Translations under genes and position numbers: made by a program
From: Candidatus Poribacteria bacterium
GTDB taxonomy: Bacteria > Poribacteria > WGA-4E > WGA-3G
Direction of reading: 5' to 3'
Assembly: GCA_965205015.1 (NCBI GenBank)
Contig: OZ242029.1
Span: 4,640,001 to 4,704,000, forward strand
Length of the DNA stretch: 64,000 bases
Shown here: in pieces, positions 1 through 64,000 of the stretch
Layout: each line of letters starts with the position of its first letter
Numbering within the stretch: position 1 is the first letter of the stretch
Notes under the pieces: model-generated
Database searches by the model: none
What the model was told of the DNA's origin: nothing
The model's input: the letters and a program-made list of their open reading frames with translations, nothing else

Positions 1-62
1 AACAGTATAGCACCCATCTGACAAAAAATCAAGAGGCTTTTCACACATCGTAGTCCAATCGC

Positions 63-91
63 TTGACAGAAAAGTGCATAATGGGTAAACT
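63..91 (+). promoter_or_regulatory. sigma70-type promoter
   Basis: TTGACA-17nt-TAAACT upstream of the first operon. Confidence 0.6.
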
Positions 92-151
92 AAGCGCAGA
101 AACCTATTTGACGTAAGGCGTTGCTTGTCAACCCGTTCAACGAGGAAAACT

Positions 152-1195
152 ATGAACATCGCTGCTTTAGACACTCCCGTACTTGCCGCAGATCTGGACG
201 TACTTGAACAGAACATCAACGGCATGGCAACACACTGCGATCAACTCGGTATCCCATTGCGTGTTCATACCAAAACGCATAAGGTGCCAGAAATCGCGCA
301 ATTGCAGATCGCTGCCGGTTCCCAAGGCATTACTTGCCAGAAGTTGGGCGAAGCAGAGGTCATGGTGGATGCCGGCATCGACAATATCCTTATCCCCTAT
401 AACATCGTCGGAACACCGAAACTGAAGCGATTGACAGCACTCGTGAAACGTGCTAAGATCATCGTTGCCCTGGATTCGGAAGAGACAGCAAAAGGGATCT
501 CCGAACAGGCACACACCGATGACTGTACTGTTCCGGTTGTCGTGGAACTGGATACCGGAAGTGGACGCTGCGGTGTGCAGTCGCCCCAAGACGCACAACA
601 CCTCGCGCAACAGGTCGTGAAAATGCCCGGCATCAACTTCCAAGGCGTAATGACGTATCCGAGCAATCTCCGAGCGAAACCGTTTATTGAAGAAACGCTT
701 GATCTGCTCTCAAACGACGGTATTCCTGTGAACATCATTAGCGGCGGTGGCACAGGATCGGAAGCGGCATCGAAAGAACTCGGTTGCACGGAAACCCGAA
801 GCGGCTCTTATGTCTACGAAGGGATGACCCGAGTCGGGAGTTCCGAGATGCTCGCGCCTGACAGGTGTGTATTGCGTGTTATCACAACCGTCGTCAGCAC
901 GCCAACACCCGAGCGGATTATTATTGATGGCGGGATGAAGACTTTTACGAGTTATCCGCCAACGCCTTATGGGCATATCGTTGAACACCCTGAGGCGAAG
1001 ATTTACGGAATGTCTGTCGAGCACGGGCATGTCGATGTCAGTGAATGCTCACACCGATTTAAGGTCGGTGAGCAACTCTCCGTTATCCCGCTGCATCAAG
1101 GAATGACGAGCAATCTGCATGATGAACTGATAGGTATAAGAGACAATAGCGTCGAAACAATCTGGCAAATCGCAGGTAGAGGCAAAGTTTTTTAA
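152..1195 (+). CDS. PLP-dependent D-threonine aldolase/D-serine dehydratase (DSD1, alanine racemase N-terminal fold) family enzyme
   Basis: LDTP, RVHTKTHK (PLP Lys), RCGV, GGGT and SVEHG motifs; GAGGA RBS before ATG 152. Confidence 0.85.
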   Translation: MNIAALDTPVLAADLDVLEQNINGMATHCDQLGIPLRVHTKTHKVPEIAQLQIAAGSQGITCQKLGEAEVMVDAGIDNILIPYNIVGTPKLKRLTALVKRAKIIVALDSEETAKGISEQAHTDDCTVPVVVELDTGSGRCGVQSPQDAQHLAQQVVKMPGINFQGVMTYPSNLRAKPFIEETLDLLSNDGIPVNIISGGGTGSEAASKELGCTETRSGSYVYEGMTRVGSSEMLAPDRCVLRVITTVVSTPTPERIIIDGGMKTFTSYPPTPYGHIVEHPEAKIYGMSVEHGHVDVSECSHRFKVGEQLSVIPLHQGMTSNLHDELIGIRDNSVETIWQIAGRGKVF

Positions 1196-1211
1196 TCAGG
1201 AGTGTGAAATT

Positions 1212-1928
1212 ATGATGCTACCGACACCCGCACAGAAAACACAATGGGAAGAGGAAGGGTATCTCGTCTTTGAAAACGCAATTCAGGGGGAAGACCTCAA
1301 ACGACTCCAAACCGCTTTCGATTACTGGGCAGACGCGTGCAAGGAAGAGTGGCTGGATAGCGTCGAAGCAGGGGAATCCGTCGCAACCTTCTATGACATC
1401 CCAAATCCGCTTGAAAAGGACCCGATTTTCATTGACATTATCGACTATCCCAGCTACTACGGTGCGTTGATGGAGTTCACCGACCACGACCTGATCCTAT
1501 TGGGTCCACAGGTTCGGACAGTAGCCCCGTGGCCCGTGAGTTATACGGGGTGGCATCCCGATGTGGCGCATAGCAATCCGCTCCACATCAAGGTCCAAAT
1601 TTACGTCAACGATGTCGACCTGGGAGGCGGGGAATTCGGCTTTGTGCCGGGCAGTCATAAACCGGATGCGGGTCCATACACGCGTCCAACGCGGCAAGAA
1701 AGTATGCCGGGACACAAAACTTTTCCCGGTAAAGCCGGCACGGCGATTATGTTCAATTCGTGTGGATGGCACGTTTCAATGGACAATCACTCCGATGTGC
1801 CGCGTAAATCCATTATCTTGATTTACGAAAAACGAACCCCGGGCCGTATTGGACCGGAACAGTATACCTCTATCTCGGAATACTGTCAAACCCCGGAACG
1901 GCGCAAATTGTTTAGTTTGGACGGTTAA
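1212..1928 (+). CDS. phytanoyl-CoA dioxygenase (PhyH) family Fe(II)/2OG dioxygenase
   Basis: EEGYLV start, WHPD, VPGSH, distal His in GWH. Confidence 0.85.
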   Translation: MMLPTPAQKTQWEEEGYLVFENAIQGEDLKRLQTAFDYWADACKEEWLDSVEAGESVATFYDIPNPLEKDPIFIDIIDYPSYYGALMEFTDHDLILLGPQVRTVAPWPVSYTGWHPDVAHSNPLHIKVQIYVNDVDLGGGEFGFVPGSHKPDAGPYTRPTRQESMPGHKTFPGKAGTAIMFNSCGWHVSMDNHSDVPRKSIILIYEKRTPGRIGPEQYTSISEYCQTPERRKLFSLDG

Positions 1929-1946
1929 GCAAAGGAGAGTTACGCT

Positions 1947-2840
1947 ATGCCACGAATTGACGCGCATCTGCACGTATTTACAAAAGCCTCCTCCGAGTTT
2001 CCGCGGGAGATATCAGACATCTGGCCCGCCGAACGGGAAGAGCCTGTCGAAAAACTGTTAGGCGAAATGGAAAAACACCAGATCGATCAAGCAGTCCTTG
2101 TCCAGATGGCTGGCGCGAGTATAGCGAACCATCGTTACTTACTGCGTTGTCTCAAAACGTATCCGAATCGGTTTTTAGGGATTGGATTGATCCCAGAGGG
2201 ACACCCGAACCCTGCTGAACACATGCAGGAATTAACAGATGGAACTGGGATTATTGGGTTTCGACTCTCTACATTCGGCGGACCGCGTGATATTTTTGCG
2301 AAAATGGATGTTCGGGAGTTCGATGCCTATCCCATCTGGGAGTGTGCCGCTGAACGCGATTATGTCTTGTGGCTCTATCCGAACGCTATCAACGCCCATC
2401 TCCTGCCATACCTGGTACAAGCGTTCCCACAGGTTCGTGTTGTACTCAATCATCTCGCCGTGTGCCCAGGAAAAGGCAAATTCAGTTGGGACGCATTCGG
2501 GAGACCCCAGATACAGGTGACGGGTTACAACCTCACCATGCACACCACCTATCGACTCGCCCGCTTTGAAAATGTCAATGTGCATCTCTCCGGTCAATAC
2601 GCCTTTAGCAGAGAAGAATTCCCGTATAAAGATTTGGCAGGCTGGCACCGGGGTCTCTTGACCGGCTTTGGGTCAAAACGATTGATGTGGGCAACCGATT
2701 TTCCATGGATCCTGGAAGAACCGGGGTATGGGAAACTGACCACGGTTATAGAAGAATTATTACCAGATATATCCGAAGCGGAGTTGGCGGACATTATGGG
2801 CGGGAATGCGAAACGGATTTTAAGGTTTCCTGACCTATAA
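1947..2840 (+). CDS. amidohydrolase-2 family protein (sugar lactonase-like)
   Basis: IDAHLH, VLNHLA, LMWATDFP and GGNA motifs. Confidence 0.85.
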   Translation: MPRIDAHLHVFTKASSEFPREISDIWPAEREEPVEKLLGEMEKHQIDQAVLVQMAGASIANHRYLLRCLKTYPNRFLGIGLIPEGHPNPAEHMQELTDGTGIIGFRLSTFGGPRDIFAKMDVREFDAYPIWECAAERDYVLWLYPNAINAHLLPYLVQAFPQVRVVLNHLAVCPGKGKFSWDAFGRPQIQVTGYNLTMHTTYRLARFENVNVHLSGQYAFSREEFPYKDLAGWHRGLLTGFGSKRLMWATDFPWILEEPGYGKLTTVIEELLPDISEAELADIMGGNAKRILRFPDL

Positions 2841-2852
2841 ACAAGAGGCGGT

Positions 2853-3239
2853 TCAGAATCTACCTCCGGCTTGAAAATCGAACGCGCTCTCAATGTGTTC
2901 AAGCCGTAGCAATTCGAGCTGCGGGGACAAGTGAATTGCAATAACATCAAAACGGCAAGGCGCGTCCAAGAGGTTCTGGGATTGAAGATACGCCAAAGCG
3001 ACTTTTGAGATTTGTCGCTGTTTCTGTAGCGTTACAGCCGCTTGGGGCAATCCAAATTTGAGGCTCCGTCGCGTTTTTACCTCCACAAAAACGGTGAATT
3101 CGTCATCCCGTACGATGATATCTATCTCGCCGCGTCTTGCCCGATAATTCCGCGCAAGGATTCGACATCCACGTGCTTTGAGATGCTTCACCGCCAACGA
3201 TTCACCTATTTTGGCAATGTCTAAGCGTGAACGATCCAT
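2853..3239 (-). CDS. yraN: YraN (UPF0102) family protein
   Basis: GESLA, GEIDII, VFVEVKTR, RFDVI. Confidence 0.92.
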   Translation of the reverse strand: MDRSRLDIAKIGESLAVKHLKARGCRILARNYRARRGEIDIIVRDDEFTVFVEVKTRRSLKFGLPQAAVTLQKQRQISKVALAYLQSQNLLDAPCRFDVIAIHLSPQLELLRLEHIESAFDFQAGGRF

Positions 3240-3267
3240 TTATGCCTTCCGTCCTCTAAGTACATAA

Positions 3268-4248
3268 CTACTGCTCGCTCTTGAGAGTTGCCCACACCGT
3301 TGATAATCTTCCTCTGGGAGAAACAGCCAACGATTTGGGACCCCATGCGGGTTCTATCGCCACTTTTAAGTTCTCAACAAGCGCAACACTGTCGCCCCCA
3401 TCTGCGTTCATCACAGAGATACCATACAGACCACCGCGTTGTGATTCATAAGCAATCTGCGTGCCATCAGGAGACCATGCGGGATGTTTGTCATTGGATT
3501 TGCTGTTCGTCAGATTCCTCTCATTTCCACCATCCACATCTATAATATAGATGTCCCAGTTTTTATTGCGCCAAGAGGCAAAGGCTATTCGTTGACCATC
3601 CGGCGACCACGCCGGTTCTGAGTCCCATTCTCGGGCATCAGTAACACGTTGGATATTGGTTCCGTCAGCGTTTATGACAAAGATATCTGAACCAAAAATA
3701 CGAGAGGATTCAAAGGCGATCTGTGTACTATCTGGAGACCATGTAGGAAAAACCTCCGGACGCGGATGGTCGGTAACCTGTGTCGGGTTCGTGCCATCGG
3801 CATTCATCACATAAATATCGAAACTGCCATCTCGCAATGATGTAAAGGCAATCCGCTGACCGTCTGGAGACCATGCGGGGTTAACATCAGGCGCGGGATG
3901 CTGGGTTAGGTTAATGGGGTTACGTCCATTTGCGCCCATGACATAGATTTCTGGATGTCCAACCCGCTCGGATTCAAAAGCGATCCGTCTACCGTCCGGG
4001 GACCAAGTCGGTGCCCAGTCACTTCGTTCATGGTCGGTGAGTTGTCGGACCTGTTTACCTTCAGAATCCACTACATAAATATTTGTTCCCGGTATCCAAT
4101 CGCCGGACGTAAATGCAATTCGCGCTTCAACACACAATGTCATACCCACCAACACTGAGGCACTCAAAAGCACAAGAACAATGAAACTTTTTTTCAGATT
4201 GTCCAGCAACGTCAATAACTTCAATAGGGTTCTCATTGTACCCTCCAT
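3268..4248 (-). CDS. secreted TolB-like PD40 (WD40-like) beta-propeller protein
   Basis: signal-peptide-like N-terminus; repeated PAWSPDGxxIAF; start may be ATG 4236. Confidence 0.85.
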   Translation of the reverse strand: MEGTMRTLLKLLTLLDNLKKSFIVLVLLSASVLVGMTLCVEARIAFTSGDWIPGTNIYVVDSEGKQVRQLTDHERSDWAPTWSPDGRRIAFESERVGHPEIYVMGANGRNPINLTQHPAPDVNPAWSPDGQRIAFTSLRDGSFDIYVMNADGTNPTQVTDHPRPEVFPTWSPDSTQIAFESSRIFGSDIFVINADGTNIQRVTDAREWDSEPAWSPDGQRIAFASWRNKNWDIYIIDVDGGNERNLTNSKSNDKHPAWSPDGTQIAYESQRGGLYGISVMNADGGDSVALVENLKVAIEPAWGPKSLAVSPRGRLSTVWATLKSEQ

Positions 4249-4278
4249 TGGATAAGTTCAGAAGCAACTTTTTTTAAT

Positions 4279-4403
4279 GAAGGCTTACGCGATGCGCAAT
4301 GAATTGCGCTCCTACGAACCACACCGCTTTTGAGAAATACACGTATTTCCAAGATGTAGTTACTCGGAGTAAGGTGATTTATCGTCTGTCTGCGTAAGTC
4401 CTA
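4279..4403. repeat. MITE-like element of the CTTACGCA...TGCGTAAG family with an internal GTAG-REP hairpin
   Basis: ends AAGGCTTACGCG and TGCGTAAGTCCTA; hairpin GCGCAATGAATTGCGC followed by TCCTAC. Confidence 0.55.
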
Positions 4404-4418
4404 TTCATAATGGAAAGG

Positions 4419-5405
4419 TCATTTTACCTTATTCTGTTTGATTCGACTCCACAAGGTTACTAACTTTTTCTCCGAGGAAACTGCCAATGGTGTTGGATGC
4501 CAAGACCCCGCGAAATCGTCTGCGCTTTGATCTTGCGTGAGGTTGACGAGGTTAGAACCATCAGCATTCATCACATAAACATCGGCGTGACGGACATGAT
4601 TGTATGAACTAAAGGTAATTTTCGTCCCACCCAAAGACCAAGCCGGACCAAAGTCTATCTCCCACAAGTTATGCGTGAGTTGAATAGGATTGGTGCCATC
4701 AGCATTCATCACATAGATCTCATCATCGCCATCACGGTCCGAAGAAAAAGCGATTTGACGCCCATCAGGAGACCAAGTAGGTCCAAACTCCGACGCCCAT
4801 GGATCTTCAGTCAGTTGAATGGGATTGGTACCGTCGGCATTCATCACATAGATTTCATAGTCGCCATCACGGTCCGAAGAAAAGGCGATCTGACTTCCGT
4901 CAGGAGACCAACTCGGGGACCGATCGGACTTCAAATGTTGTGTAAGATTAATAGAATTCGCACCATTCGCATTCATTACATAGATTTCATCGTTCTTATC
5001 TCGCCTTGACCAAAAAGCGATTTGACTTCCATCTGGAGACCAGTCAGGAGACCGGTCGTCTCCGTTCTGATTTTGCGTGAGATTCATGGGATTGCTACCG
5101 TCGGCATCCATCACATAGATGCCAAATCTACCATTGCGGTTCGATGCAAAGGCAATTTTCGTTCCGTCCGGAGACCACGCCGGATTCACGTCCGATGCCG
5201 GTCCTTGTGTGAGCCTGACGAGGTTCCTCCCATTAGCATCTACCACATAGATATTATATCTAAATGCGAATTCACCAAAATCCCGACTCGATTGAAACGC
5301 AATTTTCACGGCATCGACAGGTAAGTAACTTGCCAACGTTACGAGGAACCCCGTAAGCACCATGAAAACCCACCGCATGGTTCGTTTCGGTAATATTGAC
5401 TTCAT
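4419..5405 (-). CDS. secreted TolB-like PD40 beta-propeller protein
   Basis: repeated PxWSPDGxxIAF and IYVMNADG; GGAAGGAG RBS before ATG 5405 (ORF is open to 5438). Confidence 0.85.
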   Translation of the reverse strand: MKSILPKRTMRWVFMVLTGFLVTLASYLPVDAVKIAFQSSRDFGEFAFRYNIYVVDANGRNLVRLTQGPASDVNPAWSPDGTKIAFASNRNGRFGIYVMDADGSNPMNLTQNQNGDDRSPDWSPDGSQIAFWSRRDKNDEIYVMNANGANSINLTQHLKSDRSPSWSPDGSQIAFSSDRDGDYEIYVMNADGTNPIQLTEDPWASEFGPTWSPDGRQIAFSSDRDGDDEIYVMNADGTNPIQLTHNLWEIDFGPAWSLGGTKITFSSYNHVRHADVYVMNADGSNLVNLTQDQSADDFAGSWHPTPLAVSSEKKLVTLWSRIKQNKVK

Positions 5406-5438
5406 CGTTTTGCTCCTTCCCACAAATGCGGTATTCAT

Positions 5439-8423
5439 CTATTCCTCTTCAAGTGAGACCTGAAAGATTCCGAGTTGGTAGGTAGCCACATACAACCTGT
5501 CCTTACTGGTGACAAGAGAAACAACTCTATCGGTATCTGATGGATCGAACTGCCAAGCCACGTGTGTAGCACTGTTATTACTCGTGATGAGAGACGCAGT
5601 TTTATCTGAAACACCTGGAGAAATTTCATGCCATCTACCACGATCATCCAAACGATAGACACCTGTATCACCAATGCCAAAAATTCCGATATCATTTACA
5701 GTGAATTTATCTATGACAACAGGCATCCCGATTTTATTCGTGATTACATGCCAGTGTGTGCCGGTTTGCGAGCGCAGGACCCCTTTATCTGTTGCAACAT
5801 AAACCGTTGAACCCGCAAAGACTATCTCTTTGAAATGGTCAAAGTGGAGTGGAAGGCTTGAGGTAAGGTCTTTCCAAGTGTCACCACCATCAAACGATTG
5901 AAACAGCCTACCCTCCCGCTTCCCTACATAGACAGTCTCCCCTGAAACCGCTAACTTGAACTCTCTATCCAAGTCGCTATTCGGCTGTTCACCGGTATCT
6001 ACCAGTCCAGTGTTTGTCCATTCCGAATCGCCGGGTTTCCATTTGAAAAGTCGCCGTAGATACTCTATGTAGAACGTCTCTCCACTGACTGCAAATCCGC
6101 CAACTTTTTGTCCATACACATCAAGGAGATAATACGTAGCCGGTACATTCTTAATCACTGGACGCCCCGCTGCCACGTCTGCCTGTTTCAACGCTTCAAA
6201 ATGTTCCTCTGTCCAAAACTCAAGAACGAGTGTTTCGCCATCAAAATCAGGCATGCCTTGAACGGGCATCAGCTCGGGATTTCCATCCGTAGATAAACGA
6301 AAGACACGATGGGTGTCCCATTCATTCACAATCACATAGAAAATATCATTAACAATAACTACCTTTGAATACCCAAAGTAACCGACATAAACAACTTCCC
6401 ATGACGCGCCGTTATCGGTTGATTTGTAAATCCCCTCGTAGGTATGTAGATAGAGGTGATCGTTGAACACAATCAAACCAAGTGTTCCGCTTCCGACCAT
6501 CCCTTTCACAGACGGATGCCATGAGTTTCCAGCATCAGTTGTGCGGTAAGCCCCGTATATTCCGGCTCTGTAATATGTATTTTCGTCCACCGCCACAAGT
6601 GGGCACCTATTCAACATAAACAAATCCATAACAGATCGGAGATTTATCGGAGCGTCCTCTCCATATCCTGGATAAAACATAGGTTTATTTTTTGTTAAGG
6701 ACGTTTTACCATCAGCCAAAAGTTTTATACCAGTGGCTGTCCGTACAAATGCCGATTCATCTTTAGGCGTTATATCAGTCCACGATGTCCCCAAGTCAGC
6801 TGAATGGAAAATACGACCTGAACTGGCACTATCGCCGTGCATTATCTCCTTCATCGTCTCCGTCTCTGCAAAAAGATCGGGTCCCGTCTTAACATAGAGA
6901 TCGTTTTCATAAACCTCCATAGCGTGGATAGCTTCAGACACACCCATAGGGAGTTGCTCCCAAACATCTGATGTGTTGAGACGGTAGAGCCCGCAGTTCG
7001 TGCCAGCGAATACTGTGTTTTTCACCGCTGCCGCGGCATATATTTTTTTACCTGTCAATCCATTGTTAAAGGGACGCCACTGCTTACCCATATCCGTAGA
7101 TCGGAAAACACCTTTATCCAAATGGACGAGATACATTACAGGTCCTGCTTGTGAATCCTGCTTTTCTGTCTCATCTGTGATAGCAAATCCAGTCGTATAT
7201 CCCCTCGGTAGGATACCACGCAGCACATGCCATGATTCACCCCCATCAGTTGAAGCATATAACCTGTCAGTAGCAATATAGAGGGTGTCTCCATGCTCTG
7301 TAATCACAAAGTCTCCGAAAGTCGGGACACTTCTGTCGATGAGTGTCCATGTGGTTCTGTCCTTTGCCAATCTGTAGATTCCTGTGAGTGCCACGGCGTA
7401 GATATCTCCTGCAGATGTAGCAAAAAGATTGATAGTAGCACCGCCTTGGAGTCCATTTGTATGCGTCCACCCCGATGCTGAAAACTTGGCAACATTTTCT
7501 CGTGCATCGGAAGCAAAAACGGTCTTGGAAATCTGCGAACCCCTACTATTGTTCTTACCGGGGGTAGCCGCACGCCCAACCCGATTTCGTATCGCCGGTT
7601 TCAACGCAACATCAAGGACAATAGGCGCGTCAACGATTTCAATTGTGGGTTCAGATCGTGCCTCAAAACTATATGGACGCTGAAAACGAGTAACGTATTG
7701 ATTGCTTACCCCCATCAGCAACATAACCAATACGGTAACTGTTCCCACAGCCGCCCATGGGAGCAAGGGTTTCCCGACTGGTGGCTGCGTCGGCTTTATG
7801 TCAGCGACCTGCCGCATGATGTTCTCAGTGAAGTCGGCAGAGAGTTGAACACCTCCAAGCATTTCACGAATCATCGACTCGTTATCCTTTAAACGTTCTC
7901 GCGCCCGTCGTAGCCGACTCTTAATCGTATTCACCGAAACACCTAAAAACTTGCTAATCTCCTTCGCTGTCATTTCACCGAGATAGTAAAGCGTCACGAC
8001 CGTGCGTTCACTCTCCGGCAGCCTTTGTAGAAGTCTTTTAACGATCGCATAGCGACGTTCAGTCGCTTCCGTCTCACGTTGCCCCGATATATAACGGGTA
8101 TAAGAGGATTTCTCTATCTCTCCCATAGATGTGTCCTCCAGCGATTGCATTGCGGATTTGTTCCTTTGAATCCACTTAAGGCACAGCCGATTTGCGATCA
8201 CATAAAGCCATCCGGCAAACTGATTTGGATCCCTCAGCGTCGTAAGGTTTTTATATGCCTGAAGGAAGGTATCTTGGGCAATTTCCTCAGCGAAATGAAA
8301 ATCGCCAACCTTCCGCCATGCCAAGGCGTGAACACTCTTCTGGTACTTTCGGACTAAGGTGTTGAACGCCTCATCATCGCCCGATAAAATTCTACGAATC
8401 AGCTGAACATCTTTTTCTTCCAT
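5439..8423 (-). CDS. ECF sigma-70 factor fused to a TM helix and a large BNR/Asp-box beta-propeller extension
   Basis: region 2 (AEEIAQDTF, FAGWLY) and region 4 (EISKFLGVSVNTIKSRLRRAR); TM helix LPWAAVGTVTVLVMLLMGV; multiple SxDxGxxW boxes. Confidence 0.88.
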   Translation of the reverse strand: MEEKDVQLIRRILSGDDEAFNTLVRKYQKSVHALAWRKVGDFHFAEEIAQDTFLQAYKNLTTLRDPNQFAGWLYVIANRLCLKWIQRNKSAMQSLEDTSMGEIEKSSYTRYISGQRETEATERRYAIVKRLLQRLPESERTVVTLYYLGEMTAKEISKFLGVSVNTIKSRLRRARERLKDNESMIREMLGGVQLSADFTENIMRQVADIKPTQPPVGKPLLPWAAVGTVTVLVMLLMGVSNQYVTRFQRPYSFEARSEPTIEIVDAPIVLDVALKPAIRNRVGRAATPGKNNSRGSQISKTVFASDARENVAKFSASGWTHTNGLQGGATINLFATSAGDIYAVALTGIYRLAKDRTTWTLIDRSVPTFGDFVITEHGDTLYIATDRLYASTDGGESWHVLRGILPRGYTTGFAITDETEKQDSQAGPVMYLVHLDKGVFRSTDMGKQWRPFNNGLTGKKIYAAAAVKNTVFAGTNCGLYRLNTSDVWEQLPMGVSEAIHAMEVYENDLYVKTGPDLFAETETMKEIMHGDSASSGRIFHSADLGTSWTDITPKDESAFVRTATGIKLLADGKTSLTKNKPMFYPGYGEDAPINLRSVMDLFMLNRCPLVAVDENTYYRAGIYGAYRTTDAGNSWHPSVKGMVGSGTLGLIVFNDHLYLHTYEGIYKSTDNGASWEVVYVGYFGYSKVVIVNDIFYVIVNEWDTHRVFRLSTDGNPELMPVQGMPDFDGETLVLEFWTEEHFEALKQADVAAGRPVIKNVPATYYLLDVYGQKVGGFAVSGETFYIEYLRRLFKWKPGDSEWTNTGLVDTGEQPNSDLDREFKLAVSGETVYVGKREGRLFQSFDGGDTWKDLTSSLPLHFDHFKEIVFAGSTVYVATDKGVLRSQTGTHWHVITNKIGMPVVIDKFTVNDIGIFGIGDTGVYRLDDRGRWHEISPGVSDKTASLITSNNSATHVAWQFDPSDTDRVVSLVTSKDRLYVATYQLGIFQVSLEEE

Positions 8424-8694
8424 CAGATTTCTCCATGATTAGCGTTAGCAGATAGCGAACCAGACAATTGTGCCTTAATGAAATCGTTAAATTTAATACA
8501 TTTCCGCACTATTTACTTATTAATGATACAATTTTAAGGCGAAAAGGGTGCATAAAATTAGAAAAAAATCATAGAAACCTGATTTTTTTAATTTTTAGTA
8601 GAATTAATAAGGAAAACGTGGTGTGATAGACGAAGAGGGTCTTATATCTCTGATTGAAAACCGAGGGTTCTATATTGTTCGTTCGGTAAACGGT

Positions 8695-9294
8695 TCAAGC
8701 ATCTGGAAGGAGTTTAAAAGTACGACGATGAATTTCGGATGTGCCGAACTGGGCAATTGCTTGTCGATGTTGGGATGTAGGATACCCTTTATGCCGCGAG
8801 AATCCGTAGTTGGGGTAAGCGCGATCCAACTCGACCATGAGTTGGTCTCGAGTGATTTTAGCGATAACAGAGGCTGCCGCAATAGAATAACTTTTGCTAT
8901 CGCCTTTCGGAATGGCTTCACCTGCAATATCGACTTCAGGTAAATCCAAGCCGTCAACGAGCAAGTAATCGGGGGGTGGCGTCAATTTTTCAACCGCTTC
9001 CCGCATCGCTAATAGCGTCGCCTCAAGAATATTGAAACGATCAATACCTCGATGATTAACAGAACCGATACCTATGGACACAGCAACGTCGTGGATTTCG
9101 TCAAACAGGTGGGTACGTTGTTTCGGAGTCAACAGTTTTGAATCTCGCAATCCCTTAATACTGCAATCGATCGGTAAAACGACTGCAGCGGCAATAACGG
9201 GACCTGCCAAGGCACCTCGACCCGCCTCGTCAATGCCAGCAATCCGTTTGTAGCCATTTTGTTGGCATGCAAGCTCAAAAACGTTCATCTCCAT
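8695..9294 (-). CDS. rnhB: ribonuclease HII
   Basis: GIDEAGRG, DSK, LVDG, SIAAASVIAK, HKGY; start placed at ATG just after the rplS stop. Confidence 0.95.
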   Translation of the reverse strand: MEMNVFELACQQNGYKRIAGIDEAGRGALAGPVIAAAVVLPIDCSIKGLRDSKLLTPKQRTHLFDEIHDVAVSIGIGSVNHRGIDRFNILEATLLAMREAVEKLTPPPDYLLVDGLDLPEVDIAGEAIPKGDSKSYSIAAASVIAKITRDQLMVELDRAYPNYGFSRHKGYPTSQHRQAIAQFGTSEIHRRTFKLLPDA

Positions 9295-9298
9295 CAAG

Positions 9299-9643
9299 TT
9301 ATCTTCTGCGTTCTTTGACTCGGGCAGCTCTTCCAGTCCGATCGCGTAAGTAATACAACTTCGCACGGCGAACAGCACCGTATCGAATCACCTGGATGCT
9401 TTCAATATTGGGAGAATGGAGCGGGAACGTCCTTTCACTTCCAGCACCAAATGCGACACGCCGAACCGTAAACGTCTCTTTCAATCCCCCATGGTTGCGA
9501 CGGATGACAGTGCCTTCGTATGCCTGAATGCGTTCCTTCTGTCCTTCACGGATACGTGTGTTCACCTTGACAACATCCCCAGGACCAAATTCAGGGATAT
9601 TGCTCTTCATGTATTGATTCTCAACAGACTCAATTAAATTCAT
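9299..9643 (-). CDS. rplS: 50S ribosomal protein L19
   Basis: [24 protein letters not shown]. Confidence 0.98.
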
Positions 9644-9731
9644 CTCTAATGCCTCCTTACGTAATATAAGTGCTGATATATTTTTCTGCAGATTTACAGG
9701 TCGCTGAAAGACCGAAAACCAATTCTTTGGT

Positions 9732-10460
9732 TTACTCCATCAATCCTGCCGCTCTGAGAATCGCGATATCCTCTTCGTTCAGCTCCAATCTCTGAAGTAG
9801 ATCCGGACGGCACTCCGCAGTACGTTTGAGTGCCTCCGCGTACCGCCATTTCTCAATATTCTCATGATGTCCACTCAAAAGCACCTCAGGGACAGTAATA
9901 CCAGCGAATTCAGCAGGGCGTGTATAGTGTGGATGGTCGAGTAACTCTTGACTGAACGAATCGACATGTGCTGACTCATAATCGCCAAGGGCTCCCGGAA
10001 GAACACGTCCAATCGCATCAATCAAAACGAGCGCAGCAATTTCTCCACCGCTCAACACATAATCGCCAATAGAAACCTCAGTTGTCACCAATCGGTGGCG
10101 CACCCGCTCATCAACGCCCTTGTAACGCCCACACAAAAGAATGAGATGCGTTTCCAAGGAAAGTGCTTCTACAACGCCTTGGGTCAAGGGTGTCCCTTGG
10201 GGTGTCAAATAGACCACGTTCGCATCCGTTTCCGGATTCAATGCCGCGAGCGCTGCGAAAATAGGTTCCGGTTTAAGGATCATTCCCGCGCCACCGCCGT
10301 AAGCATAATCGTCAACCGACTTATGTCTATCGGTCGCCCAATCTCTTAAGTTGTAGAGATTGACGGCGAGTTTATCAGCGTCCTGAACACGCTTGAGGAT
10401 ACCAGTCTTCAACGCCGGTGCGATTATCTCTGGAAACAGGGCAAGAACATCAATTCGCAT
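9732..10460 (-). CDS. trmD: tRNA (guanine-N1)-methyltransferase
   Basis: [36 protein letters not shown]. Confidence 0.97.
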
Positions 10461-10477
10461 TTTTATTCTGTTGACTG

Positions 10478-10741
10478 CTATTCTTCCGGCTGCGTGTCTG
10501 GTCTCGGATGCTCAATCAGTTCAAGAATAACCTTTTTATTGGCTTGCAACCCCGCTGTATAGAGAACACTTCTTATCGCTTTAAGCGTTCGCCCATATCT
10601 ACCGATGATCTTCCCCAGATCTTCCTCTGTGACAGTCAACTCAACGATAACGACCGTTTCGCCAGTTACTTCACGAACCACCACCTGGTCGGGATAATCG
10701 ACGAGAGATTTTACGATGTATTCAATCAAATCTTTGAACAT
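10478..10741 (-). CDS. khpA: KH-domain RNA-binding protein KhpA
   Basis: LVDYPDQV, DLGKIIGRYGRT (GxxG); position after rpsP. Confidence 0.9.
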   Translation of the reverse strand: MFKDLIEYIVKSLVDYPDQVVVREVTGETVVIVELTVTEEDLGKIIGRYGRTLKAIRSVLYTAGLQANKKVILELIEHPRPDTQPEE

Positions 10742-10791
10742 AGTTGACTTTCGGATTTCAGAGGAGTTTTCAGTCTTCAGTTAACTGATAA

Positions 10792-11208
10792 CTATTCTTC
10801 GGCGGCCTCGGGTGTTTCTGCGTCGGGTGTTGCTTCGTCAGACGAGGTATCCGTTTCAGGCGTTGCGTCCTGTGTCTCGGTAGGTTCGACTTCTTCCGTT
10901 TTTGCGACTTCTTCGACGGCTTCACTTCCCGGCATCGGTTTCCCTAATTTTTCGTACTCGAATTTCATCAAAATCCCGTTCTGGGTGAGCAGCCGCTTTG
11001 CGGTATCGGAAGGTTGTGCCCCCCGTCGTAACCACTTTAAGGCTTTCTCCTCATCAATGAAAACATCTGCCGGATCCGTCATAGGATTGTAATGACCGAG
11101 GCGTTCTAAAAACACACCATCCCTTTGTGCGCGGGCATCCGCCGCCACAAGTCGATAAAAAGGGCGTTTTTTTCTACCGTGTCGTTGTAATCTAATTCTA
11201 ACTGCCAA
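10792..11208 (-). CDS. rpsP: 30S ribosomal protein S16 with acidic C-terminal tail
   Basis: [25 protein letters not shown]; TTG start with AGGAG RBS. Confidence 0.97.
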
Positions 11209-11338
11209 AAAATATCTCCTTTTATAGCAGTCGGAAACCATCGGAAACCTTCAGTAAGTCGTGTGGTATTTACAATTGTTTGCAACTGCCACAACGCTCT
11301 CTTGCCGACGGCTGACCGTTGACCGCTTTTTTCCTGCT

Positions 11339-12736
11339 CTATCGTGATTTGCGGCGTTTCCGTCTTCGGGGTTTCCGCGAGGTCTGTCGTTTCAAACCCG
11401 GCATCGCCCCCATTTTTCGACCCATCTTTGGCATCGCCATCGCCGCCTGCTGGTTTAGCATACGATTCATCATCTGCAACTGTGAAACCAGCATGTTTAT
11501 TTGATTGACTGTTGTTCCACTCCCTTTGGAAATGCGGAGTTTTCGACTTCTATCCAATAGCCGAGGATTCTTGCGCTCCTCAAGCGTCATTGAATGGATA
11601 ATCGCTTTCGCCGTTCGCAAATGGCTTTCATCGGGTGTAAGGTTTTCAACAGGCAACTGATTCTTAAAGGGCATGAGATCCATCAATTGATCCAAGGGTC
11701 CCATATTTTTAAGCTGTTCCAGTTGCGTGAGAAAATCGTCAAAATCTAAACCCTTATTTTCTGTGAGTTTACGTTCAAGTTCCTTCGCCTGATCTTCGCT
11801 GAAAACGTCTTCTGCTCTTTCAAGCAACGTTTGGAAATCGCCTTGTCCGAGGATGCGCGAAGACATCCGTTCAGGATGGAATTCTTCCAACGCCGCTGCT
11901 TCAACTTTTTCACCGACACTGATGAACTTAATCGGTTTCTGAGTGACATGCCGAATAGAGAGTGCAGCCCCGCCCCGAGCATCGCCATCCATTTTCGTGA
12001 GGATAACGCCATCAATCTCCAAATCCTTATTGAAATTCTCGGCGACATTCACGGCATCCTGACCCGTCATCGCATCAACGATCAGCAGGATCTCTGTCGG
12101 TTCAACGCGTTCTTTAATCTGCCGAAGTTCATCCATTAACGTCTCATCAACGTGCAGCCGTCCAGCAGTATCAATAATAACACAGTTATGCCCGTGTGCT
12201 AAGGCTTCCTTGACAGCTGACGCAGCAATGTCAACAGGAGAGACCTCTGTCCCCATTGAGAAGACCGGCGTTTCAGTCTGTTCGCCGAGAACCTGCAACT
12301 GCTTAATAGCGGCAGGTCGATACACATCAGCGGCAACAAGCAACGGTTTACGTCCCTCTTTGCGGAATCTAAGTGCTAACTTCGCCGCGACAGTCGTTTT
12401 ACCCGCACCTTGCAATCCCGCAAGCATAACGATTGTTGGGCCCCCCGGTGCGATCTGGATCTTTTCCGCCTTTTCACCCATCAATTGGGTGAGTTCTTCA
12501 CCAATGATTCGAGCAATTTGCAGTTCTGGTGTAAGACTCCCGAGTACTTCTTGTCCGAGTGCGCGCACTTTAATCCGCTCTATAAACTCACGTGTGACTT
12601 TATAGTTAACATCCGCTTCAAGAAATGCACGACGCACCTCACGCAGCGTATCAGAGATATTGTTCTCCGTTAACTTCCCCTGTCCCTTGAGCCTTTTGAA
12701 AGTGCTTTGTAACCTATCACTCAAGCTTTCAAACAT
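11339..12736 (-). CDS. ffh: signal recognition particle protein
   Basis: GLQGAGKTT, DTAGR, TKMDGDARGG, M domain. Confidence 0.98.
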   Translation of the reverse strand: MFESLSDRLQSTFKRLKGQGKLTENNISDTLREVRRAFLEADVNYKVTREFIERIKVRALGQEVLGSLTPELQIARIIGEELTQLMGEKAEKIQIAPGGPTIVMLAGLQGAGKTTVAAKLALRFRKEGRKPLLVAADVYRPAAIKQLQVLGEQTETPVFSMGTEVSPVDIAASAVKEALAHGHNCVIIDTAGRLHVDETLMDELRQIKERVEPTEILLIVDAMTGQDAVNVAENFNKDLEIDGVILTKMDGDARGGAALSIRHVTQKPIKFISVGEKVEAAALEEFHPERMSSRILGQGDFQTLLERAEDVFSEDQAKELERKLTENKGLDFDDFLTQLEQLKNMGPLDQLMDLMPFKNQLPVENLTPDESHLRTAKAIIHSMTLEERKNPRLLDRSRKLRISKGSGTTVNQINMLVSQLQMMNRMLNQQAAMAMPKMGRKMGAMPGLKRQTSRKPRRRKRRKSR

Positions 12737-12905
12737 CGTCCATGCGTCCTTTTCTGTAGGAATGAGATGTGCCTGCGCCCTGCGCTCGGTACTAAAATGT
12801 GTAATTATGAATTCCGTTGTCTAAAACACCCAAAATGTTCTATCACAGTTACATAAGTCCTGCTGTGTAAATCCGCGCAACGAGAAAATAATACCCAACT
12901 ATACA

Positions 12906-12934
12906 ATTATAGCAAATTTTACGCCTGATGTCAA
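12906..12934 (-). promoter_or_regulatory. consensus sigma70 promoter of the ffh operon
   Basis: TTGACA-17nt-TATAAT with TG extension on the minus strand. Confidence 0.75.
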
Positions 12935-12984
12935 ACTTTTTTTCATGCTTGACATAAACGCATACCTATGCTAAAACTATAGTT

Positions 12985-14076
12985 ATGAAAATAGCAATCC
13001 GTACACAGCAACATCAGAAATTCCCGTTCTGTAACCTCTTCATCTCCCTTATCTGTGCTTTAACTGCTCTCTATTGCGGATGCCAAGGCGAAACCTTCAA
13101 TCTCGATGTAGGTGGCACTTCAGAAATCATAGAGAAATCCGGTGAACTGACAGAAAATGAGGTTTGGGACGGACGCATCTATATTACCGACACCCTTGTT
13201 GTCCCAGCAGGCATCACGCTGACGATCCGATCCGGAACCATTGTCGGTTTTGAACCGATGGATACCCCAAGCCAACTCATTGTGCAGGGTGAACTCTATG
13301 CAGAAGGATCACCGGATAGGATGATTGTCTTCGGTTCCTTGGGAAGACTCCGCGATGACCAACAACAAACACCTGAAACAGAGACCCCCTTCACGCCGAT
13401 GACCTCAGCATTCGGTACGACGGGCATGACAGAAAACACCAGCACCGAAACTCAGATAACTTTAACCGCCGATCCGCCAAAAGCAGGAGATTGGGCGGGT
13501 ATTCAGATTGAAGCCGAAAGCCCGAACAGCCGGCTGACGTATTGCCGCATCCAACATGCGACTGTCGGCATCACCTGTCGAACAGATGCCGTCCAAATCG
13601 AGAGATGTCTCCTCAGTGAGAACAAAACTGGGGTACTTTCCGAAAATACCAGTCCAACGATTACCAGCAACGAATTTAATCGGAACGGCACAGGCACACA
13701 ATTCCGAGGCAGTGCATCACCGGATGTAGAATACAACGAGTTCACGGCTAACAATTACGGAATTATATGCGAAGATGACGCTCGCCCCCGTATTCAGTAT
13801 AACATCCTCCGCGCCAACTATGAGAACGCTATCGTCTGCTATTCCACTGCCTCACCAGAGATCGTCTCCAACAACATAACGTTGAACGTCGGCTGGGCAG
13901 TCTACGACGGCGGTAGGCTCCGGGACAACTTCATTCAAGGGAATAAACAGATTGGACCTAATATCACCGAACTCGGCACCGGCACACAAAGCGATCAGTT
14001 TTACGGTGTAGACGAAGCCTACGAACCCAGAAGTTCTCCGGTAACAGAAGCCGGTGTGCCACGCGAGAATTTTTAA
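12985..14076 (+). CDS. right-handed parallel beta-helix (NosD-like) putative lipoprotein
   Basis: hydrophobic N-terminus ending LYCGC; PxIxxNxFxxN repeats; GDWAGI. Confidence 0.7.
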   Translation: MKIAIRTQQHQKFPFCNLFISLICALTALYCGCQGETFNLDVGGTSEIIEKSGELTENEVWDGRIYITDTLVVPAGITLTIRSGTIVGFEPMDTPSQLIVQGELYAEGSPDRMIVFGSLGRLRDDQQQTPETETPFTPMTSAFGTTGMTENTSTETQITLTADPPKAGDWAGIQIEAESPNSRLTYCRIQHATVGITCRTDAVQIERCLLSENKTGVLSENTSPTITSNEFNRNGTGTQFRGSASPDVEYNEFTANNYGIICEDDARPRIQYNILRANYENAIVCYSTASPEIVSNNITLNVGWAVYDGGRLRDNFIQGNKQIGPNITELGTGTQSDQFYGVDEAYEPRSSPVTEAGVPRENF

Positions 14077-14090
14077 TCGGAAGTCGATAC

Positions 14091-15014
14091 ATGCGCCGAT
14101 TCAAAGCCTATCTCGAACTCATCCGCTATCCGCTTTTTGCGATTCCAATTGTCGCGACACTGCCGGGTGCGCTCATCGCCAGTGAAGGTCACTTTACACG
14201 GCGTGTCGCGGCAGCCCTGTTGATTGCACTCTGCGGCTACTTCGCCGGAATGATTAAAAACGACTACTTTCATCACGAAACAGATAAACACACCAATCCA
14301 GAACGTCCACTTCCATCACAGCGGCTGACCCCGCATCAGGCAATTGTTCCCGCGAGTATCATCTACGGGTTATGTGTGATTGGCGGCTTCTGGCTCAATA
14401 TCAAGGCTGGTCTGCTGGTAATGGGCTTAGTCGCTATCTCGCATCTCTACAACGCCATTTTCAAAGCAAAAGGGATCTTAGGAAGTCTTACGCTGCCCTT
14501 GGGCATTGGACTCCTGAGCGTCTTCGGCGCATTCGTCGTGAGTGGCAGCGTACCACGGTTGGTATGGTATGCCTTCGCCGCGACAACGCTTTACGATTTA
14601 GGCACGCATATTACGACCACCTTCAAAGACCTCTCGCGCGATAAAGAACTCGGCATCGTAACGACGCCGCTCCAGATTGGCATCCGTCCGGCACTCCTGC
14701 TCTCGGGGGTTGCCACGGTTCTCGCTTTCGCCATCGCTTTTTTGCCGTATTGGTTGGAACCAGATATCCACAAATCCTATATTGTTTGGGTAACCTTAGG
14801 CATCATCGCCACGGTTGGCACGCGTATTTCACTGTATCTCCAACCGAACGAGAAAAATGGCTATCTGGCGTTGAAAGGCTCGATGATCGGCTCAATTCTC
14901 TTTTTTCCGTGTCTCATTGGTGCCTTAGTCCCGATCGCTGTTTCTGCGGCAGTTATCGTGCCGTTGCTGTTGGTGACACTGTTTTTATTAAGAACAACGC
15001 GCCAAGAGGTTTAA
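14091..15014 (+). CDS. UbiA family prenyltransferase
   Basis: NDYFHHETDKHTNPERPLPS, KDLSRD, multiple TM helices. Confidence 0.85.
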   Translation: MRRFKAYLELIRYPLFAIPIVATLPGALIASEGHFTRRVAAALLIALCGYFAGMIKNDYFHHETDKHTNPERPLPSQRLTPHQAIVPASIIYGLCVIGGFWLNIKAGLLVMGLVAISHLYNAIFKAKGILGSLTLPLGIGLLSVFGAFVVSGSVPRLVWYAFAATTLYDLGTHITTTFKDLSRDKELGIVTTPLQIGIRPALLLSGVATVLAFAIAFLPYWLEPDIHKSYIVWVTLGIIATVGTRISLYLQPNEKNGYLALKGSMIGSILFFPCLIGALVPIAVSAAVIVPLLLVTLFLLRTTRQEV

Positions 15015-15130
15015 GGCGCGACTGTATGTGAAGAAAACTTAGGTCCCCTTATCTCTGAGAGGTAAGAACCTAATAAGAAACCGATGGTCGCCCCAACGGG
15101 ACGATCATAGCGAGGTTAAGAGTTAAAAAT

Positions 15131-16579
15131 ATGAAAAATATTGTTTTACTGATTACCGATACCTTTCGGTATGACAATCTTGGCGAACGGGCGCGCCGTC
15201 CGATCCGCACGCCAATGCTCGATAAATTTGAGGCAGAGCGCGCAACTGCTATCGACAAATTCTATATGAGCAGTTTCCCAACGGTGCCACACCGCACAGA
15301 TATTCTGACGGCAACGGTCGGGTGGCCCCACTACCCGTGGCAACCGATCGATCTGAGCGGACGGAGCGTCATCTCGCAACTCCTGAGCGAGCAGGGATAC
15401 GCAACGCAGCTTATCTGTGATACGCCACACCTGTTTAACGTCCGGTTCCAGCACTGTTTCGATGCGGCTTTCCAGCATCGTGGACAGGAAGGGGACAAAC
15501 CGCTTCTCCACCACAACGATGAGATAAAAATCGTTATGCCGAACGAGAAGACGCGCCCGCATCCGTCATTCAGAGGACACACGCTCCCGAACACCCATCG
15601 TTGGACGAACCGCTACTATCAGTACGAATCGGAGACGTTCTCCGGCAGGACTTCCGAGACCACGATTCGATGGCTGGAAGAGAACCACCGCTCGGGTCCG
15701 TTCTTCCTCTGGGTCGACTTCTTCGATCCGCACGAACCGTGGGATCCACCCGAATACCTCGTCAAACGATACGATCCCGATTACACGGGTCCGCCGATGC
15801 TACACCCGAACTACGGTCTGTCATCGCTCTTTACGGAGGCCGAATTGCACAACCTCTGGGCACACTATGCCGGTGAGGCAGAACTCATTGATCGACACAT
15901 CGGACGGGTGCTGCAGAAAGTGGAAGACTTGGAGTTATGGGACGATACCCTCGTTGTTGTATTGTCCGATCACGGCATGTCTATTGGCGAACACAGTAGA
16001 ACGGGTAAATCCAATATCGATCCAACGGATGAACGTTATTGGCCCACGTACCCTGAAATCAATCATGAGATGTTCCTGATTGCCGGTGGCGATGTTCCGA
16101 TGGGACAACGTCTCGATCTCATCGCACAACCGATGGATATTATGCCGACACTCTGTGAATTGGCTGGGGTTACTTTGGATCCACCAAAGCCGTTTGAGGG
16201 ACGCTCTTTTGCACGGGCACTCCGTAACGGCGATACCCAGCACAGGGAATATGCCGTAACGGGTTGCCATATTGGGGCACCGGACGGAACGGTTCCCCGT
16301 CGAGCTACAGTGCCGTTCCTCGTAACTAATCGTTGGGGATATGCACCTGTCGGTGAATACGGTAGACCGGAACTGTTCGACCTCCCCGCGGATCCGATAG
16401 CGGAGAACAACATCGCTGCGGATAATATGGAACTTGTCCAAGAGTTGCATGACATGTTTATGGCGCACCTCACGGCGCATAACGCCCCTGAGAACTTCCT
16501 TGATCTCTGGAAGGAAGAGCCCTCTGGCGACGGACGCGGCAAATGGTCGATCGACTATCCCGATGATTCAGATGCGTAA
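15131..16579 (+). CDS. sulfatase-family hydrolase with atypical TxPxR motif
   Basis: NIVLLITDTFR, DPHEPW, SDHG, QPMDIMPT, ELFDLPADP. Confidence 0.85.
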   Translation: MKNIVLLITDTFRYDNLGERARRPIRTPMLDKFEAERATAIDKFYMSSFPTVPHRTDILTATVGWPHYPWQPIDLSGRSVISQLLSEQGYATQLICDTPHLFNVRFQHCFDAAFQHRGQEGDKPLLHHNDEIKIVMPNEKTRPHPSFRGHTLPNTHRWTNRYYQYESETFSGRTSETTIRWLEENHRSGPFFLWVDFFDPHEPWDPPEYLVKRYDPDYTGPPMLHPNYGLSSLFTEAELHNLWAHYAGEAELIDRHIGRVLQKVEDLELWDDTLVVVLSDHGMSIGEHSRTGKSNIDPTDERYWPTYPEINHEMFLIAGGDVPMGQRLDLIAQPMDIMPTLCELAGVTLDPPKPFEGRSFARALRNGDTQHREYAVTGCHIGAPDGTVPRRATVPFLVTNRWGYAPVGEYGRPELFDLPADPIAENNIAADNMELVQELHDMFMAHLTAHNAPENFLDLWKEEPSGDGRGKWSIDYPDDSDA

Positions 16580-16600
16580 GAAATTTAGAAGATAGAATTC

Positions 16601-16640
16601 AAAAGAGGCTTTAGGGTACCTTTGCCTAAAGTCTCTTTTT
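16601..16640. terminator. intrinsic terminator (possibly bidirectional)
   Basis: AAAAGAGGCTTTAGG / CCTAAAGTCTCTTTT hairpin with A and T tails. Confidence 0.7.
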
Positions 16641-16703
16641 CTACGACGAAAATCGTTTTAATCGTATTGCATTTAATGTGATGTTAGTATAAAATACGGC
16701 TAT

Positions 16704-16775
16704 CTATGGTAGTTTGCGGGCAGCCACAAGGGCTGCCCCTACAAAATGTCAACATACTTTTATAATTCACCATAG
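16704..16775. repeat. short MITE (CTATGGT...ACCATAG) with GTAG-REP hairpin
   Basis: terminal IR; GGGCAGCC-ACAAG-GGCTGCCC-CTAC; right part similar to 49376-49434. Confidence 0.6.
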
Positions 16776-16840
16776 TAATGGGGACTGTGTCTTATAACGT
16801 TCGTATAAAAATTGAATACAACATCGGGAGGTAGATTTGA

Positions 16841-17668
16841 ATGAAGATTTTGACTGTAAGTCTCTTATCAATCTGTTTAATCGTAGTTTTAGGGACCCTC
16901 GGAGAAGCCGTCCGAGAGGATGAATTGGCACTCTATCTCTCCTTTGATGAAGGGGACAGTGAGATCGCCAAGGATAGGTCTCAACACGGAAATGATGGGA
17001 CCATTCACAAAGGAACGCGGGTAGAAGGCAAAATTGGCCAGGCAGTCGAACTCACCGGCGAAGCCGGTGGTTGGGTGGAAGTGCCAGATTCACCCTCGTT
17101 AGATATCACCGATGAAATCACCTTGATGTGTTGGGTGTATCCGACCGAGTTCACGAATGAGTGGTTCCGTATTATTGTGAAGACGTGGGCAGGGGATACC
17201 GCCCCGTGGATGGCTTATGGATTCTATGAATTTGGCGGTAATAATGGAAAGACAGGTTTCATTATCTCTGTTGATGGGGGCACAGAAAAACGGATCGGCG
17301 ATGGTGATACTTCCAACTTGCCTCTGGAGGAGTGGACACATATAACTGCCACCTACGATGGGAGCCAGATGAAACTTTACTATAATGGTGAAGTCGAAGT
17401 GGAAGGCGATGCCACAGGTACGATTGATACAAACGATGTCCCTGTGTCGGTTGGACGCAACAGTGAGGGAGAGCGGGAGCATTACATTGGACGCATTGAC
17501 GAGGTCGCTATCTGGAGTGTTGCGCTTGATCAAGATGAAATCAATGAGGCAATGGCTGGCGTTACGACTGCTGTCGAGGCAGAAGGCAAGTTGCCTATGA
17601 GCTGGGGTGCGCTAAAAGGCGAGTATCTGAGGGCACCGAAATCGTTTACCCCGCGAGAGCGTTGGTAG
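16841..17668 (+). CDS. secreted LamG/concanavalin A-like domain protein
   Basis: signal peptide; YLSFDEG, WTHITATYDG, LYYNG, GRIDEVAIW. Confidence 0.88.
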   Translation: MKILTVSLLSICLIVVLGTLGEAVREDELALYLSFDEGDSEIAKDRSQHGNDGTIHKGTRVEGKIGQAVELTGEAGGWVEVPDSPSLDITDEITLMCWVYPTEFTNEWFRIIVKTWAGDTAPWMAYGFYEFGGNNGKTGFIISVDGGTEKRIGDGDTSNLPLEEWTHITATYDGSQMKLYYNGEVEVEGDATGTIDTNDVPVSVGRNSEGEREHYIGRIDEVAIWSVALDQDEINEAMAGVTTAVEAEGKLPMSWGALKGEYLRAPKSFTPRERW

Positions 17669-17701
17669 CCGGTACTGCTTCACAACGAAAAGAACGAAGG
17701 G

Positions 17702-17732
17702 TGGGCATCGCGAATGTGATGCCCATTTTTTT
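17702..17732 (+). terminator. intrinsic terminator
   Basis: TGGGCATCGC-GAAT-GTGATGCCCA followed by a T run. Confidence 0.7.
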
Positions 17733-18240
17733 GGCAGATTATAAAAACATGTAACGTGAATTCAACATAAGCGCGAAGACATTCAGTGAAACACAATAGA
17801 CGCAGACATCAAAGAGAATTTGGGATTGACAAGCAAAACGACGGAATACTGAATGGATGCTTGGGTCTATGCAAATTTCACAGTAAGCATTTCGGAAAGA
17901 GGCTTTGTTACCCGCGTAGAACCCAGTCGTGGTATGGGTTTAGCGTCGTTTGGGAGACCTTGCACTTTTTGGGGTTTACTGTGAAATTTCTAAATTGTGA
18001 AGTTTGGATTAACATTTGGAAACCCAGTCACAGTGTGGGTTTGTCGCCTATGCAGCGTGTCAATCCATTTTGAGTTTACTGTGAAAATATCTATATGTTA
18101 AAACACGAATAACATAATATGTAATATTTTCATACTTTTCAGTGCAGTTAGGTGAAAGCCCCTACAAGGGAATCGGTTCCGGGTTAGGGGTCTCCGATAA
18201 AAGTGTGCACGTATTTTCAGGCTTTACTATAATTGCGGTT

Positions 18241-20631
18241 TTAGGAGAGTTTCGCTCGGATAGCATTTAAATCAGGTCCCTTTGGCATGATGAACAGGCA
18301 CTGTCCGCCGCTACGAGCCTCCCACAACTCACCAATTTCACGCTTTTCACGGGCATCGTCAGCCGACCAAAGTTGTAGTCCTTTGTATTCAACAACCAGA
18401 TAACGTCCATCGTTTAAAAGACAGACAAAATCAGGATAAAACCTATCGGTTGAAGTCTGGAGCCAGAAGGAGTGTTGAGGTTTGCGTTCAAGATTCCTCA
18501 CCCAAAATTTAACTTCAGGCAACATATCAATGAACTGCGCGCATTGGACTTCTTGACCATCTGACTTCAGATCCCCGACATCGGGGTAGTAATGCTTCTG
18601 GAATTGATAAGGACCTGTATAACGGGTGTTATAGGGATAACGGTGTGGCTCAAAGGAGAAGCAGTGGTCGGGTGAAACCACAATCGGCGTTGCACACTCA
18701 GGCAAGAGAAAGTTTTGATATGCAGCTTGGTGTACGTTTTGGCGATGGTTATCAATCTTCGCCTCAGCAGCATCTTTCAGAGCATACTTATTGCGTATGA
18801 GGATCCCTATTGGAATACCGCGATCTTCAATCAGATACTTGACCAATTGCTGTAGAAAAGGCAAAGACTCCCGCTGTAGAATATCAAGATGTTTAATGGT
18901 TCTATCAAGCCAGTTTGCGAGTTGTGCGGCATCCCAGTTGTCATCCGGTGCGAGAAAAGACATCTGCTGATGAAGTTGACCTAAAAAACGTATTTCTACT
19001 CTTCCTTCTTGAGAAAGACCAACTTCACCACTGGTTCCTGTTGTAAATTCAGATGGAAACTCTTCTTCAGAAAGTTCAGCATCGCATTCGGACAATTGCC
19101 ACACGGTTTCTAAAAATCGTGATGCCTCAAAGTCAATATACGTCTGGTTCCGCTTGACCATCAACTTTGGAACTTTAAAGACTTCACCGCGCGCAGCAGC
19201 GGTAGGCTCAGTATCAGGCTGTGTTGTGTCCTCAACAAACGGTAACTCACCTTGTTGTTCAGCGGCAGGACGGATAAGTTCAGAGGCTGCCTGTTTCTCA
19301 AATCCATTTTGGACAAGCCCATCGGTTAAGGCAGATGCGGCATCATAGAAGTTTTGGGAAGCAACGAAGGCGTAAGCACTATTCAACGATTCTTGCTTTT
19401 TGCGCTGTGCCTTCGGGAGACGCATAATCCTCCCTAATATCTGTTCAACAGCAGTAGAGGATCTCATTTCGGCAACAGAGCAGAGAACGTAGGCAAACGG
19501 ACAATCCCAACCCTCTCGCAACGCCTGCACGGTGATAACGTAGCGAATTTGACACTCTGGATCGTTGATGTCAACATTGTCAAGTCCTCTGTCTTCGCCT
19601 GTAGCACGCGCAATCTGGCATTCAGGAATTCCGTGTTCTTCAATTAGACATTTCTCAACGACTTCAACCGTCAAAGTTTCTCTGGTTTTACTTCTTGGCT
19701 GCGCCTGAATCAGCATAACAGGACGGATATATTCGCCTGTTTCTTGCCGTTCCCTCTCGGCATCCACCTCAAGGGTGTTACGCTGCGCAATGGCAGCATC
19801 AAGCAATCTTTTCCAATCCGGATCGGTCTCCAACTGAATTGGCATCTTGATCATGTCTTCGGCTTGAAGTTCAGCGGCAGAAACAGTATAGAGGACATTG
19901 GAAGGGTTCTGCTCCATATCAGGGGTGGCAGTGAATTCAATGATTGCAGATGGATTGAAGCGGGCGAGTGTTTCAAAAGAGAGTTCGGTTCGGGCATTGT
20001 GTGCCTCGTCAACGATGACAAGCGGACGCTTGACGCATAAAAGATTCGCAAGCGAATAGACAGGCTTACCATCCTCGCGCTCAACCTCCGAGAGGGTCTC
20101 CTCGGGAAGATGCGTGAAATGTCCCATCAACGCACCTGAAGGTTCATACACTTTGCGTCCATCGGTATCCTCAACGCGGAACGCTTGCATCGTGGAGACG
20201 ATAATTGTAGTTTTCGTATTGAGAATATGGGGTGACAGATAGAGCGCATCACCGATGGTGAGGATTTCAACGTTGTGTCTTGCAGACCTAAAAGCGTCTC
20301 TGTAGGGATGATTCGGATTTTTAAGGGCATTGAGCGTCTGATCGCGGATAGCGTTTGAAGGGACAAGCCAGAGGACAATTGGACTCTCCGTCTTTAAGAG
20401 TTCAGATGAGGTGATACTAACCGCATGGCATGCAACGAAGGTCTTACCACCACCTGTAGGCAGTCTGAGACAAACATAGGGCATACCCGGTAAGCCGTCG
20501 ACGAAGGCGTAAGGTCGTTGGGTAAGGTCATAGAATGCAGTGTTAGCGTTTTCGTACTGTAGGCATCTTTGGTAATATTCGGTCAGTGTTTCAAGGGTGC
20601 GTTCTTGGTATTCTTTGAGGGGTAGGTGCAT
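18241..20631 (-). CDS. res: type III restriction endonuclease Res subunit (SF2 helicase plus PD-(D/E)xK nuclease)
   Basis: LPTGGGKT, DEAH, FTATP, LREGWD, QILGRIMR, FYPDF...VVEYKG. Confidence 0.9.
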   Translation of the reverse strand: MHLPLKEYQERTLETLTEYYQRCLQYENANTAFYDLTQRPYAFVDGLPGMPYVCLRLPTGGGKTFVACHAVSITSSELLKTESPIVLWLVPSNAIRDQTLNALKNPNHPYRDAFRSARHNVEILTIGDALYLSPHILNTKTTIIVSTMQAFRVEDTDGRKVYEPSGALMGHFTHLPEETLSEVEREDGKPVYSLANLLCVKRPLVIVDEAHNARTELSFETLARFNPSAIIEFTATPDMEQNPSNVLYTVSAAELQAEDMIKMPIQLETDPDWKRLLDAAIAQRNTLEVDAERERQETGEYIRPVMLIQAQPRSKTRETLTVEVVEKCLIEEHGIPECQIARATGEDRGLDNVDINDPECQIRYVITVQALREGWDCPFAYVLCSVAEMRSSTAVEQILGRIMRLPKAQRKKQESLNSAYAFVASQNFYDAASALTDGLVQNGFEKQAASELIRPAAEQQGELPFVEDTTQPDTEPTAAARGEVFKVPKLMVKRNQTYIDFEASRFLETVWQLSECDAELSEEEFPSEFTTGTSGEVGLSQEGRVEIRFLGQLHQQMSFLAPDDNWDAAQLANWLDRTIKHLDILQRESLPFLQQLVKYLIEDRGIPIGILIRNKYALKDAAEAKIDNHRQNVHQAAYQNFLLPECATPIVVSPDHCFSFEPHRYPYNTRYTGPYQFQKHYYPDVGDLKSDGQEVQCAQFIDMLPEVKFWVRNLERKPQHSFWLQTSTDRFYPDFVCLLNDGRYLVVEYKGLQLWSADDAREKREIGELWEARSGGQCLFIMPKGPDLNAIRAKLS

Positions 20632-20663
20632 CTTTTTGTTTTGATGTTAGAGAAATATTAGAT

Positions 20664-20921
20664 TTATTCATAGACAGATGAACGATGCCCAATCCGGGAG
20701 ACTTCAACTGTTTGATAACACTTATCATAAGTATAGATAATTCGGTAGTCACCAGAAGGTAATTTGAATTTTCCTTTGTAGTTGCCTTTCAGTGCTCTAT
20801 GGGGCCATTGATCGCAATTCTCTCGCAGTAATTTAAGTTTACGGCGAATTTGCCTTCGGATTTTGCCATCCAAACGCTCTAAATCCCCTTCAGCAGCAGG
20901 AGTCAGTATCAATTCATACAT
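20664..20921 (-). CDS. RelE/ParE family toxin
   Basis: 85 aa, basic; YELILTPAAEGDL, GDYRIIY, IGHRSSVYE. Confidence 0.88.
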   Translation of the reverse strand: MYELILTPAAEGDLERLDGKIRRQIRRKLKLLRENCDQWPHRALKGNYKGKFKLPSGDYRIIYTYDKCYQTVEVSRIGHRSSVYE

Positions 20922-22088
20922 TTAGGTTCCTAACCGTTTGGCAACCTCTTCAAGTGTAAACATCTTACCTCCAGACTTGATATACTCGTCCTCGCGTTTG
21001 AGTTCTTCAATGAATTCTGGACGCAATTCCAATCCATCGTCTGGATCGTAATCGTAATTTTCAAGGAACAGTTCCAATTCCAAATAGCACACGAAAAACT
21101 CACAGAACCCACCACGCAGACGCTCCTTTATCTCTATAGTCTGTTTCATTTTCATCAACTGAAGGAGACGTCCTTGCGAGACAAAAAGTCGCCAATTTCC
21201 TAGTGTATGCATCAACGTTCGGAATTCATCAGATGGTAATTCCGTTACCTTTATCTCTGGGGCAGGATCGCCGTGTACGGATAGCCCCATCCGACGAGCC
21301 TCACGTCCGAGAGGCGAGCTTTTCCTTTGTGCTTCAACTGCCGAAACCCGATATTTCAAATGGTCCAAAGTATCGGTCGCCTCTATAATCTCCAGAATGG
21401 GGTTTTCATACTCTTCGAGATCCAAGGCAAGTACATAGTACCCATTGAAGAACTCACGGAACTCTTCTTCAAGTTCGGCGTGAGGAGCATCCTTTGCAAG
21501 CAGCGCGATGAGTCGTTCACGCGATTTAAATATTCCACCATTAATAACAGAAATAAGCCAATCGTTGAATTGCTCTGAATGGATGAAAGTCTCCTCCGTT
21601 TCTGATTCTGAGGGGGTATTTGTTGACTCTAATCTCCCATAATACCTTTGACGCTCTTTTTCAAAAGAACTATCGTTGTATTCTGATAAGGAAAAAATAC
21701 CTTCACTATATCTTCGGTGAACCTTCAACATTTCAAGGCTTTCACCTCCAACAATCAAGGTGTCAGCTTCGCTAACCGTTCTCAAGTGATATGCCAAGTC
21801 TAAAAGGTTCTCTGATGGTATATTATCTGACAAGATATAGCACTCAACAACCTGCTCTCTTTTATTTTTAAACAACTCTTCAAACCGAATTTGCAATTGC
21901 TGCCGGTACTTGGTTGGGAGAGACTCAATTTGTTCAAAGATAGCATTCTGCAATTTGTTTTCTGAATCAACAATTAATAAACCATTTCCTTGAATATCAT
22001 CTAAGAATTCTGCTGTATGCCTCACATAAGCCGGATTAAAATAAGCTGCATTGAATATGGAAGAATCAAGAACTGCACTGATTCGCAT
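20922..22088 (-). CDS. hypothetical protein: unknown N-terminal domain plus antitoxin-like C-terminus
   Basis: abuts relE; acidic tail DPDDGLELRPEFIEEL...TLEEVAKRLG resembles RelE-partner antitoxins. Confidence 0.55.
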   Translation of the reverse strand: MRISAVLDSSIFNAAYFNPAYVRHTAEFLDDIQGNGLLIVDSENKLQNAIFEQIESLPTKYRQQLQIRFEELFKNKREQVVECYILSDNIPSENLLDLAYHLRTVSEADTLIVGGESLEMLKVHRRYSEGIFSLSEYNDSSFEKERQRYYGRLESTNTPSESETEETFIHSEQFNDWLISVINGGIFKSRERLIALLAKDAPHAELEEEFREFFNGYYVLALDLEEYENPILEIIEATDTLDHLKYRVSAVEAQRKSSPLGREARRMGLSVHGDPAPEIKVTELPSDEFRTLMHTLGNWRLFVSQGRLLQLMKMKQTIEIKERLRGGFCEFFVCYLELELFLENYDYDPDDGLELRPEFIEELKREDEYIKSGGKMFTLEEVAKRLGT

Positions 22089-22105
22089 TTACACAACTCC
22101 TTTTA

Positions 22106-23707
22106 CTATCTAAGTTCACGAAGACGTTCTGGAAAAAAACCGTTGGGCCAGCCATCAATAAAATCGCCATCTTCATCAAGACGTAAACGTTCTACTTTTG
22201 CCCCTTCAGGTCTACGACTGACATAGATAACCGATACGTCCTCTGGCTTGATTTCCCTTTTACGGACTAAACGCTGCAGACGCAAAATCAGATGCTCGCT
22301 GTGGGTTTCAATAATGAATCGCTTCCGACTTGATTCCCTGATGACTTCCGCTAAGAGATCACCGAGATCCGCTTGTAATTTCGGATGCACGTGAACTTCA
22401 GGCTGTTCAATAGAGATAATCTGTCCCCCAGGAACCAAACTCTGAACGATAAAAGGGAGGAGTTGACTAATCCCAAAACCGACATCCGGTAGTGCTACAC
22501 TTACGTTTTTTTTTCGACGCGTATCTATGAGTCTCACTACAAAAAGATCCCCTGAAGCAGTTCCAACCGTTTCCACCTCGAGTTTGTAGTCCATATTGAG
22601 TCGGTTTAACCATTGGTTCGCGTCCTGCACTAAGTCAGGACGACGGAAGAGCAGATCTGGAAGCAAATCTCCTCGATATCCGACATTCTGAGGAGTAGTC
22701 CCCCTAAAAGTATACAACCTTTCTGGAGGGGTCCGAAAAGGGCTTATTGGAAAAAGAGTTTCCAATGTTTGTTCCAATGCCTGGCCCGCTACTATAGTAA
22801 GTTGAGCGACATCGAATAGCATCCTATCATATTGTCGACGTAATTGGAAGTACAAGTCTGTTATCGGATTTCTTTTGCGCGACATAATTCCAACTGGAAA
22901 GAAACCTTGTATCCCTAAAACCGTACCCATTTCTTCACCGTGCCGCCTGGAAATGTAGGTTTCCAGATCAAATCCCGGTGAGAAGAATTTAATACCGTCT
23001 TCTAAGGAATTAATCTCTTCCGGAAGACTATCATTATCTTCCCGAAGTTCTTCACTAGAATGTTTCAGAGCATTTAATCTGTCCTTGAGTTGGTTAAGGA
23101 TCTCCTCCTTATTCTTCAAACACCACTTAAACTCTTGTTTCCAATGCTCTGATTCTTTTGTTAACCAGACGCACTTTACGGCTCCTAATTTTGAAATTGA
23201 AACTGGAACCCCACGCGAATCACGGAAAAAGCGTGGCCGCTTTTGAAATTCCCTTGATATTTCAGTTCGATCCAATGGCTTAAATTGAGCGATATGTTTA
23301 GCAGATTTCCCATCGTAAATCCCAATTCCATCTAAAAGGACTTCTTGGTCAGGGGGGGGGCGTTTGAAACTAAATTCAATCGCTATTTTGTCTCCGCTCA
23401 ATGATAGTAGAGACGGATATCTCCTATCTATCGAAGTTTCAACACGAATCGAAAGTGTCCGTTCCAAATCATGGTCGAAAAGCATCTCTGGGAAACTGCC
23501 GAGATCTACAATGTGATTTGGTGTTCGGGCGAGCAGTAAATCCTCAGTATCCCGTCTTTCCAGCGTCTGCTTAAGCAAATAGAGAGCTTGCAGAATTGAA
23601 CTCTTTCCCGCGCTGTTTTCACCAAAAATAAGTGTTATCGGGGCAAATGGAATATGTGCTCGTTCTCCGAACGCTTTGAAATTTTCTAATTCCAGTGAAT
23701 GAAGCAT
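22106..23707 (-). CDS. AAA/ABC-type ATPase with DUF3696-like C-terminus (defence-associated)
   Basis: LENFKAF, GENSAGKS, VGFGISQLLP, IEQPEVHVHP, ETHSEH, WPNGFF. Confidence 0.85.
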   Translation of the reverse strand: MLHSLELENFKAFGERAHIPFAPITLIFGENSAGKSSILQALYLLKQTLERRDTEDLLLARTPNHIVDLGSFPEMLFDHDLERTLSIRVETSIDRRYPSLLSLSGDKIAIEFSFKRPPPDQEVLLDGIGIYDGKSAKHIAQFKPLDRTEISREFQKRPRFFRDSRGVPVSISKLGAVKCVWLTKESEHWKQEFKWCLKNKEEILNQLKDRLNALKHSSEELREDNDSLPEEINSLEDGIKFFSPGFDLETYISRRHGEEMGTVLGIQGFFPVGIMSRKRNPITDLYFQLRRQYDRMLFDVAQLTIVAGQALEQTLETLFPISPFRTPPERLYTFRGTTPQNVGYRGDLLPDLLFRRPDLVQDANQWLNRLNMDYKLEVETVGTASGDLFVVRLIDTRRKKNVSVALPDVGFGISQLLPFIVQSLVPGGQIISIEQPEVHVHPKLQADLGDLLAEVIRESSRKRFIIETHSEHLILRLQRLVRKREIKPEDVSVIYVSRRPEGAKVERLRLDEDGDFIDGWPNGFFPERLRELR

Positions 23708-23737
23708 CAGACTTCTCCTAATTGACTTTCATTCCTC

Positions 23738-23974
23738 CAAGACCTACGCAAATTGCTCAAATATTGGACATTGAGGAGCGAAAAACAGTAATTTCTGTCT
23801 TTTATAGTAAAACCAACAATTAATCAGACACTTTTCCTTTAACAGAAGACTGTTCGTAGGGGCGAGGTCCCCTCGTCCGTCTGTCAAAGTGTGTCTCATT
23901 ATTTTTAGAGGCCACTATAAACCCCCTAAACCCGCTTTATCAGGGGGACTTTAAGATAGAATGCGTAAGTCCTA
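23738..23974. repeat. nested MITE: outer GACCTACGCA...TGCGTAAGTCCTA, inner TTATAGT...ACTATAA (23802-23920), REP hairpin (23856-23878)
   Basis: three levels of inverted repeats visible directly. Confidence 0.6.
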
Positions 23975-24051
23975 TCCTCAGTTTTCTTGGTACTTTAGTA
24001 GTCGTTTGTTTAAGGCACCACCAAACCAGTCTGAGGGATATATTCAAAAGT

Positions 24052-24080
24052 AGTATACGAGATTTAAATGGATTTGTCAA
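24052..24080 (-). promoter_or_regulatory. sigma70 promoter for the ATPase-antitoxin-relE-res unit
   Basis: TTGACA-17nt-TATACT on the minus strand. Confidence 0.65.
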
Positions 24081-24231
24081 TACCATTAACCATTTCCGAC
24101 AGGGTTATTCAATTTTCCGAAATTTTAGATTTTCGGTTCCCGAGGATCTCTGTAGGAGCGAGTTGTGTTCGCGAGGTCTTGGCGAAAACGCCGAAAAAAC
24201 CTACAATTGAATGACCTTGCCATTTCTGATC

Positions 24232-25854
24232 CTATACGAGATTGTAGGGCATTTGGCGGAAGGTGATACCGTGGTGCTTTAAGGTGGCTTCGGTGAGCTG
24301 GGTCCCGCCGCAATGAATAATCTTCATCCCATCATGCCGTGGTAAACGGCTTATGAGTTCCTCAGTGAGGATATCGTCGCTGTTGAGCAGATAAACACCG
24401 ATACCGTCCGCGCTGCCTAAAAAGGCGCGTTGGCGTTTTTCATTGGTAGTGCAAGAACTATACGCTGGCCGATCTCCTTCTACAAGGGATAGCGCGATGT
24501 CCACCGCCATCGGGGTTCCCGTTTCCTTGAAAAAGAGTAACTGTGCCATCTCACTAAACGGAATTTCCTGTTTTTCTGAGAAGGTTTCGCCGACGTGATA
24601 ATAGGAGAAGGTGCCTCCGGTCCCAAATACATTCTGTAGTCTACCCTTCTGCTCATAGGTGTAGCCTTCACTGACACGTTCAAGACGGACAGCCGTAATT
24701 TCACGGGCTATTTTCGGCTCTACCTCAACCAAAATGAAACGCCGACTACCGCCATCCTCACGGTTTTGTTCCATAACCGCGTGTGCCGTTGTACCACTGC
24801 CAGCGAAAGAGTCAAGGATAATGGCATCTTTACTGCGTAGCAATTCCAGCAAAAACTTAATAAATTTTATGGGCTTAGGTTGGGGAAAAACACCCCCTTC
24901 ACCGAATATATCACGAAGTTCACTTGTTCCTTCTTTATTGAACCCTACGATTTCTGGTGAGAGGAATACATCTGGTGGTTGTCCTTCTTGTACCTCAGAG
25001 AGATAGCGTTTTGTCCGCGGTTCGTTCCCAGAAAAATCAATGCGACCTTCGCGTTCCATGCTACGTAGTGTATCTTGCGAATAACTTGGATAACGTCCCG
25101 AAGGGGGAGACCATACAACTCCATTTTCAAAGGTGAACGTGTATGGTGTGTAATAGTTTCGGGCACTGAGTGGATCAAGTTTATACTTACCTCTACCATC
25201 ATTGTCGTCATGAGGATATTTCGTTGATTTATCAGTAATGTAACGAATATACCGACTTTTGTCTTCACCAAACCAAGATTTCTCTTTGGCATAAACCAAG
25301 GTGTAGTCAGCATTGTGATTAAAATCTTTACTGGAGTTACGCACGGTGTGCATTGCTCTTCTTGTGAGAATTGCAAAAAAGTTCTTTTCTCCGAAAATCT
25401 CATCCATTAGCATTCGTAAATGATGCACTTCATTATCATCAATTGAGATAAAGATCACCCCGTCCTCTCGAAGGAGTTGATGAAGGAGGCAGAGGCGGGG
25501 GTACATCATACAGAGCCATTTATCATGTCGAGAGAGATCTTCAGAGAGTTTGCCAACAGTTTTTCCGAGCCATTTCCGGATGGTTGGGTTGTTGACATTA
25601 TCGTTGTAAATCCAATTTTCGTTGCCTGTATTATAAGGCGGATCAATGTAGATGCATTTGACTCTACCAGCATAATAAGGTAGGAGTGCTTTGAGAGCGA
25701 AGAGGTTATCGCCTTCAATAAGCAGATTACCGGTGCCGAGCGGCTCGTTCTCGGCACCTAAGGAGTGATCAGGGTTGTGCGTGAGCGTGTGTATCGGCAC
25801 CTCATCGTGGTGGTTGATGACGGCTTCTTTTCCGATCCAGTTTAGTGTTGGCAT
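24232..25854 (-). CDS. mod: type III R-M adenine DNA methyltransferase Mod
   Basis: LIEGDNL, IYIDPPYNTG, HDKWLCMMYPRL, ISIDDNE, PKP, DSFAGSGTT. Confidence 0.92.
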   Translation of the reverse strand: MPTLNWIGKEAVINHHDEVPIHTLTHNPDHSLGAENEPLGTGNLLIEGDNLFALKALLPYYAGRVKCIYIDPPYNTGNENWIYNDNVNNPTIRKWLGKTVGKLSEDLSRHDKWLCMMYPRLCLLHQLLREDGVIFISIDDNEVHHLRMLMDEIFGEKNFFAILTRRAMHTVRNSSKDFNHNADYTLVYAKEKSWFGEDKSRYIRYITDKSTKYPHDDNDGRGKYKLDPLSARNYYTPYTFTFENGVVWSPPSGRYPSYSQDTLRSMEREGRIDFSGNEPRTKRYLSEVQEGQPPDVFLSPEIVGFNKEGTSELRDIFGEGGVFPQPKPIKFIKFLLELLRSKDAIILDSFAGSGTTAHAVMEQNREDGGSRRFILVEVEPKIAREITAVRLERVSEGYTYEQKGRLQNVFGTGGTFSYYHVGETFSEKQEIPFSEMAQLLFFKETGTPMAVDIALSLVEGDRPAYSSCTTNEKRQRAFLGSADGIGVYLLNSDDILTEELISRLPRHDGMKIIHCGGTQLTEATLKHHGITFRQMPYNLV

Positions 25855-25905
25855 GTATGCCCTATCTCCAAGATTCCTTTTTGGATTATGTCATGACAAA
25901 ACGAG

Positions 25906-26054
25906 TTAGTGCTTCCACTTTGAGAGTTGATCTTTGCTGAGGTTATGTCGGCGACACACTTCCGTTTGTGAACTTTCACCACTGAGCGTCTCAAGAACAA
26001 CTGACGCTTTAAACTCGGTGGTGAATCTTCTGCGTTTGGCCAGCTGGCAGTACA
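25906..26054 (-). pseudogene. IS3-family OrfA (HTH) transposase remnant
   Basis: KRRRFTTEFKASVVLE...EVCRRHNLS..QLSKWK, preceded by an IR-like TGTACTGCC. Confidence 0.7.
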
Positions 26055-26090
26055 CAAAATGTAATGTTTCATAGCCTGAAATTGGGATTG

Positions 26091-27533
26091 CTAAGTTTTT
26101 ATGAGGACTGTTGGAACATAAGCATTTGGTGAAGTCCACTCATAACATTGAATTTTCCCTATGGTATTCAGGCGATGTCCTAGGAAAAGGGCAAACTGTG
26201 CAGGTCCTGCGAAGAAAAGATGGATTTTTTTTGCTTGTGATTTGCTAACAAATTCTTGAATCATTGATTTTGCTTTTTGCACCGCTCGATTTGTTTGAGC
26301 ATCGGATTGGAGAACCATATCACTATACAAGTAAAGTTGTCTGCCATGGAAATGCTCCATTTGCAAGTACTGTTTTACTTCTTCATTGGCAGTGTTTTTC
26401 AAGATAGAAATTCCCACTGCTATTTCATCTGTTAATTCTCCTTCCGTAGACTGCTGCCAATGATAATCTGGTGTATCTTCGTTTGCATGGCTGTTAGTCC
26501 ACCAAACTTCATCTCTAACTTCCATACCAATCGCAAAACCAGAGACTGCGGAAAAGATTGAGCCAATGGCAATAGACGCGGATAATCTACGATGTCCACT
26601 CAAGTAAATACGTCGCTCTCGATTTGTTGAAACTATCCAGTCCTTCGTCCGGCAGAGTTCGCCAATGACCTTCTCGCTCCATTCTTCTGGTGGAGGAAAG
26701 TGACGTTCAGAACCACCAAAAAAACGCGTCCAGTTAAACTGGAGACAACCGTCGGGTACTTTATTGAGACTTTCATCGTACAAGGTGTGGATTCTGATAG
26801 TAGATTCAGGTCTATCTTCTTCTGGCACTTCCTGCCAAATTGCTTTTTCCAGCTCAGGTCTATAGATAGGCTGGTTCTTTCGGGATGAAATCAATTCCAC
26901 TAAGCATGAGTACGCGTCACTACTTATTTTCACAGGAAAATTCTCAAAATTTGGAAAATGATTTAACAGAACTTCCCTGAAAAGTTCTCGAGGAAAATCT
27001 TCGGCATCGGTCAAATCAATTTTAAAGTGTACTTTTGAAAACAGAAAGTCAGCCATCTCTTTTGATTTACCATGTCTTTTCACTCTATCGACAAAATCAT
27101 TATATGATGTGTCTTGTATCTGTTTTGACCCATTATAAAAAGGAAAGGCATCTCGAATTCGGTCCAAAGCGTTTGTAATCGGTTTTAACCCGCCGGAAAT
27201 TGATGTACAAGCCAACACAAACCGTTGATAGGAATCTGGAGCGTGCTTGTCCTTTTCCCAAAAATTTTCTACTTCTTCCCAAAATTCTGTGGGCTGTAGA
27301 AGATGGTTCTTATACTCAACGAACTCGCAAGTCAAGCCGACATTAGGAATGAAAAACTTTGCTTCAACATCACCGAGAGATTCACGAATCATCTCGGTGA
27401 ATCCATCTTCCGCGAGCCAACTTGGTATTTGAGCGGTAATTAAGTTGGCTTGGTACCTGAAACCACCTTCTGCGATATCACCACCAGTGGCTTGAGATGC
27501 TAACAAAGACCCGCTACTGTGTTTCTGGCTCAA
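26091..27533 (-). CDS. cap4: CBASS effector: Cap4-like PD-(D/E)xK endonuclease plus C-terminal SAVED domain
   Basis: GGDIAEGGFRYQ, GDVE...FVEYK; SAVED tail IHLFFAGPAQFALFLGHRLN...QCYE..Y; TTG start with GGAG RBS overlaps cap3 TGA (ORF is open to 27560). Confidence 0.85.
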   Translation of the reverse strand: MSQKHSSGSLLASQATGGDIAEGGFRYQANLITAQIPSWLAEDGFTEMIRESLGDVEAKFFIPNVGLTCEFVEYKNHLLQPTEFWEEVENFWEKDKHAPDSYQRFVLACTSISGGLKPITNALDRIRDAFPFYNGSKQIQDTSYNDFVDRVKRHGKSKEMADFLFSKVHFKIDLTDAEDFPRELFREVLLNHFPNFENFPVKISSDAYSCLVELISSRKNQPIYRPELEKAIWQEVPEEDRPESTIRIHTLYDESLNKVPDGCLQFNWTRFFGGSERHFPPPEEWSEKVIGELCRTKDWIVSTNRERRIYLSGHRRLSASIAIGSIFSAVSGFAIGMEVRDEVWWTNSHANEDTPDYHWQQSTEGELTDEIAVGISILKNTANEEVKQYLQMEHFHGRQLYLYSDMVLQSDAQTNRAVQKAKSMIQEFVSKSQAKKIHLFFAGPAQFALFLGHRLNTIGKIQCYEWTSPNAYVPTVLIKT

Positions 27534-28000
27534 ATTATTTTCTCCGTAATTAGTTGGCATTTGAAAAATTTACCATCTTTGAGAAAAATTGTTACTGTTC
27601 CTTCAATTTTCTGTTCACCTTTAAGTTGCACAATAAGCAAGATAACAAAATTCGCACCAGTATCAGGATCAGTTACAATTTCCTGCATTGACTGAATATC
27701 CTTCTGACTCGGCACTAGCGGAAATGAAGGATGTGAATGCCACTCTCCAAGATAGTTAAATTTTCCATAGTTATATCCCGTCCGTTTAAAGAATCCCTTC
27801 AATGGTTTAACAATATCTACCACTAAGCGGACAAAAAACGCAACGCTGCCAAACTGTTCCTGAATAGTCAAATCAACAATACAGAATTCCGATTCGGCAA
27901 TATGTTCTCCCATAAGGACACCACCGATTTCCTGATTACCAGCTCTTTCGAGAGCAGGGATAAGTTTCTTTTGGATGTCAGTCGGTAGATGAATTTTCAT
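27530..28000 (-). CDS. cap3: CBASS Cap3 JAB/MPN isopeptidase
   Basis: EIGGVLMG, YLGEWHSHP...PSQKD. Confidence 0.9.
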   Translation of the reverse strand: MKIHLPTDIQKKLIPALERAGNQEIGGVLMGEHIAESEFCIVDLTIQEQFGSVAFFVRLVVDIVKPLKGFFKRTGYNYGKFNYLGEWHSHPSFPLVPSQKDIQSMQEIVTDPDTGANFVILLIVQLKGEQKIEGTVTIFLKDGKFFKCQLITEKII

Positions 28001-29723
28001 TTTTCTGCTTCAGAATCAGTTGTGCTATGAAGTCGCGGTTTTCATTGATTTTATCCTCTGAAAATTCTGATTCAGTGAAGGCAGATTGGACTTCTGGAAG
28101 ATTTATGGGAATGGTGTGGAACGGCTGATCAAAAATCCAGCCTCGACTGAGTCCAATCAAATATAGAGAATAAGGAAAATCTGATGGTTCACGTTCAATT
28201 AAGATATCCAGTGCCATTCGAGTGGCATTTGCCGCGATGAGAGTAACATCCGCATCACTCGCCACAATAGTTTCTCCATCACTGTTAATTGTCGTATAAT
28301 CGACAGTTTCTTGTATTTCTGGTAGTTCTAGTTTTTCAAGATATTTGTGAAAAGCAGCACGGGTTATTTGCGGATCTGGATCCTCGTTAGGACGGAATCG
28401 GGCTATCATTCCGCCAATGCCTCCAGCGTAGATTTTAAGCCAAATTATGGGTTTTACCTGCTGGCTTGCGACAGTTGACAATTGATTAAGAGTACAGGGG
28501 TCAGCCGTCGCATCAATGATGAGATCACAGGCACCAAGTTGAGAAAGCATACTATCAACAGTCGCAGTGGCTTCTTGTCCCGACAGTTTGACAGGGGAAC
28601 ATTTCACACTAATATCTTGAGCAATAAGTTTTAATTGATGGGCAATTCCATCAATTTTGTGTTGCCCTACGTCTGCCCAATTGAGTTCATGGCGACAGAT
28701 ATTTTCTTCAAGAAACACGTCATCATCAACGAGAAGGAAATTGCGTACCCCAGTTCGTGCAAGAGAAACGGCAATTTTACTGCCAGCCGATCCAAGTCCA
28801 ACAATTCCAACCGTTTTTGTACTAAGATTGATAAACTCTGGTAGAAGGCGAGGGGTTTCTTCTGTGCTATTGATATCCACTTGAGCAAACCGACTCCATT
28901 CTTTTTCATTTGAAGTCAAAAACAAGTGGAGTCCCTCACTGACATCAATGATTAGTGCAAGACAAGTTGATGAAGATTTAAGTTGTGAGACGTCATGATT
29001 TTGTGCTTCAAGAACGTCAAAGGGTGATTCCAATGGTTGAGATTTCAAAACCTCGGCTTCCAAAGTAGTTTTGAAGAAGTGGCCTTCAATTTGACTAGTG
29101 GTTTTTTCTAATTCTGGAAGCAGTGCAGGATGACACCATTTTTCGCCATTGAGAGGAGAAAAACTCGCTATGAAGGCAACTACACTTTTTCGAGAGAGCA
29201 TCACGTTAAACTGGACAGTTCCCGATTTTTTCCTTGGGAGCGATTGTGTATAAGATATAAGAGACGCATCAACAATAAATCGCAAATAGTTAGTTCTCAA
29301 TTCCTGCCCAGGTGTCAGCAAGTGTCTGGAAGGTGCTTCTATTAGTCTTGAATTCTCTTCTGTCTGGCTCTCAATCTCTAGAAGTTTATGGGCACTGATA
29401 AGCATATCAGCACCAGTAATTTCCTCATGCCAGGTGTCAGGTCCCCACTCAAGACAAAGTTCACCGGAACGGTACTGATGTGTTGACCAAGACTGATTTG
29501 ATTCGCGCGGACGTACAGTTGGCGGACTGGCAGGATAATTAGTCGGGTAAAGCATGATTACCGAATAGCAGCGTCCAAGTACTTCAATATCGGCAACGAG
29601 ACCTAATGTAGGGTCACTATCCAATTTCCAGTCTGCTGAGAGCAGCCAGTCCACCTCAGAATGCAATGTGGTGATTGCTTCTCGTTCTTTATCCAATCTC
29701 GCCAAATTTTTCAGGAACCACAT
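27978..29723 (-). CDS. cap2: CBASS Cap2 E2-E1 (ThiF) fusion
   Basis: E2 part YPTNYPASPP...HQYRSGELCL; ThiF part VGLGSAGS, LVDDD, NICRH, IIDATA. Confidence 0.88.
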   Translation of the reverse strand: MWFLKNLARLDKEREAITTLHSEVDWLLSADWKLDSDPTLGLVADIEVLGRCYSVIMLYPTNYPASPPTVRPRESNQSWSTHQYRSGELCLEWGPDTWHEEITGADMLISAHKLLEIESQTEENSRLIEAPSRHLLTPGQELRTNYLRFIVDASLISYTQSLPRKKSGTVQFNVMLSRKSVVAFIASFSPLNGEKWCHPALLPELEKTTSQIEGHFFKTTLEAEVLKSQPLESPFDVLEAQNHDVSQLKSSSTCLALIIDVSEGLHLFLTSNEKEWSRFAQVDINSTEETPRLLPEFINLSTKTVGIVGLGSAGSKIAVSLARTGVRNFLLVDDDVFLEENICRHELNWADVGQHKIDGIAHQLKLIAQDISVKCSPVKLSGQEATATVDSMLSQLGACDLIIDATADPCTLNQLSTVASQQVKPIIWLKIYAGGIGGMIARFRPNEDPDPQITRAAFHKYLEKLELPEIQETVDYTTINSDGETIVASDADVTLIAANATRMALDILIEREPSDFPYSLYLIGLSRGWIFDQPFHTIPINLPEVQSAFTESEFSEDKINENRDFIAQLILKQKNENSSTD

Positions 29724-30718
29724 CAGGCAAATCCTTTAGGTTCTTTCGGAACGATTGGTTCGTTTGGAAAAGTAGGCGATGATAGTGTTCCTGGCGCGGC
29801 CAACAGACTTTCCGACTTTGTTCCTGCTGTTTCACGGAACCGATTACCAAAAATTTTTCTCCATAGCTTTGTCGCTTCCTCTGGGTCAGTCTCGTTCAGA
29901 GCTTTTCGACCAAGCTCGGCATGAGACTCTGCTTTATTATAAAAGCCGATGAACGCATTAACAGTTATGCCATCAGTGACGAAATTACCAGGGACTGCAG
30001 GATCTGGAATATTAGGAACGTTCTCTAAGAGGAAATTAATCTTGTATTTTTCAACAATTTCCTCCAAGGTTTTGACAAATAATTCGCCATAATAGGTTTC
30101 CTCATAGTCCATGCACTCAGCGGTAATACACTCAATAACAAACCCTTTGGGCTTTTTAGAAACTGTTGGATTTTCACGTCGCCACCACTTCCCTAACTTA
30201 ACTAATGGTTTGAAGCGTCCGCCGGCTGTTTCATTGGTTTCGATCGTCCAAGTTGTATGCCCTGGTGGATTGGTTGAGAGCCAACACTCCTGTTTTCTAT
30301 CAGGAATGAGGTACATTTCTCCATCTGGTATAATTGGGACAACGTCCATGTCAGCTTTAGAAGATTCAATACCGACAGACCGCGCCTGTTTGCGGATATT
30401 GGAATACTTTTTTTTCAGGGTTTTGTAGAGCAAGTCGACAACTTCTTTTGGATCATCATAGGAAGTATGGTTTGTCACCACGATAATATCGACATCAGGG
30501 CGATTAGTCTGCCCGTTTTTTGTACGAGGACGAATTGCTGTATCTCGTTTATAGGACCCTGACAGAAAAGTATTCACGTGATATTCTTTGAAGTCTTCAT
30601 CATCTTTAAGAAAATCACGTAATTCAGTGTGAGCGGAAGAGGCGTTACTTTTGGTTGTGGGACTCGGTTCAATGTCACTCAAAAATTCAGTAAACCGGGC
30701 TTGTGGGATTGTTGGCAT
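29723..30718 (-). CDS. cGAS/DncV-like nucleotidyltransferase (CD-NTase)
   Basis: [32 protein letters not shown]; tail KGFA; AGGAG RBS. Confidence 0.92.
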
Positions 30719-30884
30719 GGTTTCTTCTCCTTTGTTAGAAGACCTTATGGAATCAAGTATTCTCCGGGCGAGGATGTCCAAACTGAAATTTGTTTCTGGA
30801 GTGTTGTCTTACGCAAATCAATACCTCTAAAGAGGATAAAACACTGAGATAGGGCAAGATTAAATCACTTAATTATCAAGGCAA

Positions 30885-30913
30885 ATTATACGATATTTTT
30901 TCTCGTTTGTCAA
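30885..30913 (-). promoter_or_regulatory. perfect consensus sigma70 promoter of the CBASS operon
   Basis: TTGACA-17nt-TATAAT on the minus strand. Confidence 0.75.
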
Positions 30914-30945
30914 GTCTTTTACCGTGTTAACAGAGCCATTTAATT

Positions 30946-32065
30946 GAGGGTGGTGCATAAATAAAGTTGTGGAGTATCAGGATAATGGGTATGCTTTAAT
31001 GAAACCACCCATATAAGGCATACCCGATGTATTATCCTGACAGAAAAGAGTATATCACATTTTTGTTTTCTTTACTTGATGAGTTTGCTGAGAAGAAACA
31101 AACGCTTCTCAGCAGAGGGAGACCCAAAACGTATTCAGATGCTGCCTTGATCGTCTTTTATGCCATGATGACACTGAAGCAGATAAACACGGCTCGCGGG
31201 CAGCACCGCTGGTTATACACGCATCCACTCATGCTTGAGACGCTACGATTGTGGGTGTGTCCATCGCGTTCGACGCTCTCACGCCGATATAAGCAACTGT
31301 TTCCACTTCTCAGTGAGTTTTGTGAGTTTATCGCCGATTGGGCAGTTTCACACGGATATGGTTTTTCACATACCCGCGTCTATGAAGATAAGAGTTTGTT
31401 CAAGGCACACGGGCGCGTCTGGCACAAGAAGGATCGTGTGAAAAATCATATTCCCAAAGGACTTTGCAATGTCGATAAGGCCGCAAACGGGTCGAAAAGT
31501 GCTTATCACGGATGGGTCTATGGATACGGACTTCATCTGACGACGACGCGACACGGATTTCCCGTGATGTGTGATGTCATGCCTGCCAACGTCAATGAAC
31601 GTAAAGTGCTTGATAAGAAGCAATCTCGTCTGGTGGCTAAAGGCGTGCGGTGTCTTATCGCCGATGCTGGCTATAGAGATAAAAACCGCACCACTGACTT
31701 TGCTAAAAGGCAAGTTCTGCTGGTAACACCTGATATCTGTCTCGAACAAGTAGCCTTGATGTTTGGAGGTATGGATGCTATGGCAATCGCAGTTTTCGAA
31801 GAGGCGAAAGCCTGTCGAAAAACCGCAATTGAACCCGCATTTGACTTACTCAGTAAACTCTTAGCAACCACCGGAGCGCATAAACCTTTGCCCGTCAGCG
31901 GCTTGGCATGTGTGGCTACATTCTTAGGGCTTGGCACCGTAATTTTACAACTCGCAATGTTGATCAATATCGCAATGTTGATCAATATTAGGTGTGGACT
32001 TCCCACACGAAATGTCACGCACATCAAAACCGTTTTTCAGTAAAAAGAATTTATGCACCACCCTC
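30946..32065 (+). mobile_element. insertion sequence (DDE, IS982/IS5-like), 1120 bp
   Basis: 17-bp perfect IR GAGGGTGGTGCATAAAT; 8-bp target duplication ATTTAATT (30938-30945 and 32066-32073). Confidence 0.92.
31027..32043 (+). CDS. DDE transposase
   Basis: PSRSTLSRR, GWVYGYGLHL, ADAGY, RKTAIEP. Confidence 0.88.
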   Translation: MYYPDRKEYITFLFSLLDEFAEKKQTLLSRGRPKTYSDAALIVFYAMMTLKQINTARGQHRWLYTHPLMLETLRLWVCPSRSTLSRRYKQLFPLLSEFCEFIADWAVSHGYGFSHTRVYEDKSLFKAHGRVWHKKDRVKNHIPKGLCNVDKAANGSKSAYHGWVYGYGLHLTTTRHGFPVMCDVMPANVNERKVLDKKQSRLVAKGVRCLIADAGYRDKNRTTDFAKRQVLLVTPDICLEQVALMFGGMDAMAIAVFEEAKACRKTAIEPAFDLLSKLLATTGAHKPLPVSGLACVATFLGLGTVILQLAMLINIAMLINIRCGLPTRNVTHIKTVFQ

Positions 32066-32163
32066 ATTTAATTTATATTATAAACATATCACCCTCCGGG
32101 GTGAGGAAAGTGAGTGAAAACCTAATTGAAGCGTCCAAAATCTCTTAGTAGCAACTTGGGTTA

Positions 32164-32270
32164 TTATAGTAAAGCCCGTAATTACGTTTACACCGGATTC
32201 AAGAGAGGGCTGAAATATCCAAAATTTCTGCTTAAAATCCGGTTCGGTTAGGAAACCGAACCTACCGGCC
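32164..32270. repeat. TTATAGT-type MITE end plus GTAG-REP hairpin
   Basis: TTATAGTAAAGCC...; GGTTCGGTT-AGGA-AACCGAACC-TAC. Confidence 0.5.
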
Positions 32271-32307
32271 TGGGGACCGCGGCGGTTTTTTTCCCTTAAA
32301 TTGACGC

Positions 32308-33588
32308 TTATGGTGCATCAAGCACGGCATCTAACTGATCCATTACCTTGTGGAATGCTTCGACGTAACAGGACATCAGCTCGATATCGTTGGGGGGGTT
32401 GACATCAAATATATAACAGTGCGAATCTATGAATTCAACGGCTCGCGGATAGTCCTCTGTCTTATATTCAACCGTCGATTGATTACATCGCCACGGACAG
32501 CCTGTCCCGTAACCGATCTGGTTCTGGAAAATCTCTTGAGACGGCACTGGCAAGCGTTGCCACTGTCCGGTTGGCACACCTTCAGCACGGAGTGCCGCTT
32601 GTACCTTCTCACGTAGGGTTTTGGCAGGAATATCTAATCCCAACGCCGCCGGATCGAAACCGATGACATAGTTGTAATACACGGGTTCACACGCTTCTGG
32701 CGTCACCGGGGTTTCAATGCCGTCAATTTCATCGAGACGCTCCGTAAGATAGTGACAATTTCGGATGCGCATGGCGTTGTTCAGGTCAAGCCGTTTGAGT
32801 TGGCTACGGATGAACGCTTGACTGAACATATCCCCGCGATACATCCATCCAAGTCCGTAGGCATTGTATTCCTGTTCCTCGCGTTCCCTACCGGGCACGA
32901 CGATCTCCCCGAAATACTGTAATAACGCTGCGCGTTCGTAGATTTGCGCATCGTTGGTTGTGAACAAACCGCCTTGACACCCGCTACTCAACGTTTTCGA
33001 GGCTTGCGTGCTGTACCCCGCGGCGTCGCCAAAGGCACCACAAAGCTTGCCATTATAATATGCCCCGTGTGCCTGCGCGACGTCCTCAATGACTTTCAGG
33101 TTATGCTGCTTCGCAATCGCTAAAATCGGATCCATATCGGCGGGCATGCCGTGGATATGCACTGGCAGAATCGCACGCGTTCGCTCGGTGATTTTCGCTT
33201 CGATTGCGTTGGGGTCGATACAGTAAGTGATGGGGTCAATATCAACAAAGACGGGAATAGCGTTGTGATGGAGAACAGCGGCTGCCGTTGCCCAGAAAGT
33301 GAAGGCGGGAACAATGACCTCGTCGCCTGGTTCGATGCCGACACCTGCGACACACAGATGCAACGCAGCCGTCCCACTGTTGACAGGGATGCAATACTCG
33401 ACACCCATGTATTCCGCCCATTCGTTTGCGAGGCCTTCGGATTGGATCCGTTGCTGCTCCGTAATTTTTTCGGAGGCGATAACCTCGGCAATTGCGTCTC
33501 TGTCGGATTGGGTAACCTCTGGCCAGGGTTGAATCAATCCATCAGGGACAGTCCCTTTACCACCATATATAGCGAGTTTTGCTGCCAT
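32308..33588 (-). CDS. DegT/DnrJ/EryC1/StrS family PLP aminotransferase
   Basis: NSGTAALH, GDEVIVPAFTF, IEDVAQAHGA, STQASK; AGGAGG RBS. Confidence 0.9.
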   Translation of the reverse strand: MAAKLAIYGGKGTVPDGLIQPWPEVTQSDRDAIAEVIASEKITEQQRIQSEGLANEWAEYMGVEYCIPVNSGTAALHLCVAGVGIEPGDEVIVPAFTFWATAAAVLHHNAIPVFVDIDPITYCIDPNAIEAKITERTRAILPVHIHGMPADMDPILAIAKQHNLKVIEDVAQAHGAYYNGKLCGAFGDAAGYSTQASKTLSSGCQGGLFTTNDAQIYERAALLQYFGEIVVPGREREEQEYNAYGLGWMYRGDMFSQAFIRSQLKRLDLNNAMRIRNCHYLTERLDEIDGIETPVTPEACEPVYYNYVIGFDPAALGLDIPAKTLREKVQAALRAEGVPTGQWQRLPVPSQEIFQNQIGYGTGCPWRCNQSTVEYKTEDYPRAVEFIDSHCYIFDVNPPNDIELMSCYVEAFHKVMDQLDAVLDAP

Positions 33589-33790
33589 GAGCGACCTCCT
33601 TCTAAGGTTTTGAAGACAGTATCTTCTTGTGGAAGGGAATTGTGCGCGTAATACTCGCTGGGCATCCAAAAGCTGTAACGCTTTACTCTTTTTTATTTCA
33701 CGAAACCGTGGTAGCAAATACCACCGCTTCCCAGAACAAGAAAGTAGAGATCGGATTCGCCTCTTTGTAACTGCCTATGTTATCCAATAG

Positions 33791-34096
33791 TTAGAGCTCT
33801 GTTAGTCCTGGAACATGTTTATCCTCATAGTTCTTAATAAGCGTGCCAACGAAATGCAGTAAGGGAGCCAAAGGGTGATTTTCCTCCCCTACTATATCAA
33901 GTAAATCGTCTAACCGCGCCGCAAGTTGTTGGTATTCGATTTCTGTCAATAAAACAGGAATATGAATTTCGCTTTGGCTTAGAACGTCAATTAAGTCGCA
34001 TAACGCCTTGACAGACGGTTGCAATTTGCTTTTGCCGTGATGATCGCGCATTTGGATGTCTCTGTGCAAATTCAATGAGGCGATCTTGCCGAACAA
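33791..34096 (-). CDS. small protein resembling the N-terminal half of HigA-type antitoxins (no HTH)
   Basis: EYQQL...LDDLLDIVGEENHPLAPLL..VGTLIKNYE; start uncertain. Confidence 0.5.
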   Translation of the reverse strand: MFGKIASLNLHRDIQMRDHHGKSKLQPSVKALCDLIDVLSQSEIHIPVLLTEIEYQQLAARLDDLLDIVGEENHPLAPLLHFVGTLIKNYEDKHVPGLTEL

Positions 34097-34145
34097 TTTC
34101 CATTGAAGATTCTTACAACTAACCCCTTTTACACCGCAGTGCTTC

Positions 34146-35642
34146 CTAAGTGAGGTGTTCTATCGCTTTTGGGATCCGCTTTAAAACCTCGTCCTTACCG
34201 AGCAGCACGACAATATCAAAGAGACTCGGACCGAACGATGCCCCCGTCAGTGCGATCCGCAACGCTTGCATCGCTGCGACGCGTTTGATGTCCTTCTCAT
34301 CTGTGTATTTCCAAATTGCCGCTTCAATTGTTTCTATATCAAACGTAGGGATCTCTTCCAAAATCTGTGAAATATTCGTCAGAATCGCTCTCGTCTTTTC
34401 TCTCTTTTCCTCTGAATTTCCCCACCATTTCTTGACGGCTTTCGATTCATACTCGAATGCATCCGTAAAGAAATAGGAGGTCTGCGGGACGATATCCTGA
34501 AGCGTCGTTAGGCGTTCACCCACGGCTTCTACAATGCCTTCCAGCCAGTCGCGATCTCCAATTGAATTATTCAATAAACCTTCTTCTTGCCAGAACGGGA
34601 TGACCGCATCCGTCCGTGCCGCAACATCCAATTGATTAATATAGTGGGAATTGAGCCACTCGAGTTTCTTAATATCAAACACACTGCCACTCTTTCCAAC
34701 CCGTGCGAGATCGAATTTCTCAATGAGTTCATCGACAGAAAAAATTTCCTGTTTATCGTCGTAGGACCAGCCGAGTCGGACAACGAAGTTTAGCATTGCT
34801 TCAGGCAGATACCCCTGCTCACGGTAGCGGTTCACAGCGACGAGATCGCCGTGGTGACGTTTGCTCATCTTCCGACCCTCACTATCCAACACCAACGGAA
34901 TATGCGCAAACTGTGGAACGTTCAAACCGAGGGCATTCGCAATTACAATCTGCTTCGGGGTATTGTTGAGATGCTCTGTTCCCCGAATGACGTGCGTTAT
35001 CTGCATTTCTGCATCGTCGATGATGGAGGTGAGATTGTAGTTCGGCATCCCGTTTGAACGCACAATTACCTCGTCCTCTAAAGTCGCGGGATCAATGTTC
35101 CGGGAGCCGAGGATGAGGTCGTCAACGCGGATCGGGGTGTCAGGTATCTTAATCCGCACGGTCGGCTTTCTACCTTCTGCCACGAAACGCTGGACGGCTT
35201 CTGGGGTTAACTCTCGGTATCTGCCATCGTAGGAACGCGTCTGGTTGTTGGCGCGCGCCTGCTTGCGAATCTCCTCTAATTCTTCTGGTGTGCAATAACA
35301 GTGGTATGCGTTGCCACTCTCAAGCAACTGCGCGACATAACCGTCGTAGATAGATTTCCGTTCGGATTGCACATAAGACCCACAGGGTCCACCCTTATCG
35401 CCACCCTCGTCCCATTCGAGTCCCAACCACTTCATGGCGGTATAGATCTCGTGCATGGACGCATCCGTGGAACGCGCCGTGTCTGTATCGTCGATTCGGA
35501 GGATGAATTTGCCGTTGTGATGCTTGGCGAACAGCCAATTGAATAGCGCCGTTCGTGCACCGCCGATGTGTAAATAGCCGGTGGGTGAGGGTGCCATTCG
35601 GACGCGGACGGTTTCTGGGGCTACGGCTGCTACTTTTTTCAT
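34146..35642 (-). CDS. gltX: glutamate--tRNA ligase
   Basis: [24 protein letters not shown]; ATGA overlap with glnS. Confidence 0.97.
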
Positions 35643-37351
35643 TTCTGTCCCCTTTGTATTTTTGCCCAACTATCCCTTAGGGGCACTGTGCGATTGAATA
35701 CTAATTTCTCTGGTGTTGTCTCTGAATCGAGGCAAAAATAGCCCATCCGGAGGAACTGATACCGGTCTTCCGGTGTCGCCGCAACAAGACTCGGTTCAAC
35801 CTTGCAGTTATTTAGAATTTCTAAGGAATTCGGGTTTAGGAACTGCATCCAGTCTGCGTCATCCGCTGCGCCCTCCGGTTCCCGTTCCGTAAACAGCGAA
35901 TCGTAGAGGCGAACCTCAGCATCAACGGCGTGTTCAGCAGAGACCCAATGCAATGTGCCTCTGACCCGGCGTCCGTCTTCCGACCAACCCCCACGTGTTT
36001 CGGGATCATAGGTGCAGTGAATCTCAACGATTTCACCGTTTTCGTCTTTAACGACCCGTTCACACTGGATATAATAGGCATGTTTAAGCCGCACCTCTCG
36101 TCCGGGAGCCAACCTGAAGAATTTGCGGGGGGGATCCTCCATAAAATCTTCACGTTCGATATAGATTTCCCGCGAAAATGGGATCTGCCGGGTTCCGGCG
36201 TTCTCGTCTTCAGGATTATTTTCCGCGTCGAACATCTCGACCTGTCCCTCTGGGTAATTGTCAATAATAACCTTAACCGGATTGAGAACTGCCATGACCC
36301 GTGGGGCGCGACGGTTCAGATCGTCGCGGATAGAGTATTCGAGTTGTCCCATCTCAATGAGATTATCCGCCTTCGAAACCCCGATGCGGTTGCAAAAATC
36401 TCGGATCGCTTCAGGCGTATACCCGCGGCGGCGCATCCCAGAGAGCGTCGGGAGTCTCGGGTCGTCCCATCCGCTGACGTGTCCCTCCTCAATGAGGACT
36501 TTGAGTTTCCGTTTGCCCAAGACGGTATAAGTGAGATTCAACCGTGCGAATTCAATCTGTCGAGGCTGATAAATCTCCAACGCCTCCAGAAACCAGTCGT
36601 AGAGCGGACGGTGGTCTTCAAACTGGACATCACAGAGTGAGTGCGTCACGCCTTCTATGGAGTCGGATTGTCCGTGTGTGAAATCGTAGGTGGGATAGAT
36701 GCACCAGTCATCGCCCTGACGATGGTGATGGGCGCGAAGGATCCGATACATCACGGGATCGCGCATATTCAGATTCGGGCTTGACATATCAATTTTTGCG
36801 CGGAGCGTTCGGGCACCGTCCGGGAATTCGCCATCCCGCATCCCGCGGAACAGCGTCAGGTTCTCCTCAACGGATCGGTTGCGATAGGGACTGTCCTTCC
36901 CGGGTTGGATCAACGTGCCGCGATAGGTGCGTGTCTCGTCGGGTGTCAAATCGCAGACATACGCCTTGCCTTTCTCTATCAGTTTAACAGCGTATCCGTA
37001 GAGCGTCTCAAAATAGTCGGAAGCGTGATATTCCCGTTCTTTCCAATCGAATCCGAGCCAACGGACATCTCGCTTGATTCCGTCTACGTATTCGCTCTCT
37101 TCTGTGATGGGATTGCTGTCGTCAAAGCGTAAGTTGTAAAGTCCGCCGAAATCTTCGGCAATGCCGAAACTGATACAGATGGCTTTGGCATGCCCGATAT
37201 GGAGGTAGCCACTCGGCTCTGGTGGGAATCGGGTATGCACTCTACCGTCATACCTGTTTGTCTTGAGATCTTCTTCAATCGCTTGGCGAATAAAGTTCGT
37301 ATCGGGGGAATTGTTCGCGTTTTCTTTTAAATGGGGATCTGAATGCTTCAT
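35639..37351 (-). CDS. glnS: glutamine--tRNA ligase
   Basis: [45 protein letters not shown]. Confidence 0.97.
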
Positions 37352-37441
37352 ATCTTATACTCATGTCATATATACTGTTGGGCGTGTTACAGCGACTCCC
37401 GCTCTCAAAAAGCAGCAGTCTATAGAGGATGGAACGTCTTC

Positions 37442-37504
37442 TCAAATAATTATACTCTCAAAATACAATCAAATAATTATACTCTCAAAATACAATAAAG
37501 TCAA
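37442..37504 (-). promoter_or_regulatory. glnS promoter containing a 27-bp tandem duplication
   Basis: TTGACT-17nt-TATAAT (37504-37476); TCAAATAATTATACTCTCAAAATACAA x2. Confidence 0.6.
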
Positions 37505-37855
37505 AATTTTCAGATGTTTCACCCAGCCCATTTATTTTTGCTGCTTGAAAAACACACTACGATCGCGTAAAAAACGGGCAGATGCACGCACGATTCAAAG
37601 CCTTCTATTCACATAATGCACATAACCAGCGAATATGTGAATATGGCATCGTTCTTGCAACACAAGTTAAAAAAAAAAGAACCTTACAGTAAGGTTCTAA
37701 GGCTGCATCGTTCACCGGAATAGGCAACAAAATTATTCCTTTTTAAATAAAGTGTAACCTTTTCGGCAGAACATCCGTTTAACGATGCGTTAGAATATTA
37801 TTCAATTTTTTTTTAGAGAAATTCATACTAACTACTTTTAGAAAGGGGTAAAGCT

Positions 37856-38065
37856 ATGAAATCCACTGATGTACACAAGAATCATCCATCCTTATACGAA
37901 ACTGCGCTGTGTCTCGCGATAGCGAAAGCGCGTCAAGATGAATTACGCTGGGAACGTTTCATTGATAATTTGTCCCAGATTTGTGACACATTCGCCTGCC
38001 AGATTGCTGCGAAAGGCACTGCCCCTTCTAAGCAATCCAACCCATCACGGCACTCATCAGTTTAG
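37856..38065 (+). CDS. small hypothetical protein
   Basis: AAGGGG RBS and ATG; stop codon supplied by the adjacent MITE. Confidence 0.4.
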   Translation: MKSTDVHKNHPSLYETALCLAIAKARQDELRWERFIDNLSQICDTFACQIAAKGTAPSKQSNPSRHSSV

Positions 38066-38155
38066 AACTTACGCAATTTCTATGGAAGACCTACGGCCCA
38101 CACGTCGCTGGCGAGGTTTCAAACCTCGCCAGCAAAGGATGCTGCGTGAGTCCTG
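38063..38155. repeat. 93-bp MITE-like element, copy 1
   Basis: ends AGAACTTACGCA and TGCGTGAGTCCT; hairpin GCTGGCGAGGTTT-C-AAACCTCGCCAGC; near-identical inverted copy at 45107-45199. Confidence 0.85.
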
Positions 38156-38187
38156 CAGTTTCCGTATAGCAATCGGAACCTTTTTAA

Positions 38188-39432
38188 TTAAACCGACTCT
38201 TGGAGTTTCGGATGGTTCCGAAAGATCTTCACAAGAGAGCGGACTAACTTTTCGGGATCGTGGCGAATCACGTTCATCTGAACGCCGCCTAACCATGTGC
38301 CAAATTCAGTGACAACCATATCTCGAATGAGGTCCGCCTCAACCACCCGGATCCCCTCCGCCTCAAGGTTTTCCTGCTCACGATCATAAGAGACCTGCAC
38401 TTTTGAGGCGTCTGCGACTTGCATTGTTTCAACAGACAAAGACGAAATATCCTTCGCCAAGTTCAGCACGTCCATGAGATGCTGCGTATCTTCATAGAGC
38501 ATCGAAAGTCCTTCCTCGGAAAGTGAGCGAATCCGAGTCAACTGCGAAACCAATTCCTTCCGAACGTACTCCTGCATGATCTCCGTCGGAGCGGGCTGGT
38601 TATTCACCACGACGTAATTGAGCGGAATTTTGGCATGGTCTAAAATAGCGTTAACGTGATCCGTAACGGCATACCCATCGGTTTCACCCGGTTGTGTCAT
38701 AACGTTACAGACGTAGATTTTAATCGCGTCTGAACGTTGGATCGTTTCGACGACACCTTTGATAACCAAATTTGGCATAATACTGGTGTAAAGGCTTCCC
38801 GGACCGATGATAATTATATCGGCGTTAATCAGGGCATCCACAGCCCCTTCATGCGCTTGACATTCATAGATTTCATCGGGGGCATGATGCGTTTTTCCAT
38901 TCTCGCGAGGTTCAAAAAAGACGCGCTTGATCGGTTCACGATTTTCACGCACGGGTATCGTAGATTCGCCTCGAACAATCTCGCCATCCGTGAGTTCTGC
39001 ACACAAAACGGTATAATCCAATGTAACAGGAATAATCTGACCACGTACTGAGAGTAATCTTGATGCCGCCTGAATCGCTTTCGGGAAGTTGCCCTCAAAT
39101 TTTTCCGTCAGTGCGGTTAATAAGAGATTGCCGACTGTATGCCCACCGAGTTCACCATTGCTTGAAAAACGATACTCAAAAAGCCCTGCGAGTTCATCAG
39201 CATCGGATAACGTGAACAGGAGCCTACGGATATCACCCGGTGGGAGCATGTCAAATTCTTCAACGAGGCGCCCTGAACTTCCACCATCATCAGAAACGGT
39301 AACAATTGCCGCCAGACTATCCAAATCAATAAGGTGATTTTGACCTTTCTCCAAATCAGCGTAGTGCTTAATGCCGCTAAGCAAAGCGGATAAACCACTT
39401 CCGCCTCCGATGCAGGCAAGTTTCAAAGCCAT
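38188..39432 (-). CDS. yvcK: YvcK/GlmR (gluconeogenesis factor, UPF0052) family protein
   Basis: IGGGSGL, VSDDGGSSG, PPGDIR, GPGSLYTS, TQPGET, RHDP. Confidence 0.9.
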   Translation of the reverse strand: MALKLACIGGGSGLSALLSGIKHYADLEKGQNHLIDLDSLAAIVTVSDDGGSSGRLVEEFDMLPPGDIRRLLFTLSDADELAGLFEYRFSSNGELGGHTVGNLLLTALTEKFEGNFPKAIQAASRLLSVRGQIIPVTLDYTVLCAELTDGEIVRGESTIPVRENREPIKRVFFEPRENGKTHHAPDEIYECQAHEGAVDALINADIIIIGPGSLYTSIMPNLVIKGVVETIQRSDAIKIYVCNVMTQPGETDGYAVTDHVNAILDHAKIPLNYVVVNNQPAPTEIMQEYVRKELVSQLTRIRSLSEEGLSMLYEDTQHLMDVLNLAKDISSLSVETMQVADASKVQVSYDREQENLEAEGIRVVEADLIRDMVVTEFGTWLGGVQMNVIRHDPEKLVRSLVKIFRNHPKLQESV

Positions 39433-39606
39433 AATTTCTCCAAATTTTTTAAACTATTGCCTCTGGTCATCGTTCCACTTCGTTTCACGATGGCTTCTGG
39501 TTAATTTTAGACGATCCGTTAACGACAGTTGACAGCAACTGAAAACCGCCGCGAAATAAATATTCTCCCGACAAAACTTTATGATAAACCCTAGTAAATA
39601 ACGCAG

Positions 39607-41007
39607 TTAATACGAATTTTGTTTCATTAACATCCTTAGGGTTTCAATCGTTTCGTCACACAAATCTTCCGCTGCAGTCAGCGTCGGTGCCTCACTAAAA
39701 ACCCGAATTACAGGCTCCGTACCGGATGGACGGATGTTCACCCACCGGTCCTTCCAGACCCGTTTAACACCGTCTGTGAGTTCGAGCTGCGGTTCCCCTC
39801 CGGCATCCGTTGCTTCTTTATAAAACGCCAAAGTTAGATTCACAAGACGCGTCGCAAGTTCCTGTGACGGAATCTCCAATTTCTTTCGGCACATCTGATA
39901 GCGGGGCATGTTCTCCACAAGCTGCGTTACCGTCGCGCCAGATTCAGCGAGATATTGCGCAATCGCCGCAAGAGAAGCGATGCCATCCGTCGTGTAGTGG
40001 ATATCGGGATAGATAACGCCACCGGTGCCTTCACCGCCGATAGCTGCATTCACGGCGTGCATCTTCTCAACAACCCAACCGACACCGACTTTCGTTCGGT
40101 GGAGCGTGACACCATGATTTGCCGCAATATCATCCAACATCCGACTCGTTGATACCGTAGCAACCACATCGCCCTTCGTCTTACGAAGCATAAAATCAGC
40201 GATAAAGGCGAGCGTCCATTCACCACTCAAGGGAACGCCTTGCTCTGTAACAACGACAAGCCGATCAGCATCCCCATCGTGGGCAAAGCCAATATCAGCA
40301 CCAGACGCAAGAACTGTCTCACAAAGCGCGTCCAATGCCTCAGGTGTAGGTTCGGCAGGACGCCGGAAATGTCCATCGGCGACACAATTCAGTTCAACAA
40401 CCCGACACCCAAGTTTCCGCAAGAGGGACGGACTTATCACGCTGCCGGCACCGTTGCCACAATCAATGACGACCTTCAACGCAGCTTCCCGGATTAAATC
40501 GGGTGCCAGCCAAGGGGCACACAGTATCTGATCGAGGTGATAGCTAACAGCATCTCCATAGGTTTCAAGTGTTCCTTGCTCGTTCCAAGGGGCAAGTGCG
40601 AAATCCTCTGTTTCGTTAATCCGCATCAATTCGTCCCGTTCCGCCTGTGTCAAGAGGCGTCCCGCAGCAGCGGCAAATTCGATACCGTTCCATGCAACAG
40701 GATTATGGCTGGCTGTAACGGTGATACTCCCTTGTGCACCCAGCGCTTTCGCCATTAGGAGTATCGTCGGTGTCGGACAAAGCCCTACATCAATGACGTG
40801 ACATCCTGTGGCGAACAGCCCAGCAAGGACGGCATGTCGCACTGTTGGGCTGGAAGTTCGGGAATCTCTGCCAATAACCACCGTTCTACCACCGACAAAA
40901 GTTCCGAACGCCATGGCAAATTGCGTAATGACGCGAACATCGAGCGAAACGCCGACCTCACCACGAACCCCTGAAACACTCACAATTGGTTTTTCTGCTC
41001 TGTCCAT
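39607..41007 (-). CDS. glmM: phosphoglucosamine mutase / phosphohexomutase
   Basis: SVSGVRG, TASHNP, DGDADR, GGEGTGG, RPSGTEP. Confidence 0.8.
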   Translation of the reverse strand: MDRAEKPIVSVSGVRGEVGVSLDVRVITQFAMAFGTFVGGRTVVIGRDSRTSSPTVRHAVLAGLFATGCHVIDVGLCPTPTILLMAKALGAQGSITVTASHNPVAWNGIEFAAAAGRLLTQAERDELMRINETEDFALAPWNEQGTLETYGDAVSYHLDQILCAPWLAPDLIREAALKVVIDCGNGAGSVISPSLLRKLGCRVVELNCVADGHFRRPAEPTPEALDALCETVLASGADIGFAHDGDADRLVVVTEQGVPLSGEWTLAFIADFMLRKTKGDVVATVSTSRMLDDIAANHGVTLHRTKVGVGWVVEKMHAVNAAIGGEGTGGVIYPDIHYTTDGIASLAAIAQYLAESGATVTQLVENMPRYQMCRKKLEIPSQELATRLVNLTLAFYKEATDAGGEPQLELTDGVKRVWKDRWVNIRPSGTEPVIRVFSEAPTLTAAEDLCDETIETLRMLMKQNSY

Positions 41008-41026
41008 GCCGTCCTCTCTGTAGTCG

Positions 41027-41803
41027 TTATGCAACATCTCTCCGAGATATGCTTATCCGCCATGCGCCCAAAAAACAGCAACCCCCGATCACCATCTGCC
41101 ATATACCGACGAGATACCACGGGTTTGGATACCTATAATCGTATGAAGTAACGGGTGTTAGTTCGTAAAGCACAGGTTTTCTAAAGATGTCCAACCCCTC
41201 AAAGATACAGCACACAACGATAAGTGGGTTCAGGTGTAAGACTGGTGGAATAAAAGGTTGAAGATTGTTCACATAACGCTCCAAAGGCTTGATTAGAAAC
41301 GCGCCCCCAATCAAAACACACCATAACAGGGTGGCAAACTCTGCGCTGAAGAGGACATCTCGAAAGACCTGAGTCCCCCATACCCCGACCGCCGCTGCCG
41401 AAAAACTATAAATCGCCAGTATAACGAACATCTGGAACGCCTGCGTGAAGGGTATGCGAGTAACGAACAGAGCCGCCCCTGTCAATAAAAACACCCAACA
41501 CAACATCGGTATCTGACTTACCAGAAGAAGCCTTAACAATCTTTGTCCAGAAGATATAGGACTCAGGGCATACTGTGCGTCAAAGCTTGTATTATGAACA
41601 GTCCGGGCGGCAAGATAGGGCGCAACGAAAAGCACTACGAACACCTGCGCCATAAAAAAACACTCTATCGGTAGACCGAGTTTTGCCTGCATCAACACCT
41701 TATAGATAATCCAGAGCAAAAAACTCGAGATGACAAACCAAGTGATAAGTGTTCGCAGGAAGTGGTTTCGATCGCTCAGCGTCGTATCCATACACTGATT
41801 CAT
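41027..41803 (-). CDS. integral membrane protein (ABC-2 permease-like)
   Basis: about 6 hydrophobic helices; HLNP motif. Confidence 0.55.
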   Translation of the reverse strand: MNQCMDTTLSDRNHFLRTLITWFVISSFLLWIIYKVLMQAKLGLPIECFFMAQVFVVLFVAPYLAARTVHNTSFDAQYALSPISSGQRLLRLLLVSQIPMLCWVFLLTGAALFVTRIPFTQAFQMFVILAIYSFSAAAVGVWGTQVFRDVLFSAEFATLLWCVLIGGAFLIKPLERYVNNLQPFIPPVLHLNPLIVVCCIFEGLDIFRKPVLYELTPVTSYDYRYPNPWYLVGIWQMVIGGCCFLGAWRISISRRDVA

Positions 41804-42453
41804 TCACTTTGTGCCTGGTTCCGAAGCCGTAAGACTGCTTCGGCGATAGAGATGAGGTTCGGATTAATAACTAACGCTTGCTTATATGCCTCCAGTGCCT
41901 CGTCAATCTTACCGAGCCTGACATAAACGTGTCCCATTCCAGCAAACGCCCCAAAGTGATTCGGGTTCAGCGAGATCGTCCGTTTGCAATCACGAATCGC
42001 CTGACTCCATTCTTCAAGCATGAAATAAGCGATTGCGCGTTGGTTATATCCCTCGGCAAAATTCGGAGCCGTCTCAATTACAGCAGTGAAACATTCAACG
42101 GCTTGCTGATACGCCTCATTTTTGAGTAAGTTTTTACCATCCGCAAGCATCGCGTCAACAGCGTCATCACCAGAATGAGACCAGATTTCCCACAACGCGT
42201 ATTCCGCATTGAAGCGGGTCATACGGTCATTATTTTTCAGAGCGTCTACCAACGCAGGAATCGCATTTGAACTGCCGATTAACCGAAGTGCGAATCCCGC
42301 AGCACGTCCGACTAATGGTTCTTTGCTGTGAAGATAGCCGATCAGATCGGTCTCTGAATAGGTATCACTCAGAAGTCGTTTGAGTCTTTCAGCGTCCCCT
42401 GAATTCTTGAATATCAGTTTCGCTAATTCGGTAGATCCGTTGTTCATCAGCAT
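41800..42453 (-). CDS. HEAT plus TPR repeat protein
   Basis: AIPALVDAL; PNFAEGYNQRA, PNHFGAFAGMG. Confidence 0.85.
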   Translation of the reverse strand: MLMNNGSTELAKLIFKNSGDAERLKRLLSDTYSETDLIGYLHSKEPLVGRAAGFALRLIGSSNAIPALVDALKNNDRMTRFNAEYALWEIWSHSGDDAVDAMLADGKNLLKNEAYQQAVECFTAVIETAPNFAEGYNQRAIAYFMLEEWSQAIRDCKRTISLNPNHFGAFAGMGHVYVRLGKIDEALEAYKQALVINPNLISIAEAVLRLRNQAQSE

Positions 42454-42484
42454 GGTCAGCTCTCTCTATGCCACCCACACGGAA

Positions 42485-43063
42485 CTATGAAATGACTGCA
42501 GGCACGCGTCTGTAGATATCCCGCAACGGAAGTTCGCAACCGATGGAAATCAGGGGCAACACATCTTCATACCTCCGAAACTCGGTCGCGACCCACTGCA
42601 TCTTCATAAGACGATACTGTTCAACACAAAGCCTGTCCTGTGAAACGAGGATGTATTCTCGCAAGGATATGAGTTCTTGATACTGTGCAAATTTCTCGCC
42701 TCTGTCAAATACTTCCGTTGATGGTGAAAGCACCTCTACAACAAGGGTAGGGTTGAGAAGTGTGTCAAAGACATTATCCTCAAATTCGGGGTCGCCGCAA
42801 AAAACGATAACATCCGGATAAAAATAGGCACCTTTCGCACCCGTCTTCACGCGCATATCGTTGCTGATGACCTCACAATCCCGTCCTCTTAGTTGGATGT
42901 TAAGTTCAGTAACGATATCGGCAATGATGCGAGTAAGGGTAAGACTCGCTCCGGACATTGCAATTATCTGACCGCTCAGGTATTCGCTTTTAACTGTCGC
43001 CTTACGTTCCGAAGCGAGGTATTCCTCTGGTGTAAAGAAGGTTTCTGCTGCAAGGGACGACAT
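42485..43063 (-). CDS. Uma2 family endonuclease
   Basis: TPEEYL, YFYPDV, VEVLSPST, DRGEKF, EYILVSQ. Confidence 0.9.
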   Translation of the reverse strand: MSSLAAETFFTPEEYLASERKATVKSEYLSGQIIAMSGASLTLTRIIADIVTELNIQLRGRDCEVISNDMRVKTGAKGAYFYPDVIVFCGDPEFEDNVFDTLLNPTLVVEVLSPSTEVFDRGEKFAQYQELISLREYILVSQDRLCVEQYRLMKMQWVATEFRRYEDVLPLISIGCELPLRDIYRRVPAVIS

Positions 43064-43107
43064 ATTTATCTCCTTGAATGTGACGCGCCAACCCGTTCTG
43101 TTATCCA

Positions 43108-43229
43108 ATTATAGCATATCGTCGTTCGTATTGCAAGAAGAGTTTGCAGGCACCGAAGGGTATTTACGTTTAATGTGCGAAAGTAATGTGCGAAAGAGAC
43201 TTGCAATTTGCGAGGAGAGCTGCTACAAT
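43108..43229. promoter_or_regulatory. divergent sigma70 promoters
   Basis: minus TTGCAA-17-TATAAT (43136-43108); plus TTGCAA-17-TACAAT (43201-43229). Confidence 0.55.
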
Positions 43230-43289
43230 TTTTTACAGACGGGCGGAATAACTTGACCCCATACCAAACAACGGAGCAAGACACAAAGC

Positions 43290-44399
43290 GTGAAAAGACG
43301 AAAAATTCTCATCCTCTGTATCGATGCGGGTAGCCATGAGTACCTCGCAGCGAGCGATCTTCCCACCATCTGCCAGTTGGCAAAAAACGGATTTTATGTC
43401 CATGCCAATGCCGTTATCCCCTCGGTCACGAACGTCAACAACGTCAGCATTGCAACCGGATCCTTTCCCGAAACGCACGGTATCACGACGAATTACCATG
43501 TAGACAGGACAACCGGCAAAGGGGAATTTATCGAGGACAACCGCTTCCTCCTCGCGCCGACACTTTTTGAAATCGCAAAAGCCTGCAAATTCGCAGACAA
43601 AACGGCACTCTTCGTAACGAAGAAAAAATTACTACGGATGCTCGAAGCAGGCACAGATATAGCGATCGCCGCTGAATCACCACCTTCTGGATACATTCAC
43701 ACAGTCGGACCGGTTGAACCGATCTATTCAGCCGAAATCAATTGGTGGTTGCTTCGTGCCGTGCATGCGGTGCTACGCACAGACTCCCCAGAACTCGTCT
43801 ACTGCTCAACAACGGATTGGGTTCAACACAAATACGCCCCGGATGATGATCTCTCCCAACAGCACCTTGCGGAATTGGATAGGATTATCGGGAATATCAT
43901 TGATGATGACCCGGAACGTGAAATCTATATTACAGCCGATCACGGGATGTTGGCAAAAACGACTGCCATTGATCCAGGGCGCGTCCTAACAGAACACGGT
44001 ATCCCTGCAAGTGCTATCCCCATTATTAAGGATCGTTACGTCGCGCATCACGGCAATTTGGGGGGTGCCGCTTATGTGTTCCTCAAGGATCGCACCGATA
44101 TATCGCAAGCGATTCAAACCCTTCTGAATACGCCCGGTATTGAAGAGGTCCATTCCTCGGAAGATGCGGCACGCACATTCAGGCTCCATCGTGAACGGAT
44201 CGGAGACCTTTTCGTATTAGCAGACGAAACGACTGTTTTCGGTGAGTTGGAAACGGCTGTAGAACCGACTGCGGTGCGTTCACACGGGTCGCGGCACGAG
44301 AGTTACGTGCCAATCATTGGCTACAATAGCCCGTGGTCGGCAACAGATTTTGAATATAATGTCGATGTCGGAAGACTATTTTTAGAAAGTTTACGTTAG
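43290..44399 (+). CDS. alkaline-phosphatase-superfamily enzyme, phosphonoacetate hydrolase (PhnA)-like
   Basis: CIDA, PSVTNVNNVSIATG, DWVQHK, TADHGM, RSHG. Confidence 0.75.
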   Translation: MKRRKILILCIDAGSHEYLAASDLPTICQLAKNGFYVHANAVIPSVTNVNNVSIATGSFPETHGITTNYHVDRTTGKGEFIEDNRFLLAPTLFEIAKACKFADKTALFVTKKKLLRMLEAGTDIAIAAESPPSGYIHTVGPVEPIYSAEINWWLLRAVHAVLRTDSPELVYCSTTDWVQHKYAPDDDLSQQHLAELDRIIGNIIDDDPEREIYITADHGMLAKTTAIDPGRVLTEHGIPASAIPIIKDRYVAHHGNLGGAAYVFLKDRTDISQAIQTLLNTPGIEEVHSSEDAARTFRLHRERIGDLFVLADETTVFGELETAVEPTAVRSHGSRHESYVPIIGYNSPWSATDFEYNVDVGRLFLESLR

Positions 44400-44445
44400 G
44401 CAATTGTAGCGTAGACTGTTAGTCTGCATCACAAAAGGAGCAAAT

Positions 44446-45054
44446 ATGTTAACAGAAAAAGAGAAAACTGAAGGATGGATATCCCTGTTCGATGGTGAGA
44501 CACTCACGGGTTGGGGAGCCACTGGAAGTGCCGAAGGGTGGGTTATTGATGATGGCAGTATTCTCTGCACCGTTCAGGGCGGAAAATACCTCTATACCGA
44601 ACAACACTACGGTAACTTCATACTCGCACTCGACTTCAAAACGGAGCCGAAAGTCAATAGCGGAATTTTTGTCCGATGGGCAGATCTGGAGGACGCCGTT
44701 CAGAGCGGACTCGAAATCCAGATTTTAGATACACACGGCAAGGAACCCACCGATAGCCACGACTGTGGTGCGCTCTACGATGCTTTGGGACCCACCCGAA
44801 ATACGTGTAAACCCGCTGGGGAATGGAATCAGATGACGATCACGTGCGATGGCAGTATTATCGCAGTGACACTCAACGGTGAAGAAATCGTCCGCGCAGA
44901 TTTGGACGAGTGGGACACGCCACACCAAAACCCAGATGGAAGTCGGAACAAATTCGGCATTGCCCTCAAAGATTTCCCCCGGAGCGGACATATCGGGATT
45001 CAGGACCACGGCGGAAAAATCTGGTGCAGAAACATTAAAGTCAAACCGCTATAG
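44446..45054 (+). CDS. DUF1080 (3-keto-disaccharide hydrolase-like) protein
   Basis: LFDGETLTGW, NSGIF, EIQILD, GEWN, GHIGIQDHG. Confidence 0.88.
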   Translation: MLTEKEKTEGWISLFDGETLTGWGATGSAEGWVIDDGSILCTVQGGKYLYTEQHYGNFILALDFKTEPKVNSGIFVRWADLEDAVQSGLEIQILDTHGKEPTDSHDCGALYDALGPTRNTCKPAGEWNQMTITCDGSIIAVTLNGEEIVRADLDEWDTPHQNPDGSRNKFGIALKDFPRSGHIGIQDHGGKIWCRNIKVKPL

Positions 45055-45106
45055 AAGGTCCACAGCTCGCTCTTTTATCCGTGGTTCTTAAGCTTTGCAA
45101 CTGAAA

Positions 45107-45199
45107 CAGAACTTACGCAGCATCCTTTGCTGGCGAGGTTTCAAACCTCGCCAGCGGTGTGTGGGCCGTAGGTCTTCCATAGAAATTGCGTAAATTCTA
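45107..45199. repeat. 93-bp MITE-like element, copy 2 (inverted)
   Basis: reverse complement of 38063-38155 with few mismatches. Confidence 0.85.
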
Positions 45200-45260
45200 C
45201 TGACGAAAAAACGAAATCCTTTGGACAATCCGACAGAAGTTGTGATATACTATCTATATT

Positions 45261-47066
45261 ATGCCAACGAATCTTGAAAACATACGGAATTTCTGCATTT
45301 TAGGGCACATCGACCACGGAAAAAGCACACTGAGCGATAGACTCCTCGAGCACACAAACACGCTCGCTGCGCGCGAGATGCGCGAACAGGTGCTGGATTT
45401 GATGGATTTAGAGCGTGAACGCGGTATCACTATTAAAGCAACCGCTGTCAAACTCCATTACCCCGCCGCTGATGGAAACCGCTACGAACTTAATTTGATC
45501 GATACACCCGGACACGTCGATTTCACGTACGAGGTCTCCCGGAGCCTCGCTGCGTGCGAAGGTGCCATTCTCATCGTTGATGCCGCCCAAGGGGTCGAAG
45601 CACAAACCTTAGCGAACGCATATCTCGCGATTGACAATGACCTTGAGATTATCCCCGTCGTCAATAAAATTGATTTACCTACCGCACAACCCGATGAAGC
45701 CAGACGACAGATCGAAGAGGTCATCGGTATCCCTGCTGACGATGCACTCCTCGTGAGCGCGAAAATGGGGACCGGTATCCCCTCAATATTAGAAGCGATT
45801 ATCAACCGAATCCCTGCACCTATCGGCGAACCGGAAGCCCCTTTAAAGGCACTCGTGCTCGACTCCGTCTATAATAACTATCGGGGGGTCATTATGTACA
45901 CGCGTATCTTTGAGGGGAGTGTGAAGATAGGGGAAAAGGTTCAACTCATGGAGACGAAACGTTCCTATGAGGTTGAGGAGGTCGGCATCTTCACACCAGA
46001 AATGCAACCGACCGCTGAACTCCGCACGGGTGCCGTCGGCTACCTCATCGCAGGCATCCGAGAGATCGACAAAGCGAAAATCGGGGATACAATCACGCAT
46101 CATACGAAACCGACAGCAACACCGCTTCCCGGTTATCGAGAGATGAAACCGCTTGTATTCAGCGGTCTCTATCCGGCAGACACAAACCAGTTTCATGCCC
46201 TGCGCGAGGCACTCGATAAACTACGCCTCAACGATTCCTCCTTCAATTTTGAACCTGAGACCTCCGTTGCCCTCGGTTTCGGGTTTCGGTGCGGTTTTCT
46301 CGGCTTGCTTCACATGGAAATTATTCATGAACGCCTCGAGCGGGAATTCGGACTCGCGCTCGTACGAACTGCACCGAGTGTGATGTATCGAGTCCACTTG
46401 AAAACGGGTGGGTACGTGCCGGTCGACAATCCAGCACATCTCCCAGAACCAAATAATATCGAACGAATTGAAGAACCGTATGTCAATATTGACATTATCG
46501 TTCCTCGCGACTATATTGGAAATGCGATGGAACTTTGTCAGAAGCGTCGGGGTATATATAAGCGGATGAACCAATTGGATGCACATCGCGTGCAACTGCT
46601 TTATGAACTCCCGCTCAGCGAAATGTTAATAGATTTCTATCCGAAACTTAAATCGTTGACACGCGGGTACGGTTCGTTAGAATATGATATCGGAGAATAT
46701 AAAACTGAAAAACTCGTCAAATTAGATGTGTTGCTGAACGGGAACCCCGTAGACGCGCTCTCAACGATTCTGCCACAAGACAATGCCGAAACGCGTGGTA
46801 AGGCATTAGTGACCAAATTGAAAGAATTAATTCCGCGCCAAATGTTTGAAGTCCCCGTTCAAGCCGCAATCGGCAACAAGATTGTTGCCCGTGAAACAGT
46901 TCGGGCACTTCGAAAAAATGTTACGGCGAAATGTTACGGCGGTGATGTGACGCGAAAACGGAAATTGCTTGAAAGACAGAAAGAAGGTAAAAAACGTCTC
47001 AAACAGATTGGCAACGTTGATGTGCCACAAGAAGCGTTCACGGCAATGCTTGCAACTGACGATTAA
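45261..47066 (+). CDS. lepA: elongation factor 4
   Basis: [39 protein letters not shown]. Confidence 0.98.
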
Positions 47067-47103
47067 CAGGAGTAGGCACACGCCGTATGCCATAATATTC
47101 ACC

Positions 47104-47907
47104 ATGAACAATAATACACAGAAACACTCTCAGGTAACCGAAGAAAAAAGAATTCGGAAAGCAGCGATTTGTGAACATGCAAAATTCATCATTGTTTTAC
47201 TGATTCTTATGTTCGGTCTCATACGTCCATTTATTGTTGAAGCGTATAGGATTCCATCCGGATCCATGGAAGATACACTTCTCATCGGAGATCAGATTCT
47301 GGTATGCAAGTTTATCTATGGGGTCAAGGTCCCTGGCACGGATATAAAAATTTTTGATTTTCACGAACCCGCACGCGGTGATATCGCCGTTTTTATTCCG
47401 TCCCACGATGAACGACATTTTATTAAGCGCATTGTAGCCGTTGAAGGGGATACCGTTGAAACACGGGACGATACACTTTATGTGAACGGTAAAGCAGTTG
47501 AAGACAAGCACTACACGAAGCATCTGCGGTTCAGCCATTTTAGAAAAGATTTCCCACCCTTCCGGATACCCGAACATCTTCCGACTGGCGAAAGTTATGA
47601 CGACTATACCCTGACCGAAAGTCAATTTAGACGCAAGTACCCTCAAGGAAATCCATTCATTGTGCCAAAAGGGATGGTGTTCGTCATGGGCGATAACCGC
47701 GACCAGAGTAGTGATAGCCGTTTCTGGGGACCCGTTGCTGTAGATGATATCAAAGGACAAGCGTTCATGATTGTGTTTTCGGTTGCCAAGCGTCCGGCGA
47801 AGTTGTGGGAAGTATGGAAGCTGATAGGCAACATTCGGTTTAATCGTATTGGTAAACTTATCCCTTCGGAATCTGATTCGTTCAAGGCAAACTATGGTAG
47901 ATTTTAG
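47104..47907 (+). CDS. lepB: signal peptidase I, paralog 1
   Basis: IPSGSMEDTL, FIKR, GDNRDQSSDSR. Confidence 0.92.
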   Translation: MNNNTQKHSQVTEEKRIRKAAICEHAKFIIVLLILMFGLIRPFIVEAYRIPSGSMEDTLLIGDQILVCKFIYGVKVPGTDIKIFDFHEPARGDIAVFIPSHDERHFIKRIVAVEGDTVETRDDTLYVNGKAVEDKHYTKHLRFSHFRKDFPPFRIPEHLPTGESYDDYTLTESQFRRKYPQGNPFIVPKGMVFVMGDNRDQSSDSRFWGPVAVDDIKGQAFMIVFSVAKRPAKLWEVWKLIGNIRFNRIGKLIPSESDSFKANYGRF

Positions 47908-47986
47908 GTAGATTTTAGAATTACTTGGACATTGTAATTGGTGTATTTGTGGGCAGTAATTGGTGTATTTGTGGGCAGTAATTGGT

Positions 47987-49341
47987 CTGATATTTATCAC
48001 AGTTATCATGAAGGCAGTAATAACAAAGAGAAAGCAGGTATAGCAAGGTGAAAATGCGATGGTTTTGAAAAGGGTGCTTGATTTTTAGCACATGAAATGG
48101 CATCCTAAGGATTCAGAGAACCACCTTTGAGTCATTAGGAGGCCATCGCATGCGTGATCATCTTATCAAATCCACCCTCTTTTTTCAAGACCTTCTTTGT
48201 TCTTCCTTTCAGTGTATGAAGCGTCAAGTCGTTGAGACACTGCTGCTGCTCTGCGTTTGTCATCTCTTTGGACTTTACAACCCGAATCAAGTTGCCGATG
48301 CCTTGGAACTTCCGAAAGCCGGTCTTTATCGGCACCTCGGTTCTCTGAGTTTCTATCACTCGAAGTCTTTGAATCTACGACTCGGGTGTGCGATGGCAGT
48401 CGATTTCATCAAAGACGCCGAAAGCAAGAGTGCTTCAACGCAATCGCGGCGGCGGATTACCGTCAGTGTTGATGATACGAATCTACCTCGCTACGGAGAG
48501 ACGCTCTCTTATTGTTCAAAGTGGTGGTCGAAAAAACACAAGACCTCTATCTGGTGTCAGAACGTCTTAGGGATCACACTAAAAGTTGGCGATCGCGTGA
48601 TTCCATTACAGACGCGTCTTGTCAGTAAACAAGGACGTGGCAATACAGATAAACCGAGTCTTGCGATAGCGATGCTCAAAGATGTCTTAGATTTCTTTGA
48701 TACCCAAGGCGTTGATCTAAGAAAGTATCCGATTACCTTCGATTCGTGGTATGGCAGTCGTAAACTCGTTGAGGCCTTATCGGAGTTAGGGTTTGCTTGC
48801 ATACTCGTTCACGGAAAAAACAACTATGTCATGACCATAGGCGATACAACTGCGAAACTTTCGGCTCATAAAAAGCACATAGAGTTGCGTGAAGATCAAT
48901 GGGGGTGTGATAAACCCGTCTGTCGTCTCAAAGCGGAAAGCCCAACTTTTGGCGAGTGTGTCGTCATCTTCTTTGTGGATCGGAAAAAGATACGCACCCT
49001 CTTAATCTTTGGTAAACCGCTACGCACCTGCGAGGCACTGAGGATTTGGTCGCAACACCATGGTATTGAACAGTATTGGCGGTATTTGAAATCGAGTTTG
49101 CACATCTCCGCGATGAGTTTGGAAAGCAGAGAAGGTGCGTATGTGAGTCTTGGCATAAAAGCCATGAGCTACCTGATGTTGCTTCAAGTTAGCATCTCAG
49201 AGCGACGCACATTTCATCAAATACAGCTTCAACTCACCGGAGAAAGACAGACGCTCATGGATTTCATGACGCATTTTCATAAACTTAATCCTAAAGAACC
49301 TTGATAACTATTGCTTTAGGACAACTTTTGAGAAATATCAG
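47987..49341 (+). mobile_element. insertion sequence (IS4 superfamily, IS701/ISH3-like), 1355 bp
   Basis: IR CTGATATTT / AAATATCAG; 5-bp target duplication TTGGT (47982-47986 and 49342-49346). Confidence 0.88.
48150..49304 (+). CDS. DDE transposase
   Basis: SVDDT, FDSWYG, HHGIEQYWRYLK. Confidence 0.85.
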   Translation: MRDHLIKSTLFFQDLLCSSFQCMKRQVVETLLLLCVCHLFGLYNPNQVADALELPKAGLYRHLGSLSFYHSKSLNLRLGCAMAVDFIKDAESKSASTQSRRRITVSVDDTNLPRYGETLSYCSKWWSKKHKTSIWCQNVLGITLKVGDRVIPLQTRLVSKQGRGNTDKPSLAIAMLKDVLDFFDTQGVDLRKYPITFDSWYGSRKLVEALSELGFACILVHGKNNYVMTIGDTTAKLSAHKKHIELREDQWGCDKPVCRLKAESPTFGECVVIFFVDRKKIRTLLIFGKPLRTCEALRIWSQHHGIEQYWRYLKSSLHISAMSLESREGAYVSLGIKAMSYLMLLQVSISERRTFHQIQLQLTGERQTLMDFMTHFHKLNPKEP

Positions 49342-49482
49342 TTGGTGTATTTGTGGGCAGTAATTGGTGTATTTGTGGGCAGGCACAAGACCTGCCCCTA
49401 CAAGATGTCCGCATATTTTGATAATTCACCATAAATTGAGAAAGGGAGAATGCTTTCTTACTAACACCGGCTTTATAATATT

Positions 49483-50250
49483 ATGAATAACAACGATACA
49501 CAGTTATCTAAATGGCAAAAATTTCGGAAGACGATTGTATGGGAATATACCCAAGTCATCGTCGTCGCCCTCATTCTCGTTTTCGGATTCATACGTCCTT
49601 TTGTTGTTGAGGCATTCAAAATCCCCTCCGGCTCAATGGAAGATACGCTTCTTATCGGAGACCGGATTTTGGTATGCAAATTTATCTACGGCATCAAAAT
49701 CCCCGGCACAGACATCAAGGTTCTTGATTTCCATAAGCCTGCCCGAGGCGATGTTTTCGTTTTCATCCCACCCCACGATCGGAAACGAAATTTCATCAAA
49801 CGCATCGTAGCCATTGAAGGGGATACCATCGAAACGAACGGCGACACACTCTATGTAAACGGTGAAGCGGTCGACGATCAGCATTACACGAAATACATGA
49901 ACTTCAGCCATTTTAGAAAAGATTTTCCACCGTTCCGGGAACCAGAATATCTCCCCACAGGTGAAAGTTATGACGACTACACCTTGACTGAAAGCCAGTT
50001 TAGGCACAAGTATCCCGAAGGAAATCCATTCACGGTGCCCAAAGGCAGGGTGTTTGCCATGGGTGATAATCGCGATCAGAGCAGTGATAGCCGTCGGTGG
50101 GGTCCCGTAGATGTAAGCGATATCAAAGGACAAGCATTTATGGTGTACTGGTCATCTGATTCTCGTCCAGCGAAGTTGTGGGAAGTGTGGAAGATCGTCG
50201 GTAACGTCCGCTTCAAGCGAATCGGCAAACTCATCCATACTCAGCCTTAA
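49483..50250 (+). CDS. lepB: signal peptidase I, paralog 2
   Basis: IPSGSMEDTL, FIKR, GDNRDQSSDSR. Confidence 0.93.
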   Translation: MNNNDTQLSKWQKFRKTIVWEYTQVIVVALILVFGFIRPFVVEAFKIPSGSMEDTLLIGDRILVCKFIYGIKIPGTDIKVLDFHKPARGDVFVFIPPHDRKRNFIKRIVAIEGDTIETNGDTLYVNGEAVDDQHYTKYMNFSHFRKDFPPFREPEYLPTGESYDDYTLTESQFRHKYPEGNPFTVPKGRVFAMGDNRDQSSDSRRWGPVDVSDIKGQAFMVYWSSDSRPAKLWEVWKIVGNVRFKRIGKLIHTQP

Positions 50251-50252
50251 TA

Positions 50253-50390
50253 GTTTTCAGTTATCGGTTATCAGTTGTCAGTTAAGAGACATTCTGTAAC
50301 CATTGGAAAAAAGTTTGGAGTACTCCAAGAAGCGGTGGATTATACCCGAAGTCCTTTTAGCTGATAACGGACGACGGACGACGGACAACC
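50253..50390. repeat. heptamer tandem repeats in inverted arrangement
   Basis: TTTTCAG-TTATCGG-TTATCAG-TTGTCAG ... CTGATAA-CGGACGA-CGGACGA-CGGACAA. Confidence 0.6.
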
Positions 50391-50402
50391 GGAAGAAAAC
50401 CG

Positions 50403-52343
50403 ATGCATCAAGACAGACGACACCTCATCATTGGAACAGCAGGTCACGTTGACCACGGGAAAACCGCGCTCGTCGGGGCACTTACCGGCATGGAGACGGA
50501 TCGGCTTAAGGAAGAGAAAGAACGTGGTTTGTCTATTGAGTTAGGGTTCGCCTACTTCGACCTCCCGGACAACTCGCGTGCGGGTATCGTTGACGTTCCA
50601 GGGCACGAAAAATTCATCCGAAACATGCTCTCTGGGGCTTACGGTATGGATATCGTCCTCTTTGTCGTCGATGCGAAGGAAGGCGTTCAGGAACAGACCC
50701 TCGAACATCTGGCGATCTTAGATCTGCTCGGCATCTCAAACGGTATCCTCGTTATGACGAAATCGGACTTGGCAACCGCTGATGAATTGGCGGAAGCAAC
50801 CGAAATGACGCAGGAGATGCTCGTCGACACAAGCCTTGAAGGCATCCCAACTGTGAGTGTTTCCGCCATAACCGGTGCCGGTATTGAAACATTAAAAGAG
50901 ACCATCGTCACGCAGGTAGCAGTGGCGACGGAAACCGAAGAAAATGATGGTATTCCGCGGTTATACGTTGACAGAGTTTTTACTGTTCAAGGGTTTGGGG
51001 TTGTTGTGACAGGCACGCTCATCGGGGGCACCATCCATCAAGACCAGCGGATGGTGCTTCTTCCGCAGGGTCATGCGGTGCGGGTCCGAGGCATACAGGT
51101 GCACAATGAAACAGCCTCCGTCGCACAAGCCGGGCAGAGAACAGCATTGAACCTCTCCGGTATCTCTGCCCAGGACCTTCAACGCGGCGATGTCCTCTGC
51201 CCAATTGAATTCTCACAAGTGACGGATAATATTGACGTGTCGATGCAAGTGCTGTCCTCATTTCCACGGATGCTTGAACATTGGACGCGTCTCCGGGCGT
51301 ATCTCGGCACTCGCGAAATATTTTGCAGACTCATTCTACTCGTGGACGATGCCATTTTGCCGGGGGATACCATCCAGGTTCAACTTCGCTTAGAACACCC
51401 TATCCTAACGTTCAGAGGCGACAGAATTATTTTACGCGATTTTTCAGCACAATATACAGTCGGGGGTGGTGAAGTTATTAACCCATTTGCTCCGAAGCAT
51501 AAGCGGTTCACGCCAGAAACCATCGCCACTTTAGCACAATGGGAAGAAGCCGATGATGTGCAGATCGTGAACACTGTCTTAGAAAATAGCGAAACCCTTT
51601 GCGTGCCAGAGTCCTTCCTTCACTACTATTTACCGCATTCACAGACCAACGTGAATGCTATTTTGAGTCGCTTGGAAGCAGATGAAAAAATCGTACGTTG
51701 GGATAAATCGGGGAGATCACCGCTCGTTTCTGATGCAGTGCGGACGGCAAATACCCAAGAGAAAATTATAGAAACGTTGGCAGCGTTCCATTCGGCAGAA
51801 CCCCTCCTTGCCGGTCAAAACGCTTCACAACTGCGTCGAGAACTCACATTGGACGACATCGGTTTTGAGAAACTCGAAAATCGACTCATTACCGAGGGTC
51901 AACTCGCCAAAGAGGGCAATCTTCTCCGATTGGCATCTCACGAAATCCAGTTTTCCGAAGAGGAGGAAACTGCGAAGGAGAGACTCGAAAAATTATTCTT
52001 GGAAGCCCGTATGAATACACCCACTTTCAAAGAACTCAGCACGCACCTGCCAGAATATACACCACAACTGCTTGAATCCACGTTTTACGCGCTCCTGAAC
52101 TTAGGACAGTTTGTCAAAATAGCCGATAATTTCTTTATCCACAAAACCGTTTTTGAGGAGATACAGGCATTATTAACCACTTATCTTCGTGAAAATGATA
52201 CAATAACCGTTGCCGAATTTCGAGAAACGGCACAAACTTCTCGAAAATACGCGGTCCCGTTCTTGGAATATTGCGATAGCCGGAACCTCACAATCCGAGA
52301 CGGGAATATCCGTAAGTTGCATCCGCGGCACAGAGCACCATAA
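50403..52343 (+). CDS. selB: selenocysteine-specific elongation factor
   Basis: [28 protein letters not shown], winged-helix tail [11 protein letters not shown]. Confidence 0.96.
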
Positions 52344-52441
52344 TTACATCACTTACTTTCTACTGGAATTCACCCAAAACCACCGTGAACGTCGTGAAGG
52401 GAACGTCGTGAAGGGTAACCAGATTCAGTAGTAAAAAAAAT

Positions 52442-52535
52442 GGGGGAGGATAGGGTCCGGTGGCCCTACCGGTCTTCAAAACCGGCTTGTCCATGCAAGT
52501 GGATAGGTGGGTTCGACTCCCACCCTCTCCCGCCA
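52442..52535 (+). tRNA. selC: tRNA-Sec (anticodon UCA)
   Basis: 8-bp acceptor stem, 6-bp D stem, CCGGT-CT-TCA-AA-ACCGG, long variable arm, GTGGG-TTCGACT-CCCAC, G discriminator and CCA. Confidence 0.97.
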
Positions 52536-52623
52536 TCGGCTCAGACGTAGTAGGCACGCGCTGTCGTGTCTTAACCAACACCATAAGTGGTTATAGGCTT
52601 TAGACAACAAAAAACTTGTTAAC

Positions 52624-52652
52624 TTGACAAATAAGTGTAAAAAGGCTATACT
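52624..52652 (+). promoter_or_regulatory. sigma70 promoter
   Basis: TTGACA-17nt-TATACT. Confidence 0.6.
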
Positions 52653-52711
52653 CCTTAAAAGGGGTAAATACATTCTTGCTGGGGTGCTTTGCTGGAACAG
52701 GGCTTTTTGCT

Positions 52712-53116
52712 ATGAATGAAAACGGAAATGAATATGTATCACTGGTAAGAATTCCTCGTAAGTGGTTTTTCGTGTTTGTTGTCGTTTTTTCAGGACTCAT
52801 CATTGCTAATACTGTAGCAGAATTCTGCTTCGGTTGGGCTTGGAAAGATTTAGGAGAAACGACATTAGCACGAATGGCAGTTTTAATGACGTTAATAGTT
52901 GGTTGGTTTTTCATACTATCACACATATTGGAGGCTATTATGTTAGGGTATGCAAAACTCTTTAAAAACAGAATCCTTGCTGAAGCCGAAGAGAAATTGT
53001 ATAAGAAATTAGAGCAAGCTCAAAAAGAAGGCAAAACGCTGGAAGAAGTACTGGAAGCACGCAATGCTGAAAAGAATGGCAAGACCCATCAGCATTCCGG
53101 CTCTAAAACAGCATAA
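52712..53116 (+). CDS. hypothetical two-TM membrane protein (AT-rich)
   Basis: two hydrophobic segments plus charged tail; own promoter and terminator. Confidence 0.55.
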   Translation: MNENGNEYVSLVRIPRKWFFVFVVVFSGLIIANTVAEFCFGWAWKDLGETTLARMAVLMTLIVGWFFILSHILEAIMLGYAKLFKNRILAEAEEKLYKKLEQAQKEGKTLEEVLEARNAEKNGKTHQHSGSKTA

Positions 53117-53133
53117 TACAGTTAATCTATAAG

Positions 53134-53167
53134 AAAGCCATTGGCTAATTAAGTCAGTGGCTTTTTT
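53134..53167 (+). terminator. intrinsic terminator
   Basis: AAAGCCATTGGCT / AGTCAGTGGCTTT followed by a T run. Confidence 0.65.
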
Positions 53168-53206
53168 GAGGTTTGCCAAGCTCGAAACGACTCAGTAAAC
53201 TAAAAA

Positions 53207-54106
53207 ATGCTAAAAACACTCCCGTTACTCAATCAAGACACACCCCAAAGACGGCATCCGTCCTGGATCAAAGCTCGGATGCCGAGTGGTGGTAACTATG
53301 CTGAACTCAAAAAATTGATGCGGGATCTGCAACTTCACACGGTCTGCGAAGAGGCACGCTGTCCGAACATCGGTGAGTGCTGGAACAGTCGGACTGCTAC
53401 CTTTATGATACTCGGTGATGTCTGCACACGCCGCTGCATGTTCTGTGCGGTGAAAAAAGGCGCGCCCGGTGGGATCGTCGATGCCGATGAACCGCGCAGG
53501 CTCGGTGCCGCCGTCGGTCATTTAAAACTCAAGCATGTGGTTATCACCTCAGTCAATCGAGACGACCTTGCCGACGGAGGCGCGAGTATTTTCGCCGCAT
53601 GCATCGCCGAAGCACGGAAACATCGTCCCGGATGCACCGTGGAAGTCCTCATCCCCGACCTCGAAGGAAATTGGGACGCACTCGCAGTCATCGTGCAAGC
53701 GCGCCCTGAAGTGCTCAATCATAACACCGAAACAGTTCCACGTCTCTATCGCCGCGTCCGTCCGTATGCGAATTACCAACAAACCCTGAACCTGCTCCGC
53801 ACCAGCAAACAGCTGGACCCACAGATGCTCACAAAATCCGGACTGATGGTCGGTTTAGGTGAAACCGTGACGGAACTCTTAGAGACAATGGAAGACCTCC
53901 GCAACACCGAATGTGATATTCTCACTGTGGGTCAATACCTCTCTCCTTCCCCACGCCATTTGCCCATTCAACGCTATTATACCCCTGAAGAATTTGAGGA
54001 ACTCAAAGAAGCAGGGATCGAAATGGGATTTCGACATGTAGAGTCGGGCCCATTAGTGCGGAGCTCCTATCATGCCGGTGAACAAGCAAGGTTAGAACAA
54101 AATTAA
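53207..54106 (+). CDS. lipA: lipoyl synthase
   Basis: CEEARCPNIGEC, CTRRCMFC, VRSSY. Confidence 0.97.
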   Translation: MLKTLPLLNQDTPQRRHPSWIKARMPSGGNYAELKKLMRDLQLHTVCEEARCPNIGECWNSRTATFMILGDVCTRRCMFCAVKKGAPGGIVDADEPRRLGAAVGHLKLKHVVITSVNRDDLADGGASIFAACIAEARKHRPGCTVEVLIPDLEGNWDALAVIVQARPEVLNHNTETVPRLYRRVRPYANYQQTLNLLRTSKQLDPQMLTKSGLMVGLGETVTELLETMEDLRNTECDILTVGQYLSPSPRHLPIQRYYTPEEFEELKEAGIEMGFRHVESGPLVRSSYHAGEQARLEQN

Positions 54107-54326
54107 CGAACCTTACAGCATTTAAGGCTGGTTCCACTTCAAATCGCGCCATCCACATATCTCCGAGAAATTTTCAGACTTTACATTAAATCCGATTTTT
54201 GATAAACTAACGCCTGAAGCACACATTTTTGCATCACTGCAAAATACCTCGCGTTTCCTTCATGACACGGTTTCTAAAGAAGTAAGAAATTGGGATTGTC
54301 TCACTATCAGAACGAGGAGGCGGACA

Positions 54327-56054
54327 ATGAAAGGACTCACTTTCTTCAAAGCAACAAACTTTTGTTTACAGATAAAGCGCGTCAGTTTTGTTATTTTCGT
54401 CGTAAGTTTAGCACTTGCTGCGACACCGAGTCCCATCACAGCCGGAACCACACCGGATATTCAACCTGTTACGAACGAGATGTTACTCTCATCACAAGAT
54501 GACTCCGAGAGCTGGCTGATGTACGGACGGGATTACAGAAGTTGGCGATATAGTCAACTCACACAGGTTAACACTGAAAACGTTAAAAAACTCGTCCCGA
54601 AATGGGCGTTTCAAATTGGAACACCCTTCGATAAGTTTGAATGTACCCCACTGGTTGTCGACGGTGTGATGTTCATCACCACCCCTTATAGCACCATCTA
54701 TGCCGTGGACGCAAGAACCGGTAAGGAAATATGGCGGTACGATTATGAACTTCCCGACGATTTGGCGATCTGCTGTGGTATGGTGAACCGCGGGGCTGCT
54801 ATCTTGGGCGATAAAATCTTTTGGGTAACGCTTGACGCACATCTCCTTGCCCTCGATGCGAAAACCGGCAGGGTCCTCTGGGACAGAGTGGTCGGGGATC
54901 TGACGAACGCTGAATCCCTCACAGTCGCCCCGTTAGTCGTCAAAGACAAAGTGATTGTCGGCATATCAGGCGCAGAATACGGCATCCGAGGCTACATCGA
55001 CGCGTATTACGCCGACACCGGTGAACAGGCATGGCGATTTTACACCGTCCCTTCAAAAGACGAACCCGGCGGCGACACATGGGAAGGCGATTCATGGATG
55101 ACAGGTGGCGGCTCCGCCTGGGTCACAGGTTCCTACGACCCCGAATTGAATCTCGTCTACTGGGGAACGGGTAACCCGGCACCCGATTGGAACGGTGCCG
55201 TCCGGAGAGGCGACAACCTCTATACCGACTGTATCGTTGCGTTGGATGCCGATACCGGAAAACTCAAATGGTACTTTCAAGCCACACCCCACGATCTATG
55301 GGATTGGGACGGCGTGAGTGAACCGGTACTGATCGATATGGAGATAGATGGCGCGCCAGTCAAAGCACTGATGCAAGCGAATCGCAACGGCTATTTCTAT
55401 GTGCTTGATAGAACCAACGGAAAATTTCTATACGCAAGCACTTATTGCGAACAGAACTGGTCGGCGGGCCTCGATGAAAACGGACGTCCTACCGTCCTAC
55501 CCGGCGTGTCCACCTCAGAAGAAGGCACGATTCGTGTGTGTCCCGGCGTTGAAGGCGGCAAGAACTGGCCCCCGTCAGCCTATAACCCGCTCACAAATTA
55601 CCTCTATGTTCCTTCGTTGGAACTCTGCGGTTCCTTTCATCAAGGGCGCGTTTTCTACGTGAAAGGTCTCCCCTACCTCGGCAGCGGTATGACAGCCGAA
55701 AAAGACGAAGACGGTGACATGATGATGTGGGGACATATCAGCGCGATTGATGTTTCCACGGGTGAGATTAAATGGCGACACAAAACGAACTTCCCACAAT
55801 GGGGTGGATGTCTCACAACGGCAGGCGGTCTCGTTTTTGCGGGTGATTTAGAGGGCAGATTCATGGCACTCTCGGCAGAAACCGGCGAAGTGCTTTGGGA
55901 TTTCCAGACTGGATCCGGGGTTCTCGCCCCCCCAATTACCTATCAACTCGACGGCGTTCAATACGTTGTGATAGCATCGGGTGCTGTGAAATATGCCGAA
56001 GTTAATGCGCGCCAAGGCGGAACCCTCTTTGTGTTCGCGCTTTTTGATGAATAG
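54327..56054 (+). CDS. PQQ-dependent alcohol/methanol-family dehydrogenase
   Basis: signal peptide; vicinal CC (ICCGMVNRG), GAEYG, GTGNP, HDLWDWDG, W-motif propeller. Confidence 0.92.
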   Translation: MKGLTFFKATNFCLQIKRVSFVIFVVSLALAATPSPITAGTTPDIQPVTNEMLLSSQDDSESWLMYGRDYRSWRYSQLTQVNTENVKKLVPKWAFQIGTPFDKFECTPLVVDGVMFITTPYSTIYAVDARTGKEIWRYDYELPDDLAICCGMVNRGAAILGDKIFWVTLDAHLLALDAKTGRVLWDRVVGDLTNAESLTVAPLVVKDKVIVGISGAEYGIRGYIDAYYADTGEQAWRFYTVPSKDEPGGDTWEGDSWMTGGGSAWVTGSYDPELNLVYWGTGNPAPDWNGAVRRGDNLYTDCIVALDADTGKLKWYFQATPHDLWDWDGVSEPVLIDMEIDGAPVKALMQANRNGYFYVLDRTNGKFLYASTYCEQNWSAGLDENGRPTVLPGVSTSEEGTIRVCPGVEGGKNWPPSAYNPLTNYLYVPSLELCGSFHQGRVFYVKGLPYLGSGMTAEKDEDGDMMMWGHISAIDVSTGEIKWRHKTNFPQWGGCLTTAGGLVFAGDLEGRFMALSAETGEVLWDFQTGSGVLAPPITYQLDGVQYVVIASGAVKYAEVNARQGGTLFVFALFDE

Positions 56055-56104
56055 TTGTTAGTTTTCGGTTTTCGGTTGTCAGTTAAGAGAGGCTTTTGTT
56101 AATC

Positions 56105-56520
56105 GTGATAGACCACATGCTAAAGCATGTGGCTTCTACAATCGTTATGCAGAAGCTCTCGTGCGATCAACGACTGTTGCTCTCTTACGAAAGACTTATA
56201 CAGCCTACTGCAACAGTCGCTACCCCGACTGCGACACCGAAGTGTCCTTGCGAAAAGTTTGTAATGAGTCATGCCTTCTGGCAAACACGTTGGGCCTTGA
56301 GTCCGCTATCCGTGTAATACTCATGTCGAGCTGCTATTTAGGATAGGTAATCGTTTTAGAGCTTTACACTACAGGAACGCTATCACGAGCTTAGCAACCA
56401 AAGCCTCTGTAGCAACCTTACACTCTGAAAGTATTATAGCAGATTCAAAACCTTATTTCAAGGAGAAACAGCGTCTACATCTCCACGCGAAAGCATGGAG
56501 TTTTGACGCTGAAGATTATG
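56105..56520 (-). mobile_element. non-autonomous IS200/IS605-type element with no tnpA or tnpB, 416 bp
   Basis: minus strand: TTTAT then left-end hairpin CAGCGTC..TCCATGC-TTTC-GCGTGGA..GACGCTG; right end GAAGCCACATGC-TTTA-GCATGTGGTCTATCAC; no TSD; removing it restores a flanking hairpin. Confidence 0.72.
56433..56461 (-). promoter_or_regulatory. promoter inside the element driving an ORF-less RNA
   Basis: TTGAAA-17nt-TATAAT with TG extension. Confidence 0.6.
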
Positions 56521-56561
56521 ATAAACCTCTTTAACCGAAAATGAATAAATAGGAGGGACCC

Positions 56562-57437
56562 GTGAAACACCAAATCCCTTTGTGGATCGCGCTTCTCATA
56601 TTGCCTATTCTGATCCTACACAACGCAAGTGCCGATAGTGTCTTGGAAGAAATTCGGGCAAAGGGTGTCTTAACGGTCTGTATGGACATCCGAAATCTGC
56701 CTTACTCCAATGCGGATCCGGAACTTCCTGGATTATATGTTGAGATAGCACACTTACTGGCAGCGGAGCTCGGTGTTAAGTTGGAACTCCACTGGCTTAA
56801 CACCCTCCGTGATAGTCTACTGGCTGACATGATACGCGGACATTGCGACTGTGTAATCGGAGTGCCCATTGAGGAGCGCGCCATGAGTGAAGCAATTCAA
56901 TTGGGGAAAAACGTTGATTTCTCTACGCCCTTCTACGGGACGGGATACGTATTGGTAAAACAGAAAGATAACCAAGCGTCCCCGAAAACGCTGGAGGACA
57001 TCAAGTTAGAAACCATTGGAACAGAAGCGGGTTCTATCGCAAGTGATGTCCTTCGACAGATGGGGTATAATCGTCGCGTTTATCGCTCACAAATTGCCGT
57101 CTTAGACGCTCTCAAGAAAGGGCAAATTGCTTACGGATATGTCTGGTCAAACATTGGGTGGCTGATTGAAAAGGGTTCCCGAATTCAGCAGCCAGAACAG
57201 ACGGACACCGTTTACCCTGAATTAGAGATTGTCAAAGAATACATTCCTGAAGTTCGTCTTCGTTGGAATATCGCTATTGCTTTTAGCAAAGATAAGCCCA
57301 CACGAGAAACACGTGAACTTCGAGACGTTGTTAACACAATTATCGAACAGAAATGGAGCGAAGAAAAACTCAAAGACCTCTGTGAAAAGTATTATTTGCC
57401 TTACTTCGCTCCGTTTCAGGAGGATGAACAGAAATGA
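56562..57437 (+). CDS. MoxJ/XoxJ-like periplasmic substrate-binding protein
   Basis: LTVCMD..NLPYS, STPFYGTGYV, YVW; context beside a PQQ dehydrogenase. Confidence 0.75.
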   Translation: MKHQIPLWIALLILPILILHNASADSVLEEIRAKGVLTVCMDIRNLPYSNADPELPGLYVEIAHLLAAELGVKLELHWLNTLRDSLLADMIRGHCDCVIGVPIEERAMSEAIQLGKNVDFSTPFYGTGYVLVKQKDNQASPKTLEDIKLETIGTEAGSIASDVLRQMGYNRRVYRSQIAVLDALKKGQIAYGYVWSNIGWLIEKGSRIQQPEQTDTVYPELEIVKEYIPEVRLRWNIAIAFSKDKPTRETRELRDVVNTIIEQKWSEEKLKDLCEKYYLPYFAPFQEDEQK

Positions 57438-58360
57438 TGTATTATTCTACCCGCGTTACAACTTCTACCGTTCGAATAACGTGGTGCCTCTTCCTCCTCT
57501 CTCTGGGGATAAGTCTCTTCTTTTTTCCGCTCGTAAACGCTCAGGACTTAGAGGTGGATATTGCCCCCGCAGCACCGAGAGAAGTTATTAATTATGACGA
57601 AGATGTTATTGATGGCGCGTTCTACTTCCGTTTGATGTGTTGGAATTGTCACGCCCAACAAACACGTGGTGGCAAAGCACCTGATCTTTTTAAACCGCAG
57701 TGGCTCTACGGATGGACGGATGACGGCATCTTCCAAACCGTATTCAACGGACTTCCAGGGACCGAGATGCAAAAGTTTGGTGGTAAACTTTCTGATGAAG
57801 CGATTAACATGATTGTCGGTTACGTCCGCTCACAACAAGCGAAAGCGGCAGGGGTCTCTTTGGAGGAAGCGAAACCTACTCAGGATTGGAGTCCCTATAT
57901 GGGGGGCGATGTCAAAGCGGGAGAAGCCATCTTCTTCTCAGAAGGGTACGCCTGCGGTAAGTGCCACACGGTTCATGGGAGAGGCGCGACCGGCACTGGC
58001 AGTGAAATAGGTCCTGACATGACGTATGTCGCTCGCACCCGCTCACCGCAATTCATTGTCGAGTCCATCCTCAATCCGCGCGCCTATATCGCGCCTGAAT
58101 ATGAAATGATTACCATTTTCACTAAGGATGGAAAGGAAATCACCGGTAGGAAGCGTCATCAGTATGATCACAGAGGCAGATTGGACCCTGAAACCATCCA
58201 GATACTCGACGATTCTGGGAAGTTATGGACAACCTACTTCACAAAGGATATAAGGAGTACGAGTGTCCCACAAGCAGGCGTTATGCCTGAAAACTTCGCA
58301 GATATTCTTTCTGTCAAGCAGATGCACGACCTTCTGGCGTATCTGTTCACACTAAAATAG
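57434..58360 (+). CDS. dihaem c-type cytochrome
   Basis: CWNCH and CGKCH; GTEM and VMP Met ligand candidates; signal peptide. Confidence 0.88.
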   Translation: MMYYSTRVTTSTVRITWCLFLLSLGISLFFFPLVNAQDLEVDIAPAAPREVINYDEDVIDGAFYFRLMCWNCHAQQTRGGKAPDLFKPQWLYGWTDDGIFQTVFNGLPGTEMQKFGGKLSDEAINMIVGYVRSQQAKAAGVSLEEAKPTQDWSPYMGGDVKAGEAIFFSEGYACGKCHTVHGRGATGTGSEIGPDMTYVARTRSPQFIVESILNPRAYIAPEYEMITIFTKDGKEITGRKRHQYDHRGRLDPETIQILDDSGKLWTTYFTKDIRSTSVPQAGVMPENFADILSVKQMHDLLAYLFTLK

Positions 58361-58486
58361 CCGTTAGCAGTCAGGCCGCTTCGCTCTCGGCTTTCAGCTA
58401 AGAGGTTTTCGATGAACTGAGGGAAACCGATGGTTTCCGAGGACTGGCTGCTATTCTGTCATTTAACCGCAAGGAAAATTAAAAAA

Positions 58487-59290
58487 ATGATCCGTGTAAT
58501 TATTAATGGGGCATGTGGCCGTATGGGACGGCTCATCATCCGAGGCGTTTCCGAACAAGCCGATATGGAAATCGTTGGCGCGATTGAATTCCCAGAACAC
58601 CCACAGATCGGGAGTGATGCCGGTGTTGTTGCCGGTATTGGAGAAATAGGGGTAGCGATTACAGGGAGCCTTGAGGATGTCCTTGAAAACGCAGATGTTG
58701 TCATCGAATTCTCGAAACCTGAGGCGACCTTACAACACCTCCGCCAAGTCGTCAACGCCGACAAAGCGATGATAATCGCAACGACCGGCTATGACCCCGA
58801 TGAACTTGCGACTCTCAGGGAACTCGCCTCACAGATTCGCTGCGTCATGGCACCGAACATGAGTCTCGGTGTCAATGTGATGATCCAAGCATTGGAATTA
58901 ATCGCTAAAGCCCTCGGGGACGATTACGATATTGAGGTGATAGAGGCACACCACAACCACAAAGCAGATTCACCGAGCGGCACAGCACTCCGCTTAGCGG
59001 AGACAGTCGCTACGGCATTGGGTCGCGACTTAGATGAGGTGGGTGTTTACGGCAGGCACGGCATCGTTGGGGCGCGACCGAAGAAGCAGATCGGCATCCA
59101 CGCCGTTCGAGGTGGTGATATCGCCGGCGATCATACAGTACTGTTCGCAACCGAAGGTGAGCAATTAAGCGTCGTTCACCGCGCCCACAGTCCAGAGGCG
59201 TTCGCCAAAGGTGCGATTCGCGCAGCGAGATGGGTCATCAACGCGCCTAAAGGGTTACACGATGTCAGCGAAGTCCTGTTTCAGAAATAG
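58487..59290 (+). CDS. dapB: 4-hydroxy-tetrahydrodipicolinate reductase, copy 1
   Basis: GACGRMG, ATTG, APNMSLG, EAHHNHKADSPSGTA. Confidence 0.95.
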   Translation: MIRVIINGACGRMGRLIIRGVSEQADMEIVGAIEFPEHPQIGSDAGVVAGIGEIGVAITGSLEDVLENADVVIEFSKPEATLQHLRQVVNADKAMIIATTGYDPDELATLRELASQIRCVMAPNMSLGVNVMIQALELIAKALGDDYDIEVIEAHHNHKADSPSGTALRLAETVATALGRDLDEVGVYGRHGIVGARPKKQIGIHAVRGGDIAGDHTVLFATEGEQLSVVHRAHSPEAFAKGAIRAARWVINAPKGLHDVSEVLFQK

Positions 59291-59361
59291 TAGACACGAC
59301 GCTATATCAAAACCGTCACATCGCAACCCCATGTCATTTAACCGCAAGGAAAATTAAAAAG

Positions 59362-60159
59362 ATGATTCGTGCAGTTATCACCGGCGTTTGCGGTCGTATG
59401 GGGCGTTGCATCACGCGCGGCATTGCCCAGCAACCCGATATGCGACTCGTGGGGGCTGTCCAATATCCTTCACACCCACAAATCGGGAACGATGCGGGTG
59501 TTGTGGCTGGCATTGGTGAGATTGGCGTCGCCATTACAGGCCAACTTGACGACGTGCTTCATCGTTCAGATGTTGTCATCGAATTTTCAAAACCTGAAGC
59601 AACCCTGGACCACCTCCAACAAGTCGTCGATACAGATAAAGCCATGGTTCTCGGAACAACTGGTTTTACCGCCGACGAATTCGCGACCCTCAAAGTTCAC
59701 GCATCAAGGATCCGCTGTGTCATGGCACCGAACATGAGTCTCGGTGTCAATGTGATGCTCCAAGCATTAGAATTAATTGCCAAAGCCCTCGGAAATGATT
59801 ATAATATTGAAGTGATAGAAGCGCACCACAATCACAAAGCAGATTCACCGAGCGGTACAGCCTTACGTGTAGCGGAAACGCTCACCACAGCACTTGAACA
59901 AAATTTAGATGAGGTGGGTGTCCACGGTCGCCACGGCATTATGGGCGCGAGACCGAAGAAACAGATCGGCATTCATGCAGTCCGAGGTGGCGATATTGCT
60001 GGTGATCACACAGTATTGTTCGCAACAGAGGGTGAGCAATTAAGCATTGTCCACCGCGCCCACAGTCCAGAGGCGTTCGCCAAAGGCGCGATTCGCGCAG
60101 CGAAATGGATTATCGACGCACCTAAAGGGTTACACGATGTCAGCGAAGTCCTGTTTTAA
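59362..60159 (+). CDS. dapB: 4-hydroxy-tetrahydrodipicolinate reductase, copy 2
   Basis: GVCGRMG, GTTG, EAHHNHKADSPSGTA. Confidence 0.95.
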   Translation: MIRAVITGVCGRMGRCITRGIAQQPDMRLVGAVQYPSHPQIGNDAGVVAGIGEIGVAITGQLDDVLHRSDVVIEFSKPEATLDHLQQVVDTDKAMVLGTTGFTADEFATLKVHASRIRCVMAPNMSLGVNVMLQALELIAKALGNDYNIEVIEAHHNHKADSPSGTALRVAETLTTALEQNLDEVGVHGRHGIMGARPKKQIGIHAVRGGDIAGDHTVLFATEGEQLSIVHRAHSPEAFAKGAIRAAKWIIDAPKGLHDVSEVLF

Positions 60160-62290
60160 GGGTTATCAGTTAAAGAGATGTTTGTGGCATGCACACAATA
60201 CGCAACTGCTACAGAAATTAACTTCGACCCTGAACTCGTGCTTTAACATTTATAAACGGAGGCGAGTTGATGGTCAAAATCGACCCCTGATAACTCACAA
60301 CTATTTTATCGCACTCTTCATCGGTATTCTATTTATCGTCGGCTGTGAAAACAGTGCGCCTCAGAGACAGGTCCGGTACGAATGGAAAACCGTCATGGAG
60401 GGCGATTGGAGTTCACATCTCTATGATGTCCATTTCGTTTCTGAAAAGCGGGGTTGGGCAGTTGGTAACGCTGTGGACGTAACGCCTGGTGCCGATTTTG
60501 GAGAAGGTGCGGAAAGTCTCATCATCCATACAAACGACGGTGGACAAACATGGCACAGACAGCACAGCAGCGTTTTCAACAACCCCCTACGAAATGTGTA
60601 TTTTCGCTCAGCATCAGAAGGCTGGTGCATAGGCGAAAGCGGCACTCTGATCCATACAACAGATGGCGGACAGACATGGCAGCACATTGAAACCGGCACG
60701 GAAAATAATCTGCATGACCTCTTTATCGGCAATGGAACAGGCTGGATTGTGGGTGACTGGGGCACCGTGCTGAAAACAACCGACAATGGACAGACGTTCG
60801 TACAGATGGATGGACAGGTGTTCGGCGGAAACCAGTCATTGAAAGGTGTCCATTTTATAGACGAAAACCGGGGATGGATTGTTACCTATAGTCCCCCGAC
60901 ATCAACACATTCGGAAAAGGCTGGCTATATCTATCAGACAACCGATGGCGGAGAAACTTGGGAAGTCCAATTTGAGACGGAAGCTGCCCTGTTCAACCTT
61001 CACTTCATAAACAAACAGACAGGTTGGGTTGTCGGTGACAAGCGGAGCATCTTCGCAACAACCGATGGTGGCAATACATGGAATTTCGTCACTCGCGGAA
61101 CCAACGAACGCCATAAAAGTAGTTACGGTCAACCCGACTATCTCGGGAATGAGCCATTACATACCTTTACACTTTACGATATTGACTTTGTAGATACCCA
61201 AAACGGATGGATTGTCGGCGACTTAGGCGTGATTCTCCACACTTCGTCGGGTGGAAAAGAAAAATGGAAACATCAACGCGGCGGTCCGCGCTTTCATAAC
61301 AGCGCAGATGCCGTCCTGTTGGGTGTTGACTTCGTCTCGAAGCAAATCGGTTGGGCAGTCGGTGAAAACGGCACGATTCTGCACACCCGCAACGGGGGTG
61401 TAACCTGGGAATCACAATCAAGTCCGAGTCATCTTCTCGTAGGTATATCTGCTATCTCACCCGATGAAGGATACGTTGTCGGTGACCGGGGCACGATTCT
61501 ACGAACCGAAAACGGAGGGAGTGTCTGGAGAGCACAAGACAGTCGTACAACTGAGTGTTTTGGGGCAACCCATTTCGCGTCCGCAGAAATCGGATGGGCG
61601 GTTGCAGAAGCCGGGGTCGTTCTGCATACCAGAAACGGTGGAAGCGTATGGCAACGTCAAGTCTCAGGAACGCAGCAGGACCTACTCGGTGTTTTCTTTG
61701 CAGACGAAAAAAATGGATGGTGTGTCGGAAGCGGCGGTGAAATCATTCATACAAATGATGGCGGGAAAACATGGCACCGTCAAAAGAGTGGAACGAATTG
61801 GAATCTCTTTGACGTTCATTTCACCTCCAAACGGCGTGGTTGGGCAGTCGGTCTGAACGGAACAATGCTTGCGACAGTTGACGGCGGCACCCATTGGAAA
61901 TTGTCACCCCTTAGCGAGCGATACCCATCTTTTTTCTTAGATGCCGTTATGTTCGTCACCCCAGAGATAGGATGGGTCGTAGGATTAGATTTACGCAGTT
62001 TGGGTATGGATGGGTTGATCCTACATACCGAGGATGCCGGGAAAACATGGCATCGTCAAGAGAGTCATACCCGCAATTTTCTTGACGATGTATTTTTTAT
62101 TTCAGAAACAGAAGGCTGGATTGTTGGAAAAGAGGGGCTCGTCCTCCACACAATCGATGGTGGACAAAATTGGAGACCTCAGCACACAGATACGAAAACG
62201 GATCTGAAGGCTATCTATGTCAGCAATGCAGATAGCGGATGGGCGGTTGGGCAAAACGGAACAATCCTCAGATATGAAGCCGTTCCGTGA
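60137..62290 (+). CDS. YCF48-like BNR-repeat beta-propeller lipoprotein (start uncertain)
   Basis: lipobox-like FIVGC; many GWAVG..G.ILHT.DGG.TW repeats. Confidence 0.8.
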   Translation: MSAKSCFKGYQLKRCLWHAHNTQLLQKLTSTLNSCFNIYKRRRVDGQNRPLITHNYFIALFIGILFIVGCENSAPQRQVRYEWKTVMEGDWSSHLYDVHFVSEKRGWAVGNAVDVTPGADFGEGAESLIIHTNDGGQTWHRQHSSVFNNPLRNVYFRSASEGWCIGESGTLIHTTDGGQTWQHIETGTENNLHDLFIGNGTGWIVGDWGTVLKTTDNGQTFVQMDGQVFGGNQSLKGVHFIDENRGWIVTYSPPTSTHSEKAGYIYQTTDGGETWEVQFETEAALFNLHFINKQTGWVVGDKRSIFATTDGGNTWNFVTRGTNERHKSSYGQPDYLGNEPLHTFTLYDIDFVDTQNGWIVGDLGVILHTSSGGKEKWKHQRGGPRFHNSADAVLLGVDFVSKQIGWAVGENGTILHTRNGGVTWESQSSPSHLLVGISAISPDEGYVVGDRGTILRTENGGSVWRAQDSRTTECFGATHFASAEIGWAVAEAGVVLHTRNGGSVWQRQVSGTQQDLLGVFFADEKNGWCVGSGGEIIHTNDGGKTWHRQKSGTNWNLFDVHFTSKRRGWAVGLNGTMLATVDGGTHWKLSPLSERYPSFFLDAVMFVTPEIGWVVGLDLRSLGMDGLILHTEDAGKTWHRQESHTRNFLDDVFFISETEGWIVGKEGLVLHTIDGGQNWRPQHTDTKTDLKAIYVSNADSGWAVGQNGTILRYEAVP

Positions 62291-62326
62291 ATAGTTAACC
62301 GACGAGGGAAAAAAAGGAAAAGCATC

Positions 62327-63070
62327 ATGACAGACGAACAAAAATATCTATTCGATTTGCAAGGTTTCATTGTCCTGAAGGGCGTTATCCCACAAACAGT
62401 GGTTGACGCGTGTAACGCTGTGTTAGATGAATACGAGAATATGCCACCGGACGACTATCCACCACCACTGTGCCTCGGCACCCAGCGAACGGAGAAAGAA
62501 CTCTACATCTCCAACATCTTGGAGGCTGACAGTGTATTCAACGTCCTGATCGACATCCCAGAAGTGCTGGATGTAATCCAAGGCGTAACTGGCGGTCCGT
62601 ATCGGCTCAATCATACCTACACAATTTACCGGTGGGGTGGCGGTTATACCGGGTTGCACATGCACGGAACACCGATTATCCCGAAATGCCAGTATCATTG
62701 CAAAAACGGAGAGATGGTATCAACTTTAACAAAAGCGGTCTTTCCGATGCTGGACTGTGATGTAGAGGACGGTTGTTTCGCCGTTATACCGGGTGCACAT
62801 AAGAGCAATTTCCCAAAACCTTGGGGAGGCCATCCCGATGAAAATCCCGTGTTGAGCCCGATCCCAGCAAAAGCAGGAGACGCTATCATCTTTACGGAGG
62901 CACTCACACACGGGTCTGTTATCAACGTTTCTGGTAACCCGCGTCGGACGCTCTATTACTGCTACAGCATCGGCTATATGCCAGATTGGGGCGGTCAGGG
63001 TTTGCATTTCAGCCCGAACGTTATGGAAAGCCTCAACGCAGCCCAGCAGTCAATCCTTCAGTTGAAATAG
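62327..63070 (+). CDS. phytanoyl-CoA dioxygenase family protein
   Basis: YLFDLQGF, LHMHG, IPGAHKS, EALTHG, RRTL. Confidence 0.85.
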   Translation: MTDEQKYLFDLQGFIVLKGVIPQTVVDACNAVLDEYENMPPDDYPPPLCLGTQRTEKELYISNILEADSVFNVLIDIPEVLDVIQGVTGGPYRLNHTYTIYRWGGGYTGLHMHGTPIIPKCQYHCKNGEMVSTLTKAVFPMLDCDVEDGCFAVIPGAHKSNFPKPWGGHPDENPVLSPIPAKAGDAIIFTEALTHGSVINVSGNPRRTLYYCYSIGYMPDWGGQGLHFSPNVMESLNAAQQSILQLK

Positions 63071-63254
63071 TTCACAGTTATCGACAGCCGATAGAAGTCA
63101 GACCCCGGATTTTTGTGATCTATGTGATTCACTATGATGAGACCTCCGATAATTAAGGTAAATTTGTCTTCTTATATCGCTGACCCAGCAATCATAGTTC
63201 AGACTTTCTCCGATAACTGATAACCCCTTAAAACAGGAGCCTATAATTAAAAAT

Positions 63255-64000
63255 ATGATTACGATCGCAGAACGGTTACAGAAACTTCCACCCTATCTTT
63301 TTGTAGACTTACGTCAAAAAATGCAGGCAGCACAAGCACGAGGTGTCGATGTGATTAGCCTCGGCATCGGTGATCCAGATATCCCAACACCCGATCCAGT
63401 CGTTGAGACCTTGTGCAGTACTATTCAAAACCCTGAAGACTCAGACAGGCACCGTTACGGGTGTGATAACCCTGTGGACGACTTTCCACAGGCAGTCCTC
63501 GACTTTTACCAGCATCGTTACGGGGTCACCCTATCCGATGATGAGGTAGTGACAACGCTGGGTAGTAAAGACGCAATTGTCAAAATGGCACTCGGTATAC
63601 TCAATCCCGGCGATATTGGCATAGCGGCGAGTCCAGGCTACCCTACCTACAACATCGGACATGTGTTTGCCAGTGCAACGACCTACTATGCGCCGCTTCT
63701 GCGAGAAAACGATTTCTATGTCGACTTTGACGCCATCCCTGATGAAGTGAAACGCCTTGCCAAAGTCCTCTGGATTAACTATCCAAACAATCCAACAACA
63801 GCCACTGCCGACCTCGATTTTTTCGAGCGTGCCGTGGAGTTTGGTAGACAAAATAACATCCTCATCGCCCACGACAACGCCTATAGTGAGAACACCTACG
63901 ACGGTTACCGCTCCCCCAGCATATTACAGGTGGAAGGTGCTGCTGAAGTCGCCGTTGAGTTTTTCTCATTAAGCAAAGCCTTCAATATGACAGGATGGCG
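63255..64000 (+). CDS. dapL: LL-diaminopimelate aminotransferase-like class I/II aminotransferase (runs off the window)
   Basis: my translation: MITIAERLQKLPPYLF, ISLGIGDPD, LGSKD, NYPNNPT, HDNAYSE, FFSLSKAFNMTGW; context near dapB. Confidence 0.85.
   Translation, partial: MITIAERLQKLPPYLFVDLRQKMQAAQARGVDVISLGIGDPDIPTPDPVVETLCSTIQNPEDSDRHRYGCDNPVDDFPQAVLDFYQHRYGVTLSDDEVVTTLGSKDAIVKMALGILNPGDIGIAASPGYPTYNIGHVFASATTYYAPLLRENDFYVDFDAIPDEVKRLAKVLWINYPNNPTTATADLDFFERAVEFGRQNNILIAHDNAYSENTYDGYRSPSILQVEGAAEVAVEFFSLSKAFNMTGW

Follow-up and report, generated by a model that had tools for sequence, protein, structure and literature searches.

The cassette described here comes from a sponge-symbiont bacterium and lies between the two genes of a type III restriction system. 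In the window, meaning the whole 64,000-nt stretch of DNA that was analysed, the genes on the minus strand follow one another as mod, a DUF3696-tailed ABC ATPase, a 388-aa protein, RelE and res. Both the Mod methyltransferase and the Res helicase-nuclease of type III restriction-modification (R-M) are present according to PADLOC and Pfam. The initial observation that mod and res are split by three packed, co-oriented genes is borne out, all five genes lying on the minus strand at the coordinates listed below. The ATPase and 388-aa genes are 17 nt apart, the 388-aa gene and RelE are separated by 0 nt, and RelE is followed after 32 nt by res, a distance that makes co-transcription of the last two likely.

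24232..25854, minus strand: mod, type III R-M methyltransferase, 540 aa (PADLOC PDLC03644 MTase_III, E 6.4e-152 over 1-539/542; Pfam N6_N4_Mtase, E 4.8e-35)
24052..24080, minus strand: sigma-70-like promoter motif TTGACA-17-TATACT, upstream of the ATPase gene (11/12 positions match)
23798..23975, no strand assigned: MITE-like dispersed short repeat of ~180 bp between the promoter motif and the ATPase start (blastn copies)
22106..23707, minus strand: ABC ATPase assigned to the NsnB/HEC-03 class, with DUF3696 C-terminal helix, 533 aa (Pfam, PADLOC, invariant motifs)
20922..22088, minus strand: 388-aa protein, whole ORF, a chimera of a PIN-like N-domain and an antitoxin part
21609..22088, minus strand: residues 1-160 of the 388-aa protein, predicted inactive-PIN-like anchor of NsnC-N type (phmmer, AF2, VIA)
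21405..21584, minus strand: residues 169-228, helical repeat copy 1 (60 aa), where the antitoxin part starts (alignment, hhalign)
21051..21239, minus strand: residues 284-346, helical repeat copy 2 (hhalign; pLDDT 86-95)
20925..21050, minus strand: residues 347-388, C-terminal tail, presumed toxin-binding (constraint; PF09720 in relatives)
20664..20921, minus strand: RelE/ParE-superfamily toxin, 85 aa (PF05016, E 3.2e-10; TIGR02385 RelE_StbE, 31 bits)
18241..20631, minus strand: res, type III R-M restriction subunit, 796 aa (PADLOC PDLC03650 REase_III, E 2.1e-148; Pfam ResIII, E 6.3e-16)

The best promoter match across positions 18000-26300 is TTGACA-17-TATACT at 24080-24052. The 15 promoter-like sites in this region equal the number found in shuffled sequence (13.6, sd 3.8), and the motif stands above chance because it is conserved across loci rather than through site count. 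Seven of the 11 aligned loci keep both hexamers between mod and the ATPase gene, two further loci combine TTGACA with a variant -10 box, and among the same 11 the motif is absent from L004 and L006. The suggestion in the sequence-only reading that the cassette has its own promoter therefore stands at the level of a conserved, promoter-like motif. Copies of the neighboring repeat occur elsewhere, also in inverted orientation, in L016, L005, L007, L012 and L020 (blastn); over it the summed contig depth climbs to thousands, and contigs break at ~23801 and ~23975. Contigs from the metatranscriptome library X22 match 23526-23848, a range that spans the ATPase start and is partly dispersed repeat, at an identity of at least 99%, which gives a weak hint of ATPase transcription. 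Joints in run X6 leave out RelE or the spacer; they appear at 90% likeness and could stem from other strains.

The ATPase matches Pfam AAA_15 (E 4.5e-26), AAA_21 (E 1.9e-18) and DUF3696 (PF12476; 25.5 bits against a cut-off of 22). A PADLOC search, which the sequence-only reading had proposed, matches mod and res to type III models and the ATPase to HEC-03B (E 1.5e-58, the best match), NsnB (E 2.3e-55) and PDC-M55A (E 2.6e-55); its match to AriA (E 3.2e-29) is far weaker than those to NsnB or HEC-03. Across 42 ATPase homologs the Walker A motif G29-E-N-S-A-G-K35-S36, the Walker B motif I431-S-I-E434-Q435-P-E with its EQ pair, the G410-x-G412 that replaces the ABC signature, and H469 are invariant. 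A Walker B that is not D-E and a G-x-G signature are NsnB variants described in the Menshen study (Li et al., NAR 2025, PMC12065111). Judged by these motifs and profiles, the ATPase is a member of the NsnB/HEC-03 class.

The 388-aa protein (P0001) has zero matches in Pfam, PADLOC (E 10 or below) or NCBIfam. It separates into two parts, as the early description of it as a chimera with an antitoxin portion correctly had it: residues 1-178 align by phmmer with the N-termini of many 315-350-aa proteins, and from residue ~166 onward the protein aligns with 233-aa proteins that stand alone. The AF2 model of the N-domain (pLDDT 89.3, pTM 0.85) has PIN domains as its top VIA-align matches, with Z falling from 8.2 (rmsd 4.0, 127 aligned) to 5.1, and most of the 37 chains at Z of at least 5 are PIN domains. 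With a maximum Z of 8.2 the match is of middling strength. Foldseek returned nothing for the N-domain at E <=0.001, and profile searches against PDB sequences with alignments A3 (N-domain) and A4 returned nothing under E 0.2. The inPIN families of NsnC are described as very diverse, and inPIN11 was scored as a PIN match at Z 5.8 (PMC12065111). A homolog of the window ATPase directly precedes the NsnC-like gene in 20 of 22 metagenome loci. Taken on its alignments and predicted model, the region from residue 1 to ~165 has a PIN-like fold and is a homolog of the domain that anchors NsnC-like effectors at their N-terminus. A control-free complex prediction that paired the N-domain with a single full-length ATPase copy, where published models have four, scored 0.00 (mark 0.32) and speaks neither for nor against an interaction.

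Could the PIN domain itself be the active nuclease effector, with the antitoxin and RelE adding addiction or regulation? This has been proposed for the HEC-03 partner, whose PIN domain is described as VapC-like (Payne et al., bioRxiv 10.1101/2024.01.29.577857), and among 87 N-domain homologs acidic residues are conserved at D8 (78%), D41 (97%) and D109 (97%). However, D109 is placed before strand 4, and in the same 87 homologs no conserved acid follows strands 3 and 4, where we take canonical PIN residues 3 and 4 to sit. Relatives in which the antitoxin is a separate gene own a distinct C-terminal effector domain that is more constrained (dN/dS 0.19) than their N-domain (0.33), and according to PMC12065111 the PIN catalytic set is missing from all 35 NsnC-N families. 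We consider a catalytic role for this PIN domain improbable.

Residues ~166-388 reproduce in full a 233-aa antitoxin common in Poribacteria, and the identity between this part and the stand-alone 233-aa protein of the same hotspot is 73-75%. The fusion junction falls at an I-H-S-x-x-F-x-x-W motif (alignment A2). The antitoxin part contains two helical repeats that hhalign pairs at 98.5% (E 3.6e-15), the first modeled at pLDDT 86-96. A fold search with this part gave no confident match (best Z 5.6, within helical noise), and the ESM Atlas gave no usable match for residues 166-388. The C-terminal tail is matched by PF09720 (Unstab_antitox) in 4 of 42 relatives, one of which exceeds the cut-off (best E 1.5e-5, 25.4 bits against 23.3); the tail of P0001 has no Pfam match of its own. 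This tail (residues 347-388) is the most constrained part of the 388-aa protein (dN/dS 0.095), and it presumably binds the toxin.

RelE lies directly downstream of the antitoxin part in the window as well as in 20 of 26 evaluable loci, among them the diverged paralog pairs in L021 and L022. The toxin exceeds the TIGR02385 cut-off of 27.9 bits and matches the PDB sequences 2khe (E 3.6e-6) and 9g12 RelE (E 1e-4). In 19 of 20 RelE orthologs the motifs Y-R-I-I-Y and R-S-S-V-Y are conserved, as are R60, R80 and Y84, which we take to be equivalent to R61, R81 and Y87 of E. coli RelE. Antitoxins also occur as orphans: in five loci the antitoxin has outlasted RelE, and it is therefore useful by itself.

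At the same chromosomal site in sister genomes the order is split, consisting of the ATPase, a protein with PIN and PLD-like effector domains, the 233-aa antitoxin and RelE; this unfused order is retained in L007, L011, L012, L015 and L016. The domain lost at fusion may be PLD-like, as suggested by weak hits of the split-form C-terminal domain to MIT_C (3 of 32 homologs, all under the Pfam cut-off) and to the BrxL C-terminus (one homolog, weak). The sequence-only reading also called for a check of whether the trio recurs, and the fused trio is found complete in 11 loci. All 11 fused N-domains form a single clade (support 100/100) nested among the split forms. The fusion is ancient and arose once; purifying selection has preserved it along with the ATPase and an intact RelE, independently of R-M.

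Because the hotspot is rich in deletions, the fusion may have started as decay. This raises the alternative that the 388-aa protein serves solely as antitoxin in an ordinary RelE addiction pair that stabilizes the island, with the ATPase and PIN domain as leftovers or parts of an unrelated function. Many deletion products are consistent with it: L009 carries an NsnC-like gene with an internal deletion, L010 and L017 have ATPase stubs of 53-54 residues, and L007, L012 and L017 have an internally deleted RelE. The 233-aa antitoxin and RelE also stand alone as a pair in L013, L014, L018, L019, L021 and L022. Selection argues against it, as the ATPase and PIN domain are intact and constrained in 11 of 11 fused loci. 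In these, dN/dS is 0.20 for the ATPase, 0.25-0.27 for the N-domain (0.25 in the PIN comparison), 0.16 for the C-part and 0.24 for RelE, figures that are only rough because dS is near 1. Constraint on the PIN domain is not weaker in the fused loci than in the split ones, and the 11 genome copies of the fused loci contain no frameshifts or stops. None of the 11 fused loci has lost RelE, compared with 5 of 12 hotspot loci without the fusion (Fisher p 0.037); these counts are not independent events, since the fused loci form one clade. On balance an accidental fusion seems unlikely, and we prefer the reading in which the PIN-antitoxin protein is a functional adaptor between the ATPase and RelE.

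The setting between mod and res is shared by 7 of the 11 complete fused trios, and by split forms as well. It was proposed from the sequence that the cassette guards R-M, the ATPase detecting anti-restriction proteins, or the loss of the type III enzyme, and freeing RelE in response. The mod-res setting and the likely co-transcription of RelE with res speak for such a guard, as does the report that 27.9% of Menshen operons adjoin BREX, R-M systems or methylases (PMC12065111) and the discovery of HEC systems embedded in Hma (bioRxiv 10.1101/2024.01.29.577857). The remaining 4 of 11 fused trios (L008, L035, L036 and L037), however, have no type III mod or res within ~8 kb and are flanked by housekeeping genes for a tRNA-synthetase and a decarboxylase, which leaves the guard idea unsupported. 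The metagenome pairs of ATPase and NsnC-like genes likewise have mostly housekeeping neighbors, and only one of 13 metagenome loci scanned upstream (L038) adjoins R-M, of type I. Moreover, many unrelated defence genes are commonly embedded in this way (bioRxiv 10.1101/2024.01.29.577857). We regard an R-M guard as highly improbable. PrrC of the EcoprrI type I R-M locus is a toxic RNase module likewise nested inside an R-M operon; it is one ATPase-nuclease protein silenced by the R-M enzyme itself. Of the present trios, by contrast, 4 of 11 have no R-M nearby. A PrrC-like single-protein guard is rejected for the cassette.

The closest described relatives are Menshen (NsnABC) and HEC-03, and the cassette does not qualify as the undescribed module that it was suggested to be, since PADLOC and fold matches place its ATPase and PIN-like N-domain in the NsnB/NsnC and HEC-03 class. 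As described in PMC12065111, Menshen shares with it the NsnB-type ABC fold with a DUF3696 tail, the Walker B glutamate followed by an amide and the G-x-G; an inactive-PIN-like domain also opens its NsnC. RelE-superfamily (BECR) RNases are frequent among the effectors of the class, and the system often adjoins type III R-M. In contrast to Menshen, the cassette is without NsnA (ParB-DUF262 plus ParBDB) and the upstream gene is a type III mod; its PIN domain carries an antitoxin (residues 166-388) rather than a nuclease effector, and RelE is a separate gene. A DUF262 gene stands beside the ATPase in 0 of the 17 Poribacteria loci that have the ATPase; such genes occur in 4 of 5 relatives' genomes at distances of megabases from it, and the sole DUF262 trace among the metagenome loci is a 136-aa fragment in L043. 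An NsnA remnant concealed in the 524-bp mod-ATPase gap is ruled out, the gap containing the promoter motif and the repeat element. Of the three main-text mentions of the word antitoxin in PMC12065111, the two examined do not describe a PIN-antitoxin form.

HEC-03 is a two-gene system of an ABC ATPase and a PIN-domain protein embedded in Hma, for which defence has been demonstrated with both genes required (bioRxiv 10.1101/2024.01.29.577857). The cassette resembles it in pairing an ABC ATPase with a PIN-fold protein inside an R-M-like system, here between mod and res. It differs in that the host system is type III R-M rather than Hma, and in the additional antitoxin and RelE. The PADLOC HEC-03 PIN models match neither P0001 (E <=10) nor 32 N-domain relatives (E <=0.01).

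The downstream half of the cassette resembles a type II toxin-antitoxin (TA) pair (PF09720 Unstab_antitox with PF05016 RelE/ParE) in toxin family, in the antitoxin-first order with adjoining or overlapping toxin, and in the C-terminal tail, where PF09720 is reached in relatives. Unlike such pairs, the antitoxin has 233 aa and two helical repeats even when it stands alone, and here it bears a 165-aa PIN-like domain and is encoded after an ATPase gene. In PARIS (AriA-AriB) an ABC ATPase also holds an effector, which it is thought to release on a trigger, whereas the ATPase family and docking surface differ from those of the cassette. Membership in PARIS is ruled out, as AriB (DUF4435/Toprim) is absent from the cassette. 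The logic first suggested for the trio, in which an ATPase acts through a partner on a toxin, fits these closest systems, Menshen NsnB-NsnC and HEC-03; PARIS is an analogue.

We infer that control of RelE by the ATPase through the PIN-antitoxin adaptor is the most likely reading. That the trio is a derived member of the class defined by an ABC ATPase with DUF3696 tail and a PIN-anchored effector, with RelE placed under the ATPase by this adaptor, is a proposal to which we give about even chances. The ancestor would have had the ATPase, an NsnC-like protein (an inactive-PIN anchor and a PLD-like nuclease domain), the 233-aa antitoxin and RelE. One in-frame deletion would then have taken out the PLD-like effector domain, leaving the PIN anchor fused with the antitoxin at a short motif common to both proteins. 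The PIN domain would be held by the DUF3696 helices of an ATPase oligomer, as predicted for NsnB-NsnC, while the antitoxin tail would keep RelE inactive. A phage cue could cause an ATP-dependent rearrangement by which the adaptor is released or destabilized, and freed RelE would cleave mRNA on the ribosome and halt translation in the infected cell. It is possible, though we hold it somewhat more doubtful than not, that a defence ATPase has in this way taken over a resident TA pair, with RelE freed by an ATP-driven sensor and not by antitoxin proteolysis.

The Menshen/HEC-03 class is known to swap its effector domains, in every known case as a covalent C-terminal fusion. In the present family the state before an exchange (PIN with PLD-like effector, separate antitoxin, RelE) and the state after it (PIN-antitoxin, RelE) coexist at one chromosomal site, so that the individual steps of a natural effector exchange can be followed. 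The split and fused forms are also a clean experimental pair for studying what DUF3696 ATPases sense and how they control their partners. If the fused form works as proposed, tethering via an antitoxin would be a third route for coupling a toxin to a sensor, and type II TA biology would be linked directly to ATPase-triggered abortive infection. If the takeover of a TA pair is true, such pairs would be a reservoir from which ATPase-based immune systems can draw plug-in effectors.

All five genes from mod to res in the type III restriction-modification (R-M) locus are co-oriented on the minus strand, in the order and at the places assigned to them in the sequence-only reading.

Genes of the type III R-M locus and the embedded cassette in the window
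24232–25854, minus strand, type III mod (540 aa; PADLOC MTase_III, E 6e-152)
22106–23707, minus strand, ATPase (533 aa; AAA_15 and AAA_21; DUF3696 at 25.5 bits, cut-off 22)
20922–22088, minus strand, 388-aa protein P0001 (Pfam, PADLOC and NCBIfam searches without a match up to E 10)
20664–20921, minus strand, RelE/ParE toxin (85 aa; PF05016, E 3e-10; TIGR02385 above cut-off; PDB relatives 2khe and 9g12 RelE)
18241–20631, minus strand, type III res (796 aa; PADLOC REase_III, E 2e-148)

The cassette is tightly packed, with spacings of 17 nt between the ATPase and 388-aa genes, 0 nt between the 388-aa gene and RelE, and 32 nt between RelE and res. The promoter-like motif reported with this gene order, TTGACA-17-TATACT at 24080–24052, is real; 11 of its 12 positions match and it is the top-scoring site of the region. 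Promoter-like sites in the region do not in total exceed those in shuffled sequence, and the motif draws its weight from conservation across related loci rather than from site count. Both hexamers are present in the mod–ATPase spacer of seven of 11 aligned related loci and TTGACA with a variant −10 box in two more, while L004 and L006 have a different spacer. A dispersed, MITE-like repeat of ~180 bp (window 23798–23975) has inserted downstream of the conserved motif and ahead of the ATPase start; L016, L005, L007, L012 and L020 carry copies at other positions and in the opposite orientation. Metagenome contigs accumulate and break at its ends, and the repeat is also plentiful in an RNA library.

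The ATPase is placed by PADLOC with the HEC-03 ATPase (E 1.5e-58), Menshen NsnB (E 2.3e-55) and PDC-M55 (E 2.6e-55) models, and its matches to AriA or GajA are far weaker. Across 42 homologs the Walker A motif G-E-N-S-A-G-K-S, a Walker B ending in E-Q, a G-x-G at the usual ABC signature position and the H-loop histidine are all invariant. According to passages in Li et al. (PMC12065111), NsnB shows a deviation of the same kind, with E-N replacing D-E and G-x-G replacing S-G-G.

Among the matches listed in a word-indexed search, about half of the relatives of the 388-aa protein are full length (384–395 aa), and the remainder are proteins of 224–278 aa that cover only 56–66% of the query and align to residues ~166–388. 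In an exhaustive search, residues 1–178 align with the N-terminal ~178 residues of numerous 315–350-aa proteins with differing C-termini. These alignments indicate that the protein is a chimera, as had been proposed, with N- and C-parts that each align to a different, separate protein family.

The N-domain (residues 1–~165) is modelled as a five-stranded alpha/beta domain (pLDDT 89.3, pTM 0.85; 87 homologs used). In a structure search independent of Foldseek the top rows were nearly all PIN domains, with 37 chains at Z ≥ 5, led by HARP RNase P (Z 8.2) and followed by archaeal PINs, VapC toxins, SMG5 and others. Scores at this level are middling; for comparison, inPIN11 scores a Z of only 5.8 against a PIN domain in the passages of PMC12065111 that treat it. 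Foldseek alone returned no match at E ≤ 0.001. D8, D41 and D109 are conserved across the 87 homologs, and no conserved acidic residue follows strand 3 or strand 4, the usual sites of catalytic residues three and four in PIN domains. This pattern is consistent with the "inactive PIN" anchor of Menshen NsnC, which the N-domain resembles in this respect, and we consider it improbable that the PIN domain is active.

The C-termini of the 315–350-aa relatives bear motifs such as F-H-A-R-Y-L-E and R-G-F-D-L-F. Pfam MIT_C (PLD-like) was matched in 3 of 32, all below cut-off, and the BrxL C-terminus in one of 32; as these matches are weak, the domain is only tentatively assigned as a PLD-like effector of the kind named PB-PLD1 in passages of Li et al. 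(PMC12065111).

The C-part of the 388-aa protein (residues ~166–388) is helical in the predicted model and contains a 60-residue helical unit twice, at residues 169–228 and 284–346 (hhalign 98.5%, E 3.6e-15; window 21051–21584, minus strand). The structure search gave no confident fold match for the C-part, including the duplicated unit. The antitoxin family PF09720 is matched at the tail by 4 of 42 C-part relatives, one of them above cut-off, and is not matched by the tail of P0001 itself. The corresponding stand-alone 233-aa antitoxin family is multi-copy in Poribacteria; of 175 genomes surveyed in this phylum, 98 have a match, and single genomes have up to eight.

We mapped 24 related genome loci (24/24 named Poribacteria) and three from a phylum survey, using tblastn together with ORF calls. 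The names of these 24 loci and of protein homologs place the source of the window in Candidatus Poribacteria. Most loci share one chromosomal hotspot, bounded by GlnRS, GluRS and DegT aminotransferase genes on one side and a sulfatase gene on the other. The mapped loci fall into three states.

States of the mapped Poribacteria loci
Fused trio (ATPase, 384–394-aa protein, RelE): complete in the window, L001, L002, L004, L005, L006, L008, L020, L035, L036 and L037
Split form (ATPase, 325–356-aa NsnC-like protein with PIN and PLD-like domains, separate 227–239-aa antitoxin, RelE or nothing): L007, L011, L012, L015 and L016
No intact ATPase (antitoxin, mostly with RelE): L010, L013, L014, L017, L018, L019, L021 and L022

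Outside the 11 complete trios, L003 is a fused locus interrupted by a contig end. L009 belongs with the split form, but its NsnC-like gene carries an internal deletion, and ATPase stubs of 53–54 residues remain in L010 and L017. Menshen includes the DUF262 gene nsnA, whereas no such gene lies beside the ATPase in any mapped locus; four of five relatives' genomes do contain DUF262 genes, distant from the locus.

The trio thus recurs, and in 7 of its 11 complete loci it lies between mod and res. The other four (L008, L035, L036 and L037) have no type III R-M nearby; they directly follow tRNA-synthetase genes and adjoin a transposase or decarboxylase gene. The cassette is independent of R-M. The proposal that it guards R-M integrity is weakened by these four R-M-less trios and is in our view highly improbable.

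In the window the hotspot holds an island at ~15100–37400, and the same site is occupied in L001–L020 and L035–L037. Its content varies by genome and includes CBASS, type III R-M, the ATPase module, toxin-antitoxin pairs, a DUF262+HNH pair and transposases.

Further features of the island in the window
26091–30781, minus strand, complete type II CBASS directly upstream of mod (PADLOC cyclase E 5e-146; E1-E2 E 5e-188; JAB E 7e-63; SAVED-endonuclease effector E 9e-82)
31027–32043, plus strand, DDE transposase gene (PF13612, E 1e-7) at the island edge, between CBASS and the DegT aminotransferase gene
25842–26072, minus strand, 76-aa ORF overlapping the mod start by 13 nt, without family match

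Because a complete CBASS lies upstream of mod, the R-M genes and the embedded cassette belong to a larger defence island. The 76-aa ORF may be a small regulator of R-M. Its counterpart in L015 shares 89% identity, and in L030, another Poribacteria genome, a stretch with 50% identity adjoins a DUF262 gene. In L019 (5314–6872), a truncated mod of 307 aa has genes for DUF262 (GmrSD_N; 429 aa) and HNH (90 aa) proteins upstream of it; antitoxin, RelE and res are present and the ATPase is absent.

The fusion has a single origin. In a maximum-likelihood tree of the N-domain, the 11 fused copies form one clade (100/100) nested among Poribacteria split forms. In an alignment spanning the junction, the fused proteins track NsnC-like sequence through S-E-x-E-x-x-x-I-(R/H)-S and past that motif track the N-terminal sequence of the 233-aa antitoxin; at the junction both parents carry a short motif, I-x-S-x-x-F-x-x-W. 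The nested clade and the junction alignment make one in-frame deletion the simplest account, and such a deletion would have eliminated the PLD-like domain together with the spacer between the genes and the initial antitoxin residues. The fused C-part is 73–75% identical to the hotspot antitoxin and only 41–55% identical to paralogs elsewhere, which identifies the resident antitoxin as its donor.

The fusion has been retained and is under constraint.

Median dN/dS (pairwise Nei–Gojobori estimates; values are rough because dS is near 1)
Fused N-domain, 8 loci, 28 pairs: 0.27
Fused C-part, 8 loci, 28 pairs: 0.16
ATPase, 8 loci, 28 pairs: 0.20
RelE, 8 loci, 28 pairs: 0.24
Fused N-domain, 11 loci, 54 of 55 pairs used: 0.25
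N-domain of split loci, 5 loci, 10 pairs: 0.33
PLD-like domain of split loci, 5 loci, 10 pairs: 0.19

These sequence comparisons make clear that the PIN domain did not drift after the fusion event. The most constrained stretch of the C-part is its terminal tail (dN/dS 0.095). RelE is intact in all 11 fused loci, and five of the 12 hotspot loci lacking the fusion have lost it by deletion (Fisher p 0.037), a contrast that is only suggestive of a tie between RelE retention and fusion, since the fused copies make up a single clade. Loss of the toxin with retention of the antitoxin occurred several times: first- or last-codon remnants of RelE persist after internal deletions in L007 (8600–8690), L012 (9650–9736) and L017 (8709–8770). 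As examples, one antitoxin ends ...RSSAYE, and a stub M..ELILT is followed by RSSVYGRNLIFL. The main rival to a coupled system, that the fusion joined two modules which still act separately, is possible but rather unlikely.

The module class extends beyond Poribacteria. When metagenome contigs were searched with an aligned set of distant NsnC-like proteins, 22 loci were recovered, in 20 of which an ATPase homolog (30–55% identity) directly precedes the NsnC-like gene. Pfam was run on 62 of the 133 neighbouring ORFs, ATPases and ORFs shorter than ~100 aa being left out. No full NsnA was found among these 62, only a 136-aa DUF262 fragment beside IS fragments in L043; the scanned neighbours otherwise comprise type I R-M at one locus (L038), a KwaB-like gene at one (L048) and housekeeping genes. 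In L038 (209–6996), the ATPase and NsnC-like pair directly follows type I hsdR (C-terminal part), hsdM and hsdS, so this module also occurs joined to an R-M of a different type. The metagenome loci indicate that the ancestral unit is a self-standing two-gene module of ATPase and PIN-effector, the architecture of HEC-03. According to passages in Payne et al. (bioRxiv 10.1101/2024.01.29.577857), HEC-03 is found embedded in Hma systems and defends, with both genes needed.

The sequence-only reading offered the cassette as a candidate undescribed module, but several of its elements are known. Previous descriptions cover defence genes nested in R-M operons, ATPases of the NsnB/HEC-03 class, effectors anchored by PIN domains and effectors of the RelE superfamily. 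We found no description of a PIN–antitoxin fusion recruiting a separately encoded toxin in literature searches on Menshen/NsnB, HEC-03 and DUF3696, and no such fused form appears in two examined main-text passages of PMC12065111 on "antitoxin".

In passages of Li et al. (PMC12065111), modelling predicts that NsnB tetramers use two DUF3696 helices to clamp the PIN domain of NsnC, and the authors propose, from parallels with Septu and PARIS, that the effector is regulated or released when ATP is bound or hydrolysed. After fusion, the PIN domain would still dock on the ATPase and the antitoxin tail would hold RelE; on sensing a phage cue, the ATPase would free RelE and translation would be arrested, a coupled mechanism to which we give about an even chance.

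Follow-up and report, generated by a model that had tools for sequence, protein, structure and literature searches.

In a 64,000-nt stretch of Candidatus Poribacteria DNA (contig OZ242029.1; referred to as the window, whose numbering is used throughout), we found an insertion element of the IS605 family that carries no gene and whose minus strand reads as a two-part RNA. On sequence comparison with related elements, the 3' ~130 nt of this RNA is an omegaRNA scaffold homologous to the scaffolds found in intact tnpB and tnpA-tnpB elements bounded by the same ends, and the 5' ~190 nt, here called the leader, is a separate covarying RNA domain, not tnpB debris, that is common to gene-less elements of three IS605 subfamilies. 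The leader is the part that appears to be new, within an otherwise known type of guide-only element. We consider it probable that the element is transcribed into an RNA of ~340 nt in which the leader may protect the 3' omegaRNA, and that a TnpB acting in trans loads this RNA and cuts the empty donor site.

The element lies between two host genes, and the following features define its position.

54327..56054, plus strand: host PQQ-dependent dehydrogenase gene (PF01011), convergent with the element promoter
56105..56520, minus strand: ORF-less non-autonomous IS605-family (PATE-like) element of 416 nt, defined by empty orthologous sites and by 42 full copies with common ends and 40 distinct 12-nt flanks
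56521..56524, minus strand: TTAT target/TAM motif (TTTAT in the window copy), outside the element, preceding 42/42 parsed copies
56562..57437, plus strand: host solute-binding protein gene (PF00497) on the opposite flank of the element

Orthologues of the solute-binding protein gene, with 75-93% identity, are present in 23 Candidatus Poribacteria genomes, and the element is absent from all 23 of these loci; the intergenic gap is 18-218 nt at the 22 loci that were parsed, compared to 507 nt in the window. When positions 56105-56520 are removed, the window aligns to locus L013 without gaps (28/33 identical, read by eye), and the ends of the element are thus TTAT/C and TCAC/G, without target duplication. 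Insertion is 3' of a fixed motif of 4 to 5 nt. The initial annotation had placed it 3' of TTTAT, and these bases are present (56525-56521), but the motif conserved in the family is TTAT, the fifth base being T in 25 copies, A in 10, G in 6, and C in 1 (n=42). The insertion site is a palindromic intergenic repeat, a further copy of which lies at 50250-50289. Window positions 56051-56104 and 56521-56551 belong to this repeat, which is common in Poribacteria and is split by the element, so the guide could resemble other copies of the repeat. In 0.89 Mb of DNA, mostly from other genomes, no site matched TTAT plus guide when up to 2 mismatches were allowed, and the 64-kb window contains no second copy of the element. 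In four sequencing runs of unrecorded kind no joint across the element was found, a result that in contigs cannot show absence, and loose ends at 56525 in those runs suggest other copies in the same samples.

The left end and the promoter occupy the first part of the element, as follows.

56469..56511, minus strand: left-end subterminal DNA hairpin, a predicted TnpA site, with covariation and of a type common to tnpA elements (L139, L145, L147)
56433..56461, minus strand: sigma-70-type promoter with extended -10, predicted start at ~56426, in the same layout as upstream of tnpB

Subterminal hairpins are present at both ends, with z scores against shuffles of -4.4 for the left end and -3.3 for the right end. 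Both had been described in the initial annotation, the right-end hairpin as ending in TCAC, and both hold up, TCAC being the terminus of 34/42 copies. The TTGAAA-17-TATAAT promoter with TG that it had also read is found at 56461-56433 with a score of 11/12, and a promoter scoring at least 10/12 is conserved in 36/42 copies, as is the TG (36/42); at a loose threshold, the region contains 2 promoter-like sites compared to 2.3 expected by chance. No terminator on the minus strand was detected by a scan from the element to 55808, so it is possible, judging from sequence, that read-through enters the dehydrogenase gene, 50 nt away, in the antisense direction.

DNA of the element matched 52/150 sampled Poribacteria genomes. 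A parser that accepted TTAT, TTAA, or TTAC as the preceding motif was applied to the window and loci L024-L098 and recovered 42 ORF-less full copies of 401-476 nt, and 26 loci were left unparsed, including relics and some full copies that were added by hand afterwards. All 42 copies follow TTAT, 34 end in TCAC and 8 in TCAA, and the flanks are distinct in 40/42, a few copies being orthologous insertions. The window element has no sense ORF; it contains a 73-aa antisense frame (56096-56317), and the longest open frames across the 42 copies span 43-102 codons. Thus, the assignment to an ORF-less IS200/IS605 element and the expectation of further copies were both correct: the element lacks a protein-coding gene, has verified ends, and occurs in many copies at unrelated sites. 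Beyond Poribacteria, exact-pattern searches, which are insensitive, gave 4 matches in metagenomes, all attributable to chance (tRNA, coding DNA), none in plasmids, and 0 in viral scans, where a looser scan gave 86 matches, none of the 80 fetched fitting the model. An IStron was also considered and rejected on the basis of no match to an intron family, where a group I intron core would be expected between the left end and the genes, and of only ~190 nt of available length.

The 3' part of the element contains the following features.

56105..56232, minus strand: TnpB omegaRNA scaffold, made up of stem 1 (loop 56225-56220), stems 2-3, the right-end hairpin (56131-56114), and terminal CTATCAC
56224-56220 with 56111-56107, minus strand: omegaRNA pseudoknot
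56089..56104, minus strand: predicted 16-nt guide from the flank, matching the empty donor joint, as expected from TnpB biology (available text of PMC10097598); the flank is variable among copies

The RNA folds at z -3.7 against shuffles. In an alignment of scaffolds from 36 ORF-less and 6 tnpB-coding copies, 88.7% of cells are paired, compared to 73.9% in shuffles (0/500 shuffles) and 38-57% when the structure is slid, where the shuffle statistics, like those for the leader, ignore relatedness and both structures were derived from the same sequences that were tested. Two-sided change is seen at 25/39 scaffold pairs. The stem-1 loop pairs with element positions -7 to -3 in 206/210 cells (0/2000 shuffles), and both sides of this pseudoknot changed together in 8 copies; this is essentially one split, 34 versus 8, and its two-sided changes are probably few events. 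Since the conserved stem-1 loop is ~110 nt inside the element, we infer that selection acts on the RNA and not on a TnpA DNA hairpin. As in a TnpB omegaRNA, the right end of the element is also the end of the scaffold, a variable flank takes the place of the guide, the stem-1 loop pairs with the terminal nucleotides, and the scaffold has a homologue in that belonging to a cognate TnpB that is catalytically intact.

These results support the flank-derived guide and the covariation that had been anticipated, and they restrict the omegaRNA-like RNA of the initial annotation to the 3' ~130 nt, where homology, covariation, and the pseudoknot all apply, whereas the 5' ~190 nt forms a conserved domain of its own. 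Several individual pairings had also been proposed, and every motif described in the initial annotation is present at the position given. The hairpin GACACTTCGGTGTC is present at 56246-56233. The 10-bp helix formed by CGACTGTTGC (56219-56210) and GCAACAGTCG (56180-56171) is present in the window, but pairing across the family is 67.9%, compared to 67.9% in shuffles (42 sequences). Likewise, the complementarity of TCGTGATAG (56388-56380) to CTATCACGA (56111-56103) exists in the window copy but shows no own-copy preference across copies. Neither pairing beats controls across copies, and we rejected both as family features. Across the family, the terminal CTATC pairs with the stem-1 loop, and the TCGTGATAG bulge has its conserved pairing with an internal linker and not with the right end.

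When compared to the ISDra2 TnpB omegaRNA (available text of PMC10097598), the window scaffold has the same pairing of the stem-1 loop with the nucleotides just before the guide and a terminal hairpin with a UUUA loop, and its length is 128 nt versus 116 nt in ISDra2. It differs in having no overlapping tnpB and in following TTAT, where ISDra2 has TTGAT. In Rfam, the window copy gave no credible match, HgcC and sot0042 included, and sister copies hit HgcC (RF00062) and sot0042 (RF02656) weakly (E 5e-4 to 0.3, all below the gathering score). This similarity is restricted to the 3' part of the sister copies and leaves the leader uncovered; the feature in common with HgcC is the right-end tetraloop (PMC4615843, available text). 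An IscB omegaRNA (HEARO) was rejected, with no HEARO match on either strand and with the promoter and pseudoknot on the TnpB strand.

The same ends enclose tnpB elements of ~1,470 nt, and one element, L139, is autonomous and carries tnpA and tnpB between TTAT/CTATCAC ends, so the autonomous parent that had been expected exists. The Poribacteria tnpB and tnpA-tnpB elements (L026, L088, L139) have TTAT, the left-end hairpin type, the promoter position, the CTATCAC end, and a homologous scaffold in common with the window element, and they differ from it in encoding a TnpB of ~403 aa; their stem 2-3 region is also longer, and their leader is not the same. The cognate proteins have Pfam TnpB domains, match ISDra2 TnpB with E 2e-45, and contain D, E, D and CxxC zinc-finger motifs; the catalytic D, E, D motifs are present in L026, L028, and L088. 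Of the two partners originally suggested, TnpB or TldR, TnpB is therefore the one that fits, and a TldR guide RNA was rejected because the cognate proteins have not lost the RuvC catalytic residues. Full-length cognate TnpB (E below 1e-200) is found in 20/23 genomes with a full ORF-less copy and in 22/127 others, a contrast that was compiled by hand and is inflated by phylogenetic relatedness; it was not found in the remaining 3/23 (G060, G110, G091). Y1 transposase domains, not all of them cognate, are present in 136/150 genomes, and TnpA with matching ends occurs in the phylum, these counts referring to the sample, which does not include the genome of the window itself. A search of 10 tnpA/tnpB loci against Rfam gave nothing credible.

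The tnpB elements (for example, L026, L083, L084, L087-L089, L154-L164) have a different structured leader, occupying ~110 nt before the start codon. It contains a hypervariable, fully compensated 7-bp pseudoknot (109/112 pairs in 16 copies), followed by a tandem repeat of the closing strand. Its topology is like that of a permuted pistol ribozyme, with a pseudoknot at a P2-P3 junction, then GC, and a GU junction, but purine-32/G33 of the pistol ribozyme (PMC6154101, available text) is absent, and there is no Rfam hit.

The leader of the gene-less elements has the following parts.

56341..56426, minus strand: domain I, with a closing stem, invariant GGUU (56417-56414), the 7-bp P2 (56413-56407 / 56374-56368), a hairpin, and invariant GUAAA (56367-56363)
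56386-56376 with 56356-56342, minus strand: predicted leader pseudoknot between a bulge and a linker, within domain I
56233..56340, minus strand: domain II, with a stem (56324-56319 / 56269-56264), nested internal loops and a hairpin, and then the small hairpin at 56246-56233

P2, which lies between GGUU and GUAAA, is paired in 230/231 cells from 33 copies when the best register is chosen by the script; when 35 copies are aligned independently with MAFFT, the paired fraction is 98.6%, and 8/8 pairs show two-sided change. In those 35 copies, the pseudoknot is 83-87% paired, again with two-sided change at 8/8 pairs, and the mean bulge/linker duplex energy is -7.8 for a copy's own linker compared to -4.3 for other linkers. 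Overall, the leader is 89.5% paired versus 68.5% when shuffled. Compensatory changes in domain II were read from alignments and partly from a covariation scan and were not counted against controls. A sequence-only model of the leader domain finds it in 55/150 genomes, with up to 15 hits per genome. Among 29 further hits that were inspected, 3 are truncated, and the other 26 lead, uninterrupted by any ORF, to a right end at a distance of 302-359 nt; the leader is confined to gene-less elements. The leader-bearing elements have three end/scaffold types (TTAT/CTATCAC, TTAT/ATGTCAA, and TTAA/..TGAC), and leader subtypes and scaffold types combine in mixed ways, so the leader behaves as a module.

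This conservation bears on whether the element is merely a passive relic of a tnpB deletion, spread by TnpA and without an RNA function. Simple internal deletions of tnpB do exist (L084, 792 nt), and decayed pieces of the element are found at host loci (L037-L040, L052, L092). We nevertheless regard a relic as very unlikely, because the leader resembles neither tnpB coding sequence nor the leaders of tnpB parents (no detectable similarity and no significant HMM hit, which also led us to reject an origin from the tnpB leader), covaries strongly, and persists across divergent Poribacteria, while the promoter and pseudoknot are retained.

The leader could also have an activity of its own, such as binding a second protein or acting as a ribozyme or regulatory switch, which would make the element a two-domain RNA cassette. 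Invariant unpaired GGUU and GUAAA amid freely covarying stems are what one would typically see at a binding or catalytic site, the domain is joined to three unrelated scaffold/end types, and a UU...UAAA junction occurs also in the different pseudoknotted leader that tnpB-coding parents carry. The similarity to that leader is undetectable, however, no partner ORF was seen beside any leader copy, and the leader had no Rfam match in 21 searched regions, so we think such an activity unlikely. The raiA motif RNA (RF03072; PMC12968392, available text) was rejected as its identity, with 0/5 leader-rich genomes hit by the model at E up to 10. In general outline, both are compact, pseudoknotted RNAs that measure ~200 nt and contain an asymmetric, A-rich internal loop; the leader differs in forming its pseudoknot from a bulge, not an apical loop, and in having no stem that closes the whole RNA.

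A fragment 88-90% identical to the window leader precedes a host gene in 4/30 of the closest orthologous loci and is best read as a relic; since only these 4/30 orthologues of the downstream gene carry it, we rejected the leader as a captured host riboswitch. Leader or left-end-plus-promoter fragments lie before host genes at L037-L040 (the spacer from uvrA to a membrane-protein gene), L052, L072, L092, and L043, and such fragments are possibly co-opted promoters or 5' UTRs, clade-limited as at the L037 locus.

In the window copy, the leader pseudoknot is weak (-5.4 kcal/mol, with 48/200 shuffles equally good), and the leader can instead pair with the element end plus 17 nt of the guide at -21.9 kcal/mol; the global fold is at -114.6, compared to -103.0 with local pairs only. 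The weak pseudoknot and the strong competing pairing mean that this copy may be misfolded, and the modeled pairing may silence it. Such pairing raises the question of whether the RNA is a decoy or inhibitor, the orphan scaffold titrating TnpB or the leader pairing with the end and guide, so that DNA breaks are limited. The promoter is near consensus and leader domain hits are numerous within genomes, the window copy can bury a pseudoknot strand and the guide, and a cis-inhibitory mRNA region is reported for AmaTnpB (available text of PMC10278001). Among 32 other copies, however, the sequestering pairing is not a family trait, with -9.2 kcal/mol for own and -9.3 kcal/mol for non-own partners, and the pseudoknot and junction, both intact, are features that an active guide requires. 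We therefore judge a decoy or inhibitor to be quite unlikely.

The reading that we favor remains that of a guide RNA used in trans, which was the central idea of the initial annotation and which we hold, from the comparisons above, to be likely for this element; the idea itself is already known, having been published for PATEs and standalone omegaRNAs. In the available text of Meers et al. (10.1101/2023.03.14.532601), TnpA excises single-stranded elements and inserts them beside a short motif, the empty donor joint is cleaved by TnpB carrying an omegaRNA from the right end, recombination restores the element, and PATEs encode omegaRNAs that are acted on in trans. The available texts of other reports describe trimming by TnpB of the 5' end of its own RNA (PMC10278001), a transcribed PATE (PMC4615843), and standalone omegaRNAs that work in trans, with a biological role stated as unknown (PMC10691335). 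Applied to the element described here, a TnpA produced elsewhere likely moves it, and its promoter is predicted to yield one RNA of ~340 nt, which the structured leader would keep folded and stable without a translated ORF. TnpB from another locus would load this RNA and trim its 5' end and, with the flank-derived guide, would cut TTAT plus guide at the empty donor site, where recombination would then restore the element.

Like PATEs and standalone omegaRNAs of IS200/IS605, the window element has no ORF, has TnpA-type ends, and keeps an omegaRNA for which use in trans is expected. It adds the covarying leader of ~190 nt between promoter and scaffold, found in three subfamilies, and the available text of the PATE accounts contains no such leader. 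Within the available text of the literature covered, we found no description of a dedicated, covarying leader that gene-less elements from several IS605 subfamilies have in common. That the leader serves stability or folding, as a substitute for the tnpB mRNA that is translated and normally lies ahead of the scaffold, is the least certain step; it is plausible, although we stop slightly short of favoring it. More tentatively, the leader may be a new functional RNA module that makes IS605 ends into trans-guide cassettes, swapped onto the omegaRNAs of at least three TnpB subfamilies and raising guide lifetime or loading or recruiting a second factor, a proposal that we judge less likely than not; if true, the leader would be a guide-RNA enhancer that is both natural and portable, and would define a new class of structured RNA. 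The guide-only elements examined here are not bare deletions, in that a conserved RNA domain stands in the place of tnpB across a phylum, which hints at the requirements of an orphan guide in the competition for TnpB. Natural test pairs are available within the set, which comprises an intact TTAT-type TnpB, dozens of guides, and leaders that differ by compensatory changes. Should the leader stabilize guides, it could serve compact genome editors; should its role be another, it would be a new structured RNA for which an alignment already exists.

We also observed other ORF-less IS605 elements (L085:190-686, also L053; L081, L082, and L095), which have a different internal RNA cargo before the omegaRNA; L085 sits head-to-head inside a left end of the window type. 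Elsewhere in the window, two DDE-type transposase-like ORFs (31027-32043 and 48150-49304) are unrelated to the element. From translations only, a four-gene CBASS-type-like cluster (SAVED-like, JAB, E2-E1, and nucleotidyltransferase) is found at 26091-30781 on the minus strand, and type III restriction-modification-like helicase and methyltransferase genes flank an AAA ATPase at 18241-25854, also on the minus strand. The window further contains duplicated signal peptidase I genes (46969-47907 and 49483-50250) and tandem dihydrodipicolinate reductase-like genes (58430-59290 and 59362-60159).
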